A stretch of 64,000 nucleotides of DNA, from the NCBI GenBank assembly GCA_905479745.1, contig CAJQNO010000027.1:250-64249 (forward strand), read 5' to 3'. Source of the stretch: an uncultured Flavobacteriaceae bacterium. Its GTDB lineage: Bacteria; Bacteroidota; Bacteroidia; Flavobacteriales; Flavobacteriaceae. Below are positions 1 through 64,000 of the stretch, in pieces. Both the position numbers and the translations under genes were made by a program. Below the pieces are notes generated by a model that saw nothing but the letters and a program-made list of their open reading frames with translations, did no database searches and was not told where the DNA came from. The stretch's first letter is position 1; each line of letters opens with the position of its first letter.

Positions 1-84
1 ACCTTCGAAACCATGGCAGATCTTAAGGATGCCATTCAAAAAGACGAAGCCTTTGCCAGAAATTATTTAAAGAATTTTGGATAA
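1..84 (+). CDS. 3' end of an unidentified CDS (partial, enters from the left edge)
   Basis: Frame 1 is open from base 1 (TFETMADLKDAIQKDEAFARNYLKNFG*) and ends at TAA 82-84. It is too short to assign a family. Confidence 0.3.
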   Translation, partial: TFETMADLKDAIQKDEAFARNYLKNFG

Positions 85-1405
85 GATCCTTTTCAGGCAT
101 ATCGACAATACAGGGCTCGTACTCTGGCGGGTTGTATTTGGATTGCTTATTACCATTGAAGCTTTTGGAGCCATCGCCACCGGATGGGTGAAACGAACCC
201 TCATAGAACCGGAATTTACTTTCAACTTTATAGGTTTCGATTTTTTACAGCCTCTCCCGGGTAACGGCATGTATTTTTATTTTGCTCTCATGGGTGTTTT
301 TGGACTCTGCGTCATGCTTGGGTACAAGTATCGATATAGTATGGCCGCTTATGCCCTGATGTGGACAGCGGTATATTTAATGCAGAAAACATCATACAAT
401 AACCACTATTACCTGATGATGTTACTCTGTTGGATCATGGTCTTTTTACCGGTCAATCGATGGTTTTCTCTCGATGCTCGGCAAAATCCGACACTAAAAT
501 CTCCCTCAATGCCGCAGTGGGTGAAGATCACCGTAATATTACAAGTTGGGATCGTGTACACCTACGCTTCCATTGCAAAGTTATACCCGGACTGGCTGGA
601 TGCAACCGTAGCCCAATACTTCATGAGCGGGAAAAAGCACTACTGGTTAATTGGTGATCTCCTGCAACAAAGCTGGGTACACTGGTGCATTGCCTATGTA
701 GGGATTTTATTCGATCTTCTCATTGTGCCACTTTTACTCTGGAAACGAACGCGTGTGGTTGCTTTCTGGATTTCGGTCTTCTTTCACCTGTTCAATTCGA
801 TCGTATTCCAGATAGGTATCTTTCCTTATATGTCGATGGCGTTTGCCTTTTTCTTTTTTTCTTCGGAAACATTACAAAAATGGTTTCTTCGGAAGAGAAA
901 AGTTGTCTATACCGACGAGCAAATAATTGTCCCGAAATATAAACCGATTCTCATAAGCGTTCTCTCTGTTTATTTCATTTTACAATTGTCACTTCCACTT
1001 CGCCATTGGTTCTTTAAAGACGATGTTCTCTGGACCGAAGAAGCACATCGCCTTAGCTGGCGAATGATGCTGCGCTCAAAAAGAGGACTACTAACGGTCT
1101 GGATAGAGGATAAATCCACAGGAGAAAGAGAACGATACGGATATTCGAGTTTGCTAAGTGCAAAACAGAATCGAAATGTGAGAACCAAGCCCGACCTATT
1201 GTGGCAATTAGCACAGCGTATTAAAAAGATCGAGGCAGAAAAAGGTAGGGATGTGGCTGTATTTATGGATGTTCAAGTAAAGGTAAACGACGGCGAATTC
1301 CATCGACTAATCGATCTTGAAACCGACCTCGCCGCTCAAAAATGGCATCATTTTAAACATCACGAATGGATACTTACTTCCCCGGATGATTATCATAAAA
1401 AATAA
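77..1405 (+). CDS. HTTM domain-containing membrane protein (vitamin K-dependent gamma-carboxylase-like fold)
   Basis: 442-aa polytopic ORF. N-terminus LFRHIDNTGLVLWRVVFGLL...GWV...FNFIGFDFLQPLPGNGMYFYF...YNNHYYL is the pattern I associate with HTTM proteins. TTG start overlaps the upstream stop. Confidence 0.7.
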   Translation: MDKILFRHIDNTGLVLWRVVFGLLITIEAFGAIATGWVKRTLIEPEFTFNFIGFDFLQPLPGNGMYFYFALMGVFGLCVMLGYKYRYSMAAYALMWTAVYLMQKTSYNNHYYLMMLLCWIMVFLPVNRWFSLDARQNPTLKSPSMPQWVKITVILQVGIVYTYASIAKLYPDWLDATVAQYFMSGKKHYWLIGDLLQQSWVHWCIAYVGILFDLLIVPLLLWKRTRVVAFWISVFFHLFNSIVFQIGIFPYMSMAFAFFFFSSETLQKWFLRKRKVVYTDEQIIVPKYKPILISVLSVYFILQLSLPLRHWFFKDDVLWTEEAHRLSWRMMLRSKRGLLTVWIEDKSTGERERYGYSSLLSAKQNRNVRTKPDLLWQLAQRIKKIEAEKGRDVAVFMDVQVKVNDGEFHRLIDLETDLAAQKWHHFKHHEWILTSPDDYHKK

Positions 1406-1487
1406 GGACTTAAGCAGGCATTTTTACTAACTTTGCCCCTGCTCTCTTATGGTTTGATCATGGAGAGTGTTTAAATTTTAAAGGCAG

Positions 1488-2759
1488 ATGTTACAGGTAA
1501 ACGAAATTCGCGAACAAAAAGAAGCATTTATAAAGGCCCTTGCTAAAAGAGGCATGGATGCCAGGGCAGATATTGAAGCCGTTTTACAGGCAGATGAGGA
1601 AAGGCGGAGCACCCAGGCTAAACTTGATGAAACCCTGGCCGAATCGAATAGATATTCTAAGGAGATCGGGATGCTCTTCAAGAACGGAGAGACCGACAAA
1701 GCCAACGCTTTGAAAGAAAAAACTGTAGCGCTTAAAGAGGAGTCGAAAGTGCTGCAGGAACAACTTTCAACTGCCACCGATACCTTGGAGCAGCTGTTGT
1801 ACATACTGCCCAACATCCCGCACGAAAGTGTCCCTGCCGGTACCGATGAGAATGATAATGAAGAGGTATTTTCGGAGGGAGAGATTCCCGCCTTGAGTGG
1901 TGATGCCCTGCCCCATTGGGAACTCGCCAAAAAATACGACCTGATCGATTTTGAGTTGGGTGTAAAGGTAACCGGAGCGGGATTTCCTGTGTTTAAAGGA
2001 AAAGGTGCCAAATTACAACGAGCTCTTATTACCTATTTCCTCGATAAGAATACCGCCGCCGGATACACCGAATACCAGGTTCCTCATCTTGTGAACGAAG
2101 CCAGTGGATACGGTACCGGGCAACTTCCCGATAAGGAAGGACAGATGTATCACGTTACCGGTGACGACCTGTATTTAATCCCGACCGCCGAAGTTCCGGT
2201 AACCAATTTGTTTCGAGGAGACCTGTTGATGCATAATCAGCTACCCATTTGCTGTACGGGTTATACCCCTTGCTTTAGAAGAGAAGCAGGAAGTTATGGG
2301 GCTCATGTGCGTGGGCTCAATCGCCTGCATCAATTTGATAAAGTAGAGATCGTACGAATAGAACATCCCGATAATAGCTATTCAGCTCTGGATGGAATGG
2401 TAGAACACGTGAAAGGGATTCTTCGCGAACTTAAATTACCCTATCGCATTTTAAGGCTATGCGGGGGTGATCTTGGGTTTACTTCCGCCCTTACCTACGA
2501 TTTCGAGGTGTTTTCAACAGCACAGGATCGCTGGCTGGAAATTTCTTCGGTCTCTAATTTTGAAACTTTCCAGGCGAACCGTCTCAAACTTCGATTTAAA
2601 GATGCCGATGGAAAGAATCAACTAGTACATACTCTTAATGGAAGCGCTCTGGCCCTCCCAAGGGTTATTGCAGGTATTCTTGAAAATTATCAGACCCCGG
2701 AAGGTATAAAGATCCCCGATGTACTTGTTCCCTATTGTGGATTTGATATGATCGCCTAA
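1488..2759 (+). CDS. serS: seryl-tRNA synthetase
   Basis: 423 aa. N-terminal coiled-coil arm (MLQVNEIREQKEAFIKAL...) followed by a class II core (FRREAGSYG, GSALALPRVIAGILENYQ). Confidence 0.95.
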   Translation: MLQVNEIREQKEAFIKALAKRGMDARADIEAVLQADEERRSTQAKLDETLAESNRYSKEIGMLFKNGETDKANALKEKTVALKEESKVLQEQLSTATDTLEQLLYILPNIPHESVPAGTDENDNEEVFSEGEIPALSGDALPHWELAKKYDLIDFELGVKVTGAGFPVFKGKGAKLQRALITYFLDKNTAAGYTEYQVPHLVNEASGYGTGQLPDKEGQMYHVTGDDLYLIPTAEVPVTNLFRGDLLMHNQLPICCTGYTPCFRREAGSYGAHVRGLNRLHQFDKVEIVRIEHPDNSYSALDGMVEHVKGILRELKLPYRILRLCGGDLGFTSALTYDFEVFSTAQDRWLEISSVSNFETFQANRLKLRFKDADGKNQLVHTLNGSALALPRVIAGILENYQTPEGIKIPDVLVPYCGFDMIA

Positions 2760-2815
2760 GAAGCGGCCTTGTTTTTGATATACCTTTTCCGGTATCATTT
2801 CGTTATATTTACCCT

Positions 2816-4597
2816 ATGCGCGTTATAGTACTTTTACTCTTATTGGCGCTGGCCACACCCTGTGTTGGCCAGAACGAGCTATTGGCCAAAAATTATTTCG
2901 ACAGGGGAGAATACGATAAAGCCCTTTCCCTTTATGATAAACTGTACAGTAAAAATCCCGGCCGTCTCGATTTCTTTCTGTACATCATTCAGTCTAACCA
3001 ACAGTTGGAAAAGTTCTCTGTTGCTGAAGAAATGCTGATCGAAAAATTGAGTGGCCGTAGAGTGATACCTCAGTTGTATGTGGAGTTAGGCTATAATTAT
3101 TCTTTACAGGATAAGGATTCGTTGTCCCAGGTGAATTATCGAAAAGCGATCGAGTACACGTTTGAAAATCCTGTATACGCTTACTCGATAGGAAAGAGTT
3201 TTGAAGAATACAGCTTGCTGGACGAGGCGGTAGAAGTGTACGAATCTGCCATGGACAGGGATCCCAATAAGGATTATAATGTTCAACTGGCAAGGATCTA
3301 TGGCGAATTGGGGAAGTTGGAAGAAATGTTCGACACTTACCTCAACCTTATGCAGAGCAATCCGGCATACCGCTCTATTGCAAAGCGAAATTTTAGTCAG
3401 TATGTCACCGAAGACCCCACTAACGAAGCCAATGTTATTCTTCGGAAAACACTATTGAAGAAATCGCAATCCAATCCGGATGTTTTGTATAACGAGCTTC
3501 TTAGCTGGCTTTTCATTCAGCAAAAAGATTTTAAGAAGGCTTTTACCCAGGAGAAGGCAATTTACAGAAGAGCCCAAAGAGATCTAACCGGGATAGTGGA
3601 TCTGGCCCTCATCGCAATGGGAGAAAATGAATACGAGAGTGCAAGAGAGATCGTGGATTTCATCATAGAGAATGCACCCACAATACAGGCCGCAATGCAA
3701 GGCCAGCAATACCGAATGAAGATCATGCTGGATACTGCTCAGCCAAAAGACTATCCCCGAATAGAAACCGAGTTTGAAAATTTACTTGAGAGCTTTGGGA
3801 AAAATGGCAATTCATACGGATTACAGTTAGACTATAATCACTTTCTCGCATTTCAGGCAGGAAAGAAAGAAAAAGCGATTGCCAACTTAAAGATCCTAGC
3901 GAATGAGGAATTGTCTATTTATCAGCAGGCAAGAGTAAAAATGGAACTGGCAGATATACTTGTATTTGATGAAAAATTCAATCAGGCACTTATCTACTAT
4001 TCTCAAATTCAGAAAAAAGTAAAGAACGATGTGCTTGCACAGGAAGCCAGGTTTAAGGTAGCAAAGACCAGTTATTACAAATGAGACTTTCAATGGGCCC
4101 AAGTGCAGTTAAATGTGTTAAAGAAATCTTCTTCCCAACTTATCTCCAATGACGCTATGGAATTAAGCCTGATGATCCGTGATAATTCGCTGGAGGATTC
4201 TACGCAAACCGCACTTAAAAAATTTGCACGGGCAGATCTGTTGGCACTACAGAACAGATTCCCGGAGGCAATTGCCGCATTGGACGAAATTTTACAAAAT
4301 CACAAAGGCGAAAAGATTGAAGACGAAGCTTTATTGAAGCAGGGGAAGTTGTTCGAAATCACCCTGCAGTTTGAAAAAGCAGAAGCTAACTACCAAAAAA
4401 TCATCGAATTCTACAAGGAGGATATCCTGGCAGACGATGCTTTTTTCCATCTGGCCAAATTATATGAGAACCAACTAGGAGCACCCGAAAAAGCCAAAGA
4501 CCTCTATGAACAGATCATCTATGACTTTGCGGATAGTATTTATTTTGTGGAGGCCCGAAAGCGTTTCAGGATGTTAAGAGGGGATGCAATAGAATAG
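2816..4597 (+). pseudogene. TPR-repeat protein interrupted by one in-frame TGA (4082-4084); reads as ORFs 2816-4084 and 4103-4597
   Basis: Both ORFs are in the same frame (4103-2816 is divisible by 3). The reading ...AKTSYYK*DFQWAQVQLNVLK... continues smoothly across the stop. There is a signal peptide at the N-terminus and TPR-like repeats on both sides. Confidence 0.6.
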
Positions 4598-4620
4598 GAC
4601 TTTCCACTAATTTCAATTCA

Positions 4621-4929
4621 ATGTATATATACAACGTAACAATAAATATAGACGAAGACATCCATGATACATGGTTACAATGGATGCAAACCGAACACAT
4701 CCCGGCCATGCTTGACACAGGAAAATTTAGTAAAGCCCTGATGACCCGTGTACGGGTGGAGGAAGAAATGGGTGGGATCACTTATTCTATTCAATATCGA
4801 ACAGATTCGCTTGAAACACTTCAGAAATATTACAAAGAGAATGCTCCTTCCCTAAGAGCACAAAGCAAACCCTTTGAGGGCAAATTTGTAGCTTTTCGTA
4901 CCGAACTTGAAGTTGTTAGTGAACAATAA
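4621..4929 (+). CDS. DUF4286 family protein
   Basis: 102 aa. MYIYNVTINIDEDIHDTWLQWMQTEHIPAMLDTGKF matches my recollection of the DUF4286 N-terminus. Confidence 0.65.
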   Translation: MYIYNVTINIDEDIHDTWLQWMQTEHIPAMLDTGKFSKALMTRVRVEEEMGGITYSIQYRTDSLETLQKYYKENAPSLRAQSKPFEGKFVAFRTELEVVSEQ

Positions 4930-4953
4930 GCACATGCTATCTGTGCTAGTGTT

Positions 4954-6534
4954 CTAATTAATTTGAGGCGATTCCTCCATCACGATAAATTCAACCCTTC
5001 TATTTAATTCGTGTTCTTCTTCGGTGCATCGCGTACAGTCGATCAAAGGAGAACTCTCCCCAAATCCAGACGGGATCATCCTGTCTAAAGCAATACCTTT
5101 TGCGGCCAGATAATCTACCGTAGATTTGGCCCTTGCAAGTGATAACCTTAAATTGTAGTTATCGTTCCCACGATTGTCTGTATGTGCATTAATAGCAACT
5201 TTCATTTCCGGGTTCTCTCTAAGCGTACGATATACTTTATTTAAAGTGATGGTAGAAATTGGCTTTATCACGGCACTGTCAAAATCAAATTGAATATTCT
5301 CAATTTTAATATATGTCTTTTCCTCGGTGGTGACGATCTCCGCGGCTATGATCTTTAAAACAACATCTTGTTTAAATATTTCGGTTTTATTATCGGTATC
5401 GAACATGGTAAAACCTGTTTGAAATCCGTCTATCTCGGCGGTTAGGGTATAGTTTTCGAAAGGCAGCACCTGGAATTGGAAGTTACCCTCACTATCTGAA
5501 AGCACACTTCCTACTTCATTACCATCTGTATCAGTTAATTGTACAGAAGTGCCTGCTAATGGAAGTCCAGTGTCAAAATCCAGTACTTTACCCGTCACTT
5601 GTTGTTCTAATCTGGATTCAGTATATCGATATATGTCGAAGCTACCTTCTCCCTCACTTCTATTTGAAGTAAAATATCCCAGCATTTCTTCTGCAGGGAT
5701 AAAGGCAACTTCATCAGCCGTAGAATTGAGTGTATTACCTAAATTTACAATATGCTTGTATCCTTCCCTGGTTTTTCGAGTTTTGAAAATATCGAAACCT
5801 CCCAGGCCCGGATGCCCATTAGAGGCAAAATATAAAAACTTACCATCGGGAGAAGTATGTGGAAACTTTTCGTCCATTACGGTATTGATATTTCCCTCTA
5901 CAGCTTCAACAGGTCCAAAAGTGCCATCTTCCATTATATTTATCTTGTAAATATCGAAACCACCCACAGATCCCGGCATATCCGATGCAAAGTAAAGCGT
6001 ACGACCGTCATTGCTGAGATGCGGATTTTCAATCGAATAGGATTCACTGTTAAAGCTCATGGGGGTAATATTCTCCCATCGACCCAATTTTACCGGATCC
6101 ATTTTAGCCATGAACAATTGGTACAATTGGGTATTCCCTTTCAAATTGGTGGTGAAATACATGGTAAAACCATCTTCCGTAAAAGTAACGGTTCCCAGGT
6201 TCTCATTTTTATTCAACACATAAGAGAACAACAAAGGACGTTCCAGATCCCAATCGGGCAGGATGTCGTTACAGAATAGATTGGTAAAAGGTTCTCCGGT
6301 AATAGGGTCCTGTCTGGCAAATGCGCCAATTTTTCTGGACGAATAAGAAATGAACTTATCCCGAAACAAACAGGAGCCATAGTCTGAATAAGAGGTGTTT
6401 ATTCCAGTGGTAAGGGTCTCGAATCTGAAGCCATTATCATCGATATTAGAGTTGAAATTGTCGGTTCTTCCGTTTTGGGAAAAGCCAATAAATGCGACAA
6501 GAATCGCCACAAGCAATAGGGGATATTTAATCAT
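4954..6534 (-). CDS. OmpA family outer-membrane/peptidoglycan-associated protein with TolB-like beta-propeller and CarboxypepD_reg-like domains
   Basis: 526 aa with a signal peptide. Repeated ...DG..LYF.S... propeller blades. C-terminal OmpA_C motif (FDFDSAVIKP...NAHTDNRGNDNYNLRLSLARAKSTVDYL...NRRVEF). Confidence 0.85.
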   Translation of the reverse strand: MIKYPLLLVAILVAFIGFSQNGRTDNFNSNIDDNGFRFETLTTGINTSYSDYGSCLFRDKFISYSSRKIGAFARQDPITGEPFTNLFCNDILPDWDLERPLLFSYVLNKNENLGTVTFTEDGFTMYFTTNLKGNTQLYQLFMAKMDPVKLGRWENITPMSFNSESYSIENPHLSNDGRTLYFASDMPGSVGGFDIYKINIMEDGTFGPVEAVEGNINTVMDEKFPHTSPDGKFLYFASNGHPGLGGFDIFKTRKTREGYKHIVNLGNTLNSTADEVAFIPAEEMLGYFTSNRSEGEGSFDIYRYTESRLEQQVTGKVLDFDTGLPLAGTSVQLTDTDGNEVGSVLSDSEGNFQFQVLPFENYTLTAEIDGFQTGFTMFDTDNKTEIFKQDVVLKIIAAEIVTTEEKTYIKIENIQFDFDSAVIKPISTITLNKVYRTLRENPEMKVAINAHTDNRGNDNYNLRLSLARAKSTVDYLAAKGIALDRMIPSGFGESSPLIDCTRCTEEEHELNRRVEFIVMEESPQIN

Positions 6535-6732
6535 TTTTGTGAGGTTTGATGAGTTTGAACTGCGCTAAGCGGGTACAATTACAAAGTAAAGCTACAACTT
6601 ATAGAGAAATTTCCTACAAATTTTTGGTGAACAGGACAAACTATCGATGAATGGTTAAAACATAAGTTATTGGGTGCTGTTTTTTTATTTCTGAAGGTTT
6701 GTCATCCTAATACAATATGTACCTTTATATCC

Positions 6733-7527
6733 ATGCATAAACCCATACGGGCAAAAAAACATCTGGGGCAGCATTTTCTTCATGATGAGGGAATAGCCGA
6801 AAAAATAGCGAATACGCTTACCGATACCTCCTGCAATAATGTTTTGGAAATTGGCCCAGGCATGGGTATACTTACTAAATACCTACTTGAAAAACCCATC
6901 CAACTCATCGCTTTGGATCTGGATAAAGAGTCGGTAGATTATTTAAGATCGCATTTTAAAGGCAAACCCCTGGAGATCGTAGAAGCAGATTTTCTTAAAT
7001 ACGACCTATCGTCTGTTTTCCCCGATCAACCTTTTGCCATTACCGGGAATTTCCCTTACAATATCTCGACACAGATTGTTTTTAAATTATTAGAGCACCG
7101 GGACAGGATCCCTCTATTTACCGGTATGTTTCAGAAGGAAGTCGCTCAACGTATTTGCGCTAACGAAGGAAGTAAAACGTATGGTATCCTTTCGGTTTTA
7201 ACTCAAGCCTTTTACACAGCAGAGTATCTGTTTACGGTAAAACCAGGAGTTTTTAATCCCCCTCCCAAGGTGGATAGCGGAGTACTTCGCCTTAGCCGTA
7301 AAAAGGATTACACCCTTCCCTGCGATGAAAAACTATTTTTCAAAGTTGTAAAAACAGCTTTTCAACAAAGGCGAAAAACCCTGCGTAACTCCTTAAAAAT
7401 CTTTAATCTTTCTCAAAAACTAAAAGAAGATACTATCTTTGGCCTTAGGCCGGAACAACTTTCGGTCGAGGCGTTTATTTCACTCACACTAAAGATAGAA
7501 GAAGATGCAGTTTCAGCTAACAACTGA
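6733..7527 (+). CDS. rsmA: 16S rRNA (adenine1518/1519-N6)-dimethyltransferase
   Basis: [29 protein letters not shown] (SAM motif), GNFPYNIST. Internal ATG at 6733 preferred over the ORF-track start at 6670. Confidence 0.9.
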
Positions 7528-8854
7528 TTTCATTTCTCAGATCGAGCAGCTCATTTCTGTAAAGGACGGGAAAGGGCTACAGGAGTTGTTGCATGAACTT
7601 CACTTTGCCGATGTGGCCGAGATCCTGGAGGAGCTGAACAGCGACGACGCAACTTACCTCATCAAACTTCTTGAGAGTGAAATCACTTCGGAGGCACTGA
7701 TGGAACTTGATGACGATGTTAGGGAAAAGATCCTCAGCAGGTTATCCCCCAAGGAAATTGCCGAGGAACTCCAGGAAATGGATACCGATGACGCCGCCGA
7801 TATCGTAGCCGAACTGGATGATGAGATCCAACAGGAGGTTATAGAAAAGATCGAGGACGACCTGTTAGCTGCCGATATCGTCGAACTACTTAATTACGAC
7901 GAGGATACGGCCGGAGCCTTAATGGCAAAGGAGCTTGTAAAAGTTAAGGAAACCTGGACCGTAGCGGGCTGTGTTCGAGAAATGAGACGCCAGGCTAAAA
8001 ACGTTACTCGTGTCCATTCCATTTATGTAACCGATAAAGACGGAAAACTAAAAGGCAGGTTGTCTCTAAAAGACTTGCTCACAGCACCTGAAAAAGCACA
8101 TATTAGTGAAGTATATATCCCAAAAGTAGATTACGTAACAGTTAATACCGAAAACGAAGAAGTAGCCCGAATTATGCATAAATACGATCTGGAGGCCATT
8201 CCGGTGATCAATGAAGACGGTATTCTTATGGGACGAATTACCATTGATGATATTATGGATTTCATAAAGGATGAGGCTGAGAAGGATTATCAAATGGCAG
8301 CGGGTATCTCTAGTGATGTGGAAGCCGATGATAGTATCTGGCAGCTCACACGTGCACGATTACCATGGCTAGTTCTCGGGCTCCTGGGCGGTTTGGGCAG
8401 TGTGTACATTATGCAGGGATTTGAAGAAGCACTTACCCAATACCCCATTCTCTTTTTCTTTACACCGTTAATTGCGGCCATGGCAGGTAACGTAGGTGTA
8501 CAGTCCAGTGCGATCATCGTGCAGGGGCTGGCAAACGACAATGTAAAAGGCAGCCTCTTCAACCGGCTTTTAAAAGAAGTTGGCCTGGCATTGATAAACG
8601 GACTCGCCCTGGGTTTACTGGTTATTCTCTTTGGCACTATCGTAGGGCAAGATCAATTGGTTAGTATCACCATTGCGGTGTCTATGTTATCTGTGATCAT
8701 AGTAGCTGCTTTAGTGGGTACCTTTGTGCCTATAGTCCTCGATAAGCGCGGTATCGATCCGGCCATAGCAACCGGCCCTTTTATAACCACCAGTAATGAT
8801 ATCTTCGGAATTTTCCTGTTCTTCTGGATATCTAAAATCATTCTTCATTTTTGA
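7505..8854 (+). CDS. mgtE: magnesium transporter MgtE
   Basis: 449 aa with an acidic N-domain, tandem CBS domains and a C-terminal 5-TM MgtE domain ([30 protein letters not shown]). Confidence 0.92.
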
Positions 8855-9246
8855 ATCCCGAGATTTACAGCCTGCACATCACCGTTCCGGCATCGGCTAT
8901 CGATAACCGAGGACATGTAAACAACCTAACATACCTGCAATGGTGCCTGGATGCGGCCGAAAAACACTGGGAGCGTAATGCCTCTGAAGACCTTCGGAAG
9001 AAATATGTGTGGTATGTACTACGCCATGAAATAGACTATAAGGCAGCCGCTTTTGAAGGCGAAGAATTGCAAATCGATACCTGGGTGGCCACCGCTGAAG
9101 GAGTGCGAAGTAAAAGGTGTTATAAAATAATTAGAAGTAGTGATAAGAAGCTACTGGTGGAAGCAAGTACCATTTGGTGTCTTCTGTCTACTGAAAATTT
9201 AAAACCCACCAAAATTCCTGAAGAAATTCGTACTTTGTTTGAATAA
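8851..9246 (+). CDS. acyl-CoA thioesterase (hotdog fold, YbgC/4HBT-like)
   Basis: 131 aa. VPASAIDNRGHVNNLTYLQW is the typical 4HBT catalytic region. TTG start overlaps the mgtE stop. Confidence 0.7.
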   Translation: MNPEIYSLHITVPASAIDNRGHVNNLTYLQWCLDAAEKHWERNASEDLRKKYVWYVLRHEIDYKAAAFEGEELQIDTWVATAEGVRSKRCYKIIRSSDKKLLVEASTIWCLLSTENLKPTKIPEEIRTLFE

Positions 9247-9258
9247 AAATGAGGTGCT

Positions 9259-9624
9259 ATGAAGCCTATTAATATTCAGGATAAATTCGAGAAATTTACA
9301 GATCACTGGCATCCTCACCGCATAGCGGTTGTGGACGATATGCAGGTGCTGTTGGCCAAAATAAAAGGTGAGTTTGTTTGGCATGCTCATGAAGAAGAAG
9401 ACGAATTGTTCTTTGTACAGAAAGGAGTGCTTGAAATGCATTTCCGCGATAGAGTAGAGATCGTACATCCCGGGGAGATCATTGTGGTTCCGAAAGGAGT
9501 AGAACATTGTCCCAAAAGCCGTGATGAGGAGGAAGTCCATCTCTTGCTTTTTGAGAAACTAAGTACCAAACATACTGGAGAGGTTTTAGATAAAAAGACA
9601 CGAACTAAATACCCAATGATCTAG
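9259..9624 (+). CDS. cupin domain-containing protein
   Basis: 121 aa. GEFVWHAHEEEDELFFVQKG...GEIIVVPKGVEHCP gives the two cupin motifs. Confidence 0.7.
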   Translation: MKPINIQDKFEKFTDHWHPHRIAVVDDMQVLLAKIKGEFVWHAHEEEDELFFVQKGVLEMHFRDRVEIVHPGEIIVVPKGVEHCPKSRDEEEVHLLLFEKLSTKHTGEVLDKKTRTKYPMI

Positions 9625-9626
9625 CG

Positions 9627-10577
9627 ATGCAAATACTTCACCTGGATACAAACCATCCCATATTGATAGAACAACTTGCCCAGGCCGGTTTTACCAATAC
9701 CGAGAATTATACGGGATCCAGGGAGGAAATTAAAGGGATGATCCACAAGTACGACGGAATTGTGATCCGTAGTCGATTCGATATCGATCGCGAATTTATC
9801 AATGCGGCTACGAAGCTGAAATTCATTGCCCGAGTAGGCGCAGGCCTGGAAAGTATCGATACAGAATATGCCGAGTCCAGAGGCATTGAACTCATTGCCG
9901 CCCCAGAGGGTAACCGCAATGCCGTTGGCGAACACGCGCTGGGCATGCTGCTTTCTTTATTCAATAATCTAAATAAAGCCGACCGCGAAGTTCGTAGCGG
10001 CCATTGGAACAGGGAAGCTAACCGCGGAACAGAACTCGACGGGAAGATCGTAGGCCTGATAGGTTACGGAAATATGGGAAAAGCCTTCGCCGAAAAAATG
10101 AACGGATTTAATTGTACGGTACTTTGTTACGATATCAAGGAGGGAGTAGGAAATAAAAATGCGACACAGGTTTCCCTCAAAACACTGCAACAGATGAGCG
10201 ATGTGGTTAGCCTGCATACCCCCTGGACTCCGGAAACCGATAAAATGGTGGATGCCGGATTTATTTCAAATTTCAGTAAACCCTTTTGGTTTCTAAACAC
10301 GGCTCGCGGTAAAAGTGTGGTTACGGCAGACCTGGTCGCTGCCCTGAGATCGGGGAAGGTGCTGGGTGCAGGGCTGGACGTACTCGAATATGAGAAAAAT
10401 TCGTTCGAATCGTTATTTACTTCCGAAGAGATCCCATATACATTAAAGGAGCTAATACAGATGGACAATGTGATTTTAAGTCCGCATATCGCAGGATGGA
10501 CTGTGGAAAGCAAGCGAAAACTGGCAGAAACAATTTTCGAAAAGATCGTAAAGGGTTTTCCAATCAGGAAGAGATAA
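9627..10577 (+). CDS. D-isomer-specific 2-hydroxyacid dehydrogenase family (phosphoglycerate dehydrogenase-like)
   Basis: 316 aa. GLIGYGNMGKAFA Rossmann motif, LNTARG, SPHIAGWT catalytic His region. Confidence 0.85.
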   Translation: MQILHLDTNHPILIEQLAQAGFTNTENYTGSREEIKGMIHKYDGIVIRSRFDIDREFINAATKLKFIARVGAGLESIDTEYAESRGIELIAAPEGNRNAVGEHALGMLLSLFNNLNKADREVRSGHWNREANRGTELDGKIVGLIGYGNMGKAFAEKMNGFNCTVLCYDIKEGVGNKNATQVSLKTLQQMSDVVSLHTPWTPETDKMVDAGFISNFSKPFWFLNTARGKSVVTADLVAALRSGKVLGAGLDVLEYEKNSFESLFTSEEIPYTLKELIQMDNVILSPHIAGWTVESKRKLAETIFEKIVKGFPIRKR

Positions 10578-10620
10578 GGAAGATGATCGTTAATAACCAA
10601 AGAATTTTCTACTTTTAAGT

Positions 10621-11040
10621 GTGAAGAAAACGATCGTAGTTTTTACGCTTCTAATCATTGCCTTGCTCACGCTTTTTCAGCTGAGTAAATATAGCGTCAC
10701 TTCGGGAAGTATTCAGATGGAAGTGGTAGTTGCAGGTATTGCCTTGTTGTTCCTGCTAATAGGTTTTCTTTTGAGCCGTAGATCCTCCACTTCAGGTACT
10801 AACGCTTCCGAAGAGACAAAAATTGACCAGCGTAAAATAGAGGAATTGGGAATTAGCAGCCGCGAATATGAAATATTACAGGAAATCGCAAAAGGGCTGT
10901 CTAATAAGGAGATCGCGGAGAAATTATTTGTTTCGGAAAGCACGGTGAAGACACATGTGAGTAATCTATTTACAAAGCTTGATGTAAAACGAAGAACTCA
11001 GGCGATACAGCAGGCAAAATCGTTTAAAATCCTTACCTAA
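10621..11040 (+). CDS. membrane-anchored LuxR-family HTH transcriptional regulator
   Basis: 139 aa. Two N-terminal hydrophobic helices, then the LuxR/GerE HTH ([42 protein letters not shown]). Confidence 0.75.
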
Positions 11041-11141
11041 ACCGCAATTCATACTAAAGTTTGATGCGAATTGGTACTTTAGTATGAGTGTTTCGGCTGC
11101 AATCGGGTATACATTTGCTGAAACATTTATAAAAACGATCC

Positions 11142-11648
11142 ATGAAAAAAACAGTATTAAAATACGGTTTGTACAGTTTGCTAACTGCATCTGTACTTTT
11201 TCTGCTAGCCTTTCTTATAGGGGAAGGCATGAGTTATTCTGTACAGGAAGTCATTGGATATTTTACCATGGTGGCGTCTCTTGTCTTTGTTTTCTTCGGA
11301 ATTCGCCATTACAGAGATCATATAAATGATGGTAAAGTAAGCTTCGGAAGCGCATTGTGGTTAGGTTTTCTAATCTCCTTGTTCGCCGGGCTGGGATTTG
11401 GTGTAGTAGATTATATATACACCACAGTGATAAATCCCGATTTCGCGCAAGAGTATCTTGCCGCGATGACCTCCAAAATGGAGGTCACCCTGCCAGCCGA
11501 AGAATTTGAAACCCAGAAAGCGGTTCTTGAGCAACAAATGGAGGATTACGGAGGCTCCGGATTTATGGCCTTTATCATGTTTATAACCGTGGCCATGATA
11601 GGATTGGTAATTTCTATAATCTCGGCATTAATCTTACAACGAAAATAA
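11142..11648 (+). CDS. DUF4199 domain-containing membrane protein
   Basis: 168 aa, 4 predicted TM helices. The MKKTVLKYGLYSLL start is typical of the family as I recall it. Confidence 0.55.
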   Translation: MKKTVLKYGLYSLLTASVLFLLAFLIGEGMSYSVQEVIGYFTMVASLVFVFFGIRHYRDHINDGKVSFGSALWLGFLISLFAGLGFGVVDYIYTTVINPDFAQEYLAAMTSKMEVTLPAEEFETQKAVLEQQMEDYGGSGFMAFIMFITVAMIGLVISIISALILQRK

Positions 11649-11655
11649 ATTTATT

Positions 11656-12111
11656 ATGCAATACGAAGCGGAAACACCCGATGAATACATGAATATGATC
11701 CCGGAAGAACGCAAAGCACCAATGGCCAAACTGCGATCTGTCATCCTGAAGAACCTTCCAAAAGGTTTTGAAGAGGGAATGAGTTATAAGATGATAGGGT
11801 ATTATGTACCCCATAGCAAGTATCCCGATGGATATCATTGCGATCCTACACTTCCATTACCCTTTATGAGTATAGCCTCTCAGAAAAATTTCGTTGCGGT
11901 TTATCATATGGGTATGTATGCGAAAAAGGAACTATACAACTGGTTTGTTGGTGAATATCCAAAGCATTGTAAATACAAACTGGACATGGGCAAAAGTTGT
12001 ATACGATTTAAGCGCATTGATGATATTCCTTATGAACTTATAGGAGAACTTACGGGGAAAATGACGGTGAAGGAATGGATAGATATTTACGAATCGAATG
12101 TAAAAAGATAA
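11656..12111 (+). CDS. DUF1801 (YdhG-like) domain protein
   Basis: 151 aa. ...MSYKMIGYYVPHS...FMSIASQKNFVAVYHMG... resembles YdhG/DUF1801 proteins. Confidence 0.55.
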   Translation: MQYEAETPDEYMNMIPEERKAPMAKLRSVILKNLPKGFEEGMSYKMIGYYVPHSKYPDGYHCDPTLPLPFMSIASQKNFVAVYHMGMYAKKELYNWFVGEYPKHCKYKLDMGKSCIRFKRIDDIPYELIGELTGKMTVKEWIDIYESNVKR

Positions 12112-12116
12112 CGATC

Positions 12117-12503
12117 ATGAAAAAAAGAGTAACAGGACTAGGAGGATTCTTTTTTAAAACGAAAGATCCCGATATGGTAAAAACATGGTACAAGGAACAC
12201 CTGGGGATACCTACAGATCAATATGGATGGACGTTTTGGTGGAAGGACGAAGAAGGCCACAAATGTTCTACCCAATGGAGCCCATTTAAGGAAGATACCC
12301 AATACTTTAAACCCAGTGAAAAACAATTTATGATGAATTTCAGGGTAGAAAATCTAAAAGAACTACTCGATGCATTAAAAAATGAAGGAGTGACGGTTGT
12401 TGGTGAAATGGAGGAATACGACTACGGAAAATTTGGCTGGATCCTGGACCCTGAAGGAAATAAGATCGAGTTGTGGGAACCTGTAGATGCTGCTTTCGAA
12501 TAA
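12117..12503 (+). CDS. VOC (glyoxalase/bleomycin resistance) family protein
   Basis: MKKRVTGLGGFFFKTKDPDMVKTWYKEHLGI...DPEGNKIELWEP. Internal ATG at 12117 preferred over 12075. Confidence 0.7.
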   Translation: MKKRVTGLGGFFFKTKDPDMVKTWYKEHLGIPTDQYGWTFWWKDEEGHKCSTQWSPFKEDTQYFKPSEKQFMMNFRVENLKELLDALKNEGVTVVGEMEEYDYGKFGWILDPEGNKIELWEPVDAAFE

Positions 12504-12579
12504 TTCCCTTGATAAAAACATAGTGCTGCTATCATTATTTTTTATAATTTTAAAACTTACTTATTTAAAATAACCAACT

Positions 12580-12942
12580 ATGTCTGAAGAAAATAACAAG
12601 GATACATTCGACAATGCAAAGGAAAGTGTTGAGAATGCAGCCAATAAAATTGGTGAGGGAGCCAAGGAAGCAGCCGGCGAAATAAAAGAAGAGTGGAACC
12701 AGGTAACTCAAAGTGAGAACAAGAAAATGATCGCGGGTATCCTTGCGATCGTTATTGGATCTTTAGGTATCCACAAGTTTATCCTGGGATATACGCAGGA
12801 GGGGATCCTTCAAATTGTAATAACTTTTGTAACCTGTGGTATTGGTGGGATAATTCCATTGATAGAAGGTATTATCTACCTTACGAAGAGTGATGAAGAG
12901 TTCTATCAAACGTATCAGGTGAACAAAAAAGGCTGGTTTTAA
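12580..12942 (+). CDS. TM2 domain-containing protein
   Basis: 120 aa. Charged N-terminal tail, then the TM2 core (AGILAIVIGSLGIHKFILGY). Confidence 0.8.
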   Translation: MSEENNKDTFDNAKESVENAANKIGEGAKEAAGEIKEEWNQVTQSENKKMIAGILAIVIGSLGIHKFILGYTQEGILQIVITFVTCGIGGIIPLIEGIIYLTKSDEEFYQTYQVNKKGWF

Positions 12943-12982
12943 TTTCGTACTTTAGAATACTAACCAAAAAAGATAAATAATT

Positions 12983-13405
12983 ATGTCTGATGAAAACAAC
13001 GAAAACCTCGGGGATGAGCTAGAGGACAAGGCCAACGAATTAAACGAAGAAGCCAAGGATACAGCCGAAGAAATAAAACAAGAGGCTAAATCGACAGCTA
13101 AAGAATTCAAGGAAGGCTGGACCGAAGCTACCCAAAGTAAAGAGAACAAGAAACTCATTGCGGGTTTATTGGCACTCTTTGTGGGTTATCTGGGAATACA
13201 CAAATTTATTCTCGGATATAATAAAGAAGGGATTATTCTACTCGCGGGATTCGTGATCGGACTACTTACCTATTGCTTTATTATTGGGATTTTTATCATA
13301 ATGGCGGTAGCGATAATTCCTTTCATTGAAGGGATCATCTACCTCACCAAAAGTGACGAAGATTTCTACAACACCTACCAGGTAGGAAAGAAACCCTGGT
13401 TCTAG
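12983..13405 (+). CDS. TM2 domain-containing protein (tandem paralog)
   Basis: 140 aa. Same architecture and shared C-terminus as the gene before it (IEGIIYLTKSDE-FY-TYQV-KK-WF). Confidence 0.8.
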   Translation: MSDENNENLGDELEDKANELNEEAKDTAEEIKQEAKSTAKEFKEGWTEATQSKENKKLIAGLLALFVGYLGIHKFILGYNKEGIILLAGFVIGLLTYCFIIGIFIIMAVAIIPFIEGIIYLTKSDEDFYNTYQVGKKPWF

Positions 13406-13420
13406 GATCAACAAAATACA

Positions 13421-13457
13421 AAAGCTTTCAGAAGAAATTCCTACTGAAAGCTTTTTT
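13421..13457 (+). terminator. Rho-independent terminator
   Basis: AAAGCTTTCAG (13421-13431) pairs with CTGAAAGCTTT (13444-13454) and is followed by a T-run. Confidence 0.6.
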
Positions 13458-13502
13458 AATTAGCTATAATATCGTAATATTGCGATATATAAATTATGTT
13501 TT

Positions 13503-13826
13503 ATGGGCGTTTCAAAAAGACATTTGCATTCCATGCAGGTAAATCAACTGGCAGATCTGGCCAAGGTGTTGTCGCACCCGGCCAGAATTTCAATACTTAA
13601 TTACATCGGCGATTGCGATGGTTGCTTATGTAAGGATATTTCAGAAAAAATAAGACTCTCACAGCCCACTACCTCTCAGCATCTCCAGGTGATAAAGAAA
13701 TCTGGATTATTGCGTAGCAAATTTGAAGGAAAAGCACAGTATTACTATATCAACAAAGATAAACTCACCGCACTCAAAGAACTTTTCACCGAATTTTTTG
13801 AAACTACAGAACGAAAATGTTGCTAA
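13503..13826 (+). CDS. arsR: ArsR/SmtB family metalloregulatory repressor
   Basis: 107 aa. LAKVLSHPARISILNYI...CLCKDISEKIRLSQPTTSQHLQVIKKSGLL is the winged HTH, with Cys residues at the metal site. Confidence 0.85.
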   Translation: MGVSKRHLHSMQVNQLADLAKVLSHPARISILNYIGDCDGCLCKDISEKIRLSQPTTSQHLQVIKKSGLLRSKFEGKAQYYYINKDKLTALKELFTEFFETTERKCC

Positions 13827-13843
13827 CTCCTTAACGGGCATTC

Positions 13844-14152
13844 ATGAAAACACAAGAATTTCTATCGTTATTGCAGGCTCATTTGGACAAAGCACTAGAT
13901 ATCCTCAATGAAGTTCCGGGAATGAGAGCATTCGATCCTACTTCAGAAATTAAAATAGAGTACGTGATTAAAAATTTTCATACCACTCAATTCATTATTG
14001 GTGATCATATAAAACAAGGCAGTCGTCTGGTCATTTCACTCGCAGCTACAAGTACAGATTTCAAAGCGAAAGTTGATTGTGGAATTCCGAGCGTGATATC
14101 GAAGGTAGCTGCAGCTATGGTTTGTTGTAATACCCGCAGTAGATATTGTTAG
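13844..14152 (+). CDS. small ars-cluster-associated protein with Cys-rich C-terminus (possibly a short DUF6428-like protein)
   Basis: 102-aa ORF between arsR and arsN-arsC. Ends ...DCGIPSVISKVAAAMVCCNTRSRYC. The family assignment is only a recollection. Confidence 0.4.
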   Translation: MKTQEFLSLLQAHLDKALDILNEVPGMRAFDPTSEIKIEYVIKNFHTTQFIIGDHIKQGSRLVISLAATSTDFKAKVDCGIPSVISKVAAAMVCCNTRSRYC

Positions 14153-14155
14153 ACT

Positions 14156-15058
14156 ATGAAAATACTACCTCTTCAAAAAGAACATTATCCTCAGGTAGCC
14201 CGGATCTATAAGGAAGGCCTGGCTACCGGTATTGCCACCTTCGAGACTGAGGTCCCTGATTGGGATACATGGAACAAAAAATTCTTACCTCATGGCCGAT
14301 TTGTGATCGAAGAAAACCATGAGGTCATGGCGTGGTGTGCCTTAAGCCCTACCTCCCAGAGAGCTGTATATAAAGGCGTAGTTGAAAATACTGTGTATGT
14401 GGGTGCAGCCCATCAGCGCAAAGGCTATGGAAGAATGTTACTTGAGTTCTTAATAGAATTTAGTGAAAAGGAAGGCTACTGGACCTTACAGGCCGCTATT
14501 TTCCCCCAGAACCGGGCGAGTATAAAACTTCATAAGGATTGTGGTTTCAGAGTATTAGGGATTCGAGAAAAGATCGCACAACGCCATGGGGTATGGCATG
14601 ATAATGTGCTTATGGAGCGCCGAAGCAAAAAGATAAACTTTATAAAGAACGTGCTGGTTCTATGTACTGGAAACAGTTGCAGGAGCCAGATGGCCCATGG
14701 ATATTTAAAGGGCATGGCTAAGCAAAAAGCACAAATTTACAGCGCTGGGATAGAAACTCATGGTTTAAATCTGAACGCGGTTTCCATCATGGCCGAGGAT
14801 GGTATAGATATTAGTTCTCACACGTCAAATCACATTGAGGAGTATGAAGGTATCAGCTGGGATTTTATAATTACAGTTTGCGACCATGCGCATGAGAATT
14901 GCCCTATCATAAAGGCACCTAGTGCAGTTAGATTGCATCAAAACTTCAGCGACCCATCCAAAATAACAGGTTCTAACAAAGAAATTCATGCAGCATTTCT
15001 TAAGACCAGAAATGCGATAAAGGAATATTGTCGTAAGTTTATAGAAACAAACCTATAA
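14156..15058 (+). CDS. arsC: fusion protein: GNAT N-acetyltransferase (PAT/ArsN1-like) + thioredoxin-coupled LMW-PTP-type arsenate reductase
   Basis: The N-terminal ~165 aa are phosphinothricin-acetyltransferase-like (HQRKGYGRMLLEF..., HKDCGFRVLG). The C-terminal half aligns residue-by-residue with S. aureus pI258 ArsC (LCTGNSCRSQMA P-loop, YSAGIETHG, ITVCDHAHENCP with the Cys82/Cys89 equivalents). Confidence 0.85.
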   Translation: MKILPLQKEHYPQVARIYKEGLATGIATFETEVPDWDTWNKKFLPHGRFVIEENHEVMAWCALSPTSQRAVYKGVVENTVYVGAAHQRKGYGRMLLEFLIEFSEKEGYWTLQAAIFPQNRASIKLHKDCGFRVLGIREKIAQRHGVWHDNVLMERRSKKINFIKNVLVLCTGNSCRSQMAHGYLKGMAKQKAQIYSAGIETHGLNLNAVSIMAEDGIDISSHTSNHIEEYEGISWDFIITVCDHAHENCPIIKAPSAVRLHQNFSDPSKITGSNKEIHAAFLKTRNAIKEYCRKFIETNL

Positions 15059-15062
15059 TCTC

Positions 15063-15425
15063 ATGTCTTTCGCAAGCACTCTGCTCATAGGCTTTATCGC
15101 CTTATTACATCTTTATATCATGTGGTTTGAAATGTTTGCCTGGACTACCCGAGGGCGAAAGGTATTTCGCAATTTCCCTAAGGAACTGTTCGAGCCTACC
15201 AAACCTATGGCAGCTAATCAAGGACTGTATAACGGTTTTCTTGCTGCCGGGCTGATCTGGAGCTTCTTTATCGAAAATGAACAATGGCGTACTAATGTAG
15301 CCATGTTCTTCTTAATATGTGTAGCGGTTGCCGGGATCTATGGTTCCATAACGGCCAGCCGAAAGATCTTCTTTGTTCAGGCGCTACCAGCACTAATAGC
15401 GATTTCTGCCCTACTGATAGGCTAA
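15063..15425 (+). CDS. DUF1304 domain-containing membrane protein
   Basis: 120 aa, 4 TM. HLYIMWFEMFAWTTRGRKVF...ANQGLYNGFLAAGL is typical of the family. Confidence 0.65.
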   Translation: MSFASTLLIGFIALLHLYIMWFEMFAWTTRGRKVFRNFPKELFEPTKPMAANQGLYNGFLAAGLIWSFFIENEQWRTNVAMFFLICVAVAGIYGSITASRKIFFVQALPALIAISALLIG

Positions 15426-15629
15426 ATCCATTTCTTTTCGGCAATAATATATTTTTAAGTCCCTAGTTTTTAGTGAGATAATTTTTCTACCTTTATCTAG
15501 CTAACTAACTAACCAATGCCAACCTCCGCACTTTTGCTATCACACTATCTATGGCAAAAATCCACTTTTTTTACGTTAATAATTCCCTTTCAATTTTATG
15601 GAAATCAGGTTTGGTGTAGTTCTTAATTA

Positions 15630-16673
15630 ATGTATATGAATCTGCATAAATCTTTTATTCTTGCCATTATTTTGGGTATGGCTTCTGTTATTTGTTGGGA
15701 ATTGTTTTGGAGATCTCAAGGGTTGGAACCCAATATAGACGACAACAACAATTTGTCTTCCATTCAACGAGCAAAGTTGAAAAATCCTTCAAACGATCAG
15801 GTTGTTTTCATCGGGTCATCAAGGATATTGTTCGATATTCAATTGGATCTGTGGAAAGAACAAACCGGCACCGAACCGGTTATGCTGGCATTTCAAGGTG
15901 CTTCTCCGCTACCTACCTTGCAGGACATTGTTGAAAATACCGATTTTAATGGCACTATTATCGTGGGTGTTACTGAAGGTTTGTTCTTTTCAACCACCTT
16001 CGATAAAGCCCCGCCTATAAGTCGTGCCAAGGAGCGTATTCAGCACTATTATGACAGAACCTATGCACAACGTCTCAACCACCTTTTATCCATTCCCTTG
16101 CAAAAAAACCTGGCCTTTGTTACTGTTGCCGATGAGACCTGGGATTCGGATGTGGATCTCAAAACCTTATTAATACTATTAAGAAAAGGAGAGCGGGCGG
16201 GTCCTCTCCCTGCACCCTTCTATCAATTTGAAGATGTCTCCCTGGACAGAAACGTACAGATGACAAAAAGAGCGACCAACGATACCGCCTATGCAAATAC
16301 CATAAAATTAGCCTGGCAGGATATGCTCTCCGGCGATATGCCACCACCAGACAAAAAGGGAACTACCGAATTTTTCCTGAAATACGCTGAGAAATTTCGT
16401 GAAAGAGGAGGACAAATAATCTTAGTTCGATGCCCTTCGGATGGTTGGTTCAAGGAGATCGAAGCAAAGGGTTTTCCTCGTACCGAATACTGGGACTCCC
16501 TGGTCTTGAGATCGAAATTTCCGGCCTATCATTACGCAGATTATCAACAATTCCACGATCTAAACCTCCCGGAATGGTCTCACCTGTCTAAAGAGGACGC
16601 CGATTTCTTTACCACCGAATTGATAAAAATCCTGAAAAAGGACGGAGTATTAACCCATTCTAAAACCGAATAG
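15630..16673 (+). CDS. membrane-anchored hypothetical protein, likely partner of the downstream MBOAT acyltransferase
   Basis: 347 aa with one N-terminal TM. The stop lies 3 nt before the MBOAT start. No motif I can name. Confidence 0.6.
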   Translation: MYMNLHKSFILAIILGMASVICWELFWRSQGLEPNIDDNNNLSSIQRAKLKNPSNDQVVFIGSSRILFDIQLDLWKEQTGTEPVMLAFQGASPLPTLQDIVENTDFNGTIIVGVTEGLFFSTTFDKAPPISRAKERIQHYYDRTYAQRLNHLLSIPLQKNLAFVTVADETWDSDVDLKTLLILLRKGERAGPLPAPFYQFEDVSLDRNVQMTKRATNDTAYANTIKLAWQDMLSGDMPPPDKKGTTEFFLKYAEKFRERGGQIILVRCPSDGWFKEIEAKGFPRTEYWDSLVLRSKFPAYHYADYQQFHDLNLPEWSHLSKEDADFFTTELIKILKKDGVLTHSKTE

Positions 16674-16675
16674 TT

Positions 16676-18091
16676 ATGCTCTTTAATTCCTTAAGCTTTG
16701 TGGTTTTTCTCGTTCTGGTGCTGGCTTTGTATTACTCAAAAATATTTGGCTGGACCGGCAAAAAAAGAATGCTGTTGCTGGCGAGTTATGTGTTTTATGG
16801 ACTATGGAACCCTCCCCTGGTCATCCTGCTATGGATCTCTACAGTAGTAGATTATACCGCCGGAAAGAAACTCGCTGTCCTGGCGGACAAGCGTAAAAGA
16901 AAGTTATGGTTGTTGCTAAGTATGTTCGTGAATCTTGGTTTCCTTGCCTTTTTTAAATACGGCGACTTTCTACTGGAGAATTTTACCGGCTTGCTAAATG
17001 CGGTGGGCGTGGACTACACAGCCAGGCCCATGGATATTATCTTGCCAATGGGAATCTCGTTTTACACTTTCCAGACCATGTCGTATACCATCGATATGTA
17101 TAACCGCCGCCTGGAGCCTGCCCGCACCTTTCTGGATTTTGCGTTATATGTAACCTTTTTTCCTCAATTGGTGGCAGGACCGATTGTTCGAGCTAAAGAA
17201 CTTCTCACCCAATTTTACACCGAAAAGAAAGCTACAGCCAACCAATTTATGTGGGGGCTTTTCTTGCTTACCATTGGTTTATTTCAAAAGGTTGTTCTGG
17301 CAGATACCTTACTATCCGGTACTGCCGATACAGTTTTTGGAAGCAGGGAAGTACTCTATAGTCTTGATGCCTGGACTGGAACCCTGGCATTTTCAGGGCA
17401 GATATTTTTCGATTTTGCCGGGTATTCTACCTGTGCGATCGGGATCGCACTTATGTTAGGGATCACCCTTCCGGATAACTTCCGTTATCCTTACGCCGCC
17501 ATTGGGTTTTCAGATCTATGGCGCAGGTGGCATATATCACTTTCCACCTGGCTGAGGGATTATTTATACATCCCTTTAGGTGGGAATCGACATGGTATAA
17601 CGCGTATGTACGTTGCCTTAATGCTAACCATGTTATTGGGGGGGCTTTGGCACGGAGCTGCCTGGACCTTTGTGGTCTGGGGCGCATTACACGGAATTTA
17701 CCTGGTTGTGGAACGACTTCTAAAGGGGGTGGTAAAGGTGAAGATCAATGCCTGGAATGGTATTGTTTTGGCCTTTCTCACTTATACCCTGGTGAATATT
17801 ACCTGGGTCTTCTTCCGGGCCCGGGAATTTGGCACCGCCTGGAATATGATCAAGTCCATGTTCTTCCTAAATGATGAGGGCGCAAAGGTCTTATATGAGT
17901 TCGACATTGCTAAAGTATTGCTAATCATCACCGGACTATTTATTTGTCATTGGGTAATGCGAAATACTTCAATGAAGGAAGTAGCCCAGAGAACCAATCC
18001 CTGGGTATTTGGTGTATTTTGGGCAATCCTATTCTTTCTTATCGTAATTTCTCAAGGAAGCGGTGAGCAATTCATCTATTTCCAATTCTAA
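16676..18091 (+). CDS. MBOAT family O-acyltransferase (AlgI/DltB-like)
   Basis: 471 aa, polytopic. SFYTFQTMSYTIDMY, FWRRWHISLSTWLRDYLYIPLGGNR and GLWHGAAW contain the conserved His. Confidence 0.9.
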   Translation: MLFNSLSFVVFLVLVLALYYSKIFGWTGKKRMLLLASYVFYGLWNPPLVILLWISTVVDYTAGKKLAVLADKRKRKLWLLLSMFVNLGFLAFFKYGDFLLENFTGLLNAVGVDYTARPMDIILPMGISFYTFQTMSYTIDMYNRRLEPARTFLDFALYVTFFPQLVAGPIVRAKELLTQFYTEKKATANQFMWGLFLLTIGLFQKVVLADTLLSGTADTVFGSREVLYSLDAWTGTLAFSGQIFFDFAGYSTCAIGIALMLGITLPDNFRYPYAAIGFSDLWRRWHISLSTWLRDYLYIPLGGNRHGITRMYVALMLTMLLGGLWHGAAWTFVVWGALHGIYLVVERLLKGVVKVKINAWNGIVLAFLTYTLVNITWVFFRAREFGTAWNMIKSMFFLNDEGAKVLYEFDIAKVLLIITGLFICHWVMRNTSMKEVAQRTNPWVFGVFWAILFFLIVISQGSGEQFIYFQF

Positions 18092-18159
18092 TGCTTTGGT
18101 AAATGTTTAAATTTCATCCTAAAATTGGCTATCTTCAAATATTTCAAAATTAAATACGC

Positions 18160-18495
18160 ATGAAACATAAAACACCCAATTGGACCAAACACGAATTACA
18201 GATCTATATCATGCTACTCGCAGCGCAAATAGACAAAGAGATCGACGAGGAAGAATTGAGCATGATCAAATCTAAAACAGACGAGGAAACCTTCGAGAAA
18301 ATGTACGGCGAATTTAAAAAGGACAGCAATAAAAAACGCCTGGCAAAAATAAGGGGAGGAATAGATCAACACGAATATTCGCATATGGAACTTGTAGAAT
18401 TTCGAAAGGAGATTAGTGAGATATTCCTGGCAGATAATAAATTTAAACCCAGAGAACAACACCTGGACCGAATCCTGGACAATATATTATACTAG
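18160..18495 (+). CDS. hypothetical protein
   Basis: 111-aa charged helical ORF with no overlapping competitor. No family recognised. Confidence 0.5.
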   Translation: MKHKTPNWTKHELQIYIMLLAAQIDKEIDEEELSMIKSKTDEETFEKMYGEFKKDSNKKRLAKIRGGIDQHEYSHMELVEFRKEISEIFLADNKFKPREQHLDRILDNILY

Positions 18496-18591
18496 AATTC
18501 CTGCCTTTTTCTCTTTGGTTTAGACTGAATTAAATGCTAATTCCCCCCTTTCGGAAAAGTTGATATTTCATCCATAATCTGTGCAATAACA

Positions 18592-19338
18592 ATGATTAAG
18601 TTCTTCAGAAAAATCCGCCAAAGTTTACTCACCGAAAACAAATTGAGTAAATACCTGCTCTACGCCATTGGGGAAATAGTTCTGGTGGTTGTGGGTATAC
18701 TCTTGGCATTACAACTCAACACTTGGAATGCCGAACGAATTCAGAAACAGGAGATAAATTCCACGTACGAGCGAATGCTTGAAGAGATTAGAGAAACCAA
18801 ACTATTGGCGAACAATAAGATTCGCGCTATAGACTCTGTCGTTAAAAGTAAAAACATAAGGACTTTGCACCTTATGAGTATGCAGAATAAGGATTCGTTG
18901 GCCGCAATCTATAATTCGATCGAAGGGCTCACACAAGTAATAAGTGTTGTTTTCGACATGCCCACAACAAGTGAATTCCTAAACGACAAAAATGTTTCAT
19001 TATTAAAGAATATACGCCTTAAAACCCTGCTACTGCGCACCAAGCAAAATTTAAAATTTGCGGAGGTGATCGAAAACTACTCCTTGACTCAGCTCAATAC
19101 GATCATTGAACCTTTTGTAATGAAAAACCTCAATTACGCCAAAATGACTCACGGAAGGGATATGGTTGAAATTAATTCTCCAACAGATTTTTCGGTGTTT
19201 ACAAATAACCTTGAGCTGGAAAATCTTATTAATATGAAGATAGAAACAGACAACACCAAACTGGACTTTCTTTTAAATTTTGATAAAATTCTTGAAGCCA
19301 CTGCCAATGAGATCGAATCTGAATTAAATTCGGGCTAG
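18592..19338 (+). CDS. DUF6090-like membrane-anchored protein
   Basis: N-terminus MIKFFRKIRQSLLTENKLSKYLLYAIGEIVLVVVGILLALQLNTWN is the stereotyped flavobacterial DUF6090 start as I recall it. Confidence 0.6.
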   Translation: MIKFFRKIRQSLLTENKLSKYLLYAIGEIVLVVVGILLALQLNTWNAERIQKQEINSTYERMLEEIRETKLLANNKIRAIDSVVKSKNIRTLHLMSMQNKDSLAAIYNSIEGLTQVISVVFDMPTTSEFLNDKNVSLLKNIRLKTLLLRTKQNLKFAEVIENYSLTQLNTIIEPFVMKNLNYAKMTHGRDMVEINSPTDFSVFTNNLELENLINMKIETDNTKLDFLLNFDKILEATANEIESELNSG

Positions 19339-19453
19339 TGAGTGCGATCGATATCATAACTATAATTGTTGTAATTCTATTCGCCCGCCTGGGAATCCGC
19401 CTCTTATTCCGTTATATAAAGATGAAAAGACAAAAGGATCGCGATAAAAAATA

Positions 19454-19485
19454 AAAAGCCTTCCCGTAATGGAAGGCTTTTTTAA
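19454..19485. terminator. bidirectional Rho-independent terminator between convergent genes
   Basis: AAAAGCCTTCC (19454-19464), loop CGTAAT, GGAAGGCTTTT (19471-19481). A-run upstream and T-run downstream. Confidence 0.65.
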
Positions 19486-19504
19486 TACAGTTTGTAAATT
19501 ACTG

Positions 19505-20044
19505 CTATTCCATTTTCTCACCCTGACCGTGCAAATACATCATTAGCCCGGTGAAATCTCCAAACACTTGTTGTCTCACGATCTTTCCATCTTGGTTAAA
19601 GTCGAAGGACTCGTATAGCTGTATGGTTGCACTACGGGCTTCTGTGGAGTCTGTAGCTGGTAAAGTAACTTCCCAAAGCGGGTAATGCCTCACCGAACCA
19701 TCCGGCTTGGTTCCACCTCTTTCTACTCCTGGTAACAAAGTGGCTTCACTTACCATTCGGAAATCGTAATCTGCCCACATCTGTTTATCGAAAGCCTTCA
19801 TCTCTTCAAGCGACAAGGAATCTTTTTTCGCACCAAATGCGGTGTCGTACATATAGAAATCGTCTGCATACATCGAATAATCCAGGTTTTCTTCCTGCCA
19901 GCCTTTTAAATTGGCCATAACGGTTTCAGAATTTGCCTTGAAAGCAGCAGCAACTGCATCGGCATGATCATGATCCCCATCGTGTTCGTTCTTGCAAGAA
20001 CCAAAAATCAGGATAAAGGATAATAGGGAAAGTAAGATCTTCAT
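19505..20044 (-). CDS. lipoprotein, unknown function
   Basis: 179 aa. Lipobox LIFGSC followed by a His/Asp-rich linker (NEHDGDHDHAD). Confidence 0.6.
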   Translation of the reverse strand: MKILLSLLSFILIFGSCKNEHDGDHDHADAVAAAFKANSETVMANLKGWQEENLDYSMYADDFYMYDTAFGAKKDSLSLEEMKAFDKQMWADYDFRMVSEATLLPGVERGGTKPDGSVRHYPLWEVTLPATDSTEARSATIQLYESFDFNQDGKIVRQQVFGDFTGLMMYLHGQGEKME

Positions 20045-20206
20045 AATTGGAGTTTTAGATTGTTAATTATCTGAAAGTTAATAAATTATAATTCAATTTA
20101 AATCAATTCCATCACAATTACGATATAATTCCGTTTGCAGCTGTTAAACTGTAGAAAAGCCTTACATTTTTTCGTACCTTTTTGTGAAATTTAATACCGT
20201 TTTGTA

Positions 20207-20671
20207 ATGATTCCTTCTTCCCGTTTCGACCGCGCCATTAGAAAACTTTACACCGCCTTTCACGGTAATACCCTACACCCGGAGTGTGCCATGCAATGTG
20301 CTGTGGGGAACATTTGCGATAATACAGATATCTGGAAACATTTCTCGAATGAACACGGCACAACCCATCTTAATTATGTGGGGCGCGTCCATGAAAGTTT
20401 AGGACGGAAGATCAATGGATATAGTCCTTCCGAACTGTTGATGATTGAAACTGCTTTCCTCGATGGCTGCGGCTACGATCTTCCTCTCAGATCTGGGAAT
20501 AAGAGACCAGATCTTCCATTAGATCAGGATGTACTTTTCCAGGGTTTATGTAAGGCTATTGCGGTGTTGTGCGAACTGGATCAATTACCCCAATTGATGG
20601 ATGTTCACGAACTACTGAATTACCAAAGTCACGAAAAAAATGAAATCCAGGTTGAAATACAACCACTATAA
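20207..20671 (+). CDS. hypothetical protein
   Basis: 154-aa ORF with coding-like composition. No family recognised. Confidence 0.5.
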   Translation: MIPSSRFDRAIRKLYTAFHGNTLHPECAMQCAVGNICDNTDIWKHFSNEHGTTHLNYVGRVHESLGRKINGYSPSELLMIETAFLDGCGYDLPLRSGNKRPDLPLDQDVLFQGLCKAIAVLCELDQLPQLMDVHELLNYQSHEKNEIQVEIQPL

Positions 20672-20679
20672 AACAAATT

Positions 20680-21216
20680 ATGACCTTTAAAATTGATCAA
20701 GCAATTGACCTCCTGGAACGAACTCCTGAAGCTCTAAAAGCTATGTTATCCGGGCTATCTAATGACTGGACTCGTGCAAACGAAGGGGGCGATAGCTGGA
20801 GTCCTTTCGATGTGGTTGGACATTTAGTGCATGGGGAACGAACAGATTGGATCCCACGAATTTTCATCATTATGAACGATAGTGACCAGAAAACCTTTCA
20901 TCCTTACGATCGTTTTGCTCAATTTGAAGAGAGCAAGGGAAAGTCTCTGGAGGATCTGCTTGAGGAATTCGAATCCTTGCGAAGATCGAATCTTGAACAA
21001 TTAAAAGGTTTTAACTTAACCGAATCCGACCTACAGCGGAGTGGTATTCATCCCTCGCTGGGGCCAGTAACTTTATTGAATCTGTTAAGTGCATGGGTGG
21101 TTCATGATCAGGGCCATATTGCTCAAATAAGCCGTGTCCTGGCAAAACAATACAAAGATGAAGTTGGGCCGTGGACAAAATATATGACCATTCTAAAATA
21201 TAGTCCGAAAGAATGA
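20680..21216 (+). CDS. DinB family protein
   Basis: 178 aa. His triad pattern (VVGHLVHGERTDW ... VVHDQGHIAQISRVL). Confidence 0.75.
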   Translation: MTFKIDQAIDLLERTPEALKAMLSGLSNDWTRANEGGDSWSPFDVVGHLVHGERTDWIPRIFIIMNDSDQKTFHPYDRFAQFEESKGKSLEDLLEEFESLRRSNLEQLKGFNLTESDLQRSGIHPSLGPVTLLNLLSAWVVHDQGHIAQISRVLAKQYKDEVGPWTKYMTILKYSPKE

Positions 21217-22181
21217 AGTGGTTTCGGTGCTTGCTTTTACTTTCAATGATCTTATCTTGTGAGGAGACGAATCGGGAGGTTGATCCAGCAAGTACTGTGA
21301 ATGATAGTTTGTCGCAAATTTCCGAAAGTTCCCTGATAGTTCTTGGTACCATTCAGGATGGTGGATCTCCACATATTGGCTGTAAGAAAGATTGTTGTAG
21401 AACACTCTTCGAACATCCGGATTCGAATAGGAAAGTAGTATCGCTAGGACTAATACACCGGGGTAAAACATATTTGTTTGAAGCAACCCCCGATATAAGC
21501 ACCCAGGTGAAAATGCTGCAAACCCTTGCGGGATCAACTAATGAATTTCCCGACGGGATCTTTATTACCCATGCCCACATTGGTCATTATTCAGGACTAA
21601 TGTACCTGGGGAAAGAAGCCGCCGGTGCGAATGAAATTCCGGTTTACGTGATGCCTAGAATGAAACAATTTCTGGAATCGAACGGGCCGTGGAATGCCCT
21701 CGTAAATAACCATAATATCTCTCTGAGTGACCTCTCAGCCGGTGAAGAAGTTTCTTTGGCCCCCCAACTCAAGATAACTCCCTTACTGGTTCCACACAGA
21801 GATGAATATTCTGATACCGTGGGTTTTGTGATCGAATGTGTAGCAAAGAAGATATTGTTCATCCCAGACATCGACAAATGGGAGAAGTGGGAATTGTCCA
21901 TAATCGACATGATTTCGGAAGTTGATCATGCTTTCATCGATGCTACTTTTTTCTATGGGGAGGAAATACAAACCCGGGATATTTCAGAAATACCACATCC
22001 CTTTATTATCGAATCCATGGCAATGTTCGATTCTTTATCAGCTTCAGAAAAAAATAAAATACATTTCATTCATTTTAATCATACCAATCCTGTTTTGGAT
22101 TCAAGTAGTACGGCTTATAAGGATGTAATTAGGAAAGGATACCATGTCGCTCACACGAACGATGTAATTAAACTACAATAG
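21213..22181 (+). CDS. MBL-fold metallo-hydrolase (PqqB-like)
   Basis: 322 aa with a signal/lipoprotein-like N-terminus. LGTIQDGGSPHIGC, ITHAHIGHYSG metallo-beta-lactamase motif. Confidence 0.75.
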   Translation: MKWFRCLLLLSMILSCEETNREVDPASTVNDSLSQISESSLIVLGTIQDGGSPHIGCKKDCCRTLFEHPDSNRKVVSLGLIHRGKTYLFEATPDISTQVKMLQTLAGSTNEFPDGIFITHAHIGHYSGLMYLGKEAAGANEIPVYVMPRMKQFLESNGPWNALVNNHNISLSDLSAGEEVSLAPQLKITPLLVPHRDEYSDTVGFVIECVAKKILFIPDIDKWEKWELSIIDMISEVDHAFIDATFFYGEEIQTRDISEIPHPFIIESMAMFDSLSASEKNKIHFIHFNHTNPVLDSSSTAYKDVIRKGYHVAHTNDVIKLQ

Positions 22182-22226
22182 GTAACGACCAATCCTGAAC
22201 GCATTCTAATTAGTAAAACCTAAACT

Positions 22227-22934
22227 ATGAAACCCGACTTCACAAACTTAAAAGCATTATATATTAACTGTACTCTGAAGAAAACGCCGCGAATAAGTCA
22301 TACACAAGGCCTGATGAATCTTTCCGCTAATATTATGAAAAAGGAAGGGGTGGAAGTTGAACACATACGTTTTGTAGATCACAATGTGGCTTTTGGTGTT
22401 TATCATGATATGACCGAACAGGGTGTTTCTCAGGACGAATGGCCAGAACTTTGGAAAAAAGTAGATGCTGCCGATATTTTAATTATAGGTTCACCTATCT
22501 GGTTAGGCGAAAAGTCCTCTGTTGCGACTTTGTTGATCGAACGCTTGTATGGAGAAAGTGGCAGGAGAAACGAAGAAGGCCAATATTATTTCTACGGAAA
22601 AGCAGGTGGATGTCTTATCACAGGGAACGAAGACGGAGTAAAACATTGTTCAATGAGTATTCTATACGCATTACAGCATATAGGTTACAGCATTCCTCCT
22701 CAGGCTGATGCGGGCTGGATAGGTGAAGTGGGGCCCGGGCCCAGTTACCTAGATGAGGAAAGCGATGCGAGAAATAACGATTTTACAAACAGGAACACCA
22801 CATTTATGACCTACAACCTGCTTCATCTTGCGTCTATGCTGAAAAAGAACAACGGTTACGATTCTTATGGAAACTCCCGAGGTGACTGGGATGATGGTAG
22901 CCGATGGAATTTCGAAAATCCGGAATATAGATAG
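22227..22934 (+). CDS. flavodoxin-like NAD(P)H-dependent FMN reductase family protein
   Basis: 235 aa. LYINCTLKKTPRISHT...ADILIIGSPIWLGEKSS is the FMN_red-type pattern. Confidence 0.7.
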   Translation: MKPDFTNLKALYINCTLKKTPRISHTQGLMNLSANIMKKEGVEVEHIRFVDHNVAFGVYHDMTEQGVSQDEWPELWKKVDAADILIIGSPIWLGEKSSVATLLIERLYGESGRRNEEGQYYFYGKAGGCLITGNEDGVKHCSMSILYALQHIGYSIPPQADAGWIGEVGPGPSYLDEESDARNNDFTNRNTTFMTYNLLHLASMLKKNNGYDSYGNSRGDWDDGSRWNFENPEYR

Positions 22935-22956
22935 CTGGCCAAATTGAAAAAAAGAT

Positions 22957-22985
22957 AAAAGCGAGGGACATGTCCCTCGCTTTTT
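22957..22985 (+). terminator. Rho-independent terminator
   Basis: GCGAGGGACA (22961-22970) pairs perfectly with TGTCCCTCGC (22971-22980), followed by TTTTT. Confidence 0.7.
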
Positions 22986-23172
22986 AATTTCAGTGAAAGT
23001 AGATATCCTCCTAAATCCTATCACTGAATCATCATCAACTACTCCTGTTGGACAAGTGTAAACAACAATGGTTTAATTCGAGGTATGAATTCTGGTAATC
23101 TTTAACAATCTATATTTTCATAGAGGTTGGGATGCTGCATTAGCGTTAGTTTTACGGAAAACCATCGAAGTC

Positions 23173-23628
23173 ATGAAAAAGATTTTCCTCTTAACACTAG
23201 TTATTTCTTTACCCCTGATGGGGTGTCCTAAGAAACTGGTTATTGGCGAGATGACCAAAAAGGTGCAGCAACTTGAAATTCCCGGAGCCGATGTAGATTT
23301 TAAAAACATGATGATAGGGGTGGCGATGGAGATCGACGGCTGTACGCTACAACCGGAAGATTGTGAAAACCTGATCGATCCATGGAAGTCTGGAATGTTA
23401 CTTACACTTCAAAAACAGATCGAATTCATTAAAAACGATGAGAATAGTGCCGAAGTTCAATTAAAAATGGCCCAATGGGAACGTGCTATGCTCGACGGAG
23501 AGGGTGGTGATCTGCTAACCTACAACAACACTTTTACAACTTTCTCCTATCATCCGGGATATGGTTTGGAGAACATCAAAAAACGAATGGAGAAATACAT
23601 CGCATTACTAAGTAAATCCACAGATTAG
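23173..23628 (+). CDS. lipoprotein, unknown function
   Basis: 151 aa with lipobox LPLMGC. No family recognised. Confidence 0.5.
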   Translation: MKKIFLLTLVISLPLMGCPKKLVIGEMTKKVQQLEIPGADVDFKNMMIGVAMEIDGCTLQPEDCENLIDPWKSGMLLTLQKQIEFIKNDENSAEVQLKMAQWERAMLDGEGGDLLTYNNTFTTFSYHPGYGLENIKKRMEKYIALLSKSTD

Positions 23629-23629
23629 A

Positions 23630-25441
23630 TTATTCTTCTTCCTCTTTACTAAGGTACTTTTTCTCCAACTCTGCCTGAAACTCTTCCATTACGGGTTTCA
23701 CAGTACTTTCCGGAAGATCGGCAATGCGTATATACATGAGTCCGTCTACCGCATTATTGAACATAGGGTCTACATTGAAGGCGACCACCTTAGCGTTCTG
23801 CTTGATATATTTTTTGATGAGAACGGGAAGTCTAAGACTGCCGGGCTCTACCTCGTCGATGAGTTTGTCGAACTTGTTGAGGTCGGCCTCTGTCTCATCG
23901 AAAATAAAATCTTTGTCGGCATCCTTTAATTTAACCTTGAATTCCTTTTTCGGATTGATATACTGCGCGACATACGGATCGTAATAATTGGATTTCATGA
24001 ATTCGATCATGAGGGACTTGGAGAATTCGGAGAATTTGTTGCTAATGCTTACTCCCCCAATAAGAAACTTGTGCTCGGGAAATCTCAATGTGGTATGCAC
24101 GATCCCTTTCCAAAGCAAGAATAAAGGCATAGGTCTCTGCTGGTATTCTTTAATAATGAATGCCCTACCCATCTCAATGGATTGTTCCATCATCGGGTAT
24201 AGTTCGGGCTCGAACCTAAACAGATCCTGCAGGTAGAATCCATCGATCCCATACTGTGGAAAAATTCTCGAACCTAATCCCATCCTATAGGCGCCAACGA
24301 GTTTTTTGGCGTCCCCGTCCCAGAGGAACATATGGTGGTAATAGCTGTCGAATTTGTCAAGATCGGTTGCGTTGTTAGTCCCTTCCCCTACTTCTCTAAA
24401 AGTGATCTCGCGCAATCGGCCAATTTCCTGAAGTGTATTGGGTATATATTGAGCAGGCGCCAGAAAGACCTCGTAATTCTTACTTATTAGTAGTCGTTTG
24501 TCATCCTTTCTTAGTAATTCGATCTCTGTTTCCATCATCTCGATGGAGACAGCTCCGGCAATTTTTTTAGGTGCCTTCGGAATTTTTAATGTCTTCGGAA
24601 TGTTCTCGAGTAATTTTTTCTTCTGAAATGGATTTGCGAGTACATAGGTTTTTTTCCGAAGGAATTCGGTGAATTCTTCAAGAGTTTCAAGCTCCTGTTG
24701 ATCTGCCACCGAAATAGGATTACCAATACGCACTTTGATCAATCTTTCCTTTTGAGTAAGCAGCTCTGAAGGTAATTTCGCCGTGCGAAAAGTATCATTA
24801 AGTTTGGCCAATCGATAAAACATCTTACTGTTCTTGGCGTGAAAATAAATTGGTAAAACGGGTACTTCAGCTTTTTTAATAAGTTTCATAGCAGCCACTT
24901 CCCATGGTTTGTCAACAACCAGTCTGCCGTCCCGATAGGTAGACACTTCTCCTGCCGGAAATATCCCTAGGGGATGGCCTTCTTTCATATGCGAAAGTGC
25001 ATTTTTAAACCCGAGAACACTGGATTTTACATCTTTGCGATCTTCGAACGGATTTACAGGCATCACATACGGTTTTAACGGCTCGATGCGATGTAACAAA
25101 AAGTTTGCGATGATCTTGAAATCTGAACGATGTTCTAAAAGTAATTTTAATAACAATATACCATCTATTCCACCCAGCGGATGATTACTAATAGTAATAA
25201 AGGTACCCGATTTTGGGATTCGTTTCAGGTCTTCTTCGGGAATTTCGAAATTGATCTCAAATTCATCTAGCAGGGCATTTATAAATTCAAGGTCGCTAAG
25301 ATGTTTGTTGCGATCGTAGATCTTATTCATGGTATCTATCTTTAGCAACTTCATTAACGACCAGCCCATGAAAGTGCCAATAAAGCCGAATTTATCGACA
25401 TTAATAGCGCTGGCCACTTCTTTGGCATTTACTAATCCCAT
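23630..25441 (-). CDS. bifunctional acyltransferase: N-terminal PlsC-like O-acyltransferase + C-terminal GNAT-like N-acyltransferase (OlsF-like aminolipid synthase)
   Basis: 603 aa. The N-terminal half has ISNHPLGGIDG and FPAGEVS acyltransferase motifs. The C-terminal half has an OlsB/hemolysin-type GNAT pattern (FREVGEGTNN..DLDKFD..HHMFLWD...LVGAYRMG). The domain order matches published OlsF. Confidence 0.6.
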   Translation of the reverse strand: MGLVNAKEVASAINVDKFGFIGTFMGWSLMKLLKIDTMNKIYDRNKHLSDLEFINALLDEFEINFEIPEEDLKRIPKSGTFITISNHPLGGIDGILLLKLLLEHRSDFKIIANFLLHRIEPLKPYVMPVNPFEDRKDVKSSVLGFKNALSHMKEGHPLGIFPAGEVSTYRDGRLVVDKPWEVAAMKLIKKAEVPVLPIYFHAKNSKMFYRLAKLNDTFRTAKLPSELLTQKERLIKVRIGNPISVADQQELETLEEFTEFLRKKTYVLANPFQKKKLLENIPKTLKIPKAPKKIAGAVSIEMMETEIELLRKDDKRLLISKNYEVFLAPAQYIPNTLQEIGRLREITFREVGEGTNNATDLDKFDSYYHHMFLWDGDAKKLVGAYRMGLGSRIFPQYGIDGFYLQDLFRFEPELYPMMEQSIEMGRAFIIKEYQQRPMPLFLLWKGIVHTTLRFPEHKFLIGGVSISNKFSEFSKSLMIEFMKSNYYDPYVAQYINPKKEFKVKLKDADKDFIFDETEADLNKFDKLIDEVEPGSLRLPVLIKKYIKQNAKVVAFNVDPMFNNAVDGLMYIRIADLPESTVKPVMEEFQAELEKKYLSKEEEE

Positions 25442-25510
25442 GGGTTTTGGTTGTTTATACGTACTACAGTTTCCTTAGCTGTAAACACAAATATAGCGAA
25501 ACGCTATTAG

Positions 25511-26767
25511 TTATTCTTTTATCACGATCTGTACTGTATCATGGATTTCCTGTTTTAATAATACAGTTTTATTCTCCATTAATGCGTCGATTTCGGAAGG
25601 TTTGGCGTGCCGAACCGTATAAAGAGTAACTCCGTCATTACAGCTCACTTTAAATCGTTCTTTCAAACGAGCCAGCAGATCATCCAGCCTATTAAATTTG
25701 TTATCCACACATACCGAAAAACTTATTGCAGAATTCTGAATAAGTTCAACTTTCATTTTAAACTCATGAAGCCATCGGAAGATGTCGCTAATATTATCTT
25801 CCATCATAAAACTGAAATCCAGAGAAGACACAGAAATCAGAACCTGGTTTCTTTTCAGAATGAAACAAGAAGTTTCGGGATTGAGTGCGACCCCCTTTCC
25901 TACACAGGTGCCGGCATTTTCCGGATTTAAAAAGGATTTTACAAATAATGGTATCTCCTTTCGTTGTAGAGGCTGAAGGGTTTTTGGGTGAATTACGGAA
26001 GCCCCGTAGAATGCCAGTTCAATTGCTTCGGTATAGGAGATGTTATGTAAAAGGCGTGTGTTGCCAAAATACCTTGGGTCGGCATTTAATACGCCCGGAA
26101 CATCTTTCCAAATAGTCACGCTATCGGCATTGAGGCAATAAGCAAAAATAGCGGCAGTGTAGTCACTTCCCTCCCGCCCCAAAGTGGTAGAAAAATTATT
26201 TTCCAGATCCGAACCCAGGAATCCCTGAGTTACGGTGATCCCCTTAACACTCACATTCTCGGTGATCCGTTGTTGTGTTTTCTCCCAATCTACTTTAGCA
26301 TCCCTGAAATTAGCATCGGTAACAATACAGCTTCTTACATCCAGCCAGCTGTTGTTAAGCCCTTCATCCTGAAGGAAAGCGGAGACAATGGTAGTAGAGA
26401 TCAATTCTCCATAACAAACCACCTGGTCGTAAACATAAGCGTGCTTTTGAGAACGGTTGGTCTCCAGGAAGTTCTCCAGTTTCGCATAAAATTTTCTAAT
26501 CTCGTTATATACAGGATGGGATTGATTAGAAAATAATTTCATCATTATATTGTGATGATACTCTCTAAATTCCACCATCTGTGAACCCAGATCATCATTC
26601 TTACCCAGGTAGGAGCGAACGATCCCTTCAAGGTGATTGGTCATCTTCCCCATAGCCGAGACCACTACAATGAGATTGGTCTCTCTGCTGATATCTATTA
26701 CTTTTTTTAGGTTCCGAACTCCTTCGGCGTCTTTTACAGAGGCGCCTCCAAATTTAAATACTTTCAT
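25511..26767 (-). CDS. lysC: aspartate kinase
   Basis: 418 aa. MKVFKFGGASVKD, VVVVSAMGKMTN, TTLGREGSDYTAA, C-terminal ACT domains. Confidence 0.92.
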   Translation of the reverse strand: MKVFKFGGASVKDAEGVRNLKKVIDISRETNLIVVVSAMGKMTNHLEGIVRSYLGKNDDLGSQMVEFREYHHNIMMKLFSNQSHPVYNEIRKFYAKLENFLETNRSQKHAYVYDQVVCYGELISTTIVSAFLQDEGLNNSWLDVRSCIVTDANFRDAKVDWEKTQQRITENVSVKGITVTQGFLGSDLENNFSTTLGREGSDYTAAIFAYCLNADSVTIWKDVPGVLNADPRYFGNTRLLHNISYTEAIELAFYGASVIHPKTLQPLQRKEIPLFVKSFLNPENAGTCVGKGVALNPETSCFILKRNQVLISVSSLDFSFMMEDNISDIFRWLHEFKMKVELIQNSAISFSVCVDNKFNRLDDLLARLKERFKVSCNDGVTLYTVRHAKPSEIDALMENKTVLLKQEIHDTVQIVIKE

Positions 26768-26769
26768 AG

Positions 26770-27246
26770 TTAATTACCGATATATGCTTTCAAGGCAGGT
26801 TCTTCCATCTCTACCTGCCACCAATTACTTAAAATGGTTGCCCCACTGCGTTCGTAAAATTGGATCGCCGGCTTATTCCAATCCAGCACCACCCAATTTA
26901 CCCGCTTCACACCCTGATCGAGGGCGAATTTCAGTACCCGACGGTATAGTGCCTGGCCCACACCTTTCCCGCGCATTTTTTCGGTGACAATGAGATCTTC
27001 CAGATGAACTGTTCTTCCTTTCCAGGTAGAGAACCGGAAATACACCAGCGCCATTCCTACGATCTTCTTTTCAACCTCAGCAACAAAACAATCGAATTGT
27101 TTTTGATCACCAAATCCGGCGTCTTCGAGTTCTTTACGAGTCACTTCAACAGCGTTGGGTTCTTTTTCGAACTCGGCCAATTCTTTTATAAGTTGCAGCA
27201 CCGAAGACATATCTTCACGAACAGCATTTCTAATTACAATTTCCAT
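26770..27246 (-). CDS. GNAT family N-acetyltransferase (diamine acetyltransferase-like)
   Basis: 158 aa. LEDLIVTEKMRGKGVGQALY acetyl-CoA binding motif. Confidence 0.85.
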   Translation of the reverse strand: MEIVIRNAVREDMSSVLQLIKELAEFEKEPNAVEVTRKELEDAGFGDQKQFDCFVAEVEKKIVGMALVYFRFSTWKGRTVHLEDLIVTEKMRGKGVGQALYRRVLKFALDQGVKRVNWVVLDWNKPAIQFYERSGATILSNWWQVEMEEPALKAYIGN

Positions 27247-27327
27247 GGGTAGAGTTTACCGACAAATATCGGTTCAATTTTCCAAAAATCACGATATTTG
27301 CCCTAAATCTGCAACACCTTAACCGCA

Positions 27328-28332
27328 ATGCGCCATAAAAATCAGACCCTCGGGGAATTTATTATTGAAAATCAGGAAGAGTTCAAGTATTCCTCAGGAG
27401 AATTATCCCGCTTAATAAATTCGATAAGGCTGGCGGCCAAAGTGGTGAACCACGAAGTTAACAAAGCGGGGCTTGTTGATATACTTGGAGCTGCTGGCGA
27501 AACAAATGTTCAGGGTGAGAGTCAGCAGAAACTAGACGTATACGCCAACGAAGCATTTATAAAAACCCTTACCAACCGTGAGATCGTATGTGGGATCGCC
27601 AGCGAAGAAGAGGACCACTTCATTACCATAAAAGGCAGGAACCAGAACAACGATAACAAATACGTGGTTTTAATAGACCCATTGGACGGTTCTTCCAATA
27701 TAGATGTGAACGTTTCTGTGGGAACTATTTTTTCCATTTACAGGCGGGTAACACCTTCCGGCACTCCGGTAACCCTGGAGGATTTTCTACAGCCCGGGAA
27801 TAAGCAGGTAGCTGCAGGATATATAATCTACGGTACTTCTACCATGATCGTTTACACCACAGGGCACGGTGTGAATGGCTTCACGCTCAACCCGGCTATC
27901 GGGACTTACTACCATTCACATCCCAATATGAAATTCCCTGAAGATGGCTCCATTTATTCTGTGAATGAAGGTAACTATGTACATTTTCCACAGGGCGTGA
28001 AGGACTATATTAAATACTGCCAGCGGGAAGAAGAGGATCGCCCTTATACTTCGCGTTATATCGGGTCACTGGTATCCGATTTTCACAGAAATATGATAAA
28101 AGGAGGGATTTATATCTATCCAAACACTTCAAAGAATCCGGATGGGAAACTAAGACTGTTGTACGAATGTAACCCGATGGCTTTTATCGCAGAGCAGGCG
28201 GGCGGATTGGCAAGCAATGGTTTTACTCGCATCCTGGATATACAGCCTACCGAACTGCATCAAAGAGTACCATTTATCTGTGGAAGCAGAAACATGGTAC
28301 TGAAGGCCGAAGAATTTATGCAAAAGGCATAA
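27328..28332 (+). CDS. fbp: class 1 fructose-1,6-bisphosphatase
   Basis: 334 aa. [56 protein letters not shown]. Confidence 0.95.
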
Positions 28333-28400
28333 AGTGTAAAATTTCCGGCTTTTGTTAACATTTTTCTTAAATTTAGCTAAACCTTTAACACCAGCGCGTC

Positions 28401-28751
28401 ATGGCGAAAAAAACTACACCAAAAGATAATTCAGGAAATATAGATTCTTCGTCCAAGATTGAAGCTATAAAAAATCTCATCTTCGGGGAGAATATCGAAC
28501 AATACGACAGTGAGTTTACAACCTTAAAAAAAGACCTTGAAAATAAGAAAAGGGAACTTCAGGCGTATATTGATGATGTTCGAAATGAGTTGATGCAGTC
28601 TATAGATTCGCTGAGTACTGATGTGAATATCCGGATTACAGATCTGGAAGATTCGTTCAATGCCAGGGCTGAGGCGCTTTCAGAAGAAAAAGTAGATCGT
28701 AAGGAACTGGGGAAACTGCTTATAAGCCTGGGTGAAAAGATTAGCTCATAA
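28401..28751 (+). CDS. coiled-coil protein, unknown function (first gene of the GTPase cassette)
   Basis: 116 aa with heptad-rich composition. Co-directional with the three following genes. Confidence 0.5.
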   Translation: MAKKTTPKDNSGNIDSSSKIEAIKNLIFGENIEQYDSEFTTLKKDLENKKRELQAYIDDVRNELMQSIDSLSTDVNIRITDLEDSFNARAEALSEEKVDRKELGKLLISLGEKISS

Positions 28752-28777
28752 CACCTATTAATACTTATTTAATACCA

Positions 28778-29599
28778 ATGGTCAAGGAGGACGAGAACAA
28801 ATTAAAGTTGCTTCGGGAGATCCTGTTGATAGATGACAGGGAAGTTGCCCGGGCAGTTTCTCAACGCCTTGACACCCTTTCCGAAACCCTCGATAAACGT
28901 GAGAAACTATCTCAAAAAGTAGATCCAATTATAGAACAACGGCTGGATCAATTTGTATCGGAGATTCCCACTACTCTTGGACCAACCATCACTAAAACTT
29001 TAAAAGAACAAATCGAAAACTCCAAAGACCAGGTGGTCGAGGCATTGTATCCCATCATGGGAAAAATGATAAAACGATACATTCAGAATGAAATAAAATT
29101 ACTTTCAGAAAATATCAACAAGAAGGTAAATAATACGTTCTCGGTAGCAGGATTTAAACGCAAGATTAGATCTGTATTTACCGGCGTTAAGGAAAGTGAC
29201 CTTATTCTTTCTGAAAGTAATATGCCCACCATAAATGAAGTGTTCATCATTGAAAAGGGATCCGGTTTATTGCTTGGAAATCACAGTACCACAGAAACCA
29301 TGGATAAGGATATGGTATCGGGGATGCTTACAGCCATTAAAAGTTTTGTGGAAGATGCGTTCTCCGGAGGAGCCCAGAATCTCGAAGCCATAGAATACGA
29401 ACTGTATACGATCCATATTCAGAATTTCTTTTCCTATTACATTGCCGTTGTGGTCTCCGGAAATTATACCCGTAGTTTCGAAAGCAAACTTGAGAACGAC
29501 CTTTTGGAGCTTTCTAAAAAACTCACTTCAAAAATAACCTCCCTCTCTCGTGAGGCGGTGGAAGAGATCCTCATAAAACATATGGCACACTGGTCCTGA
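28778..29599 (+). CDS. hypothetical protein with possible C-terminal Roadblock/LC7 (MglB-like) fold
   Basis: 273 aa. The C-terminal ~110 aa (VFIIEKGSGLLLGNH...DKDMVSGMLTAIKSFVEDAF...IEYELYTIHIQNFFSYYIAVVVSG) follow the beta-alpha-beta pattern of Roadblock domains. This rests on pattern only. Confidence 0.45.
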   Translation: MVKEDENKLKLLREILLIDDREVARAVSQRLDTLSETLDKREKLSQKVDPIIEQRLDQFVSEIPTTLGPTITKTLKEQIENSKDQVVEALYPIMGKMIKRYIQNEIKLLSENINKKVNNTFSVAGFKRKIRSVFTGVKESDLILSESNMPTINEVFIIEKGSGLLLGNHSTTETMDKDMVSGMLTAIKSFVEDAFSGGAQNLEAIEYELYTIHIQNFFSYYIAVVVSGNYTRSFESKLENDLLELSKKLTSKITSLSREAVEEILIKHMAHWS

Positions 29600-29774
29600 A
29601 TAGATAGACAAACTATTATCTGCAATATACCTTTTCAATACCCCTGAGATGGTATACAAAACCTTTAAAAATTTGACGATAAAAAATTGAATCTGTAGTT
29701 TCTTTTTATTCTCTTTGTAAATGATTGCTTCTCCTCTTAATTTATTTCATTATTTTAACCCGTGAAAAATAGAT

Positions 29775-30260
29775 ATGGCAACTGTTAAAAAAATAGTGTT
29801 ACTGGGGCATTTTGGTGTTGGGAAGACGAGTTTGGTACGCCGATATATCGATAGTGCCTTTAGCGAGGATTATCTTGTAACGGTTGGGGTCCATGTAAAG
29901 AAGAAGGATGTTATCGTAAACGATGAACCCGTAACTCTTATAATATGGGATATTGAAGGCAATAATTCCATTGAGAAAGCCCGTAGATCTTATCTTTTGG
30001 GAAGTCAGGGCTTTATTTATGTATTCGATGTGAGCCGGCAGGAAACCTATGAGGATATTAACAGCGAGATGAACTTTTTAGCGAAAAATCATGAGAACGT
30101 TCCTGTTTGTTTGGTAGGTAACAAATCGGATCTATTTACCGAAGACTTCACTAAAGAATTCTTCAAGGATAAAGAATTTGAGAATTGTTACTTCACAAGT
30201 GCAAAAACGGGAGAAAATGTAGAAGCAATGTTCCTTGATCTTGCTAAACGAACACTATAA
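29775..30260 (+). CDS. Ras/Rab-like small GTPase
   Basis: 161 aa. G1 GHFGVGKTS, G3 WDIEG, G4 GNKSDL, G5 TSAKTG. Confidence 0.85.
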   Translation: MATVKKIVLLGHFGVGKTSLVRRYIDSAFSEDYLVTVGVHVKKKDVIVNDEPVTLIIWDIEGNNSIEKARRSYLLGSQGFIYVFDVSRQETYEDINSEMNFLAKNHENVPVCLVGNKSDLFTEDFTKEFFKDKEFENCYFTSAKTGENVEAMFLDLAKRTL

Positions 30261-30261
30261 T

Positions 30262-31776
30262 ATGAGTGCGAAGTTAAAAACCGAAATCCTAGACCGTCGA
30301 ATTCAAGAGATAGAAATAACCGATCAAGGGGTTGTTTTGGCAAGCGACAACTCCATTTTTGATCTGCCGGAGAAAAGTTCGATTGCCAACCTCCACCCAT
30401 TCTTCGAAGGAGTGATCCCAATACTTCCTACGGTAAAGGATAGTCTCAAGATACCATGTGTAAATGTAGACTCTGTTAGCGACCCACGTATAGTAGATGT
30501 TGATTTTCTTCGGAAAGGGGAGAAGTTGTATATGCTGATATTCGATTTTACCGAACATTACGAAGCTTCTCAACCCTTGGTTCAGGAAAAAAATGTAGCC
30601 TCTATCGCAAAGAACAAACTAGCCTTCGAGAAACAATTACTGGAGGCTAAGGAAGAATTCAAAAATAATTTTTTGTCTAATCTCAATCACGAGATCCGGA
30701 ATCCGTTAAATAATCTACTGGGTTTTATGGAGATCCTCAAGGAAACTAAACTTGATTACGACCAGAATGAAACCCTGAAGGTGATGCAGAAAACTGGAAC
30801 CCACCTGAAGATCTTAATGGACGATATGCTGGATATCTCCAAAATAGAGCGAGGTGTCCTGGACATTAAAAGTGTGAACTTCAACCTGGGGCATCTTGTG
30901 AATAACCTTCAAAATCATTTCAATTTAAAATACGCCGATAACCCTGTCGAATTCAATGTTTCTATAGACAATAACGTACCACGCAAATTGATAGGGGACC
31001 CAGCCCGCCTAAACCAGATCCTATTTAACCTGCTTGAAAATTCCTTCAGAAATACAACAGACGGTTACATAACTATGTTGGTAAAGGCCGAAAGTAAAGA
31101 TAAAACTAATACCAAAATTAAGATCCTTATTTCAGACAGTGGCACCGGGATCCCTGAAGACAAACTCGATAAGGTCTTCGATTCGTATTTTCAGTTAAAG
31201 GTTGATAAACTAAAGCCTTTGGGTGAAGGCCTGGGACTAAAAATTGTAAAAGATCTTACTCAGTCTCTAGATGGAAAAGTTCAGGTGGTTAGTGAAGAAG
31301 GAAAAGGCACTATGTTCACCTGCGAGTTCCCCTTTAAGGTACGACCGGCTACCAAGGGTACCAAAACTGTTCCCAAAGGTTCGGGTATACTCATGAGCAA
31401 GCGCATTCTTATCATTGAGGACGAGACCACCAACCAGATGTTGATGATGAAAACCTTTCTCAACAACGAAAAGGGATATGTGATTGAAATGGCAATTAAT
31501 TCAGATCACGCCTTCGAGCTATTGGAAAACAATCGTTACCACCTTATCATGTTTAAATCTGCTTTGCCCGATATAAACGGTATCGATCTAATTAAAAAGA
31601 TTCGCGGCCATGAGCAAGATGCAATTGCTAATCTGCCTATACTTATCGCCAGTGGAAATACCCTGAAAGAAGAACAGAAAGCTGTTTTGGACGCAGGAGC
31701 ATCTGCATTTCTCCCCAAGCCCTATACAAAAAATGAGCTGTTCAAATGTATTGAACAACTCATTAGAGAGTCTTAA
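30262..31776 (+). CDS. soluble hybrid-type sensor histidine kinase with degenerate (Asp-less) C-terminal receiver domain
   Basis: H-box FLSNLNHEIRNPLN. HATPase_c N/G boxes (LFNLLENSFRNT, DSGTGI, GEGLGLKIV). REC-like C-terminus ILIIEDE...HLIMFKSALPDINGIDL...LPKPY. No TM helix. ATG at 30262 preferred over the TTG at 30235. Confidence 0.85.
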   Translation: MSAKLKTEILDRRIQEIEITDQGVVLASDNSIFDLPEKSSIANLHPFFEGVIPILPTVKDSLKIPCVNVDSVSDPRIVDVDFLRKGEKLYMLIFDFTEHYEASQPLVQEKNVASIAKNKLAFEKQLLEAKEEFKNNFLSNLNHEIRNPLNNLLGFMEILKETKLDYDQNETLKVMQKTGTHLKILMDDMLDISKIERGVLDIKSVNFNLGHLVNNLQNHFNLKYADNPVEFNVSIDNNVPRKLIGDPARLNQILFNLLENSFRNTTDGYITMLVKAESKDKTNTKIKILISDSGTGIPEDKLDKVFDSYFQLKVDKLKPLGEGLGLKIVKDLTQSLDGKVQVVSEEGKGTMFTCEFPFKVRPATKGTKTVPKGSGILMSKRILIIEDETTNQMLMMKTFLNNEKGYVIEMAINSDHAFELLENNRYHLIMFKSALPDINGIDLIKKIRGHEQDAIANLPILIASGNTLKEEQKAVLDAGASAFLPKPYTKNELFKCIEQLIRES

Positions 31777-31787
31777 AAAGCTTGGTC

Positions 31788-32213
31788 TTACTTTCTATTA
31801 AGCAAGTATCTGTAGTCTTCAAGGTCAAGCCCACCTTCGAATATCTGAATGGATCGCTTGATTAATTTATTTGCCAAATCCTCTGTGTATCCCAGGCCAA
31901 TGGCGTAACGTTTCAACAGCTCCTTCTCATTATCATCTATCTCATTATCGGCAAATATGATCTTGAACAGATCGAGCATCATAGCTAAACGTTCTTCAGC
32001 CGAATTTGGAGGACTCATAGGATATACAGAAGGGTTCTTTTCTATATTGGCCAGTTCGGCTGGCGTAATATCAAGTTTTTCGGCAAAACGCATGAGTAAC
32101 CGTTTTTCTTCATCAACCAGTTCACCATTTACTAGAGCCATACGCATCATAGAAGCAAAATGACCAAGTTTTCTGGATTTTTCTCCACTTTCAAATAATT
32201 CGGTAAATGTCAT
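31788..32213 (-). CDS. TerB-family (tellurite-resistance-like) protein
   Basis: 141 aa. Two repeats of the ..DG.....E...L......LG.. TerB pattern (ALVNGELVDEEKRLLMRFAEKL; ADNEIDDNEKELLKRYAIGLG). Confidence 0.65.
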   Translation of the reverse strand: MTFTELFESGEKSRKLGHFASMMRMALVNGELVDEEKRLLMRFAEKLDITPAELANIEKNPSVYPMSPPNSAEERLAMMLDLFKIIFADNEIDDNEKELLKRYAIGLGYTEDLANKLIKRSIQIFEGGLDLEDYRYLLNRK

Positions 32214-32346
32214 AATTCAAATTTATATTACAAAAATAAAACTATTCGCGCTTTTAAACCGATATTTTCTTCGGAAAAAACCTCCTAAATCTTTATTCAA
32301 TTCTTCAACTAAAAGAAGAACAACTCTTATCTTTATTCAAAATTCT

Positions 32347-33033
32347 ATGAGATATTACCCTGGCTTGATAAAAATACTTGAGCACCTCATTAATAAGGCA
32401 GCGGGCTCGGCCCTATTAGCCCTTCTTTTTATCTTGCTATATAGCCATGTTTCATTTGGTCAAACCAGGTCTGAGGCCCAAGCTATCATGGACGATATTA
32501 AAACGGAAGAAGAAATTGGATATGCCAGCGAATATATGCCCGGATGGACCATACAGTTGGAAAAGCTTACTCCCAACGATCAAAACTGGGGGGGTCATGA
32601 AACGCAATTAAAAAGTGATAGCCCTTATATACTGGCGGAAGATGGTGAAACATATATGTATAAACTCATCGCTGTGGATAGTATAAAACAGTTTCGGGTA
32701 AGTTATATCTTCCTCGATGGCAGTGTATACCGGTACCGAAAAATAGATGGGATACGCACTAAAATACTGAAACAATATGCCAAAGGTGTACCCTTTGCTT
32801 CTCTTGCTTCCAGGTATTCGATGGATGTAAGTGGTTCGGTAAAAGGGGGAGATCTGGGTTGGTTCAACGAAAAAACCATGGTCCCGGAATTTGAAAAATC
32901 GATCGCCAATCACAACAAAGGAGAAATTTTTACGGTGGACAGCGTGTTGCGAAGATGGTACTTTGTGGTTCTGAAAACTTATGAAGACAGGAAGGTTGTA
33001 CAGAAAACTTTGGCAAAGATCAAGATCAAATAA
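32347..33033 (+). CDS. parvulin-type peptidyl-prolyl cis-trans isomerase
   Basis: 228 aa with a signal sequence. Rotamase signature GGDLGWFNEKTMVPEFEKSI. Confidence 0.75.
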   Translation: MRYYPGLIKILEHLINKAAGSALLALLFILLYSHVSFGQTRSEAQAIMDDIKTEEEIGYASEYMPGWTIQLEKLTPNDQNWGGHETQLKSDSPYILAEDGETYMYKLIAVDSIKQFRVSYIFLDGSVYRYRKIDGIRTKILKQYAKGVPFASLASRYSMDVSGSVKGGDLGWFNEKTMVPEFEKSIANHNKGEIFTVDSVLRRWYFVVLKTYEDRKVVQKTLAKIKIK

Positions 33034-33044
33034 ACCGGCTTCCT

Positions 33045-33842
33045 ATGAAAAGAATTTTACAAATTCTCAATATTACCGCATTTATCGCGGTCCTGTTAGT
33101 CAATTATTTGTCTAATACCGGGATGATGAATAATACTACTATAGGTGAGGTATCGGCCCAGGTAAACACTTTATTTACACCGGCTCCCTACGCATTTGCC
33201 ATATGGGGACTGATTTATCTCTTTCTCTTGGCCTTTGTGATCTATCAAAGCCGTAGTCTTTTCATGAGGGTTAATAATGATGATCTTGTAAGTAAGACAG
33301 GCTGGTGGTTTATCATTTCCTGTATAGCCAACTGCCTCTGGGTATACTTCTGGATCTATCAATATACAGGCATTTCGGTACTGTGCATATTCCTGCTCTT
33401 AATTTCTTTACTGAAGATAGTTGTAAATAACAACATGGAGCGCTGGGACGCCCCTCTTACGGTGATCGCATTTTTGTGGTGGCCATTTGTGATCTATAGC
33501 GGATGGGTAACAGTGGCGAGTATTGCCAATGTTGCCGCCTGGCTAGTTAAGATCGGGTGGGATGGATTTGGAATTTCCGAAACTATATGGACAGTGGTCA
33601 TGATCACAATCGCAACTTTGATCTCCCTCGCGCTAACCTGGACGCGCAGCATGCGGGAATTCGCTTTGGTAGGTTCCTGGGCTCTGGCCGCTATTGCCGT
33701 TGCAAATTGGGAAAGTAATGAAACTGTAAAAATTGCAGCCATCTCTTGTGCCACTGTTCTGTTTATAAGCAGTTCAATACATGGTTATATGAATCGTGAA
33801 ACCAGCCCAATTAAAAAACTGAAACAAAACTTAAGTCGCTAA
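33045..33842 (+). CDS. TspO/MBR-related tryptophan-rich membrane protein
   Basis: 265 aa, ~7 TM, Trp-rich. LFTPAPYAFAIWGLIY is the pattern seen in TspO-related proteins. Confidence 0.55.
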   Translation: MKRILQILNITAFIAVLLVNYLSNTGMMNNTTIGEVSAQVNTLFTPAPYAFAIWGLIYLFLLAFVIYQSRSLFMRVNNDDLVSKTGWWFIISCIANCLWVYFWIYQYTGISVLCIFLLLISLLKIVVNNNMERWDAPLTVIAFLWWPFVIYSGWVTVASIANVAAWLVKIGWDGFGISETIWTVVMITIATLISLALTWTRSMREFALVGSWALAAIAVANWESNETVKIAAISCATVLFISSSIHGYMNRETSPIKKLKQNLSR

Positions 33843-34987
33843 TGCTAACGTGTAAAAAACATTTGTTCTCACTTTCAGACGAGGTTACCTACCTCAACTG
33901 TGCAACCATGTCTCCTTTCCTGCGGTCTGTTGAAAGAATCGGGATTGAAAATTTGAAGCGAAAATCCAATCCCCAAAATATAAAGAGCCAGGATTTCTTC
34001 ACAGACAGACAACTGCTAAAAGAAAGGTTTACACAGTTAATTCACGCGCCACATCCCGATTGTGTGTCTATCATCCCATCTGTCTCGTACGGTATTGGGA
34101 CCGTAATAAAGAATATTCGGTTTAAAAGAGGCGATGAGATCATCGTGTTGGAGGATCAGTTTCCAAGTAATGTTTATGGATGGAAAGGATTGGAAAAGAC
34201 AGATGGAGTAAAGATTATTAGTGTAAAAGCACCACCTTTAACGCCAGGCAGAGGCTCCATTTGGAATCAACGTTTATTAGATGCGATAAACGAACGAACC
34301 AAGGTAGTGGCAATACCGCAAGTACATTGGTCTGATGGAACACTGTTCGATCTACAAGCAGTGCGTAAAAAAACCCTGCGGATGGAGGCCTATCTCATTA
34401 TAGACGGGACACAAAGTATAGGTGCCTTGCCTTTTTCTACTTCCGAAATACAGCCGGATGCTTTGATCTGTGGTGGATACAAATGGCTGATGGGGGCTTA
34501 TGGCCTTGGAATGGCGTATTATGGTGAACGATTCTATGAAGGTACTCCTCTGGAAGATAACTGGATAAACCATCAGGGTAGTGAAGATTTTACAAACCTC
34601 GCCAGGTACAACCCGAAATTTAAACCAAAGGCAAGCCGCTTCGATATGGGTGAATCCAGTAATTTTATCCAAGTCCCAATGCTGGCAGCGGCAATCGGGC
34701 AGATCATGGACTGGACTACGGAGGGAATTCAGCAATATTGCAAGGAGATCACGTACGAAGCTATCCAGACTCTTTCTAATCATGGCTATTATATTGAAGC
34801 CCCTGAATACCGAGGGCATCATCTGTTTGGGATCTATACTAGGGGGAGAAAGTCCATGGAGACCATAAAGCAGTCTCTCACCGAGAGTAACATCCAGGTT
34901 TCGTATAGGGGTGAGGCGATACGGATCTCTCCACATTTATACAATACCCGCGAAGATCTAGAAAAGTTAGTTAACTGTTTTATTTGA
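33842..34987 (+). CDS. aminotransferase class V-fold PLP-dependent enzyme
   Basis: 381 aa. IDGTQSIGALP and GGYKWLMG (PLP Lys) motifs. Confidence 0.8.
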   Translation: MLTCKKHLFSLSDEVTYLNCATMSPFLRSVERIGIENLKRKSNPQNIKSQDFFTDRQLLKERFTQLIHAPHPDCVSIIPSVSYGIGTVIKNIRFKRGDEIIVLEDQFPSNVYGWKGLEKTDGVKIISVKAPPLTPGRGSIWNQRLLDAINERTKVVAIPQVHWSDGTLFDLQAVRKKTLRMEAYLIIDGTQSIGALPFSTSEIQPDALICGGYKWLMGAYGLGMAYYGERFYEGTPLEDNWINHQGSEDFTNLARYNPKFKPKASRFDMGESSNFIQVPMLAAAIGQIMDWTTEGIQQYCKEITYEAIQTLSNHGYYIEAPEYRGHHLFGIYTRGRKSMETIKQSLTESNIQVSYRGEAIRISPHLYNTREDLEKLVNCFI

Positions 34988-35014
34988 TATCAGGCTGTAT
35001 TATCTTTGCCCGCA

Positions 35015-38000
35015 ATGAGTAAAGCCCAGGTTTGGTCGCTTTTTGAACAGTCTTCGGAAATTCGAAAACTGCGGCAGGCTATTGCCAGTTCCGAAAAAAA
35101 CATAGGGGTTAACGGCCTTGTAGGATCCTCACTTTCGTTGGTAATAGCCGAACTCTTCAGAACTTCCGAAATTCCCTATCTACTCATCTTAAACGACAAA
35201 GAAGATGCTGCGTACCACTTGAACGATCTGGAAAACTTGCTGGGAGACCAAAACGTTTTGTTCTACCCGGGGAGTTATAGAAGACCATATCAGATAGACG
35301 AAACAGATAATGCCAATGTACTCCTGAGAAGTGAGGTCCTTAATCGTATCAATTCCAGACGGAAACCGGCAATCATTGTCACCTATCCGGAAGCATTGTT
35401 CGAAAAAGTGGTTACTCGAAGGGAACTGGAAAAAAACACACTTAAGCTAAAGGTAGGTGAAGAAGTTAGTGTTGATTTTGTGAATGAAGTACTGTTCGAA
35501 TATCGTTTTAAACGAACCGATTTTGTCACGGAACCTGGGGAATTTTCGGTGCGAGGTGGAATACTGGATGTGTTTTCTTTTAGCCATGACGAACCATACC
35601 GTATCGAATTCTTTGGAGATGAAGTAGACAGTATACGTACTTTCGATGTGGAAACACAGCTTTCACTTGAGCAGGTAAAGCGGATCTCGATCATCCCGAA
35701 TGTGGAGAATAAAATGATCCAGGAAAATCGAGAGAGTTTCCTTAAATATATTTCAGCGAAAACCCTTGTTTATCTGAAAAACAGAGAACTGTTGTCTTCG
35801 GCCATGGATAAGCTCTTCAAAAAGGCCGAGTACGCTTTTAAAGAAACCGAAACCACGGTAGCCATGAGCCCCCCTTCGGATCTCTTCTGCACTTCTAACT
35901 TACTGAAAGCACAACTCGAGGAATTTTCGGTAATAGATCTTAACAATAAAGATGTATCATCGCAAAAATGCATTATTACGTTTAATACAACCCCGCAACC
36001 TTCATTCAATAAGCAATTCGATCTGCTTATTGAAAACCTCAACACCAACTCTTCAAACGGGTATAAGAACTATATTTTTTGCAGCAGTGATCAACAGGCG
36101 AAACGCTTCCATGATATTTTTGAAGATGCCCAGCAACATGTGGACGAATTTGAGACCATCGTTTTTCCATTGTTCAACGGGTTTATAGATCACGACCAGA
36201 AAAACGTCTGTTATACCGATCACCAGATCTTTGAACGCTATCATAAATTTCATCTGAAAAACAGCTATGCCAAAAAGCAGGCGATCACTCTTAAAGAGCT
36301 TACTAATCTTGAAGTGGGTGATTATGTTACGCATATCGATCACGGGATAGGGAAATTTGGCGGGCTGCAAAAGATAGACGTGGAAGGGAAACAACAGGAA
36401 GCTATTAAATTGATCTATGGCGAAAGGGATATACTGTACCTAAGCATACATTCGTTGCATAAGATCTCTAAATACAATGGAAAAGATGGCGCTGTTCCAA
36501 AAATTTACAAACTGGGAAGCGCTGCCTGGAAAAAATTAAAACAGAAAACAAAGAAGCGTGTTAAGGAGATCGCGTTTAACCTTATTGAGCTATACGCAAA
36601 ACGCCGACTACAGAAGGGCGTTGCTTTTGCTCCCGATTCTTATCTGCAACACGAATTGGAATCGTCTTTCATTTACGAAGACACCCCAGACCAGGTCACT
36701 GCCACAGAAGACGTAAAGCGGGATATGGAAAACGAAAGGCCTATGGATCGTCTGGTATGCGGTGATGTTGGCTTCGGAAAGACAGAGGTCGCCATACGTG
36801 CCGCCTTTAAAGCTGTTGATAATGGGAAACAAGTAGCGGTCCTGGTTCCTACTACCATCCTTGCATTCCAGCATTTTAAGACCTTTACCGAACGCCTGGC
36901 CGAAATGCCTGTGAACGTAGACTACCTTAACCGTTTCCGAAGTGCTAAACAGAGAAGGGCCGTCCTTGAAGGATTGGCCGGTGGGAAACTCGATATAGTT
37001 ATAGGTACACACCAGCTTGTCAACAAATCGGTGGTATTTAAAGATCTTGGCCTTTTAATTATAGACGAAGAACAAAAGTTTGGAGTAGCGGTAAAGGACA
37101 AATTGAAAACACTCAAGGAAAACGTAGACACTCTTACCTTGACCGCTACGCCCATTCCAAGAACCCTGCAATTTAGCCTGATGGCTGCCAGGGACTTATC
37201 GGTCATCACCACTCCACCACCCAATCGTTATCCCGTGGACACCCGTGTGATTCGGTTTTCGGAAGAGGTTATCCGGGATGCGATCCGGTATGAGATCTCG
37301 CGCGGCGGACAAGTATTTTTTGTACATAACCGCATTGAGAACATAAAGGAGGTGGCCGGGATGATACAGCGCCTGGTGCCCGATGCGAAGATTGGGATTG
37401 GTCATGGGCAGATGGAAGGAAAGAAACTGGAGCAACTCATGCTCGCTTTCATGAACAATGAATTCGATGTACTGGTTTCCACCACCATAATTGAAAGTGG
37501 CCTGGATGTGCCCAATGCGAACACCATTTTTATCAATAATGCGAATAACTTCGGACTCTCAGATCTCCACCAGATGCGAGGCCGTGTGGGTCGTTCTAAT
37601 AAAAAAGCCTTTTGCTACTTTATTACCCCGCCATTCTCTGCCATTACAGACGACGCCAGAAAACGATTAACGGCGCTCGAACAGTTCAGTGAACTGGGAA
37701 GTGGCTTTAATATTGCCATGAAGGATCTGGAAATCAGGGGCGCAGGGGATCTGCTTGGAGGTGAACAAAGTGGCTTTATCAACGAGATCGGTTTTGAGAC
37801 CTATCAAAAGATTCTTTCTGAAGCCATAGACGAACTAAAGGAAAAAGAATTCAAAGATCTCTATGCGGGCACGGAACACGAGCTAAAGGATTTTGTGAAG
37901 GAAGCCGTTATCGACACAGATTTCGAATTGCTATTCCCGGACGACTATGTGAATAATATAACCGAACGGCTTAATTTGTACCAAAAACTCAACGCCCTAA

Positions 38001-38362
38001 ATACGGAAGAAGAACTTAAAAAATTTGAATCGGAACTCATCGACAGGTTTGGAGAACTCCCGGATGAAGCAGCAGATCTGTTGAATAGTGTTCGTATAAA
38101 ATGGATCGCAATTTCCATGGGGCTGGAAAGAGTGGTGATGAAAAAAAACAGGCTGGTAGGTTATTTTGTGAGTGACCAGCACAGTGCGTATTACCAGAGT
38201 CCTACTTTTTCCAGGGTGCTTCAATATGTTCAAAATCATCCACAACAGGTAAAAATGAAAGAAAAGCAAACCCGAAACGGCCTTCGCCTAATGCTTACTT
38301 TCGAAAGAATATCTTCGGTGGACAAAGCGCTGGATGTGCTTCAGCCCTTCCGTTTAAAATAA
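35015..38362 (+). CDS. mfd: transcription-repair coupling factor
   Basis: ~1115 aa. UvrB-homology N-terminus, CarD/RID, SF2 helicase motifs (GDVGFGKTEVA, IIDEEQKFG, TATPIPRTL, QMRGRVGRS), TRCF C-terminal domain. Confidence 0.95.
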   Translation: MSKAQVWSLFEQSSEIRKLRQAIASSEKNIGVNGLVGSSLSLVIAELFRTSEIPYLLILNDKEDAAYHLNDLENLLGDQNVLFYPGSYRRPYQIDETDNANVLLRSEVLNRINSRRKPAIIVTYPEALFEKVVTRRELEKNTLKLKVGEEVSVDFVNEVLFEYRFKRTDFVTEPGEFSVRGGILDVFSFSHDEPYRIEFFGDEVDSIRTFDVETQLSLEQVKRISIIPNVENKMIQENRESFLKYISAKTLVYLKNRELLSSAMDKLFKKAEYAFKETETTVAMSPPSDLFCTSNLLKAQLEEFSVIDLNNKDVSSQKCIITFNTTPQPSFNKQFDLLIENLNTNSSNGYKNYIFCSSDQQAKRFHDIFEDAQQHVDEFETIVFPLFNGFIDHDQKNVCYTDHQIFERYHKFHLKNSYAKKQAITLKELTNLEVGDYVTHIDHGIGKFGGLQKIDVEGKQQEAIKLIYGERDILYLSIHSLHKISKYNGKDGAVPKIYKLGSAAWKKLKQKTKKRVKEIAFNLIELYAKRRLQKGVAFAPDSYLQHELESSFIYEDTPDQVTATEDVKRDMENERPMDRLVCGDVGFGKTEVAIRAAFKAVDNGKQVAVLVPTTILAFQHFKTFTERLAEMPVNVDYLNRFRSAKQRRAVLEGLAGGKLDIVIGTHQLVNKSVVFKDLGLLIIDEEQKFGVAVKDKLKTLKENVDTLTLTATPIPRTLQFSLMAARDLSVITTPPPNRYPVDTRVIRFSEEVIRDAIRYEISRGGQVFFVHNRIENIKEVAGMIQRLVPDAKIGIGHGQMEGKKLEQLMLAFMNNEFDVLVSTTIIESGLDVPNANTIFINNANNFGLSDLHQMRGRVGRSNKKAFCYFITPPFSAITDDARKRLTALEQFSELGSGFNIAMKDLEIRGAGDLLGGEQSGFINEIGFETYQKILSEAIDELKEKEFKDLYAGTEHELKDFVKEAVIDTDFELLFPDDYVNNITERLNLYQKLNALNTEEELKKFESELIDRFGELPDEAADLLNSVRIKWIAISMGLERVVMKKNRLVGYFVSDQHSAYYQSPTFSRVLQYVQNHPQQVKMKEKQTRNGLRLMLTFERISSVDKALDVLQPFRLK

Positions 38363-38392
38363 GAACCCCGCCTGCTTTTACAGTTACACTAT

Positions 38393-38752
38393 TCAGAAAT
38401 GATAAAAAGCATTTTTAAAATGCTCTACACACTCCTGCTTATTGTTTTTTAATACAGAAATGATATCAAACCTCACTTCCAGGTCGATCCCATTTTTTAG
38501 CACGTATTCATTCGCAGCTCTTACCAAATGTTTAATTTTTCGAGGATTCACAAAGCTTTGCGGATCTCCAAATACTATGCTGTTTCTGGTCTTCACCTCA
38601 ACTATCACCAGTTGATGTGAGTTTTCGGCAATGATATCGATCTCGGCTTTTTCGTAGATGAAATTCCGGCATAAAATCCTGTACCCGTTCTTCAACAAAT
38701 ATTGAACGGCCAGATCCTCACCAAGTTTTCCCAGTTCGTTGTGATAAGCCAT
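38393..38752 (-). CDS. YraN family endonuclease (UPF0102)
   Basis: 119 aa. GKLGEDLAVQYLLKNGYRIL.RN......EIDIIA......VIVEVKTR. Confidence 0.85.
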   Translation of the reverse strand: MAYHNELGKLGEDLAVQYLLKNGYRILCRNFIYEKAEIDIIAENSHQLVIVEVKTRNSIVFGDPQSFVNPRKIKHLVRAANEYVLKNGIDLEVRFDIISVLKNNKQECVEHFKNAFYHF

Positions 38753-38893
38753 ATTTAAATTTGCATAAAATCATAAAATTAGGTCCCTTGAATTGGGCAC
38801 TTTTGGTCTGATTTCATGAAATATGGGTATGGTCAATACATCGACAAGAGAAGATGATCCCTCTCATTTGATAACGGCAAGCCTTACAAATTC

Positions 38894-39796
38894 TTAAGAA
38901 GTGAATTGCAGTGCAACATCGGGTCCTGTAACAGTTAACTGTACATTACGGCCCATGATTAGTGCTCGGTTATCTTTTACATGGCCTGCAGGGAAATGAT
39001 AACAAACAGGGAAGTCGTACTTAGAAACAATTTCTTCCACTATTTCTTCGGCCGTTTTCCCATATGGAATGGTATTGTCGTTCATATCGGTAAGTCCTCC
39101 AATGATCAATCCGTTCAGGGAATTGAAATAACCATTTCTTTTTAAATTCTGAAGCATTCTGTCCACATGGTACAGATATTCGTCCAGATCTTCCAGGAAT
39201 AAGATCTTCCCGGCTGTATCTAATTGAGATGCACTTCCGCATAAAGAATACAAAACCGACAGATTTCCTCCCACCAGGGCTCCTTCGGCCGAGCCGTTTC
39301 GGGAGAATCCAGATATATCCGTATACCTAATAGTATATGTATTACCAAACAGTAATTCCTGCAATGATTTTGATGTCTCCGGTGTCTTTTTGTCGATATC
39401 CAAAGGCATTTGCGCATGCAGGGTTTCCACTCCTCTGCCATTAAGGTGAGCATGAAGTACGGTAATATCGCTATAACCAATGATCCATTTTGGGTGGGCA
39501 GCAAACTTCCGAAAATCGAGTAAGTCGATAATGCGTACTGTGCCATAGCCCCCTCTGGCACACCAGATCGCTTTTACCTGCTCATCATCCAGCATTTGCT
39601 GAAAGTCCCGGGCACGTAACGTATCTTCACCCGCAAACTGGTCCTTTTCGGCGCCTATACTCTCGCCAAGTTTTACTTTCAGGCCCCATCGTGCAAGCAG
39701 ATCCAGGGCCGGTTGTAATTCAGTCTTGTTCACTTTTCGAGCCGTGGAGACGATCCCAATAGTATCGCCAGCCTGCAAATAAGGTGGTGTTACCAT
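38894..39796 (-). CDS. LD-carboxypeptidase (peptidase S66)
   Basis: 300 aa. GDTIGIVSTA, GGYGTVRI, GYSDITVLH (nucleophile Ser), FPAGH. Confidence 0.85.
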   Translation of the reverse strand: MVTPPYLQAGDTIGIVSTARKVNKTELQPALDLLARWGLKVKLGESIGAEKDQFAGEDTLRARDFQQMLDDEQVKAIWCARGGYGTVRIIDLLDFRKFAAHPKWIIGYSDITVLHAHLNGRGVETLHAQMPLDIDKKTPETSKSLQELLFGNTYTIRYTDISGFSRNGSAEGALVGGNLSVLYSLCGSASQLDTAGKILFLEDLDEYLYHVDRMLQNLKRNGYFNSLNGLIIGGLTDMNDNTIPYGKTAEEIVEEIVSKYDFPVCYHFPAGHVKDNRALIMGRNVQLTVTGPDVALQFTS

Positions 39797-39919
39797 ATAT
39801 TCTTTTCTATTCTTAGATTAAAAAATAAAGTTAGTCTTTTACGTTAAATTTCAGGCTGGCTTACCATAAATAACTATAATTCAATATATTTAGCTGTCTC
39901 GAACTTAAAAAATACGGCT

Positions 39920-41389
39920 ATGGAAACAATTGCAGCCCCATCTTGCAATGCTTCAACTTTGGCGGCATACGTGCCTTCCGCTCAAAATCCCTGGAATGTA
40001 AGTAAGATTAAACATGTATATCGCAGGTTAGGGTTTAGTGCTTCCCAAGACACCGTAGACCTTGCCCTGCCAATGAGCCCGGGCCAATTTATCGACTCTC
40101 TAGTGGATGCAGCCTTCGCGCTACCCCCTACCGCAGCTCCACCATGGGGCTACTGGGCATTGGGAGATTTTACCGATTACGAAACGGAGAACGAACAATT
40201 TATATTCGACTGGCGTATTCAGGCTGGAAACGACTTTATGACTGAAGATCTTCGTGGGCGCCTTACGTCTTTCTGGATGAACCATTTTGTCACCGAACTG
40301 GAAGTGTATTTTTATGCGCCTTATTTATTTCAGTATTACAATACTATCCAAACGCATGCCCTGGGGAATTTCAAAACCTTCGTGCACGATATAGGGATTA
40401 GTAATGCCATGTTACTTTACCTGAACGGGTATGAGAACACCAATGTCAACCCGAATGAAAATTACGCCAGGGAACTATACGAACTCTTTACGCTAGGAGA
40501 AGGAAATGGTTACAGCCAAACAGACATTATAGAAACTTCCAGAGCCCTTACCGGTTACAATCACTGGACCGAATTTGGAGGCCAGATCTATTTCGATGTA
40601 AGTACTCACGATACCGGACTTAAAAGCATTTTCGGCCAGGATGGTAATTGGGGATATACGGACGTGATCGATATTTTATTCCTGGAACGCGGACTCGAGG
40701 TGTGCAAATTTATATGCACCAAGCTTTATAAATACTTCGTTAGCCCTTCTGTGGATGCTCTAATCATACAGGATATAATTGAGCCCCTGGCTCAAACCAT
40801 GGTGGCAAATAATTACGAACTGGTTCCTGTATTGAAACAGCTATTTAAAAGCGAACATTTTTTCGATGAGCGCGCTATAGGTGTGGTGATCAAGAGTCCT
40901 TTCGACACAATTTTCGGCTTTGTTAATGAGACCGAGTTCTTCTATGATACTAGTATAATGGATGCCTTTCTGTATTATTCGGGACTTATGGGGCAGGAAA
41001 TTTTCAATCCCCCAGATGTTGCCGGATGGCAACGGGATGAGGAGTGGATTAATACCTCTACACTTACCGGACGTTGGGAGCTAATGGAGCTTTATGTAAC
41101 TTATCTCTTCGGAAATGGATACGAACTTACGTTGACCGATCTGGCCAAAGCCCTTACCAATAATAGCAACGACCCCTATTATATCACCCAGGTACTGGTA
41201 GACCATTTTGTTCCGAAGCAATTATATACCATTACCGACTACGACATAGCCACAGACATCTTTAAATGGGATGTCCCGCAGAACTATTATGACAACGGAA
41301 CCTGGAATTTAGATTGGTCTACAGCACCCTATCAGGTTACCTTGCTGCTAAATCATATAGCACGAATGCCCGAATTCCAACTTAAATAA
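39920..41389 (+). CDS. DUF1800 domain-containing protein
   Basis: 489 aa. FWMNHF, NENYARELYELFTLGEGNGYSQTDI and DVAGW are patterns typical of DUF1800. Paired with DUF1501 downstream as usual. Confidence 0.8.
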   Translation: METIAAPSCNASTLAAYVPSAQNPWNVSKIKHVYRRLGFSASQDTVDLALPMSPGQFIDSLVDAAFALPPTAAPPWGYWALGDFTDYETENEQFIFDWRIQAGNDFMTEDLRGRLTSFWMNHFVTELEVYFYAPYLFQYYNTIQTHALGNFKTFVHDIGISNAMLLYLNGYENTNVNPNENYARELYELFTLGEGNGYSQTDIIETSRALTGYNHWTEFGGQIYFDVSTHDTGLKSIFGQDGNWGYTDVIDILFLERGLEVCKFICTKLYKYFVSPSVDALIIQDIIEPLAQTMVANNYELVPVLKQLFKSEHFFDERAIGVVIKSPFDTIFGFVNETEFFYDTSIMDAFLYYSGLMGQEIFNPPDVAGWQRDEEWINTSTLTGRWELMELYVTYLFGNGYELTLTDLAKALTNNSNDPYYITQVLVDHFVPKQLYTITDYDIATDIFKWDVPQNYYDNGTWNLDWSTAPYQVTLLLNHIARMPEFQLK

Positions 41390-41396
41390 CCTGCTC

Positions 41397-43016
41397 ATGT
41401 GTACGAATCATAATTTTAAGAAAAAAGGAGCTACCAAGGACCAAAAGCTTATTCACGATCAGGAACATGCCGAATGGAGCAGAAGATCATTTATCCAGGC
41501 ACTTGGGCTTGCCGGTGGAGGTAGTATAATGTTGGGGAATGCTGCTGTAACAGCCTCCAAACCTTCTCCGCTTTCAGTGGCTCTCGCCGAAAGCGAAACA
41601 GATCGTATCATGGTAATTATAAGGCTCAAAGGAGGAAATGACGGCTTGAACACCATAGTTCCCATTTACGATTATGCCACCTATGCCAATTTGCGACCAA
41701 CGATCCGGCATCAACAAAGCGAACTTACAAACCTGAATGCAGACTTTGCCATTCCCAATTATATGAGTAGCCTCGAGGCCATGTGGGGAGAAGGGCAAAT
41801 GAAAGTGGTACACGGCGTTGGTTATCCGCAGCAGAATCTATCTCATTTTCGTTCATCGGATATCTGGGCTTCGGCAGCAGATACGGTCATCGAACCTACC
41901 GGATGGTGGGGCCGATATTATGAACATCTCTATCCGGACTACCTTATAAATCCCCCTGAAGTTCCGCCTGCCATACAGATAGGAAGCATAGGCAACCTGG
42001 TATTTGAAGGCCAGGAAACTAATTATGCATTTTCTGTTGCTAATCCGCAACAATTGGAGAGCGTCGCCCAAAACGGTCAAATACACGACCTCTTGGATAT
42101 CCCAGAATGTGTATATGGAGATAAATTATTCTTTATGCGCTCCACCACAAATACAACCTTTACCTACGCAGGTGTGATCAACGATGCATACATGAACTCG
42201 ACGAACCAGGCCACTTACAGCGACGAGGATCTGGCCAGCCAAATGTCTATTGTGGCAAGGATGATCAAAGGAGGGTTGGGTACCAAAGTATATATGGTCA
42301 CCCTGGGAAGTTTCGATACACATGCCAACCAGCCCGATGAGCACAGGGCGTTACTGCAAGACCTGTCTGATACTTTGCAAAGTTTCTATACAGATCTGGA
42401 AGCAGCCGAAATGCAAAATGATGTGCTGTGTATGACCATTTCCGAATTTGGCCGAAGACCTTATGAGAATGGCTCTAACGGTACAGACCACGGCGCTGCT
42501 TCGCCTGTTCTTTTATTCGGGCCGGGGCTTAATGGAAATGGATTTGTGGGAACCCATCCCGACCTGTTAACCTGGGACAGCCATGATAATCTCATCCCTA
42601 CGGCCGATTTCCGTTCTGTTTATTCCAGCGTACTTACCAATTGGTTTTGTTTGGATCCAACAGTGATCGATCTTATTCTGCTTAATGAGAATTACCCCGA
42701 ACTGGACCTGGGAATTAATTGTGATTCGTTGTCGAATACCGATTTTGGCAATGTAACCACTTTCATTCATGCTCCGGTGTATAAAAATAACAGGGTATAC
42801 ATTGAAATGAACATGACCAACACCAGCCATATCGATCTAAAGCTCTACGATATAATGGGAAAAGAACTGGGAACCCTTAAAAATGAAGTGCTGTTCCCCG
42901 GTGTTCATTCGATAGATGTTAAAGCTGCATTAGGCTCCAGGCTAAGTTTTGGACAGTATATATACCGAATTTCTATGGGAGGCCAGTTTTACAGTAAATC
43001 ACTCCTTATAAAATAG
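41397..43016 (+). CDS. DUF1501 (sulfatase-like) protein with twin-arginine signal and T9SS type A C-terminal sorting domain
   Basis: 539 aa. SRRSFIQALGLAGGG Tat motif, GGNDGLNT, GSFDTHANQ, SEFGRR...GTDHG. The last ~75 aa (IDLKLYDIMGKELGTLKNE...GQYIYRISMGGQFYSKSLLIK) are CTD-like. Confidence 0.8.
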   Translation: MCTNHNFKKKGATKDQKLIHDQEHAEWSRRSFIQALGLAGGGSIMLGNAAVTASKPSPLSVALAESETDRIMVIIRLKGGNDGLNTIVPIYDYATYANLRPTIRHQQSELTNLNADFAIPNYMSSLEAMWGEGQMKVVHGVGYPQQNLSHFRSSDIWASAADTVIEPTGWWGRYYEHLYPDYLINPPEVPPAIQIGSIGNLVFEGQETNYAFSVANPQQLESVAQNGQIHDLLDIPECVYGDKLFFMRSTTNTTFTYAGVINDAYMNSTNQATYSDEDLASQMSIVARMIKGGLGTKVYMVTLGSFDTHANQPDEHRALLQDLSDTLQSFYTDLEAAEMQNDVLCMTISEFGRRPYENGSNGTDHGAASPVLLFGPGLNGNGFVGTHPDLLTWDSHDNLIPTADFRSVYSSVLTNWFCLDPTVIDLILLNENYPELDLGINCDSLSNTDFGNVTTFIHAPVYKNNRVYIEMNMTNTSHIDLKLYDIMGKELGTLKNEVLFPGVHSIDVKAALGSRLSFGQYIYRISMGGQFYSKSLLIK

Positions 43017-43037
43017 TACCATTTTCTTTTTTTATAT

Positions 43038-43075
43038 GAAAAGTCTTCTGTTCACCGGGAGACTTTTCTCTTGTT
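43038..43075 (+). terminator. putative Rho-independent terminator
   Basis: GAAAAGTCT (43038-43046) pairs with AGACTTTTC (43060-43068), followed by a T-rich tail. The 13-nt loop weakens the call. Confidence 0.4.
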
Positions 43076-43147
43076 ACCCTATTTGAACCGAAGATAAAAT
43101 CGCTATTTTTGTGCCTGTTCACAATCAAGTCTGAATTTCAATAGTAA

Positions 43148-45211
43148 ATGAACGATCCCAAGAGAATTACCATAACAGCCGCTTTACCTTATACCAATGG
43201 CCCTGTACATATTGGCCATTTGGCCGGAGTCTATGTACCAGCCGATATATATGCGCGATATCAGCGTCTTATAGGAATGGACGTTGCTTTTGTTTGCGGT
43301 AGTGATGAGCACGGCGTTCCCATCACGATCAAAGCGAAAAAGGAAGGGATCAGCCCACAGGAGGTTGTGGACAAATATCATGAGATCATAAAAAGATCTT
43401 TCGAGGAATTTGGGATCACTTTCGATAATTACTCTCGAACCTCGGCGAAGATACATCACGATACGGCTTCAGGATTTTTCAAGAAACTTTACGATGACGG
43501 AAAGTTTGTGGAGGAAGTGACCGAACAATTGTACGACGAGGAAGCAAATCAATTCCTGGCCGATCGCTTTGTAGTAGGAACCTGCCCGAAGTGCGGTTAC
43601 GAGGAGAGTTACGGAGATCAATGTGAGAATTGCGGTACTTCACATAATGCCACAGACCTAATTAACCCCAAAAGTGCTATCTCGGGCGCAAAACCGGTGA
43701 AAAAGGAAACAAAACACTGGTTTCTGCCTCTGGATCAATACGAGGATTGGCTAAGAGAATGGATTTTAGTGGGTCATAAAAAAGATTGGAAAACCAATGT
43801 GTACGGGCAATGTAAATCCTGGATCGATGATGGATTACGCCCAAGGGCGGTTACCCGCGATCTGGATTGGGGAATCCCTGTTCCCGTAGATGGTGCCGAA
43901 GGAAAAGTGCTCTATGTTTGGTTCGATGCACCCATAGGATATATTTCTTCCACACGTGAATGGGCAGAAAGAGAAGGCAAGGATTGGGAACCCTATTGGA
44001 AAAGTGAAGACACTAAGCTGTTACATTTTATAGGTAAGGACAATATTGTTTTTCATTGTATCATCTTTCCGGCCATGCTAAAAGCTGAAGGAAGTTATAT
44101 CGTACCGGATAATGTCCCCGCCAACGAATTTTTAAACCTGGAGGGAAATAAAATATCCACGAGTAAGAACTGGGCAGTGTGGCTGCATGAATACCTCCTG
44201 GAATTTCCCGGCCAGCAAGATGTGCTTAGGTATGTGCTAACGGCCAATGCTCCCGAGACAAAGGACAACGATTTTACATGGGCCGATTTCCAGGCCAGGA
44301 ATAACAATGAATTGGTGGCTATCTTCGGAAATTTCGTCAATCGCGTGGTGGTGCTAACGCATAAATATTACGATGGAGAAACCCCGCAGCCATCCGAATT
44401 CTCTAACGTAGACAAGGAGACCTTTGATGAACTCCGGGCTGCTCCGGAAGTTATCGCAAGTTCTATAGAAAGGTATAGATTTAGAGAGGCGCAGGCAAAA
44501 CTTATGGACGTTGCCCGACTTGGAAACAAGTACCTGGCCGATGAGGAGCCGTGGAAGACCATCAAAACAGATGAGGCAAGAACCAAAACCGTGATGTATG
44601 TGGCACTGCAGATCGCAGCAGCGCTGGCGGTTCTAAGCGAGCCTTTTCTGCCTTACACTTCAGCTAAACTAAATCATATCCTGGGAAATAGCGAGAGGGT
44701 TCCGGTTACTAGCTGGAAGGGCATTTCAGAAGAAAAAGAACTCATTGCTCCAGGGCATCAAATTGGGAAAGGTGAATTACTTTTCAGTAAAATAGAGGAC
44801 GAAAAAATTCAAGAACAACTCGCAAAACTTGAAGCCAGTAAAAAAGAAAATAAAGCTATGAATGCAAGCGTGGAACCTCAGAAAGATGTTATTACTTTCG
44901 ACGACTTTACCAAACTGGATATGAGAGTGGGTACAATTATTTCTGCTGAAAAGATGCCCAAAACCAAGAAACTTTTGGTTTTAAAAGTAGATACCGGCAT
45001 AGACACGCGTACCATTGTGTCTGGTATAGCCGAAAGCTTTACCGCCGAAGAAGTGGTAGGGAAACGTGTTACTGTATTGGTTAACCTGGCTCCACGTGCT
45101 TTACGGGGGGTGGAAAGTGAAGGCATGATCTTAATGACCGAAACTCCCGATGGAAAACTGGTATTTGTTAATCCGGACGACGATGTCCCTAATGGAGTAA
45201 AAATTAGTTAG
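43148..45211 (+). CDS. metG: methionyl-tRNA synthetase
   Basis: 687 aa. [11 protein letters not shown] (HIGH), Zn knuckles CPKCG/CENCG, KISTSK (KMSKS), C-terminal tRNA-binding (EMAP-like) domain. Confidence 0.95.
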
Positions 45212-45311
45212 TCTTACAATTAGGGTTAAGATAAATTCTTCTAAAATTGACTTTCGTCATAGCTGCTCTAAACGATTAAACGGTTATTTGCATTCATTAA
45301 AATTTTGATCC

Positions 45312-46580
45312 ATGAGAATTGTTACCGCCGAAGAAGCCGTTTCCATAGTAAAGAGCGGCGATACTGTTTTTTTTCAGGGCGCCGCCATGACCCCTAATCT
45401 CCTAATAGATAAGCTTTGCGACAGATACAAGGATCTGCAAGATGTAAAGATCGTCCAGATCCATACTGAAGGGAAAGCAAAGTATATGGAAGAGCCTTAC
45501 GCTTCTTCTTTTAATATTTACAGTTGCTTTGTTGGTGGCAATGTGCGCAAGGGTATTAATAATAACAAGGGAGACTATATCCCAATTTTCCTGAGCGAGA
45601 TACACCTGTTATTTCGACGAAACATCATTTCACTGGACGTGGCTTTTATACAGGTTTCTCCACCTGATAAACATGGATATTGTTCCTTGGGTGTATCAGT
45701 AGACATAGCATTACCCGCACTCGAAAAGGCAAAAAAAGTTGTAGCATTGGTAAATCCCCGTGTTCCCAGAACTCATGGTGATGGCATCATACACATCAAC
45801 TCAATTGATTTTGGAGTACATATAGATACTCCGCTTCATTATGCCTCTATTACCGAACCCACAGAAGTTGAGGAGAAGATCGGCCATCATGTTGCCGGAC
45901 TTGTAGAGGACGGTGCCACCTTACAAATGGGGATTGGGAATATCCCCAATGCCGTACTTAAAAACCTCACAAATCATAAAGGTCTGGGGATTGATACAGA
46001 AATGTTCAGTGACGGAGTTCTACCCTTAATCGAACTAGGGGTGATCACCGGAGAGCATAAGAAAATAAAACAGGGGAAGATCGTAACCTGCTTTGCTGTA
46101 GGAACACAGCGATTGTATGATTTTGTGGACGACAATCCCAGTGTTCATTTTAAAGAGGCCGCTTATACCAACGACACGCATAGAATTAGAATACAACCAA
46201 AAGTAACTGCGATCAACAGTGCGATTGAAATTGATTTCACAGGGCAGGTTTGTGCCGATACAATTGGTCCGTATCAATTTTCGGGAGTTGGCGGACAAAT
46301 GGATTTTATCCGGGGTGCGAGCTTGTCTGAAGGTGGCAAACCCATTATTGCCATGCCGTCTACAACTGCCAAAGGAATCTCGAAGATCGTCCCATACCTG
46401 AAGCAAGGTGCCGGGGTGACCACTACAAGAGCGCATGTACATTACGTAGCCACAGAATATGGTGTTGTGAACCTGTTTGGAAAGAGTTTGAAAGAGCGAG
46501 CTCGGGCTTTAATTTCCATCGCACATCCCGATCACCAGGAACAGCTGGAAAGGGAAATGTTTGAAAGATTTAAACTATAA
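45312..46580 (+). CDS. acetyl-CoA hydrolase/transferase family protein (4-hydroxybutyrate CoA-transferase-like)
   Basis: 422 aa. LQMGIGNIPNAV, TEMFSDG, SGVGGQMDF motifs. Confidence 0.85.
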   Translation: MRIVTAEEAVSIVKSGDTVFFQGAAMTPNLLIDKLCDRYKDLQDVKIVQIHTEGKAKYMEEPYASSFNIYSCFVGGNVRKGINNNKGDYIPIFLSEIHLLFRRNIISLDVAFIQVSPPDKHGYCSLGVSVDIALPALEKAKKVVALVNPRVPRTHGDGIIHINSIDFGVHIDTPLHYASITEPTEVEEKIGHHVAGLVEDGATLQMGIGNIPNAVLKNLTNHKGLGIDTEMFSDGVLPLIELGVITGEHKKIKQGKIVTCFAVGTQRLYDFVDDNPSVHFKEAAYTNDTHRIRIQPKVTAINSAIEIDFTGQVCADTIGPYQFSGVGGQMDFIRGASLSEGGKPIIAMPSTTAKGISKIVPYLKQGAGVTTTRAHVHYVATEYGVVNLFGKSLKERARALISIAHPDHQEQLEREMFERFKL

Positions 46581-46582
46581 AA

Positions 46583-46607
46583 AATCCCCCGGTGATTTCG
46601 GGGGATC
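46583..46607. terminator. bidirectional terminator hairpin between convergent genes
   Basis: ATCCCCCG (46584-46591) pairs with CGGGGGAT (46599-46606). A-run on the left, T/A on the right. Confidence 0.6.
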
Positions 46608-47192
46608 TTATAAAAGGATGTTGAGTCGATCAGACAACCATTTAGGAATTGAACTTTCGCGTACGGGTTCTTTCGGGGTTTCTTCGATCTTGTGTTTTCT
46701 GTTGTGTTCCACTTCACGCTTTTTCTTAACCCTTGAAATTACCTCATCCACGTAATATATAAATTCACCATTCATAGCAAATTGCTTTGCGTCTTTAAGC
46801 GAATCCAAAGATTCATTATATAGGGCTGTCACTTCAAAAAGCTGTGCCTGTGCAAGTTCAATTCCTGCTCTGTCGATACCTTTTACGGTCCTTGCGAACT
46901 CGATCAACTTCTGAGCTTCGTCGAAATCTTCGTAATTGATGAGCAAGCGGATAAAATCCGGATAGACATTTGGAATGTCCAGACGGCTTGCTAAAGCCCG
47001 CTCATAGTAAGATCTCGCTACTTCATATTCACCAAGTTGTTCATCCTGGATCTTTGCCATGAGGCATAAGGCCCGAACGTTTTCAGGGTCGTATGTTAAA
47101 GCATAGTTCAAACTCTCAAGAGCTTGCGCCAATTCGTAAGGATATGCTTCCAATGCTTTAAAAAGGTATAAATTAGATGTATTAGCCTCCAT
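46608..47192 (-). CDS. TPR-like repeat protein, unknown function
   Basis: 194 aa. Repeated A..YE.AL...P motifs and a basic C-terminal tail. Confidence 0.6.
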   Translation of the reverse strand: MEANTSNLYLFKALEAYPYELAQALESLNYALTYDPENVRALCLMAKIQDEQLGEYEVARSYYERALASRLDIPNVYPDFIRLLINYEDFDEAQKLIEFARTVKGIDRAGIELAQAQLFEVTALYNESLDSLKDAKQFAMNGEFIYYVDEVISRVKKKREVEHNRKHKIEETPKEPVRESSIPKWLSDRLNILL

Positions 47193-47259
47193 TCTGTTTT
47201 AATTAAATGATTTGAATTTGTCTTTCCTTCTGTTACAGAATACGCCTTAATTACGAGGC

Positions 47260-47294
47260 AAAAAAAATCCGAAACAGTAAGGTGTGCTTCGGAT
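47260..47294 (-). terminator. putative Rho-independent terminator (minus strand)
   Basis: Plus strand reads A8-ATCCGAA(A)CA...TG(C)TTCGGAT. On the minus strand the stem is followed by T8. Confidence 0.45.
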
Positions 47295-47688
47295 ATTAAA
47301 TAGCAATATTGATACTGCTAATATTTGTTCCGAAGCCGGGTCGTTACTTGCTTTTCAAATACATGAAAATCGGTCTGGTACATAAATAAACACATAGCTT
47401 CTATAATTTTAATTTTTAATTCAAAAGAAACCATCCTGGTTGTAGCTACTACTTTTAGTCTTGATAATTTCGGATGCAAAGATGAGAACAAATTTTAAAT
47501 TTCAAAACAAATTAATCAATATATTTATTTGATTGTCAAGTAGTTAAAAAAATTTTATGCAATAGAGATCCTGTCCGCGATCTGCGGATCGGTGGACAAT
47601 CTCACAACGATTTGTGCATTAGCCGGTTAACTTTCAAAAGTGAATTCTTTTATGTTTTTGTTTACACATTCATATTCAGAAAAAAAAT

Positions 47689-47718
47689 TAAAAAAAAACG
47701 TCCGAAAATATCGGACGT
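47689..47718 (-). terminator. Rho-independent terminator (minus strand)
   Basis: ACGTCCGA (47698-47705), loop AAATA, TCGGACGT (47711-47718). Read on the minus strand this 8-bp GC-rich stem is followed by T8-9. Confidence 0.6.
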
Positions 47719-48300
47719 CCCTAAAATATATGATTCTGTACAATATTTGTCTCATAATTTTAATACATAACGCCCGGTATCGCACGACCATTTTACGGTT
47801 GCACGATAGTTAAACAGGATTAAAATCCCAAGAGGACTATGTATTCTATTAGTGTTCATTGCTTTGCAAAAATAGAAGAATTTTCGCATTAGGCAAATAG
47901 GAAAGTTGTCGAACAACATCGTAAATCAAGTACTTAAAAGCATCTAATTTATTTTCACCGAACTGTTATATAACGAATTACGTATATTTACTTATAGACG
48001 ATTGTATAATTACTTCATACTATTACTTTGCGAAATTCCTTAGTTCATGGAGTGTGTTTTTTTGTGACAGCAGTATTTATTTCGCAAGGGTCACTCAATT
48101 CTATTAGAAAATTAATCTTTTACAAATAAAGATATGATATCGAAAGGGTTTTTCATTTCTAACACATATCCTAAATGGATACTCGAGCTCCCAGTGAAAT
48201 CTGCTGATACCATACCAAGGTATTTGTACTAAGTATAGATAGAATAAAAAAATAAAACCCATCGATAACCTTCTAGAAGGCAACCGATAATTATATTAAT

Positions 48301-49110
48301 ATGGCATTAAAATATTATAAGTTTCTCGAATTAGAAATAACTCATTCGTTTTATCCGAATGGTGTTTCCGAACATTTTAAAATTTCTCCTTTGCCAATTT
48401 CGCTAAGGGATATTCAGAATTATAATATCAAGATAAATGTAAATAGGAACATATTTATCTTTTACTGTGGTATTTCAGAAACCGAAAATTTCGATCTGGC
48501 TGAAGCACTCAATGGGTTAAGTACACTTTATTTTCAGTTCTATCACGAGGATATTAACTTTAAAAACTACACCTCCAATATCCCGTTGAACAATACCGAT
48601 ATCATATACCTGAAAAACAGCCCCGGAGAAGAAGAGTTACAGCTCGATCACGCTCCGCCAAATGGAGATCTCCCACTTTATACAATAGGTGTGTTACTGC
48701 TTGATATCCATGATATAGTAAACGAGAATGATCCCAACAAAAAATTAACACTCTCTTTTACATCCCGCGAATTACTGTGGCAATATCAAATTATCTTAAG
48801 GGAGAATATGAAAGTGGAAGAGGGCGATCTTAAGATCGAAGGTATCTATAATGAGACTTACGAAGGGCCCGTAAAAAAACAATTTTCCCATGATGTTTCC
48901 GCGTTGGTAATGACATCGAATATTCCCTTACCATTGAGGTACACTATAGCGAATCATCCCTTATTAAAACTAAGTTACACCAATACACAACTCAATGTAA
49001 TAAAAGACTTAGAAATTAAACTGCCTAATCAAATTCCGGAGTCCATTCTTGGAGAGGAACGAGACGGAGCAGTTATTCCTTTACTAGCAACAGCGATAAT
49101 ATATGTATAA
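48301..49110 (+). CDS. hypothetical protein, first gene of the CIS-like operon
   Basis: 269-aa ORF ending 27 nt before the sheath gene. I recognise no motif. It is not DUF4255-like or gp25-like by eye. Confidence 0.6.
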   Translation: MALKYYKFLELEITHSFYPNGVSEHFKISPLPISLRDIQNYNIKINVNRNIFIFYCGISETENFDLAEALNGLSTLYFQFYHEDINFKNYTSNIPLNNTDIIYLKNSPGEEELQLDHAPPNGDLPLYTIGVLLLDIHDIVNENDPNKKLTLSFTSRELLWQYQIILRENMKVEEGDLKIEGIYNETYEGPVKKQFSHDVSALVMTSNIPLPLRYTIANHPLLKLSYTNTQLNVIKDLEIKLPNQIPESILGEERDGAVIPLLATAIIYV

Positions 49111-49137
49111 CTTAAATCCAGAAAGTTGTAGGAAACT

Positions 49138-50640
49138 ATGAGAACTCCCGGTGTATATATAAACGAAATTAGGGCTATTGGAAAATTGGTAGTACCGGTA
49201 CCTACCTCTATTCCGGCATTTATCGGATATACCCAGAACACCAGCTTTGAAGGTAAAAGCCTTATCAACCGGGCGGTTAGGATAACATCGCTAAATGATT
49301 TTGTCAATAAATTTGGTGAGGACTTTCCTGAGATAAAGTTTAGAATTTCTGAAGAAACAACTGCGCCAGATTATATCGATGCGCTAGGACAAGGCTACAA
49401 AATAACAGTTTCCGGTATGTTCTATAGGATGCTTGCCGCAATTAAATTCTTTTACATGAATGGAGGCTCTGAATGTTATGTAATAAGTATAGGCGATTAC
49501 AATTCAACTTTCCAAAAAGATGATTTTATAAGTGCCATTGATCTTCTGGTTGATGAACCGGATCCGTCTCTCTTAGTCATTCCCGAAGCCACAATATCCG
49601 GTTCACAAAGCGCCTACGACATTCAGAACCACATGATCGCACACTGCAGTGAAATAAAAAACAAGTTTGCGATTCTGGATGTGCCTGAGGGGTACAAGGA
49701 CCTTTTATCCTCTCCTAATTGTGTTGATAATTTTCGCAATGGGGTTGGAGGAATTCTTTCTGAAAACAATAGTTATGCTGCAGCATACTATCCTTGGTTG
49801 AACACTTCAGTTCACGATATGTCACAGGTTTCTTTCATCAATATTTCTCATGACTCTTATCCTCTTATCGCATCTCTACTTAGCTCAGAATTTACCGATT
49901 CAAGCGGTAACATCGATTCTGTGATCACCCAACAGATATCGTGCTTCCTGAATAATGGCAATAGTGATAACGGAACTTTTCAATTAGCGGATGCCGATAC
50001 CAATTTTAGGAATCTTAGTATACAATATCGATTGGTGCTTGAAAATGTACTTAAAAAATTGAACCTCATTCCTCCTTCATCGGCTATGGCTGGTATCTAT
50101 ACCATCATAGACAGCAGTAGAGGTGTTTGGAAGGCTCCCGCCAATGTTACTATACAAGGGGTTATATCACCCTCGGTCGCAATAGATAACAATATGCAGG
50201 TAGATCTTAACAGTCCTTTAAATGGTAAATCGGTCTGTGCTATACGGGCTTTTGTAGGAAGAGGAAATTTAGTATGGGGCGCCAGGACTCTGGATAGTAA
50301 TTCAAGTGAATGGAGATATATCAATGTTCGTCGCACATCGATCTTTATCGAACAATCTGTTAAAGAAGCTATCAAAGCTTTCATCTTCGAACCCAATGAT
50401 GCGAACACCTGGGCACAGGTTGAAACAATGATCTCTAATTTCCTGAATTCCCTATGGCGAGAGGGAGCGCTTATAGGCACTAAACCATCAGAATCTTATG
50501 TGGTGAACATCGGACTTGGTAAAACTATGACAGCTCAGGATATACAAGAAGGGATAATGCGAATATCCCTGGCTATTGCACTAATACGCCCTGCAGAATT
50601 TGTTGTAATTTCAGTCGAACAGAAAATGCAGGAATCCTAA
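49138..50640 (+). CDS. contractile tail sheath protein (phage tail sheath family, Afp2-4/Pvc2-4-like)
   Basis: 500 aa. N-terminus MRTPGVYINEI. C-terminal conserved block LVWGARTLDSNSSEWRYINVRRTSIFIEQSV...FEPNDANTWAQV...FLNSLWREGALIG. Confidence 0.9.
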   Translation: MRTPGVYINEIRAIGKLVVPVPTSIPAFIGYTQNTSFEGKSLINRAVRITSLNDFVNKFGEDFPEIKFRISEETTAPDYIDALGQGYKITVSGMFYRMLAAIKFFYMNGGSECYVISIGDYNSTFQKDDFISAIDLLVDEPDPSLLVIPEATISGSQSAYDIQNHMIAHCSEIKNKFAILDVPEGYKDLLSSPNCVDNFRNGVGGILSENNSYAAAYYPWLNTSVHDMSQVSFINISHDSYPLIASLLSSEFTDSSGNIDSVITQQISCFLNNGNSDNGTFQLADADTNFRNLSIQYRLVLENVLKKLNLIPPSSAMAGIYTIIDSSRGVWKAPANVTIQGVISPSVAIDNNMQVDLNSPLNGKSVCAIRAFVGRGNLVWGARTLDSNSSEWRYINVRRTSIFIEQSVKEAIKAFIFEPNDANTWAQVETMISNFLNSLWREGALIGTKPSESYVVNIGLGKTMTAQDIQEGIMRISLAIALIRPAEFVVISVEQKMQES

Positions 50641-50660
50641 TTAATTTAAAAACACTTTTT

Positions 50661-51125
50661 ATGGCAGATGATGGATCAAAACAAGGGAGTACATGGCCCT
50701 TACCAAAGTTTTACTTCTCGGTAAAACTAGGTTCCCAGGATAATATGGTTTCTTTTCAGGAAGTTTCAGGACTGGACACCGAAACACAGCCTATCGAATA
50801 CAGGCATGGTAATAACAAAGAGTTCTCTACCATAAAGTTGCCGGGTATAGTGAAAACCGGTAATGTAACCCTCAAAAAAGGAATTTTTGTAAACGACAAT
50901 AATTTCTGGAAGTGGTATGACGCGATAAAGATGAATACCATAAAACGGGAGACGGTAGTGATACAGTTACTGGACGAATCGGCCAAGCCAACGATGACCT
51001 GGACTCTCAGCAACGCGTGGCCTACCAAAATTACCGGTACCGATATGAAATCGGATGCCAATGAGGTGGCCGTGGAAACACTCGAACTTGCTCACGAAGG
51101 ACTCACTATTGCAAATGGCGGATAA
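50661..51125 (+). CDS. tail tube protein (T4 gp19-like, Afp1/5-like)
   Basis: 154 aa. WPLPKFYFSVKLGS...VSFQEVSGLDTETQPIEYRHGNN...LPGIVKTGNVTLKKG. Confidence 0.9.
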   Translation: MADDGSKQGSTWPLPKFYFSVKLGSQDNMVSFQEVSGLDTETQPIEYRHGNNKEFSTIKLPGIVKTGNVTLKKGIFVNDNNFWKWYDAIKMNTIKRETVVIQLLDESAKPTMTWTLSNAWPTKITGTDMKSDANEVAVETLELAHEGLTIANGG

Positions 51126-51127
51126 TT

Positions 51128-51592
51128 ATGAGAAATGAGCATCCCCTTGCAGCATTTTATTTTCGATTGAGCTTTAACGGCCTTTCGGGATCGGTCGATT
51201 CTTCGTTCAAAGAAGTCTCCGGAATTAGTATGGAGATGGATACAGAGGAAATTACAGAAGGTGGGAATAATAGTTTTAAACATCGTGTTCCTACCTCTGT
51301 AAAATTCTCGAATCTTGTCCTCAAACGGGGAATGGTCTCTAAAGACTCCCCGCTGGTGGATTGGTGTATCAAAACTTTTGGAGGAGGTCTTGCTGAATAT
51401 GTGGAAACCAAGAATATCGTGGTTAGTTTATTAGATGAAAATGGCGATCCTATAAAAGCCTGGAGCTTTGCAAATGCCTGGCCCGTAAAATGGGCGGCAT
51501 CAGATCTCAATTCGATGAATAACGAAGTGGCCATCGAGACCCTGGAATTTTCGTATAGTTATTTTAAAGAAATTATTGCCAACAATCCCTGA
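51128..51592 (+). CDS. tail tube protein paralog (T4 gp19-like)
   Basis: 154 aa. PLAAFYFRLSF...SFKEVSGISMEMDTEEITEGGNN...FSNLVLKRG. Same length and pattern as the preceding gene. Confidence 0.9.
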   Translation: MRNEHPLAAFYFRLSFNGLSGSVDSSFKEVSGISMEMDTEEITEGGNNSFKHRVPTSVKFSNLVLKRGMVSKDSPLVDWCIKTFGGGLAEYVETKNIVVSLLDENGDPIKAWSFANAWPVKWAASDLNSMNNEVAIETLEFSYSYFKEIIANNP

Positions 51593-51676
51593 TCGTATTC
51601 AACGACAGGTGATAGTATTTAGAACATGCAAATAACCCCGGCTTGAAAAACAATACGGCCGAAATAAAAAAACAAT

Positions 51677-53458
51677 ATGTCTGTATCACCATTAATAGAA
51701 GAAACCAATCTAATTTCATTCAATATCATTTCGGGCGGGAAGGAGATTCCCGCAACTTATGAAGTAGTAAGTATTCGCACCGAACAATTTTTAAATAGGA
51801 TCTCGCATGCCGAGATCGTACTTATTGATGGGGACGCAACCAAACAAACTTTTGCGGTAACAGATTCGGATGTATTTAAACCAGGTGCCGAAATTGAGAT
51901 TAAATTAGGGTATCACAGCAAAAACGATTCAGTATTTAAAGGGGTTGTAGTTAAACAAATGATAAGACTTGATGGCCAGAGTTCAAGGCTACATGTAATT
52001 TGTAAGGATAAGGCGCTGCAACTAACTATTAACAGAAACAATAATATTTTTACCGATAGTACCGATAGTGCAGCTATAGAAAGTATTGTGGGAAAAACCA
52101 GCTTGAGTTCGTCCGTGGCCTCTACTCCAATAGAACACAAGGAGATCGTTCAATATTATACTACAGACTGGGACTTCATTGTAAACCGATCTGAAATCAA
52201 CGGCTTGGTTGTGGTCACAGATAGCGGCAAACTCACCGTGGCGAAGCCCGACGTTAGCGGGTCGCCTGCATTACATGTACAATATGGTTACGACATTATC
52301 GATTTCGATGGTGAGATAGACGCAACGCATCAATACTCTGAAGTGCAGGGCAACGCATGGGATATGAGTTCGCAGGCTGTGATAAGCGCGTCGTCATCGG
52401 AGCCTTCGATGAACCAACAGGGCGATATTAGTGGATCGACTCTGGCAAAAGTTTTAAGTGCCGGGACACTGAATTTAAGTTCCAATGTAACAATCGAACA
52501 AGAGGATATAAAGGGATGGACAGATGCAGCTTTATTAAGATCGAGACTGTCGAGGTTTCGAGGAACCCTCACCTTTCAGGGTTCTACTCTGGCAAAGGTA
52601 AATTCGACGATCAAGTTGGATGGCCTTGGCAATAGATTTAATGGAAACGCTTTTATATCGGGAGTGATACATTCTATTGAAGATGGAATGTGGCATACGG
52701 AAGTGCAGCTGGGATTATCTCCAAGGTTGTTTGTTGAAGAAAATGAAGTTATGGCTCCTGCCGCCGCCGGATTGATCCCAGGAATACGAGGATTGCATAC
52801 TGGTATTGTAAAGAAAACCTATGAGGACCCGGATAACGAATTCAGGGTACAGGTGGAGATCCCAATTTTGGGTGTGGAAAGAAAAATGGTGTGGGCAAGG
52901 CTGGCCACCTTTTACACGGGTAATACCTTCGGAGCTTATTTCATGCCGGAAGTGGATGACGAAGTAATCCTGGGCTTTATGAATGATGACCCGAGATTTC
53001 CAATTATTCTGGGAAGTGTTTTCAGTAGTTCCATCCCTGCCCCTGAAACACCCGACGAGCAAAACACGATCAAAACACTTATAACTAGTAGTAAACTTCA
53101 GTTAAAATTTGACGATGAGAACAAGATAATCACTCTGATAACACCTGGAGGTAATTCTATCGTTATTAGCGACCAGTATGAAGGAATCTCCATAACCGAT
53201 CAAAATAGTAATAAGATAGAAATGAACTCGAGTGGGATTAATCTTGAAAGTGGGTCGGATATTACTCTGAAAGCGACAAATTCGGTAAACATAAAAGGAA
53301 GTTCGATCTTCTTAGAAGGCAGTGAATCTATAAACAGTACTGGTGGCATGGTGTCTATTTCTGGAAAAATAAGTACTAGTATCAAAGGAGATGCCGAATG
53401 CTCGGTTTCCAGTAGCGGAGAGATGAGTATAAAAGGTGCAATGGTAATGGTTAACTAA
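51677..53458 (+). CDS. VgrG/Afp8-like spike-hub protein (gp27-like hub + gp5 OB fold + C-terminal beta-helix)
   Basis: 593 aa. gp5-type OB block WARLATFYTGNTFGAYFMPEVDDEVILGFMNDDPRFPIILGSVFS. The C-terminus has repetitive beta-helix-like triplets (ITLITPGGNSIVISD...INLESGSDITLKATNSVNIKGSSIFLEGS...). Confidence 0.85.
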   Translation: MSVSPLIEETNLISFNIISGGKEIPATYEVVSIRTEQFLNRISHAEIVLIDGDATKQTFAVTDSDVFKPGAEIEIKLGYHSKNDSVFKGVVVKQMIRLDGQSSRLHVICKDKALQLTINRNNNIFTDSTDSAAIESIVGKTSLSSSVASTPIEHKEIVQYYTTDWDFIVNRSEINGLVVVTDSGKLTVAKPDVSGSPALHVQYGYDIIDFDGEIDATHQYSEVQGNAWDMSSQAVISASSSEPSMNQQGDISGSTLAKVLSAGTLNLSSNVTIEQEDIKGWTDAALLRSRLSRFRGTLTFQGSTLAKVNSTIKLDGLGNRFNGNAFISGVIHSIEDGMWHTEVQLGLSPRLFVEENEVMAPAAAGLIPGIRGLHTGIVKKTYEDPDNEFRVQVEIPILGVERKMVWARLATFYTGNTFGAYFMPEVDDEVILGFMNDDPRFPIILGSVFSSSIPAPETPDEQNTIKTLITSSKLQLKFDDENKIITLITPGGNSIVISDQYEGISITDQNSNKIEMNSSGINLESGSDITLKATNSVNIKGSSIFLEGSESINSTGGMVSISGKISTSIKGDAECSVSSSGEMSIKGAMVMVN

Positions 53459-53538
53459 AATTGAGTTTTTGCTAGTGTTAAACAGAATCAATGGATGAAA
53501 TTTATAAATGACATGGAGAAAAATCTAAATATCAGCTA

Positions 53539-54042
53539 ATGAGTCCAGTTTTTACAAATTACACCGGACTCATCATTCTATCACCTTTTCTGGAATTATT
53601 ATTTCCGAAATGCGGACTCATGGAAGAAGGAAGTTTCAGAAATAAAGAAAGCAGAGTAAGAGCTGTTCAGTTACTGGATTATGCGGCAACAGCCGATACC
53701 AATTCGCAGGAGCATGAATTGCTCATCCCAAAAGTGCTTTGCGGTATTCCTGTTTCAGAGCCTATTGATGTTTCCTATCACCTAACAGAAGAACATAAAC
53801 TAATAGTGGACGACCTGTTACTGGCTGTGACTCAACAATGGCGTGGTATGGAGAATACTTCGATTACTGCTTTACGTGAAACTTTCCTTCAGCGAGATGG
53901 AAAACTAGAGGAACTGGACGAACATTTCTACATCAAGGTAGAACAGCGATCGTATGATGTCTTATTAGACAGGATTCCATGGAATATTAGTACGATAAAA
54001 CTAAATTGGATAAATAAACCAATAGAAATAGAATGGAGATGA
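53539..54042 (+). CDS. CIS tape-measure-protein C-terminal-domain homolog (domain only, 167 aa)
   Basis: GLIILSPFLELLF..., RAVQLLDYAAT, EHELLIPKVLCGIP, ALRETFLQRDGKL, YDVLLDRIPWNISTIKLNWINKPIEIEW. This matches the conserved C-terminal module of eCIS tape measure proteins as I remember it. No longer ORF is possible upstream, because stops lie in frame. Confidence 0.55.
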   Translation: MSPVFTNYTGLIILSPFLELLFPKCGLMEEGSFRNKESRVRAVQLLDYAATADTNSQEHELLIPKVLCGIPVSEPIDVSYHLTEEHKLIVDDLLLAVTQQWRGMENTSITALRETFLQRDGKLEELDEHFYIKVEQRSYDVLLDRIPWNISTIKLNWINKPIEIEWR

Positions 54043-55373
54043 TAAAAGCAATCGCCAGTTCCCTGGAACGCGAGATCGGTTGGTTTGAGGCGGTAGTGAA
54101 CACCGCCCTTTCCATCTATTTTCAGAATGAACATGTTGAAGAAAGTGTCTACGATCACACACCACCTGCACTTGATAAGGACAAATCGGCTTATGCCGAA
54201 CTAATCAAAGAACTCAAACTCGGCTTCGAGGATCGCATCATATTGATCTTAGGATTACTCCCGATATTAAAACCTCAGGCACTGGATGTATTTCTTATAA
54301 AAAATCAGAATCTAAACAGCGAATTCTCCGAGTTCGGTGGGATCAATGAAACAAGAACCTCCGGCTTTAACCCAAGCCTGATGACAGCCTGCTTCATCCT
54401 AACAGGAAGTTCTTTGGAAGAGCGTTTGCGCCTTATGAAATTGTTTGAGAGGGATCATGTGCTGTTTAAAAAAGGAATTCTCGATTGTGATTACAGACAG
54501 GAGTTTGGTTTACAACAGCGCTTGATTGTTTCTCATGAATTCATAGAATTACTTACTGAAGGTAAAATGAAGTTGCCGGAATTCAGTTTCGGATTTCCCA
54601 TCAGGCAAATTTCTACTAAACTGGACTGGGACGACCTAATTATCGAGCAGCAGGTACGTATTAAACTGGAAGAGATTCAGGAATGGCTAAAACATAGTGA
54701 ACACATCCTGGAAAACTGGGGATTACACAAAACCCTAAAGAAAGGGTATCGTGCGCTGTTTTACGGGCCTCCGGGCACGGGTAAAACCCTGGCCTCAACC
54801 CTGATCGGTAAAACAACCAAACGTCCCGTTTTCAGGATCGATCTGTCCCTCTTAAATTCTAAATACATTGGTGAGACCGAAAAAAATCTTACACAACTCT
54901 TCAATGAGGCTGAAAATAAAGACTGGATATTGTTCTTCGATGAGGCCGATGCGTTGTTCGGGAAAAGAACTCAGGTAAAATCGGCCAACGACAGGTACAT
55001 GAATCAGGAAGTGTCTTATTTGCTGCAGCGTATTGAGGAATTTTCAGGGCTAGTGATACTTTCAAGTAATTTACATTCCAACATCGATGATGCCTTTAGG
55101 AGAAGGTTTCAGAGTTTGGTATACTTTCCAAGGCCTCAGAAGAAAGAGCGGCTACTTCTGTGGAAACGGCTGTTCGAAAATTCGTTCTCACTTGATGGTG
55201 ATGTCGACCTTACCAACTTGGCTGAGAATTATGAATTAACTCGAGGTGAAATGATCAATATTCAGCGGTACTGTGCATTAGTCGCTGCCGGAAGGGGTGA
55301 TAAAAAGATCGGACTACAGGATCTACTTTCCGGGATCCGAAGAGAATATAGTAAGTCTAATAAAACAATTTAG
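54033..55373 (+). CDS. AAA+ ATPase (Afp15/Pvc15-like CIS assembly ATPase)
   Basis: 446 aa. Walker A GPPGTGKTLAS, Walker B ILFFDEADALFGKR, AAA lid. Overlaps the previous gene by 10 nt. Confidence 0.88.
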   Translation: MEMIKAIASSLEREIGWFEAVVNTALSIYFQNEHVEESVYDHTPPALDKDKSAYAELIKELKLGFEDRIILILGLLPILKPQALDVFLIKNQNLNSEFSEFGGINETRTSGFNPSLMTACFILTGSSLEERLRLMKLFERDHVLFKKGILDCDYRQEFGLQQRLIVSHEFIELLTEGKMKLPEFSFGFPIRQISTKLDWDDLIIEQQVRIKLEEIQEWLKHSEHILENWGLHKTLKKGYRALFYGPPGTGKTLASTLIGKTTKRPVFRIDLSLLNSKYIGETEKNLTQLFNEAENKDWILFFDEADALFGKRTQVKSANDRYMNQEVSYLLQRIEEFSGLVILSSNLHSNIDDAFRRRFQSLVYFPRPQKKERLLLWKRLFENSFSLDGDVDLTNLAENYELTRGEMINIQRYCALVAAGRGDKKIGLQDLLSGIRREYSKSNKTI

Positions 55374-55375
55374 TT

Positions 55376-55765
55376 ATGCCACAACAAGTCTGTTTGGGAG
55401 CCACAATGACCTGCTCCTTCGGAGTCGCACCATCATCACTTATAGTACTACCGCAGAATCGCGTATTGACCAGTAAAATGCCGGCAGCCAATATCATGGA
55501 TAACAAGCCCATAGTAAATATACCGCCGTTCGGATTGTGTTCCTCTATGGCGAACCCACAGGTTGCCGCTACGACGAACGCCGCCTTGGGTGTGCTCACC
55601 CCTATGCCTTGTGTTCCTGCTACGGTCACACCCTGGGCACCCGGAAGTCCGACGGTTTTGATTGGAGGCGTACCTGCCTTAACCAATAACTGTACGCTTA
55701 ATTGTAAATGGGGAGGAGTGATCAGTCTGGATACTGCGGGTCAGGTTCAGGTGGTGGTACCATAA
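55376..55765 (+). CDS. DUF4280 (PAAR-like) domain protein
   Basis: 129 aa. LGATMTCSFGVAPSSLIVLP, NIPPFGLCSSMANPQVAA, PCVPATVTPWAPGSPTVLIGGVPAL, CKWGGVISL. Confidence 0.85.
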   Translation: MPQQVCLGATMTCSFGVAPSSLIVLPQNRVLTSKMPAANIMDNKPIVNIPPFGLCSSMANPQVAATTNAALGVLTPMPCVPATVTPWAPGSPTVLIGGVPALTNNCTLNCKWGGVISLDTAGQVQVVVP

Positions 55766-55768
55766 AAA

Positions 55769-55796
55769 AAGCCTCCCCGTTGGGAAGGCTTATTTT
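55769..55796. terminator. bidirectional Rho-independent terminator closing the CIS operon and ssb
   Basis: A7-AGCCTCCC-CGTT-GGGAAGGCT-TATTTTT. The stem has one bulge and sits between convergent genes. Confidence 0.6.
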
Positions 55797-55815
55797 TCAT
55801 GGAATGAGCGAGTTA

Positions 55816-56148
55816 TTATTTCCCAAGTAACAACAATTCGTTACAGACCACTTCGGTTGAATATCGTTTGATACCTTCCTTATCTTCATAGGATCGATGT
55901 GTGAGTTTTCCTTCTATAGCGATCTCTTTTCCCTTTGTAACATAGTTCTCAATGATCTCCGCGGTTTTTCCCCAGGCCACGACATTGTGCCATTGGGTGT
56001 CTTCCACGCGTTCTCCGTTTGCGTTCTTGTAACTATCGTTTGTAGCTACAGTGAATTTAGCGAGTTTCTTCCCGCTATCGAGATTAATAATTTCCGGGTC
56101 TTGCCCAAGTCGGCCAATCAACTGTACTTTGTTTCTAAGTGCATTCAT
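55816..56148 (-). CDS. ssb: single-stranded DNA-binding protein, short form without acidic C-terminal tail
   Basis: 110 aa. OB fold NKVQLIGRLGQDPE...TQWHNVVAWGKTAE...KGKEIAIEGKLTHRSY. Ends ...ELLLLGK. Confidence 0.88.
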   Translation of the reverse strand: MNALRNKVQLIGRLGQDPEIINLDSGKKLAKFTVATNDSYKNANGERVEDTQWHNVVAWGKTAEIIENYVTKGKEIAIEGKLTHRSYEDKEGIKRYSTEVVCNELLLLGK

Positions 56149-56647
56149 AATAATTAATTTAAGGGTTTAACAATTGATACTATCGAACGTCTTTCATTCG
56201 ACAAGGCAAACATATAACCGCTTTTAATATTCATTCGGTTAAGAAATATTTACTTTCGTTTATAGTCGTTTGTAAACGTTTGTACGAGGCAACCATTTTC
56301 TGAAGAATCGGGACTTATATACAACTTACCACAAAGTAGAATAGAGATTTTATGTTAATCCAGGATTGGATTTTTTTGAGATATACAGGCCATACGGTCT
56401 ATGGTTATCCTTTTAAGGTACAGAGCATAAGCTATCGCCAGTCTTATAGACTAAACCGCTTCCGTATGTCATTGAACTTATTACGTCTTACTGATTCCCT
56501 TACCTTTTGATGGCGGTTCCCCCAGTTTACGCCCAAAAACGCAACGTAATGCTATTTATAATTATTCTAAATAAACAGTTAAAATGTACTATATTGCCGA
56601 TTAATGTGTTAATTTGCTATGAAACTACTCAACAACCAATCTTTATA

Positions 56648-56833
56648 ATGGCCGATAATTCCGAAATTCTGCAAGCTATTGCGGACTTGAAGAAGGAGGT
56701 AATCGATTTAAAAAGCGATATGCAATCCGGCTTCAGGAGCGTTAATAAGCGATTAGACGGTATCGAGAATGAGTTAAGAAAAATTGACACAGTTCTTGGT
56801 TATTCAGAACAATACAATAACATTCCTACTTAA
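56648..56833 (+). CDS. small coiled-coil hypothetical protein
   Basis: 61 aa from the internal ATG (MADNSEILQAIADLKKEVIDLKSDMQ...). The upstream part of the 56507 ORF looks non-coding. Confidence 0.35.
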   Translation: MADNSEILQAIADLKKEVIDLKSDMQSGFRSVNKRLDGIENELRKIDTVLGYSEQYNNIPT

Positions 56834-56981
56834 ATTATTTAGGTTCGTTATTATTTAGATTCCTTTTCCTTCTTCTTAGGAACGGAAACCTTTAAAACTT
56901 CATCGAGCGTACCTTCGATCTTTAGCTTATCGTTCTCACGCTCATTTATCTTGTCCTCATTCATGTTATAAATATATCATA

Positions 56982-57623
56982 TTATTTCCACAATGCAGGG
57001 ATTATAGCAGTATCTGATCCATCCGATTTAACAACTGTGTCTGGCATAAAAGAGTTTTCAAATTTCTTGAAATTATCCCTAAGTAATACAACTCTTTTGT
57101 TTGGATTAGCATGAGCCAAATCATTGCTGAAACTTGAAGGAGGAAAGTATATTTTTATTTTTTTGTTTTTGAAATTTTGCTTTATAAATTCAATTGGGGG
57201 GATTAAATCACTATCAGCAGTTACCAAAATAATTTTATCAACAACATCTAACGCACAATCTCCTAATAAATGCGTAGCAATATTTACGTCTGTTCTTTTT
57301 TCTTCAGGTTTTGTAAAATGAGTGTTACAATTATAGCACTGTATATCCTTTTCAATGTATTTGCCTCTAATAATTTGAAATGAATTCCCATTAATCAAAT
57401 CATTAGCTTTAAAAAGAGCACTTTGCCGTGAATTTTTACCTGAACTAAGTGGCGATGCCGTAAAGTACTTAACCTTTACAAATTCATCATCCGGGCCTAA
57501 AAATTGTTTAAATAATGCGACAAAGTCTATCCAATAGCATTGCCTCCATTTAGGATTCATTCTACATTGATTTTTTAATCCATAATAGAAGTTAAACCCA
57601 TCTACGTAGAAAATTGTTCTCAT
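56982..57623 (-). CDS. NYN domain-containing protein (PIN-like RNase fold, LabA/DUF88-type)
   Basis: 213 aa. IFYVDGFNFYYG, VKYFTA, EKRTDVNIATHLL, IILVTADSDLIPPIE. Confidence 0.8.
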   Translation of the reverse strand: MRTIFYVDGFNFYYGLKNQCRMNPKWRQCYWIDFVALFKQFLGPDDEFVKVKYFTASPLSSGKNSRQSALFKANDLINGNSFQIIRGKYIEKDIQCYNCNTHFTKPEEKRTDVNIATHLLGDCALDVVDKIILVTADSDLIPPIEFIKQNFKNKKIKIYFPPSSFSNDLAHANPNKRVVLLRDNFKKFENSFMPDTVVKSDGSDTAIIPALWK

Positions 57624-57633
57624 ATCTCCCTAA

Positions 57634-57662
57634 TAAAAAAAAAGCTGTCTCTAGGAGACAGC
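57634..57662 (-). terminator. Rho-independent terminator (minus strand) between the IS1595 element and the NYN gene
   Basis: Plus strand is A10-GCTGTCTC-TAG-GAGACAGC. On the minus strand the stem is followed by T10, only ~10 nt before the NYN start codon. Confidence 0.6.
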
Positions 57663-57782
57663 CGAACTCTACCAAACGATAGAGCGATGCTTTATGTGGA
57701 CAAATGTACAAAAATCGCTCCAAAAACCAAATTATTCATACAAAATTTTTGCATATTGTCAAAATTTTAACATTGTAAGTTC

Positions 57783-58745
57783 TTAACATCCAGATATTAA
57801 GGATATATAAGTCAATCTACTCTCGCTTTGCCCTAAGAATATCTCAAAACGCTGCTGGCTCGTTAATTCACGAGTATTGTACCTATTTGCGTACTCGTCT
57901 AAGTAACGCTCTAAGTGCTTTTCACTAACGTGATGGTAAATACCATTAATTCCTCGCTTTAACTGGCTCCAAAAGTTCTCTATGGTGTTAGTGTGGCAGT
58001 TACCTACTACGTACTGACTAGCTGAATGTACAACTGTCTTATGCGTAAATGTTCTGCCTACTCTGTGATAAATGCCACTTTCGTCTGTATGCACCTCTGA
58101 ACCCTTAGCAATATGTTTTCCTAGTAGCGGTAAAATTTCTTCTTGGGTGGCACGTGAAACGTGCTTTACAATGATGTCCCCGCCACGCTCAACAAAGCCT
58201 ACTACCATTTTCTTAGGTTGGTAAGGAGTACCGTCATTTCGTAAGTCTGGATTCTCATTAGAGCGTTGTTTCCCGAAATGTTTGTTACCCTCTTTACCTC
58301 CTATATAGGCTTCGTCAATCTCTACCATATTGGTAGTACCTATCATTTTAGGTGCTTTCTCTCTTAGCATTTCACGGATTCTATGAAGTACAAACCATGC
58401 TGTTTTTTGTGTAATTCCCAGATCACTAGCTAATTGAACGCTAGAAATACCTTTCTTGTGGTTAGTAGCCAGGAATATAGCAGCAAACCACGTTCTAAGA
58501 GGAATTTTAGAGTTCTCGAAGATAGTACCCACCTTCACAGTAAAATCTTTCTTACACTCTTTATTACGACATCTGTACCCTCGTTTAGTTTTATAAGGGC
58601 TCTCACTATTACAATGAGGACATACAGGATTATCACCCCAACGAATCTGCTCGTAATATTCAATACAAGTACTTTCTTCTCTGAAGTAGTCTAAAAGCTG
58701 TGGAAGTGATTTGAAATTCATTGTTTTCTTAGTTTTGTTATACAA
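57783..58745 (-). CDS. IS1595 family transposase (ISXO2-like DDE domain with N-terminal zinc ribbon)
   Basis: 320 aa. WGDNPVCPHCNSESPYKTKRGYRCRNKECKKDFTVKVGTIFENSKIPLRTWF, VEIDEAYIGG, HTDESGIY, HTNTIENFWSQLKR. Confidence 0.88.
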   Translation of the reverse strand: MYNKTKKTMNFKSLPQLLDYFREESTCIEYYEQIRWGDNPVCPHCNSESPYKTKRGYRCRNKECKKDFTVKVGTIFENSKIPLRTWFAAIFLATNHKKGISSVQLASDLGITQKTAWFVLHRIREMLREKAPKMIGTTNMVEIDEAYIGGKEGNKHFGKQRSNENPDLRNDGTPYQPKKMVVGFVERGGDIIVKHVSRATQEEILPLLGKHIAKGSEVHTDESGIYHRVGRTFTHKTVVHSASQYVVGNCHTNTIENFWSQLKRGINGIYHHVSEKHLERYLDEYANRYNTRELTSQQRFEIFLGQSESRLTYISLISGC

Positions 58746-58747
58746 AT

Positions 58748-58799
58748 ATAACCGAATATATTGATATAAACAAATAATAATACAATTATATTCGGTTAT
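58748..58799. repeat. perfect 13-bp inverted repeat just upstream of the transposase start
   Basis: ATAACCGAATATA (58748-58760) and TATATTCGGTTAT (58787-58799), with a 26-nt spacer. Confidence 0.8.
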
Positions 58800-58827
58800 T
58801 TTGATATTATTGTACTATATTTGCCCT

Positions 58828-59034
58828 ATGCCTACATACAAAGAGCGACAGGAAAACTTAGAATACTTCGTTTTATTAGATGGAGATAATGTGCTTGGAA
58901 CTTTCGGTAACTTAAAAAAGGTTTGTGATTTCCTGGACGGAAAAGATTTCTATTCTTATAATACAATCGTGCGCAAAAAAACCTACCCCGTGATCTACAA
59001 AAACTACAAGGTGTTTAAGGTTAAGCATTATTAA
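58828..59034 (+). CDS. small hypothetical protein
   Basis: 68 aa from the ATG right after the putative IS end (MPTYKERQENLEYFVLLDGDNVLGTFGNLKKV...). No family recognised. Confidence 0.35.
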   Translation: MPTYKERQENLEYFVLLDGDNVLGTFGNLKKVCDFLDGKDFYSYNTIVRKKTYPVIYKNYKVFKVKHY

Positions 59035-59261
59035 GTATCATTTAAATACTTCTGAATATAATAGTACTTGCTCTGCTTTGATGTATTCGGAATATATATC
59101 TGAAGTGTATCTTTCATCCTGTTTCGTAAAGTTGTCAATCCCATTCCTATATCAATTTCTTTCATCCGTATTGCATTATAGAAGGCGGTAATGTTAGATT
59201 CGACAATTACTACTTCATCATTATTAACCAGAAAGAATAATTTATCGATATTATTATTCAT
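59031..59261 (-). CDS. small hypothetical protein
   Basis: 76-aa ORF. Convergent with the previous ORF and overlaps it by 4 nt. Confidence 0.35.
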   Translation of the reverse strand: MNNNIDKLFFLVNNDEVVIVESNITAFYNAIRMKEIDIGMGLTTLRNRMKDTLQIYIPNTSKQSKYYYIQKYLNDT

Positions 59262-59361
59262 AAGTTATCAATAATCTAAGTATTTATCATTTTTTGTTAT
59301 ATACTTATTTATCTGTCAATATTAAAACAAAAAAAAATGATGCGAATTAAAAAATTATCCT

Positions 59362-59369
59362 TACATTTG
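59362..59369 (+). promoter_or_regulatory. Bacteroidota-type -7 promoter box TACATTTG (TAnnTTTG)
   Basis: Exact match to the TAnnTTTG consensus. No clear -33 TTG, and a chance match in AT-rich DNA is possible. Confidence 0.25.
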
Positions 59370-59371
59370 AG

Positions 59372-59528
59372 CAACAAAAAACGCCAGTACGGGAATACTG
59401 ACGTTTAGAATGGATTTGAAATATTGAGATTGAGTCTATTAAACTCGACCTAAGCAGGCTAAATGAAACCTTTTTACAGCTAATGAGACTGGCTTCGACC
59501 TCCCTCTATTTCAAATCACTGTAATGAC
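59372..59528 (-). ncRNA. candidate ~150-nt small RNA (minus strand)
   Basis: A minus-strand -7 box TATATTTG (complement of 59535-59542) lies upstream. There is an 11-bp long-range stem (59413-59423 with 59507-59517). A terminal hairpin (59379-59406) is followed on the minus strand by TTTTTTG. No ORF in the region. Confidence 0.3.
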
Positions 59529-59581
59529 TTAAAACAAATATACTACTAAAGCCCCTTGATCTAGGGGTTAAACCGCTGTGG

Positions 59582-59603
59582 GTTTTCAACAAAGTTTTCA
59601 ACA
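59582..59603 (+). repeat. tandem direct repeat GTTTTCAACA-AA-GTTTTCAACA; third near-copy at 59785-59794
   Basis: Read directly: 59582-59591 and 59594-59603 are identical 10-mers. ATTTTCAACA recurs ~90 nt upstream of the 59883 ORF. Confidence 0.7.
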
Positions 59604-59882
59604 CGCCCAGCACCCAACTGTTATTTAAATTTCGTTAAATTATTGAATTATATTACTCATAATCAGTGTTTTATGTAAATTTAATTATAGTTATCAACAA
59701 TTTAAAGAAAACCCCTTTAAAAACCTTTTCAGCCTAGTATTTTAAAGGTTTCAGTCCGTTCACGGAACGAATAATCGCGCATAAATTTTCAACATTTTCA
59801 TAAAAGAAAATTTAACACGCCGCCTCTAAAATTCGGCAGATTCTTATCTTTGGTTGCTCCCCTCTCATTAAGCATTCATAAT

Positions 59883-60146
59883 ATGTCTACACTTAAAGTT
59901 AATAATGTAATCATTCACAACGGAGATCGAGAATTCAGCAAAAACGAAATCGAAAACGACTTTAATTTAAGTAACGTTGTCAATAGAGCGGTTGTTTTTA
60001 AAGGAATTGCCACGCTTTTAGACCAAATTAATACCGAAAATGCTACTCTTTATATACTTTCAGATTCCGAATATTCCGTCAGGAAAATTGAAATCCTTAA
60101 TGCAAGTGAGGAGCTTTATAAAGAGTTTTGGAATAAAACTAAATGA
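59883..60146 (+). CDS. small hypothetical protein
   Basis: 87 aa from the internal ATG (MSTLKVNNVIIHNGDREF...). No family recognised. Confidence 0.4.
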   Translation: MSTLKVNNVIIHNGDREFSKNEIENDFNLSNVVNRAVVFKGIATLLDQINTENATLYILSDSEYSVRKIEILNASEELYKEFWNKTK

Positions 60147-60330
60147 TGTTATTCCTTAAATTTTTCTCTAATTTTTTATTTTTCAATCCGACAAACAACA
60201 ACAGATCTGATAATAAACTGTAATATTCTGGTGTGCCAGGATCGCAATACTTTGCAGCAATAACCTCTATATCATTATAAAACTTACCATTAATTAATTC
60301 AGGGTTGCTGGGTATGATAAACTTTCTCAT
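60139..60330 (-). CDS. small hypothetical protein
   Basis: 63-aa ORF, convergent with the previous ORF with an 8-nt overlap. Confidence 0.3.
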   Translation of the reverse strand: MRKFIIPSNPELINGKFYNDIEVIAAKYCDPGTPEYYSLLSDLLLFVGLKNKKLEKNLRNNII

Positions 60331-60415
60331 CCTCTTTTACTTATTTTTATTTGTGGTAACTGGTATATAAGTGCCGAAGAATCACGTCTTCATTATAAAC
60401 TTAAATTTTTTCAGA

Positions 60416-61201
60416 ATGAGCAAAACATTAAAGGTTACGTTAATTACCGTACTGGCTTTCGGGTTGTATTTTTTTATTGATGAATTATTCTTCCGGGAGT
60501 TAAGAAAGTCCATCAATTATGGGATAAACCAAATGGGGGTAAGTCATATTATAGCCTATACCATAGTGGGGATTCCTATTTTTACGGGTGTTCTACTAAT
60601 ACATGGGCGTACGTTTTTTTTTAAAAGCCTGGGGCTTCAATCTTCAATTATCAAGGGGTTTTTATTCGCACTCCTCTGCACCTTGCCCATGTTCGTGGGA
60701 TTTGCATTTGTCTTCGAACTCAATCACGATATTTCGCTGAATACATTTCTCATTTCTATCGTTGCTGCCGCATTTTTCGAAGAGTTATATTTTAGAAGCT
60801 TTCTCTTTGGGCAATTATTTAGGTATACGAGATTAGGCTTCATCCCCTCTGTAATTTTAGGTGCTCTTTTGTTTGGAGCGGTCCACTTGTATCAAAGCAC
60901 CGATCCGGGAGAATTGATAGGTATATTTCTTATTACTTTTTTGGGGGGATTATTGTTCTCATGGGTTTATACGGAGTGGAAATATAACCTGTGGGTCGCA
61001 GTTTTCTTACATTTATTAATGAATTTTTCATGGGAACTATTTTCGGTGAGCGATAACGCATTTGGCAGTCTCTACTCAAATATTTTCAGGATCATTACCA
61101 TTGCCATGATTATCATACTTACGCTGGTTTATAAAAAACGCCACGGCGAGAAATTAACAATCAATAAACAAACTATTTGGAAAAAGCCTGCTAAACATTA
61201 G
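60416..61201 (+). CDS. CPBP family intramembrane glutamic endopeptidase (CAAX protease/Abi)
   Basis: Polytopic. Motifs AAFFEELYFRSFLFG, GAVHLYQ, FLHLLMN. ATG at 60416 preferred over the GTG at 60371. Confidence 0.85.
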   Translation: MSKTLKVTLITVLAFGLYFFIDELFFRELRKSINYGINQMGVSHIIAYTIVGIPIFTGVLLIHGRTFFFKSLGLQSSIIKGFLFALLCTLPMFVGFAFVFELNHDISLNTFLISIVAAAFFEELYFRSFLFGQLFRYTRLGFIPSVILGALLFGAVHLYQSTDPGELIGIFLITFLGGLLFSWVYTEWKYNLWVAVFLHLLMNFSWELFSVSDNAFGSLYSNIFRIITIAMIIILTLVYKKRHGEKLTINKQTIWKKPAKH

Positions 61202-61267
61202 GCTAAAATTAAGAAACAGGCTAAATCACTTCGGCACAATCTTCTTATCTTTAAATAAATTTTTTAC

Positions 61268-62080
61268 ATGCCGAAAGAAGCAACAGCCTATATCCTTGGA
61301 ACCGATAAGCAGGAACTTATCCGTTTGGGAATACAACACCAGGTTTGGGCCGAAGAAGCGCAGCACGGATGGGCCGTTGCGGGATTTACTGCCGGAAACA
61401 CTTTGCTCGATCTTGGATGTGGGCCGGGATACTGCACTCGCGAACTGGCTTTTATCGCCGGTGAATCCGGGAAGGTTATCGGTGTCGATAAATCTGAAGG
61501 GTATATCCATCACCTCAACGATATTAGCAGCTTGCAACACCTTAATATTGAGGCTGTCTGTACCGATTTTAACGAAATGCAACTCCAACCCAATTCACTG
61601 GATGGGATGTATTGCCGCTGGGCACTGGCGTGGCTACCTAATCCCAAGGAGATCCTGGAGAAAGTGTACCGCGCACTCAAACCGGGCGGTAAAATGGTAA
61701 TCCACGAATATTACGATTGGACAACTCACCAAACTCAACCTGGCAAAGCGGGACTTTCGGTCGCAATTGCGGCTGCTATGAAAAGCTTCCAGGATTCTGA
61801 AGGAGAAATAAATATCGGGAAGTATCTTCCAGGGATACTGTCCGGTTTTGGAATGAAGATAGAAAGTGTTAGGCCTATGGCAAAAATAGCTACACCAAAT
61901 AACCTTAACTGGCAATGGCCGAAAACCTTTTATCATAGCTATTTCCCCAGGCTTGTTGAAACCGGATATCTTTCCGAAGAAAACAAAAAGAAAGCATTCG
62001 CAGACCTAGTAGAACTTGAAAAAACAGATGGCTCGAGTATCTTTTGCCCTGTGATGACAGAGGTTATAGCCATAAAGTAA
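61268..62080 (+). CDS. class I SAM-dependent methyltransferase
   Basis: 270 aa. LLDLGCGPGYCTRELA (motif I), LKPGGKMVIHE. Confidence 0.85.
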   Translation: MPKEATAYILGTDKQELIRLGIQHQVWAEEAQHGWAVAGFTAGNTLLDLGCGPGYCTRELAFIAGESGKVIGVDKSEGYIHHLNDISSLQHLNIEAVCTDFNEMQLQPNSLDGMYCRWALAWLPNPKEILEKVYRALKPGGKMVIHEYYDWTTHQTQPGKAGLSVAIAAAMKSFQDSEGEINIGKYLPGILSGFGMKIESVRPMAKIATPNNLNWQWPKTFYHSYFPRLVETGYLSEENKKKAFADLVELEKTDGSSIFCPVMTEVIAIK

Positions 62081-62130
62081 ATTCCTTCATTTTAACTAAT
62101 TTGTACACACAAAATAAACATCGAGATTGA

Positions 62131-62712
62131 ATGGAAGAACAGTTTATAGAAGATTTTATGTTTAAAAAAAAGGACTTTTCTGAAAACGCTCTTGATAAAG
62201 GAGAATACGAATTGTGTACTTTTATAAATTGTAATTTCTCTAATTCCAACTTATCCCAAATAAGGTTTATCGACTGCAAATTTTACGAATGCAATTTAAG
62301 TACGGCAAATATTTTCCAAACGGGCTTTCAAAACGCACTATTTAAAGAATGTAAAATGTTAGGATTACAGTTTGAAAAATGTAGTGATTTTGCATTCTCA
62401 ATAAAAGTTGATAATTGCCAATTAAATCATTCGTCGTTTTATAAACGAAAACTATCTAACACTATGTTTAAAAAATCCAAACTTCTAAAAGTAGATTTTA
62501 CTGAATGTGATTTGAGTTCATCTGCTTTTGATGATTGTGATTTACAAGATGCCATTTTCAATCATACCAATTTACAAAATGTCGATTTTAGAAATTCAAC
62601 TAACTTTAACATCGACCCGGAAAACAACAGTATTAAAGGAGCGAAATTTAGCTTAGAAACCGTAGTAGGGCTTTTAGAAAAATACAATATCAAAATAGAA
62701 CGAAACCTATAG
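62131..62712 (+). CDS. pentapeptide repeat-containing protein
   Basis: 193 aa. Continuous A(D/N)LXX-type repeats (CNFSNSNLSQIRFIDCKFYECNLSTANIFQTGFQNALFKEC...). Confidence 0.85.
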   Translation: MEEQFIEDFMFKKKDFSENALDKGEYELCTFINCNFSNSNLSQIRFIDCKFYECNLSTANIFQTGFQNALFKECKMLGLQFEKCSDFAFSIKVDNCQLNHSSFYKRKLSNTMFKKSKLLKVDFTECDLSSSAFDDCDLQDAIFNHTNLQNVDFRNSTNFNIDPENNSIKGAKFSLETVVGLLEKYNIKIERNL

Positions 62713-62748
62713 ATTACAAATCTGGACAGTAATACCAACAGCAACGCC

Positions 62749-63144
62749 ATGATCGACCAGAAACAAATGAGAATAATTGGGATCGCTCATAACTGGGCAA
62801 TTGCCTTATTACTAATAATAGGGATCTTGCTTTTTATTTTTTCCTTGATCTCGGGATCCGATACCTATGGAGGAGGATTATCGGGCTTAACTAAGAATAG
62901 TCCGAACAGTATCCCGTGGATCATCCTGTTAGTTCTGGTCATCATTGCTAGGAAGAATTATGCGTGGGGCGGCTTTCTTCTACTAATATTTGGTGGAATG
63001 ATTACCTATTACTTTAATTTCAGGGGAGGCAACTTATTTGTCAGCACCTTTATTTTCTGCCTTACGGTGGTGTTTCTGTCTCTCGTAATCCTATTTACCG
63101 GAGCGGCCATTTCAAAACACAAAAAGGATAATGAATCGCGGTAA
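62749..63144 (+). CDS. membrane protein, unknown function
   Basis: 131 aa with 4 hydrophobic helices. Confidence 0.5.
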   Translation: MIDQKQMRIIGIAHNWAIALLLIIGILLFIFSLISGSDTYGGGLSGLTKNSPNSIPWIILLVLVIIARKNYAWGGFLLLIFGGMITYYFNFRGGNLFVSTFIFCLTVVFLSLVILFTGAAISKHKKDNESR

Positions 63145-63174
63145 ACTACTACCGCTTAAATATAAAATCGATAC

Positions 63175-64000
63175 ATGAGCCAATTTCACATTAAAAATTT
63201 AGAAGAATATTTCCAGGTATACCGAAAATCTGTCCGCCATCCGGAAATTTTCTGGGAAGAGATAGCCGAAGAACACTTTATCTGGAGAAAAAGATGGGAT
63301 AAAGTTTTAGATTGGGACTTCACCAAGCCGGAGATTAAATGGTTTGAAGGAGCTCAATTGAACATCACCGAAAATTGTATCGATAGGCATCTGGCAGCCA
63401 AAGGTGATAAAACTGCTATTATATTCGAACCAAATAACCCTGAAGAGACTGCACAACATATTAGCTTCAACGAGCTATCTCAGCGTGTAAACCGAATGGC
63501 TAACGTATTAAAGGCCCAGGGAATTAGCAGGGGTGACCGGGTGTGTATTTACTTACCCATGATCCCCGAACTCGCCATTGCTTTATTGGCATGTGCGCGT
63601 ATTGGTGCTATTCATTCGGTGGTGTTCGCCGGATTTTCAGCTACGGCACTTGCCACGCGAATAAACGACAGTAATTGTAAGTTGGTCATCACCAGCGACG
63701 GTTCCTTCAGGGGTACAAAAACCATCGATCTTAAGAGTATTGTGGACGAAGCACTGACCTCCTGTGACTGTGTTAAAACTGTTCTGGTGGTAAAAAGAAT
63801 TCATTCTGAAATTGATATGCATGAAGGGCGTGATCTGTGGATACAACCTCTTTTGGACAAAGCAGATTCCCATTGTCCACCGGAAATAATGAATGCCGAA
63901 GATCCTCTTTTTATTCTTTACACCTCTGGATCGACCGGAAAACCTAAAGGAATGGTTCATACTATTGCCGGATATATGGTCTACACCGCCTATACTTTTA
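63175..64000 (+). CDS. acs: acetyl-CoA synthetase (5' part, runs off the right edge)
   Basis: MSQFHIKNLEEYFQVYRKSV..FWEEIAEEHF.W...W..VLDWDF..P.IKWFEGAQLNITENCIDRHL, HSVVFAGFS, ILYTSGSTGKPKG (AMP-binding motif). The frame stays open to the window end. Confidence 0.92.
   Translation, partial: MSQFHIKNLEEYFQVYRKSVRHPEIFWEEIAEEHFIWRKRWDKVLDWDFTKPEIKWFEGAQLNITENCIDRHLAAKGDKTAIIFEPNNPEETAQHISFNELSQRVNRMANVLKAQGISRGDRVCIYLPMIPELAIALLACARIGAIHSVVFAGFSATALATRINDSNCKLVITSDGSFRGTKTIDLKSIVDEALTSCDCVKTVLVVKRIHSEIDMHEGRDLWIQPLLDKADSHCPPEIMNAEDPLFILYTSGSTGKPKGMVHTIAGYMVYTAYTF

What the first reader, a model, noticed from the sequence alone, without database searches (positions are those of the whole stretch)
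48301..55765. Compact 8-gene contractile-injection-system operon with no baseplate, cap, fibre or effector genes
The eight genes are tightly packed, with gaps of at most ~85 nt, one 10-nt overlap, no internal stops, a 1.1 kb gap upstream and a terminator downstream. They encode an unknown 269-aa protein, a tail sheath, two gp19-like tube paralogs, a VgrG/Afp8-like spike, a tape-measure C-domain protein, an Afp15-like AAA+ ATPase and a DUF4280 PAAR-like tip. Every characterised CIS (Afp, PVC, MAC, AlgoCIS, T6SS-iv, R-pyocins) also needs further parts, and I recognise none of them here. The missing parts are gp25-like (Afp9), gp6/baseplate-J-like (Afp11) and gp7-like (Afp12) wedge proteins, a tube initiator (Afp7), and a DUF4255 terminator cap (Afp16). 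They usually also have fibres and cargo. The intactness of all eight ORFs, including the assembly-only factors, argues against simple decay. I see three possibilities. (i) The locus is split, with the baseplate module elsewhere. (ii) It is a remnant truncated by the adjacent mobile DNA. (iii) It is a genuinely minimal needle-and-sheath module that uses the unknown 269-aa protein or host structures as its platform.
Basis: partly seen in the sequence, partly recalled or inferred. Interest (0 to 1): 0.8.

Follow-up and report, generated by a model that had tools for sequence, protein, structure and literature searches.

The report
Baseplate-less deletion allele of flavobacterial eCIS
The eight genes are what remains of an 18-gene phage-tail-like injection operon after its whole baseplate, cap and most of its length ruler were deleted; sister strains still carry the full operon at the same chromosomal spot, yet the cut-down version is old and still under purifying selection.

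Summary
Eight tightly packed, intact genes lie at 48301-55765, and no baseplate gene is found in the 64-kb window or 10 kb beyond its right end.

The "unknown" 269-aa protein is a cap adaptor (AlgoCIS Alg16B / Anabaena All3326 fold). It is not a new platform.

A sister strain (L015/L043) has flanking genes 97-100% identical at protein level. In the same slot (TPR | … | SSB) it carries a full AlgoCIS-like operon: GH18, a 105-aa protein, cap, adaptor, sheath(s), tubes, DUF5908 plug, CIS_tube initiator, VgrG, gp25, Baseplate_J-like, a 251-aa and a 968-aa protein, a 1130-aa tape measure, ATPase, DUF4280 and an 88-aa ORF.

The window is an internally deleted allele of that operon, and deletion scars are visible. 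It is not fresh decay:
- The scars are shared with L007/L009.
- Its short sheath forms a clade (81% bootstrap) with the 9-gene locus of Aureitalea sp. L0-47.
- Compact-versus-compact pN/pS is 0.23 (p = 4e-39).
- The window is a mosaic of compact-type and full-type segments.

Further-reduced versions exist (L016, L042, L040).

Verdict: a new variant of a known kind. It is a selected, baseplate-less eCIS derivative of unknown residual function, and very unlikely to be an autonomous injector.

The parts
47193..48300 (.). Upstream non-coding region of the operon. Positions 47193-47875 are conserved with the region upstream of the full operon. Positions 48030-48163 and 48230-48300 are leftovers of the 3' end of the 105-aa gene and of the two ends of the cap gene.
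   Evidence: blastn against L015: window 45000-48037 matches L015 468-3509 at 91%, 48030-48163 matches L015 5632-5768, and 48230-49262 matches L015 6248-7281. The L015 cap gene lies at about 5740-6312. No cap-like ORF or tblastn hit is left in the window.
48301..49110 (+). Cap adaptor (Alg16B / All3326-like), 269 aa
   Evidence: The AF2 model has pLDDT 77. Foldseek against the PDB gives 7b5i_AB (Anabaena CIS cap complex) at E = 3e-8 and 7adz_1A (AlgoCIS cap adaptor) at E = 4.7e-8; the next hit is at 4e-4. In L012, L014, L010, L046 and L047 the gene lies directly after a Pvc16_N cap gene. The family has 485 representatives.
49138..50640 (+). Sheath, 500 aa, short form without the insertion domain of the full-locus sheaths
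   Evidence: Pfam Phage_sheath_1C. PDB sequence hits are 9r9h_T at 1.5e-132, AlgoCIS Alg2 at 1.5e-91 and All3325. It groups with the other compact-locus sheaths at 81% bootstrap. This is a compact-type segment, 67-97% nt identical to L007/L009 with no blastn match to L015.
50661..51125 (+). Inner tube protein (Alg1/Afp1 type), 154 aa
   Evidence: Pfam Phage_T4_gp19 at 1e-47. PDB hits are 9r9h_B at 2.5e-65 and Alg1 (7adz_1a) at 1e-47. It is 93.5% identical to the Aureitalea copy.
51128..51592 (+). Second tube paralogue (Alg5/Afp5/Pvc5 type, the first ring above the initiator), 154 aa. The acidic C-terminal tail of the 168-aa full-locus version is lost.
   Evidence: The best PDB hit is 7aeb_Y (a chain of the AlgoCIS entries 7aeb/7aef, deposited under the name 'Phospholipid/glycerol acyltransferase'; I read it as Alg5 because Pvc5 and Afp5 follow it) at 1.4e-34, then All3323, Pvc5 and Afp5. 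C-termini are compared.
51593..51676 (.). Deletion scar J1. In the full operon the DUF5908 plug and the 218-aa CIS_tube initiator lie here.
   Evidence: The window matches L043 1-490 and resumes at L043 1363. The scar sequence is homologous in L007/L009 and absent from L043.
51677..53458 (+). Central spike (VgrG / Alg8 / Afp8 type), 593 aa
   Evidence: Pfam Phage_base_V and Phage_GPD. PDB hits are All3320 at 3e-156, 9rce_F and Alg8 (7aef_q). It is 92% identical to the L015/L043 spike.
53459..53538 (.). Deletion scar J2. About 10.6 kb of the full operon is missing here: gp25, Baseplate_J-like 1205 aa, 251 aa, 968 aa and tape-measure codons 1-948.
   Evidence: The window resumes at L043 13791. 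tblastn of the L043 tape measure (aa 949-1130) matches window 53494-54039, so 15 former codons now lie upstream of the new ATG. About 25 nt resembling the gp25 start are also present. L007/L009 have the same scar.
53539..54042 (+). C-terminal domain of the tape measure as a stand-alone 167-aa protein
   Evidence: Pfam CIS_TMP positions 302-463 of 463, E = 9e-63. The AF2 model has pLDDT 89.5 and pTM 0.87 and is a compact globular domain. There is no solved relative by sequence or by fold. It is 92% identical to the C-terminus of the 1130-aa L043 tape measure.
54033..55373 (+). AAA+ ATPase (Alg15/Afp15 type), 446 aa. The Walker A (GPPGTGKT) and Walker B (FFDEAD) motifs are intact.
   Evidence: Pfam AAA at 1e-27; sequence. 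It has the same length and position as the ATPase of the full loci. This is a compact-type segment. In AlgoCIS this ATPase is a non-structural factor needed for cargo loading (preprint 10.64898/2026.05.27.728243).
55376..55765 (+). PAAR-like spike tip (DUF4280), 129 aa
   Evidence: Pfam DUF4280 at 7e-37. It is the second-to-last gene of the full loci, followed there only by a short 82-88-aa ORF.
55769..55791 (.). Two-way terminator hairpin between the operon and the convergent SSB gene

Best explanation
This is the compact allele of an AlgoCIS-like (subtype Ib) extracellular contractile injection system operon.

What is shown. In this group of marine Flavobacteriaceae, the slot between the TPR/acetyl-CoA-hydrolase genes and SSB holds one of two things. 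One is a full operon of about 18 genes: GH18, a 105-aa membrane protein, cap, cap adaptor, sheath(s), tube, tube2, DUF5908 plug, CIS_tube initiator, spike, gp25, Baseplate_J-like, a 251-aa and a 968-aa protein, a tape measure of about 1130 aa, ATPase, DUF4280 tip and an 88-aa ORF. The other is a version from which several internal blocks have been deleted.

The window carries the deleted version. It keeps cap adaptor, sheath, tube, tube2, spike, the last 167 codons of the tape measure (with a new ATG), ATPase and tip. It has lost everything that in known systems nucleates the tube and the extended sheath (plug, initiator, gp25, wedge). It has also lost the cap, 85% of the length ruler and the GH18 gene.

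The allele is old. It has the same scars as L007/L009 and belongs to the same sheath lineage as the Aureitalea 9-gene locus. It exchanges segments with full alleles by homologous recombination, and its genes evolve under purifying selection.

What is inferred. By the assembly route of every studied CIS, these eight proteins cannot build a loaded, extended, firing particle on their own, so this is not an autonomous injector. The proteins are still made and used, most probably for a role that does not need a baseplate. The parts that are never lost across the reduction series are adaptor, sheath, the two tube proteins and the tape-measure C-domain. That points to some sheath-tube assembly rather than to puncturing. 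What that role is remains unknown.
For: Full operon in the same slot in a sister strain. L015 has MetRS, AcCoA hydrolase and TPR at 97% aa identity, then the full locus. L043 has the distal half ending TMP-1130, ATPase-446, DUF4280-129, 88 aa | SSB (100% aa) | Rce1-like. Complete reference architectures are in L046 and L047.

Deletion junctions and remnants are documented.

The allele is old:
- J1 and J2 are homologous in the window and L007/L009, although their genes differ by dS 0.5-2.4.
- The compact-type sheaths of the window, L007, L012, L014 and L040 form a clade at 81% bootstrap, apart from full-locus sheaths.
- Aureitalea sp. L0-47 (L012) has cap plus the same eight genes in the same synteny.

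The window is a mosaic. In a sliding window, full-type segments (92-100% nt identity to L015/L043) alternate with compact-type segments, and the scars lie inside compact-type segments.

Selection:
- dN/dS is 0.03-0.24 for all eight genes against L007/L009.
- L007 versus L009, both compact, pooled: pN/pS = 0.23, p = 4e-39 against neutrality.
- On the window branch S:N is 40:20, not different from the full-allele branch at 38:11.

The cap-adaptor identity rests. All parts are nearest to AlgoCIS or to the Anabaena thylakoid-anchored CIS (PDB 7b5h/7b5i) among solved structures.

Loss of the plug (Alg6) abolishes AlgoCIS and MAC particles, and loss of the cap adaptor gives misassembled particles (PMC8894135).
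Against: Purifying selection implies a use that I cannot name.

Part of the low dN/dS could be imported from full alleles by the recombination I see. This argument is weaker for the sheath and the ATPase/tip segments, for which no full-allele source is known.

I could not scan whole genomes of compact-allele carriers, so a distant baseplate set elsewhere (for example T6SS-iii or a prophage) is not excluded.

The direction of segment exchange between full and compact alleles is not resolved. The single origin of the compact lineage rests on an NJ tree with 81% support and on scars that can be aligned only within the window/L007 group.
Confidence: 0.7

Rival explanations
1. Neutral remnant. The locus is non-functional debris of a deleted eCIS operon. 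The ORFs look constrained only because homologous recombination keeps importing selected sequence from full alleles in the same population, and because deletions rather than point mutations dominate the decay.
For: About half of the locus consists of full-type patches that are more similar to L015/L043 (dS 0.04-0.25) than the AcCoA flank is (dS 0.59). There is a graded reduction series with obvious debris. L042 has a cap fragment and a 53-aa DUF4280 fragment. L040 has lost spike, ATPase and tip. L016 has lost cap, ATPase and wedge.
Against: The compact-type segments have no known full-allele source, yet dN/dS is 0.12 for the sheath at dS 1.4, 0.24 for the ATPase and 0.17 for the tip. L007 versus L009 gives pN/pS 0.23 with p = 4e-39. 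No frameshift or stop occurs in any of the eight genes in the window, L007, L008, L009, L012 or L014. The tape-measure C-domain has acquired its own start codon and folds confidently.
Confidence: 0.15
2. Split system. The eight genes supply needle, sheath and loader, while a baseplate/cap module encoded elsewhere in the genome completes a conventional CIS.
For: Scattered Afp-like genes are known in Bacteroidota symbionts such as Cardinium and Amoebophilus (my own knowledge). Whole genomes could not be scanned here.
Against: In sister strains the cognate baseplate genes lie inside this very operon at this very site, so carriers of the compact allele have lost them from their normal place. There are none in the 64-kb window plus 10 kb beyond it. 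A search with the 1205-aa Baseplate_J-like protein returned 34 homologues down to 26% identity. None was from Aureitalea sp. L0-47, whose proteins do carry names in that database. The genome-contig scan for the adaptor found one locus per carrier genome.
Confidence: 0.08
3. Genuinely minimal contractile machine. Spike, tip, tape-measure C-domain and tube2 nucleate a short tube. The AlgoCIS ruler coefficient of 0.229 nm per residue would give about 38 nm. The sheath, held by the cap adaptor, assembles and contracts without a wedge.
For: The architecture persists under selection across two genus-level groups. The retained set is a coherent needle-plus-sheath set. The tape-measure C-domain is kept with its own start in every reduced locus. 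The ruler coefficient comes from the preprint 10.64898/2026.05.27.728243.
Against: Every studied CIS needs gp25 and the wedge to start an extended sheath, and needs the plug and initiator to start the tube (PMC8894135). The window also lacks the cap. Spike, tip and ATPase are dispensable in L040, L042 and L016. There are no fibres, no anchor and no cargo gene.
Confidence: 0.07

Closest known systems
AlgoCIS of Algoriphagus machipongonensis (eCIS subtype Ib; PDB 7ADZ/7AEB/7AEF)
   Same: It has the same kinds of parts, and AlgoCIS is among the nearest solved homologues for tube, tube2, sheath and spike. It shares the two-piece cap design, a short Pvc16_N-only cap plus a separate cap adaptor, whose fold the 269-aa protein shares. 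The full alleles (L043, L046, L047) have the same overall gene set, including the DUF5908 plug and the AAA+ loader.
   Different: The window lacks Alg16A (cap), Alg6 (plug), Alg7 (initiator), Alg9 (gp25), Alg11 and Alg12 (wedge and cage), fibres, cargo and all but the last 167 residues of Alg14. Its sheath lacks the large insertion domain.
Thylakoid-anchored CIS of Anabaena PCC 7120 (PDB 7B5H/7B5I)
   Same: It gives the best or near-best hits for spike (All3320, 3e-156), adaptor (All3326, Foldseek 3e-8), sheath (All3325) and tubes.
   Different: It is a complete system with a baseplate and a membrane anchor, from another phylum.
Afp / PVC (eCIS subtype Ia)
   Same: Homologous sheath, Afp1/Afp5 tubes, Afp8 spike, Afp14 C-terminal domain, Afp15 ATPase and Afp10-like tip.
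   Different: In Afp16/Pvc16 the cap domains are fused in one protein. These are complete 16-gene operons with Afp7, 9, 11, 12 and 13. Sequence similarity is much lower.
Full allele of the same operon in sister strains (L015 = ENA OWNT01000087; L043 = Logan SRR23287148_7823)
   Same: The same chromosomal slot and flanks. Adaptor, tube1, tube2, spike and tape-measure C-domain are 92-98% identical at protein level.
   Different: It carries about ten more genes (about 13-14 kb). Its sheath(s) are only 45-50% identical and its ATPase and tip 76-80% identical.

Membership tests
eCIS (Afp/PVC-like superfamily as defined in dbeCIS, PMC6899500) | Contractile sheath protein (Afp2-4 type) | tested here: met
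   Phage_sheath_1C; PDB sequence hits to Alg2, Pvc2-4 and Afp2-4.
eCIS (Afp/PVC-like superfamily as defined in dbeCIS, PMC6899500) | gp19-like inner tube proteins (Afp1/Afp5) | tested here: met
eCIS (Afp/PVC-like superfamily as defined in dbeCIS, PMC6899500) | VgrG-like spike (Afp8) | tested here: met
eCIS (Afp/PVC-like superfamily as defined in dbeCIS, PMC6899500) | Baseplate_J-like wedge protein (Afp11), named by dbeCIS as the component that separates eCIS from T6SS | tested here: not met
   No Pfam hit in the locus or its neighbours. tblastn with five Afp11-type proteins from related full loci finds nothing in the 64-kb window.
eCIS (Afp/PVC-like superfamily as defined in dbeCIS, PMC6899500) | gp25-like sheath initiator (Afp9) and tube initiator (Afp7 / CIS_tube) | tested here: not met
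   Only about 25 nt resembling the gp25 start remain in scar J2.
eCIS (Afp/PVC-like superfamily as defined in dbeCIS, PMC6899500) | Terminator cap (Afp16 / Pvc16_N) | tested here: not met
   No hit in the window. The cap is present in the Aureitalea-type compact loci L012 and L014 and in the full loci.
eCIS (Afp/PVC-like superfamily as defined in dbeCIS, PMC6899500) | Full-length tape measure (Afp14) and AAA+ ATPase (Afp15) | tested here: inconclusive
   The ATPase is present and intact. The tape measure is reduced to its C-terminal 167 aa.
Subtype Ib lineage (AlgoCIS / MAC / T6SS-iv), membership by descent | Separate cap adaptor (Alg16B-like), and nearest relatives among AlgoCIS-type parts | tested here: met
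   The locus is allelic to a complete AlgoCIS-like operon.
Type VI secretion system (i-iii) | TssB/TssC two-protein sheath, TssE/F/G/K baseplate, membrane complex, ClpV | tested here: not met
   There is a single phage-type sheath. No T6SS families appear in Pfam scans of the locus and its neighbours. The rest of the genome was not testable.

The most novel reading that the evidence does not exclude
A lineage of CIS-derived gene sets has shed the whole baseplate, and in places also the spike, tip and ATPase. It has nevertheless been kept by selection across genera of marine Flavobacteriaceae. The reason would be that cap adaptor, sheath, tube proteins and the tape-measure C-domain form a working structure that needs no baseplate. 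That structure could be a wedge-free contractile device or a non-injecting sheath-tube assembly with a new cellular role.
Probability: 0.2. Interest if true: 0.85.

Novelty: new variant of a known kind. Interest (0 to 1): 0.55.

Why it matters
Surveys of eCIS loci require the baseplate genes, so loci like this one are filtered out and have not been described, as far as I could find.

The locus shows that an eCIS operon can exist in one population as two long-lived, recombining alleles, one complete and one without a baseplate. The cut-down allele is still under purifying selection.

That gives a natural experiment on which CIS parts have value without the baseplate. It also offers a tractable case, because Aureitalea sp. 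L0-47 is the one carrier here that comes from a named, RefSeq-annotated strain record rather than a MAG or metagenome. With it one can ask whether sheath and tube can assemble, or do anything useful, without gp25, wedge, plug and initiator.

The stand-alone tape-measure C-domain is confidently folded and has no solved relative. It recurs next to an Hcp gene in a Janthinobacterium genome, which hints at a role of its own.

If the allele turns out to be inert, the value is smaller: a well-documented example of stepwise eCIS decay and of recombination between alleles.

Tried and rejected
(1) A decayed cap gene in the 1.1-kb gap. tblastn with four cap proteins gave nothing significant. The only weak hit (E = 0.022 in a tiny search space) was not collinear with a second fragment.

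(2) The 500-aa sheath as a chimera made by a deletion between the two L015 sheath paralogues. Rejected: identity along the protein is flat at about 50% to both, and the short sheaths form their own clade.

(3) Rfam on 46500-48400 gave only a sub-threshold NsiR1 match (E = 0.45).

(4) The sigma-70 promoter scan found no enrichment (27 found, 25.8 expected). It is also not suited to Bacteroidota promoters.

(5) The tape-measure C-domain has no hit against PDB sequences and no Foldseek hit below E = 0.4.

(6) The viral-contig scan with the sheath alignment gave one unrelated weak hit.

(7) I tried to link the unnamed NCBI Baseplate_J hits to carrier genomes of the compact allele. The listing of cluster members gave no accessions. 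Of these hits, P0176, P0198 and P0204 are from other assemblies. P0203 was not looked up.

(8) A literature search for described baseplate-less or degenerate eCIS loci gave nothing relevant. One query was too loose to be useful.

(10) The idea that adjacent mobile DNA truncated the locus. Rejected: the IS1595/NYN block (56308-60376) lies beyond SSB and is a separate insertion relative to L043.

Full report
OBSERVATION

The gaps are 27, 20, 2, 84, 80 and 2 nt, there is one 10-nt overlap, and the upstream gap is 1108 nt. Pfam confirms sheath, two gp19-type tube proteins, a Phage_base_V/GPD spike and an AAA ATPase. It also confirms a DUF4280 tip and a 167-aa protein that matches only positions 302-463 of the 463-position CIS_TMP model. 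The 269-aa protein has no Pfam hit. A hairpin with T-runs on both sides lies at 55769-55791, between the operon and the convergent SSB gene.

The neighbours are housekeeping genes. Upstream are Mfd, LD-carboxypeptidase, DUF1800/DUF1501, MetRS, acetyl-CoA hydrolase and a TPR protein. Downstream are SSB, an NYN protein, an IS1595 transposase, an Rce1-like protease and a methyltransferase. The window is part of a 106-kb marine metagenome scaffold, SOLA22-1 scaffold_119.

THE 269-AA PROTEIN IS A CAP ADAPTOR

It has only six word-sharing homologues among 5.8 billion clusters. A profile search of 1.84 billion representatives, however, finds a family of 485. An AlphaFold2 model (pLDDT 77) hits two PDB chains far above everything else. 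These are 7b5i_AB from the Anabaena CIS cap complex (E = 3e-8) and 7adz_1A, the AlgoCIS "cap adaptor protein" (E = 4.7e-8). The next hit is at 4e-4. The same two chains are also the only CIS entries in a profile-versus-PDB sequence search, though weakly.

The AlgoCIS paper describes a short cap, Alg16A, that equals only the N-terminal domain of Pvc16, plus a separate adaptor, Alg16B (PMC8894135). In relatives the homologue of the 269-aa gene lies directly after a 190-aa Pvc16_N gene. The unknown protein is therefore a known cap component, not a candidate platform.

A FULL OPERON OCCUPIES THE SAME SLOT IN A SISTER STRAIN

A metagenome scan with a sheath alignment gave 25 loci. I annotated them by ORF calling plus blastp, and by Pfam.

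- L015, from a 292-kb seawater contig, has MetRS, acetyl-CoA hydrolase and the TPR gene at 97% protein identity to the window. Behind the TPR gene it has GH18 (595 aa), a 105-aa protein, a cap and an adaptor 94% identical to the window's. Then come a 764-aa sheath, tube, a 538-aa sheath, tube and tube2 (97%). The locus continues with a 218-aa CIS_tube initiator, spike (92%), GPW_gp25, a 1205-aa Baseplate_J-like protein and more.
- L043 was found through a 99%-identical copy of that 1205-aa protein. It shows the rest: proteins of 251 and 968 aa, a 1130-aa tape measure, a 446-aa ATPase, a 129-aa DUF4280 and an 88-aa ORF. Then come SSB (100% protein identity) and the Rce1-like gene.
- L046 and L047 give the complete architecture in other genera.

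Nucleotide alignment of the window to L015/L043 and inspection of the junctions show what is missing:

- GH18 and most of the 105-aa gene.
- The interior of the cap gene.
- The plug and the initiator. The deletion starts inside the 3' end of tube2, which is 154 aa instead of 168 aa.
- A 10.6-kb block running from gp25 into tape-measure codon 948.

Scar J2 still holds about 25 nt like the gp25 start. It also holds 15 former tape-measure codons upstream of the new ATG. tblastn with all the missing proteins finds nothing else in the 64-kb window, and the next 10 kb of the scaffold is housekeeping. The locus is thus a deletion derivative of a conventional AlgoCIS-like operon. The adjacent IS/NYN block is an unrelated 4-kb insertion beyond SSB.

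IT IS NOT RECENT DEBRIS

The same eight-gene architecture with the same flanks is present in an NCBI MAG (L007/L011), L008, L009 and L013. Scars J1 and J2 of the window and of L007/L009 are homologous to each other. Their genes nevertheless differ by dS 0.5-2.4.

Aureitalea sp. L0-47 (L012) and L014 have the same set plus the cap, in the same synteny. In an NJ tree the short sheaths of the window, L007, L012, L014 and L040 form a clade (81% bootstrap), apart from full-locus sheaths. That fits a single old compact lineage spanning two genus-level groups, whose flanking proteins are 74-86% identical.

Other reductions look independent:

- L016 keeps the plug and a 391-aa mini tape measure (N-terminal 198 aa joined to the C-domain), but has no cap, ATPase or wedge.
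- L042 has a long full-type sheath, a cap fragment and a broken DUF4280.
- L040, which belongs to the compact lineage, has further lost spike, ATPase and tip.

These are documented. Adaptor, sheath, both tube genes and the tape-measure C-domain are kept in every case.

THE WINDOW IS A MOSAIC

A sliding-window comparison shows alternating segment types. TPR, the first 680 nt of the gap, adaptor, tube1/tube2, most of the spike, the tape-measure C-domain and SSB are 92-100% identical to L015/L043. That is closer than the acetyl-CoA-hydrolase flank (89% nt, dS 0.59).

The sheath, scar J1, the spike 3' end with scar J2, and ATPase plus tip are closer to L007/L009. These segments are either unalignable with the full allele or only 68-83% identical to it. 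Full and compact alleles of one species therefore exchange homologous segments, while the deletions stay embedded in compact-type DNA.

Among full-length tape measures, the methionine that serves as the compact start codon occurs only in L043. This hints that some exchange ran from the compact allele to the full one.

SELECTION

- All eight genes give dN/dS of 0.03-0.24 against L007/L009.
- L007 versus L009, both compact, pooled over eight genes: 183 synonymous and 148 non-synonymous differences, pN/pS = 0.23, p = 4e-39 against neutrality.
- After polarising with L007/L009, the window branch has S:N = 40:20 and the full-allele branch 38:11 (Fisher p = 0.29).

Recombination with full alleles could import some of this constraint. 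The sheath (omega 0.12 at dS 1.4) and the ATPase/tip segments have no known full-allele source, so that explanation is weaker for them.

HOW IT PROBABLY WORKS

Shown: descent, the deletions, the age of the allele, recombination and purifying selection.

From established knowledge: in AlgoCIS and MACs the plug is essential for any particle, and the adaptor stabilises the cap and the last sheath ring (PMC8894135). The ATPase is a non-structural cargo loader, and the tape measure sets length at 0.229 nm per residue (preprint 10.64898/2026.05.27.728243). In all studied contractile tails, gp25 and the wedge start the extended sheath.

Inferred: without plug, initiator, gp25, wedge, cap and ruler, the eight proteins cannot make a loaded, extended, firing particle by the known route. 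I therefore rate an autonomous injector at about 7%. I rate a split system at about 8%. The cognate baseplate genes normally sit inside this operon. In addition, no Aureitalea sp. L0-47 protein appeared among 34 homologues of the Baseplate_J-like protein, which reached down to 26% identity, although that genome's proteins are named in the database. A purely neutral remnant I rate at about 15%.

The best-supported statement is that this is a long-lived, selected, baseplate-less allele. Its products are used for something that needs no baseplate, probably an assembly built around sheath, tube, adaptor and the tape-measure C-domain. The nature of that use is unknown.

COMPARISON AND NOVELTY

By descent the locus belongs to the AlgoCIS/MAC/T6SS-iv (subtype Ib) lineage. 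It fails the defining eCIS features Afp11, Afp9, Afp7 and, in this window, Afp16. It should therefore not be filed as an eCIS in the functional sense. I found no description of such loci, and dbeCIS-type surveys would exclude them by design. I classify it as a new variant of a known kind and score interest at 0.55.

LIMITS

- No whole-genome scan of a carrier of the compact allele was possible.
- No expression data are available.
- The trees are NJ on a few sequences.
- L015 and L043 are two contigs from different samples that I treat as one allele type on the basis of 99% identity in the shared genes.

Noticed in passing
window 47193-47875: About 680 nt of non-coding DNA upstream of the operon is 89-99% identical to L015 over most of its length (81% at its 3' edge) and about 73% to L007/L009. 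It contains two terminator-like hairpins on the minus strand (47267-47294 and 47694-47722) and a 55-aa minus-strand ORF (47752-47919) that was called as a gene in the source contig. It may encode small minus-strand transcripts or the regulatory region of the operon. Rfam finds nothing.
   Followed up: partly
window 56308-60376: A 4-kb block with an NYN-domain gene, an IS1595-family transposase and several small ORFs is inserted between SSB and the Rce1-like gene, relative to L043, where those two genes are adjacent. L007 has a similar IS1595 copy in the same place.
   Followed up: partly
L039 9110-11393 (Janthinobacterium sp. MDB2-8, JBNYXY010000008.1): A 176-aa protein consisting only of the tape-measure C-domain (36% identical to the window's) lies between a 191-aa T6SS_HCP gene and a 273-aa unknown gene, after a 90-aa Septknot gene. 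No other CIS genes lie within 10 kb. This suggests the C-domain can pair with a tube protein outside any eCIS operon.
   Followed up: no
L015 7145-12101: The full allele has a tandem sheath-tube duplication: a 764-aa sheath, tube, a 538-aa sheath, tube. The two tube copies are 99% identical at nucleotide level, while the two sheaths are highly diverged. L017 shows the same arrangement.
   Followed up: no
L010 2162-4099; L018 9989-12130: Full-locus sheaths carry a large insertion after about residue 70. In L010 it is made of repeats of the type 'K(K/N)LYGPK…W', probably a surface-exposed domain. The compact-type sheaths lack it.
   Followed up: no
L043 10947-14339; L046 17352-20867; L047 17294-21343: The full-locus tape measures are 1130-1349 aa. 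With the AlgoCIS coefficient of 0.229 nm per residue they predict particles of about 260-310 nm, more than twice the length of AlgoCIS. Only L043 has a Met at the boundary of the C-domain, where the compact allele starts translation.
   Followed up: partly
L015 3634-5421; L018 6162-8003; L046 386-2128; L047 592-2145: Every full locus of this family starts with a GH18 (chitinase-like) protein that has a C-terminal membrane segment, followed by a membrane protein of about 106 aa. This could be an effector, a release factor or a target-related factor. Both are absent from the compact loci examined (window, L007-L009, L012, L014, L016, L040).
   Followed up: no
window 49138-51125 versus PDB 9r9h / 9r9n / 9rce: The closest solved sheath (E = 1.5e-132, 519 aa) and tube (E = 2.5e-65) come from recent PDB entries whose organism and system I could not identify with these tools. 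They are much closer than AlgoCIS.
   Followed up: no
L007 versus L009, flanks: The TPR gene differs by dS 0.78 between L007 and L009, while SSB differs by 0.06 and the CIS genes by 0.02-0.31. Recombination therefore also reshuffles the flanks of this slot.
   Followed up: no
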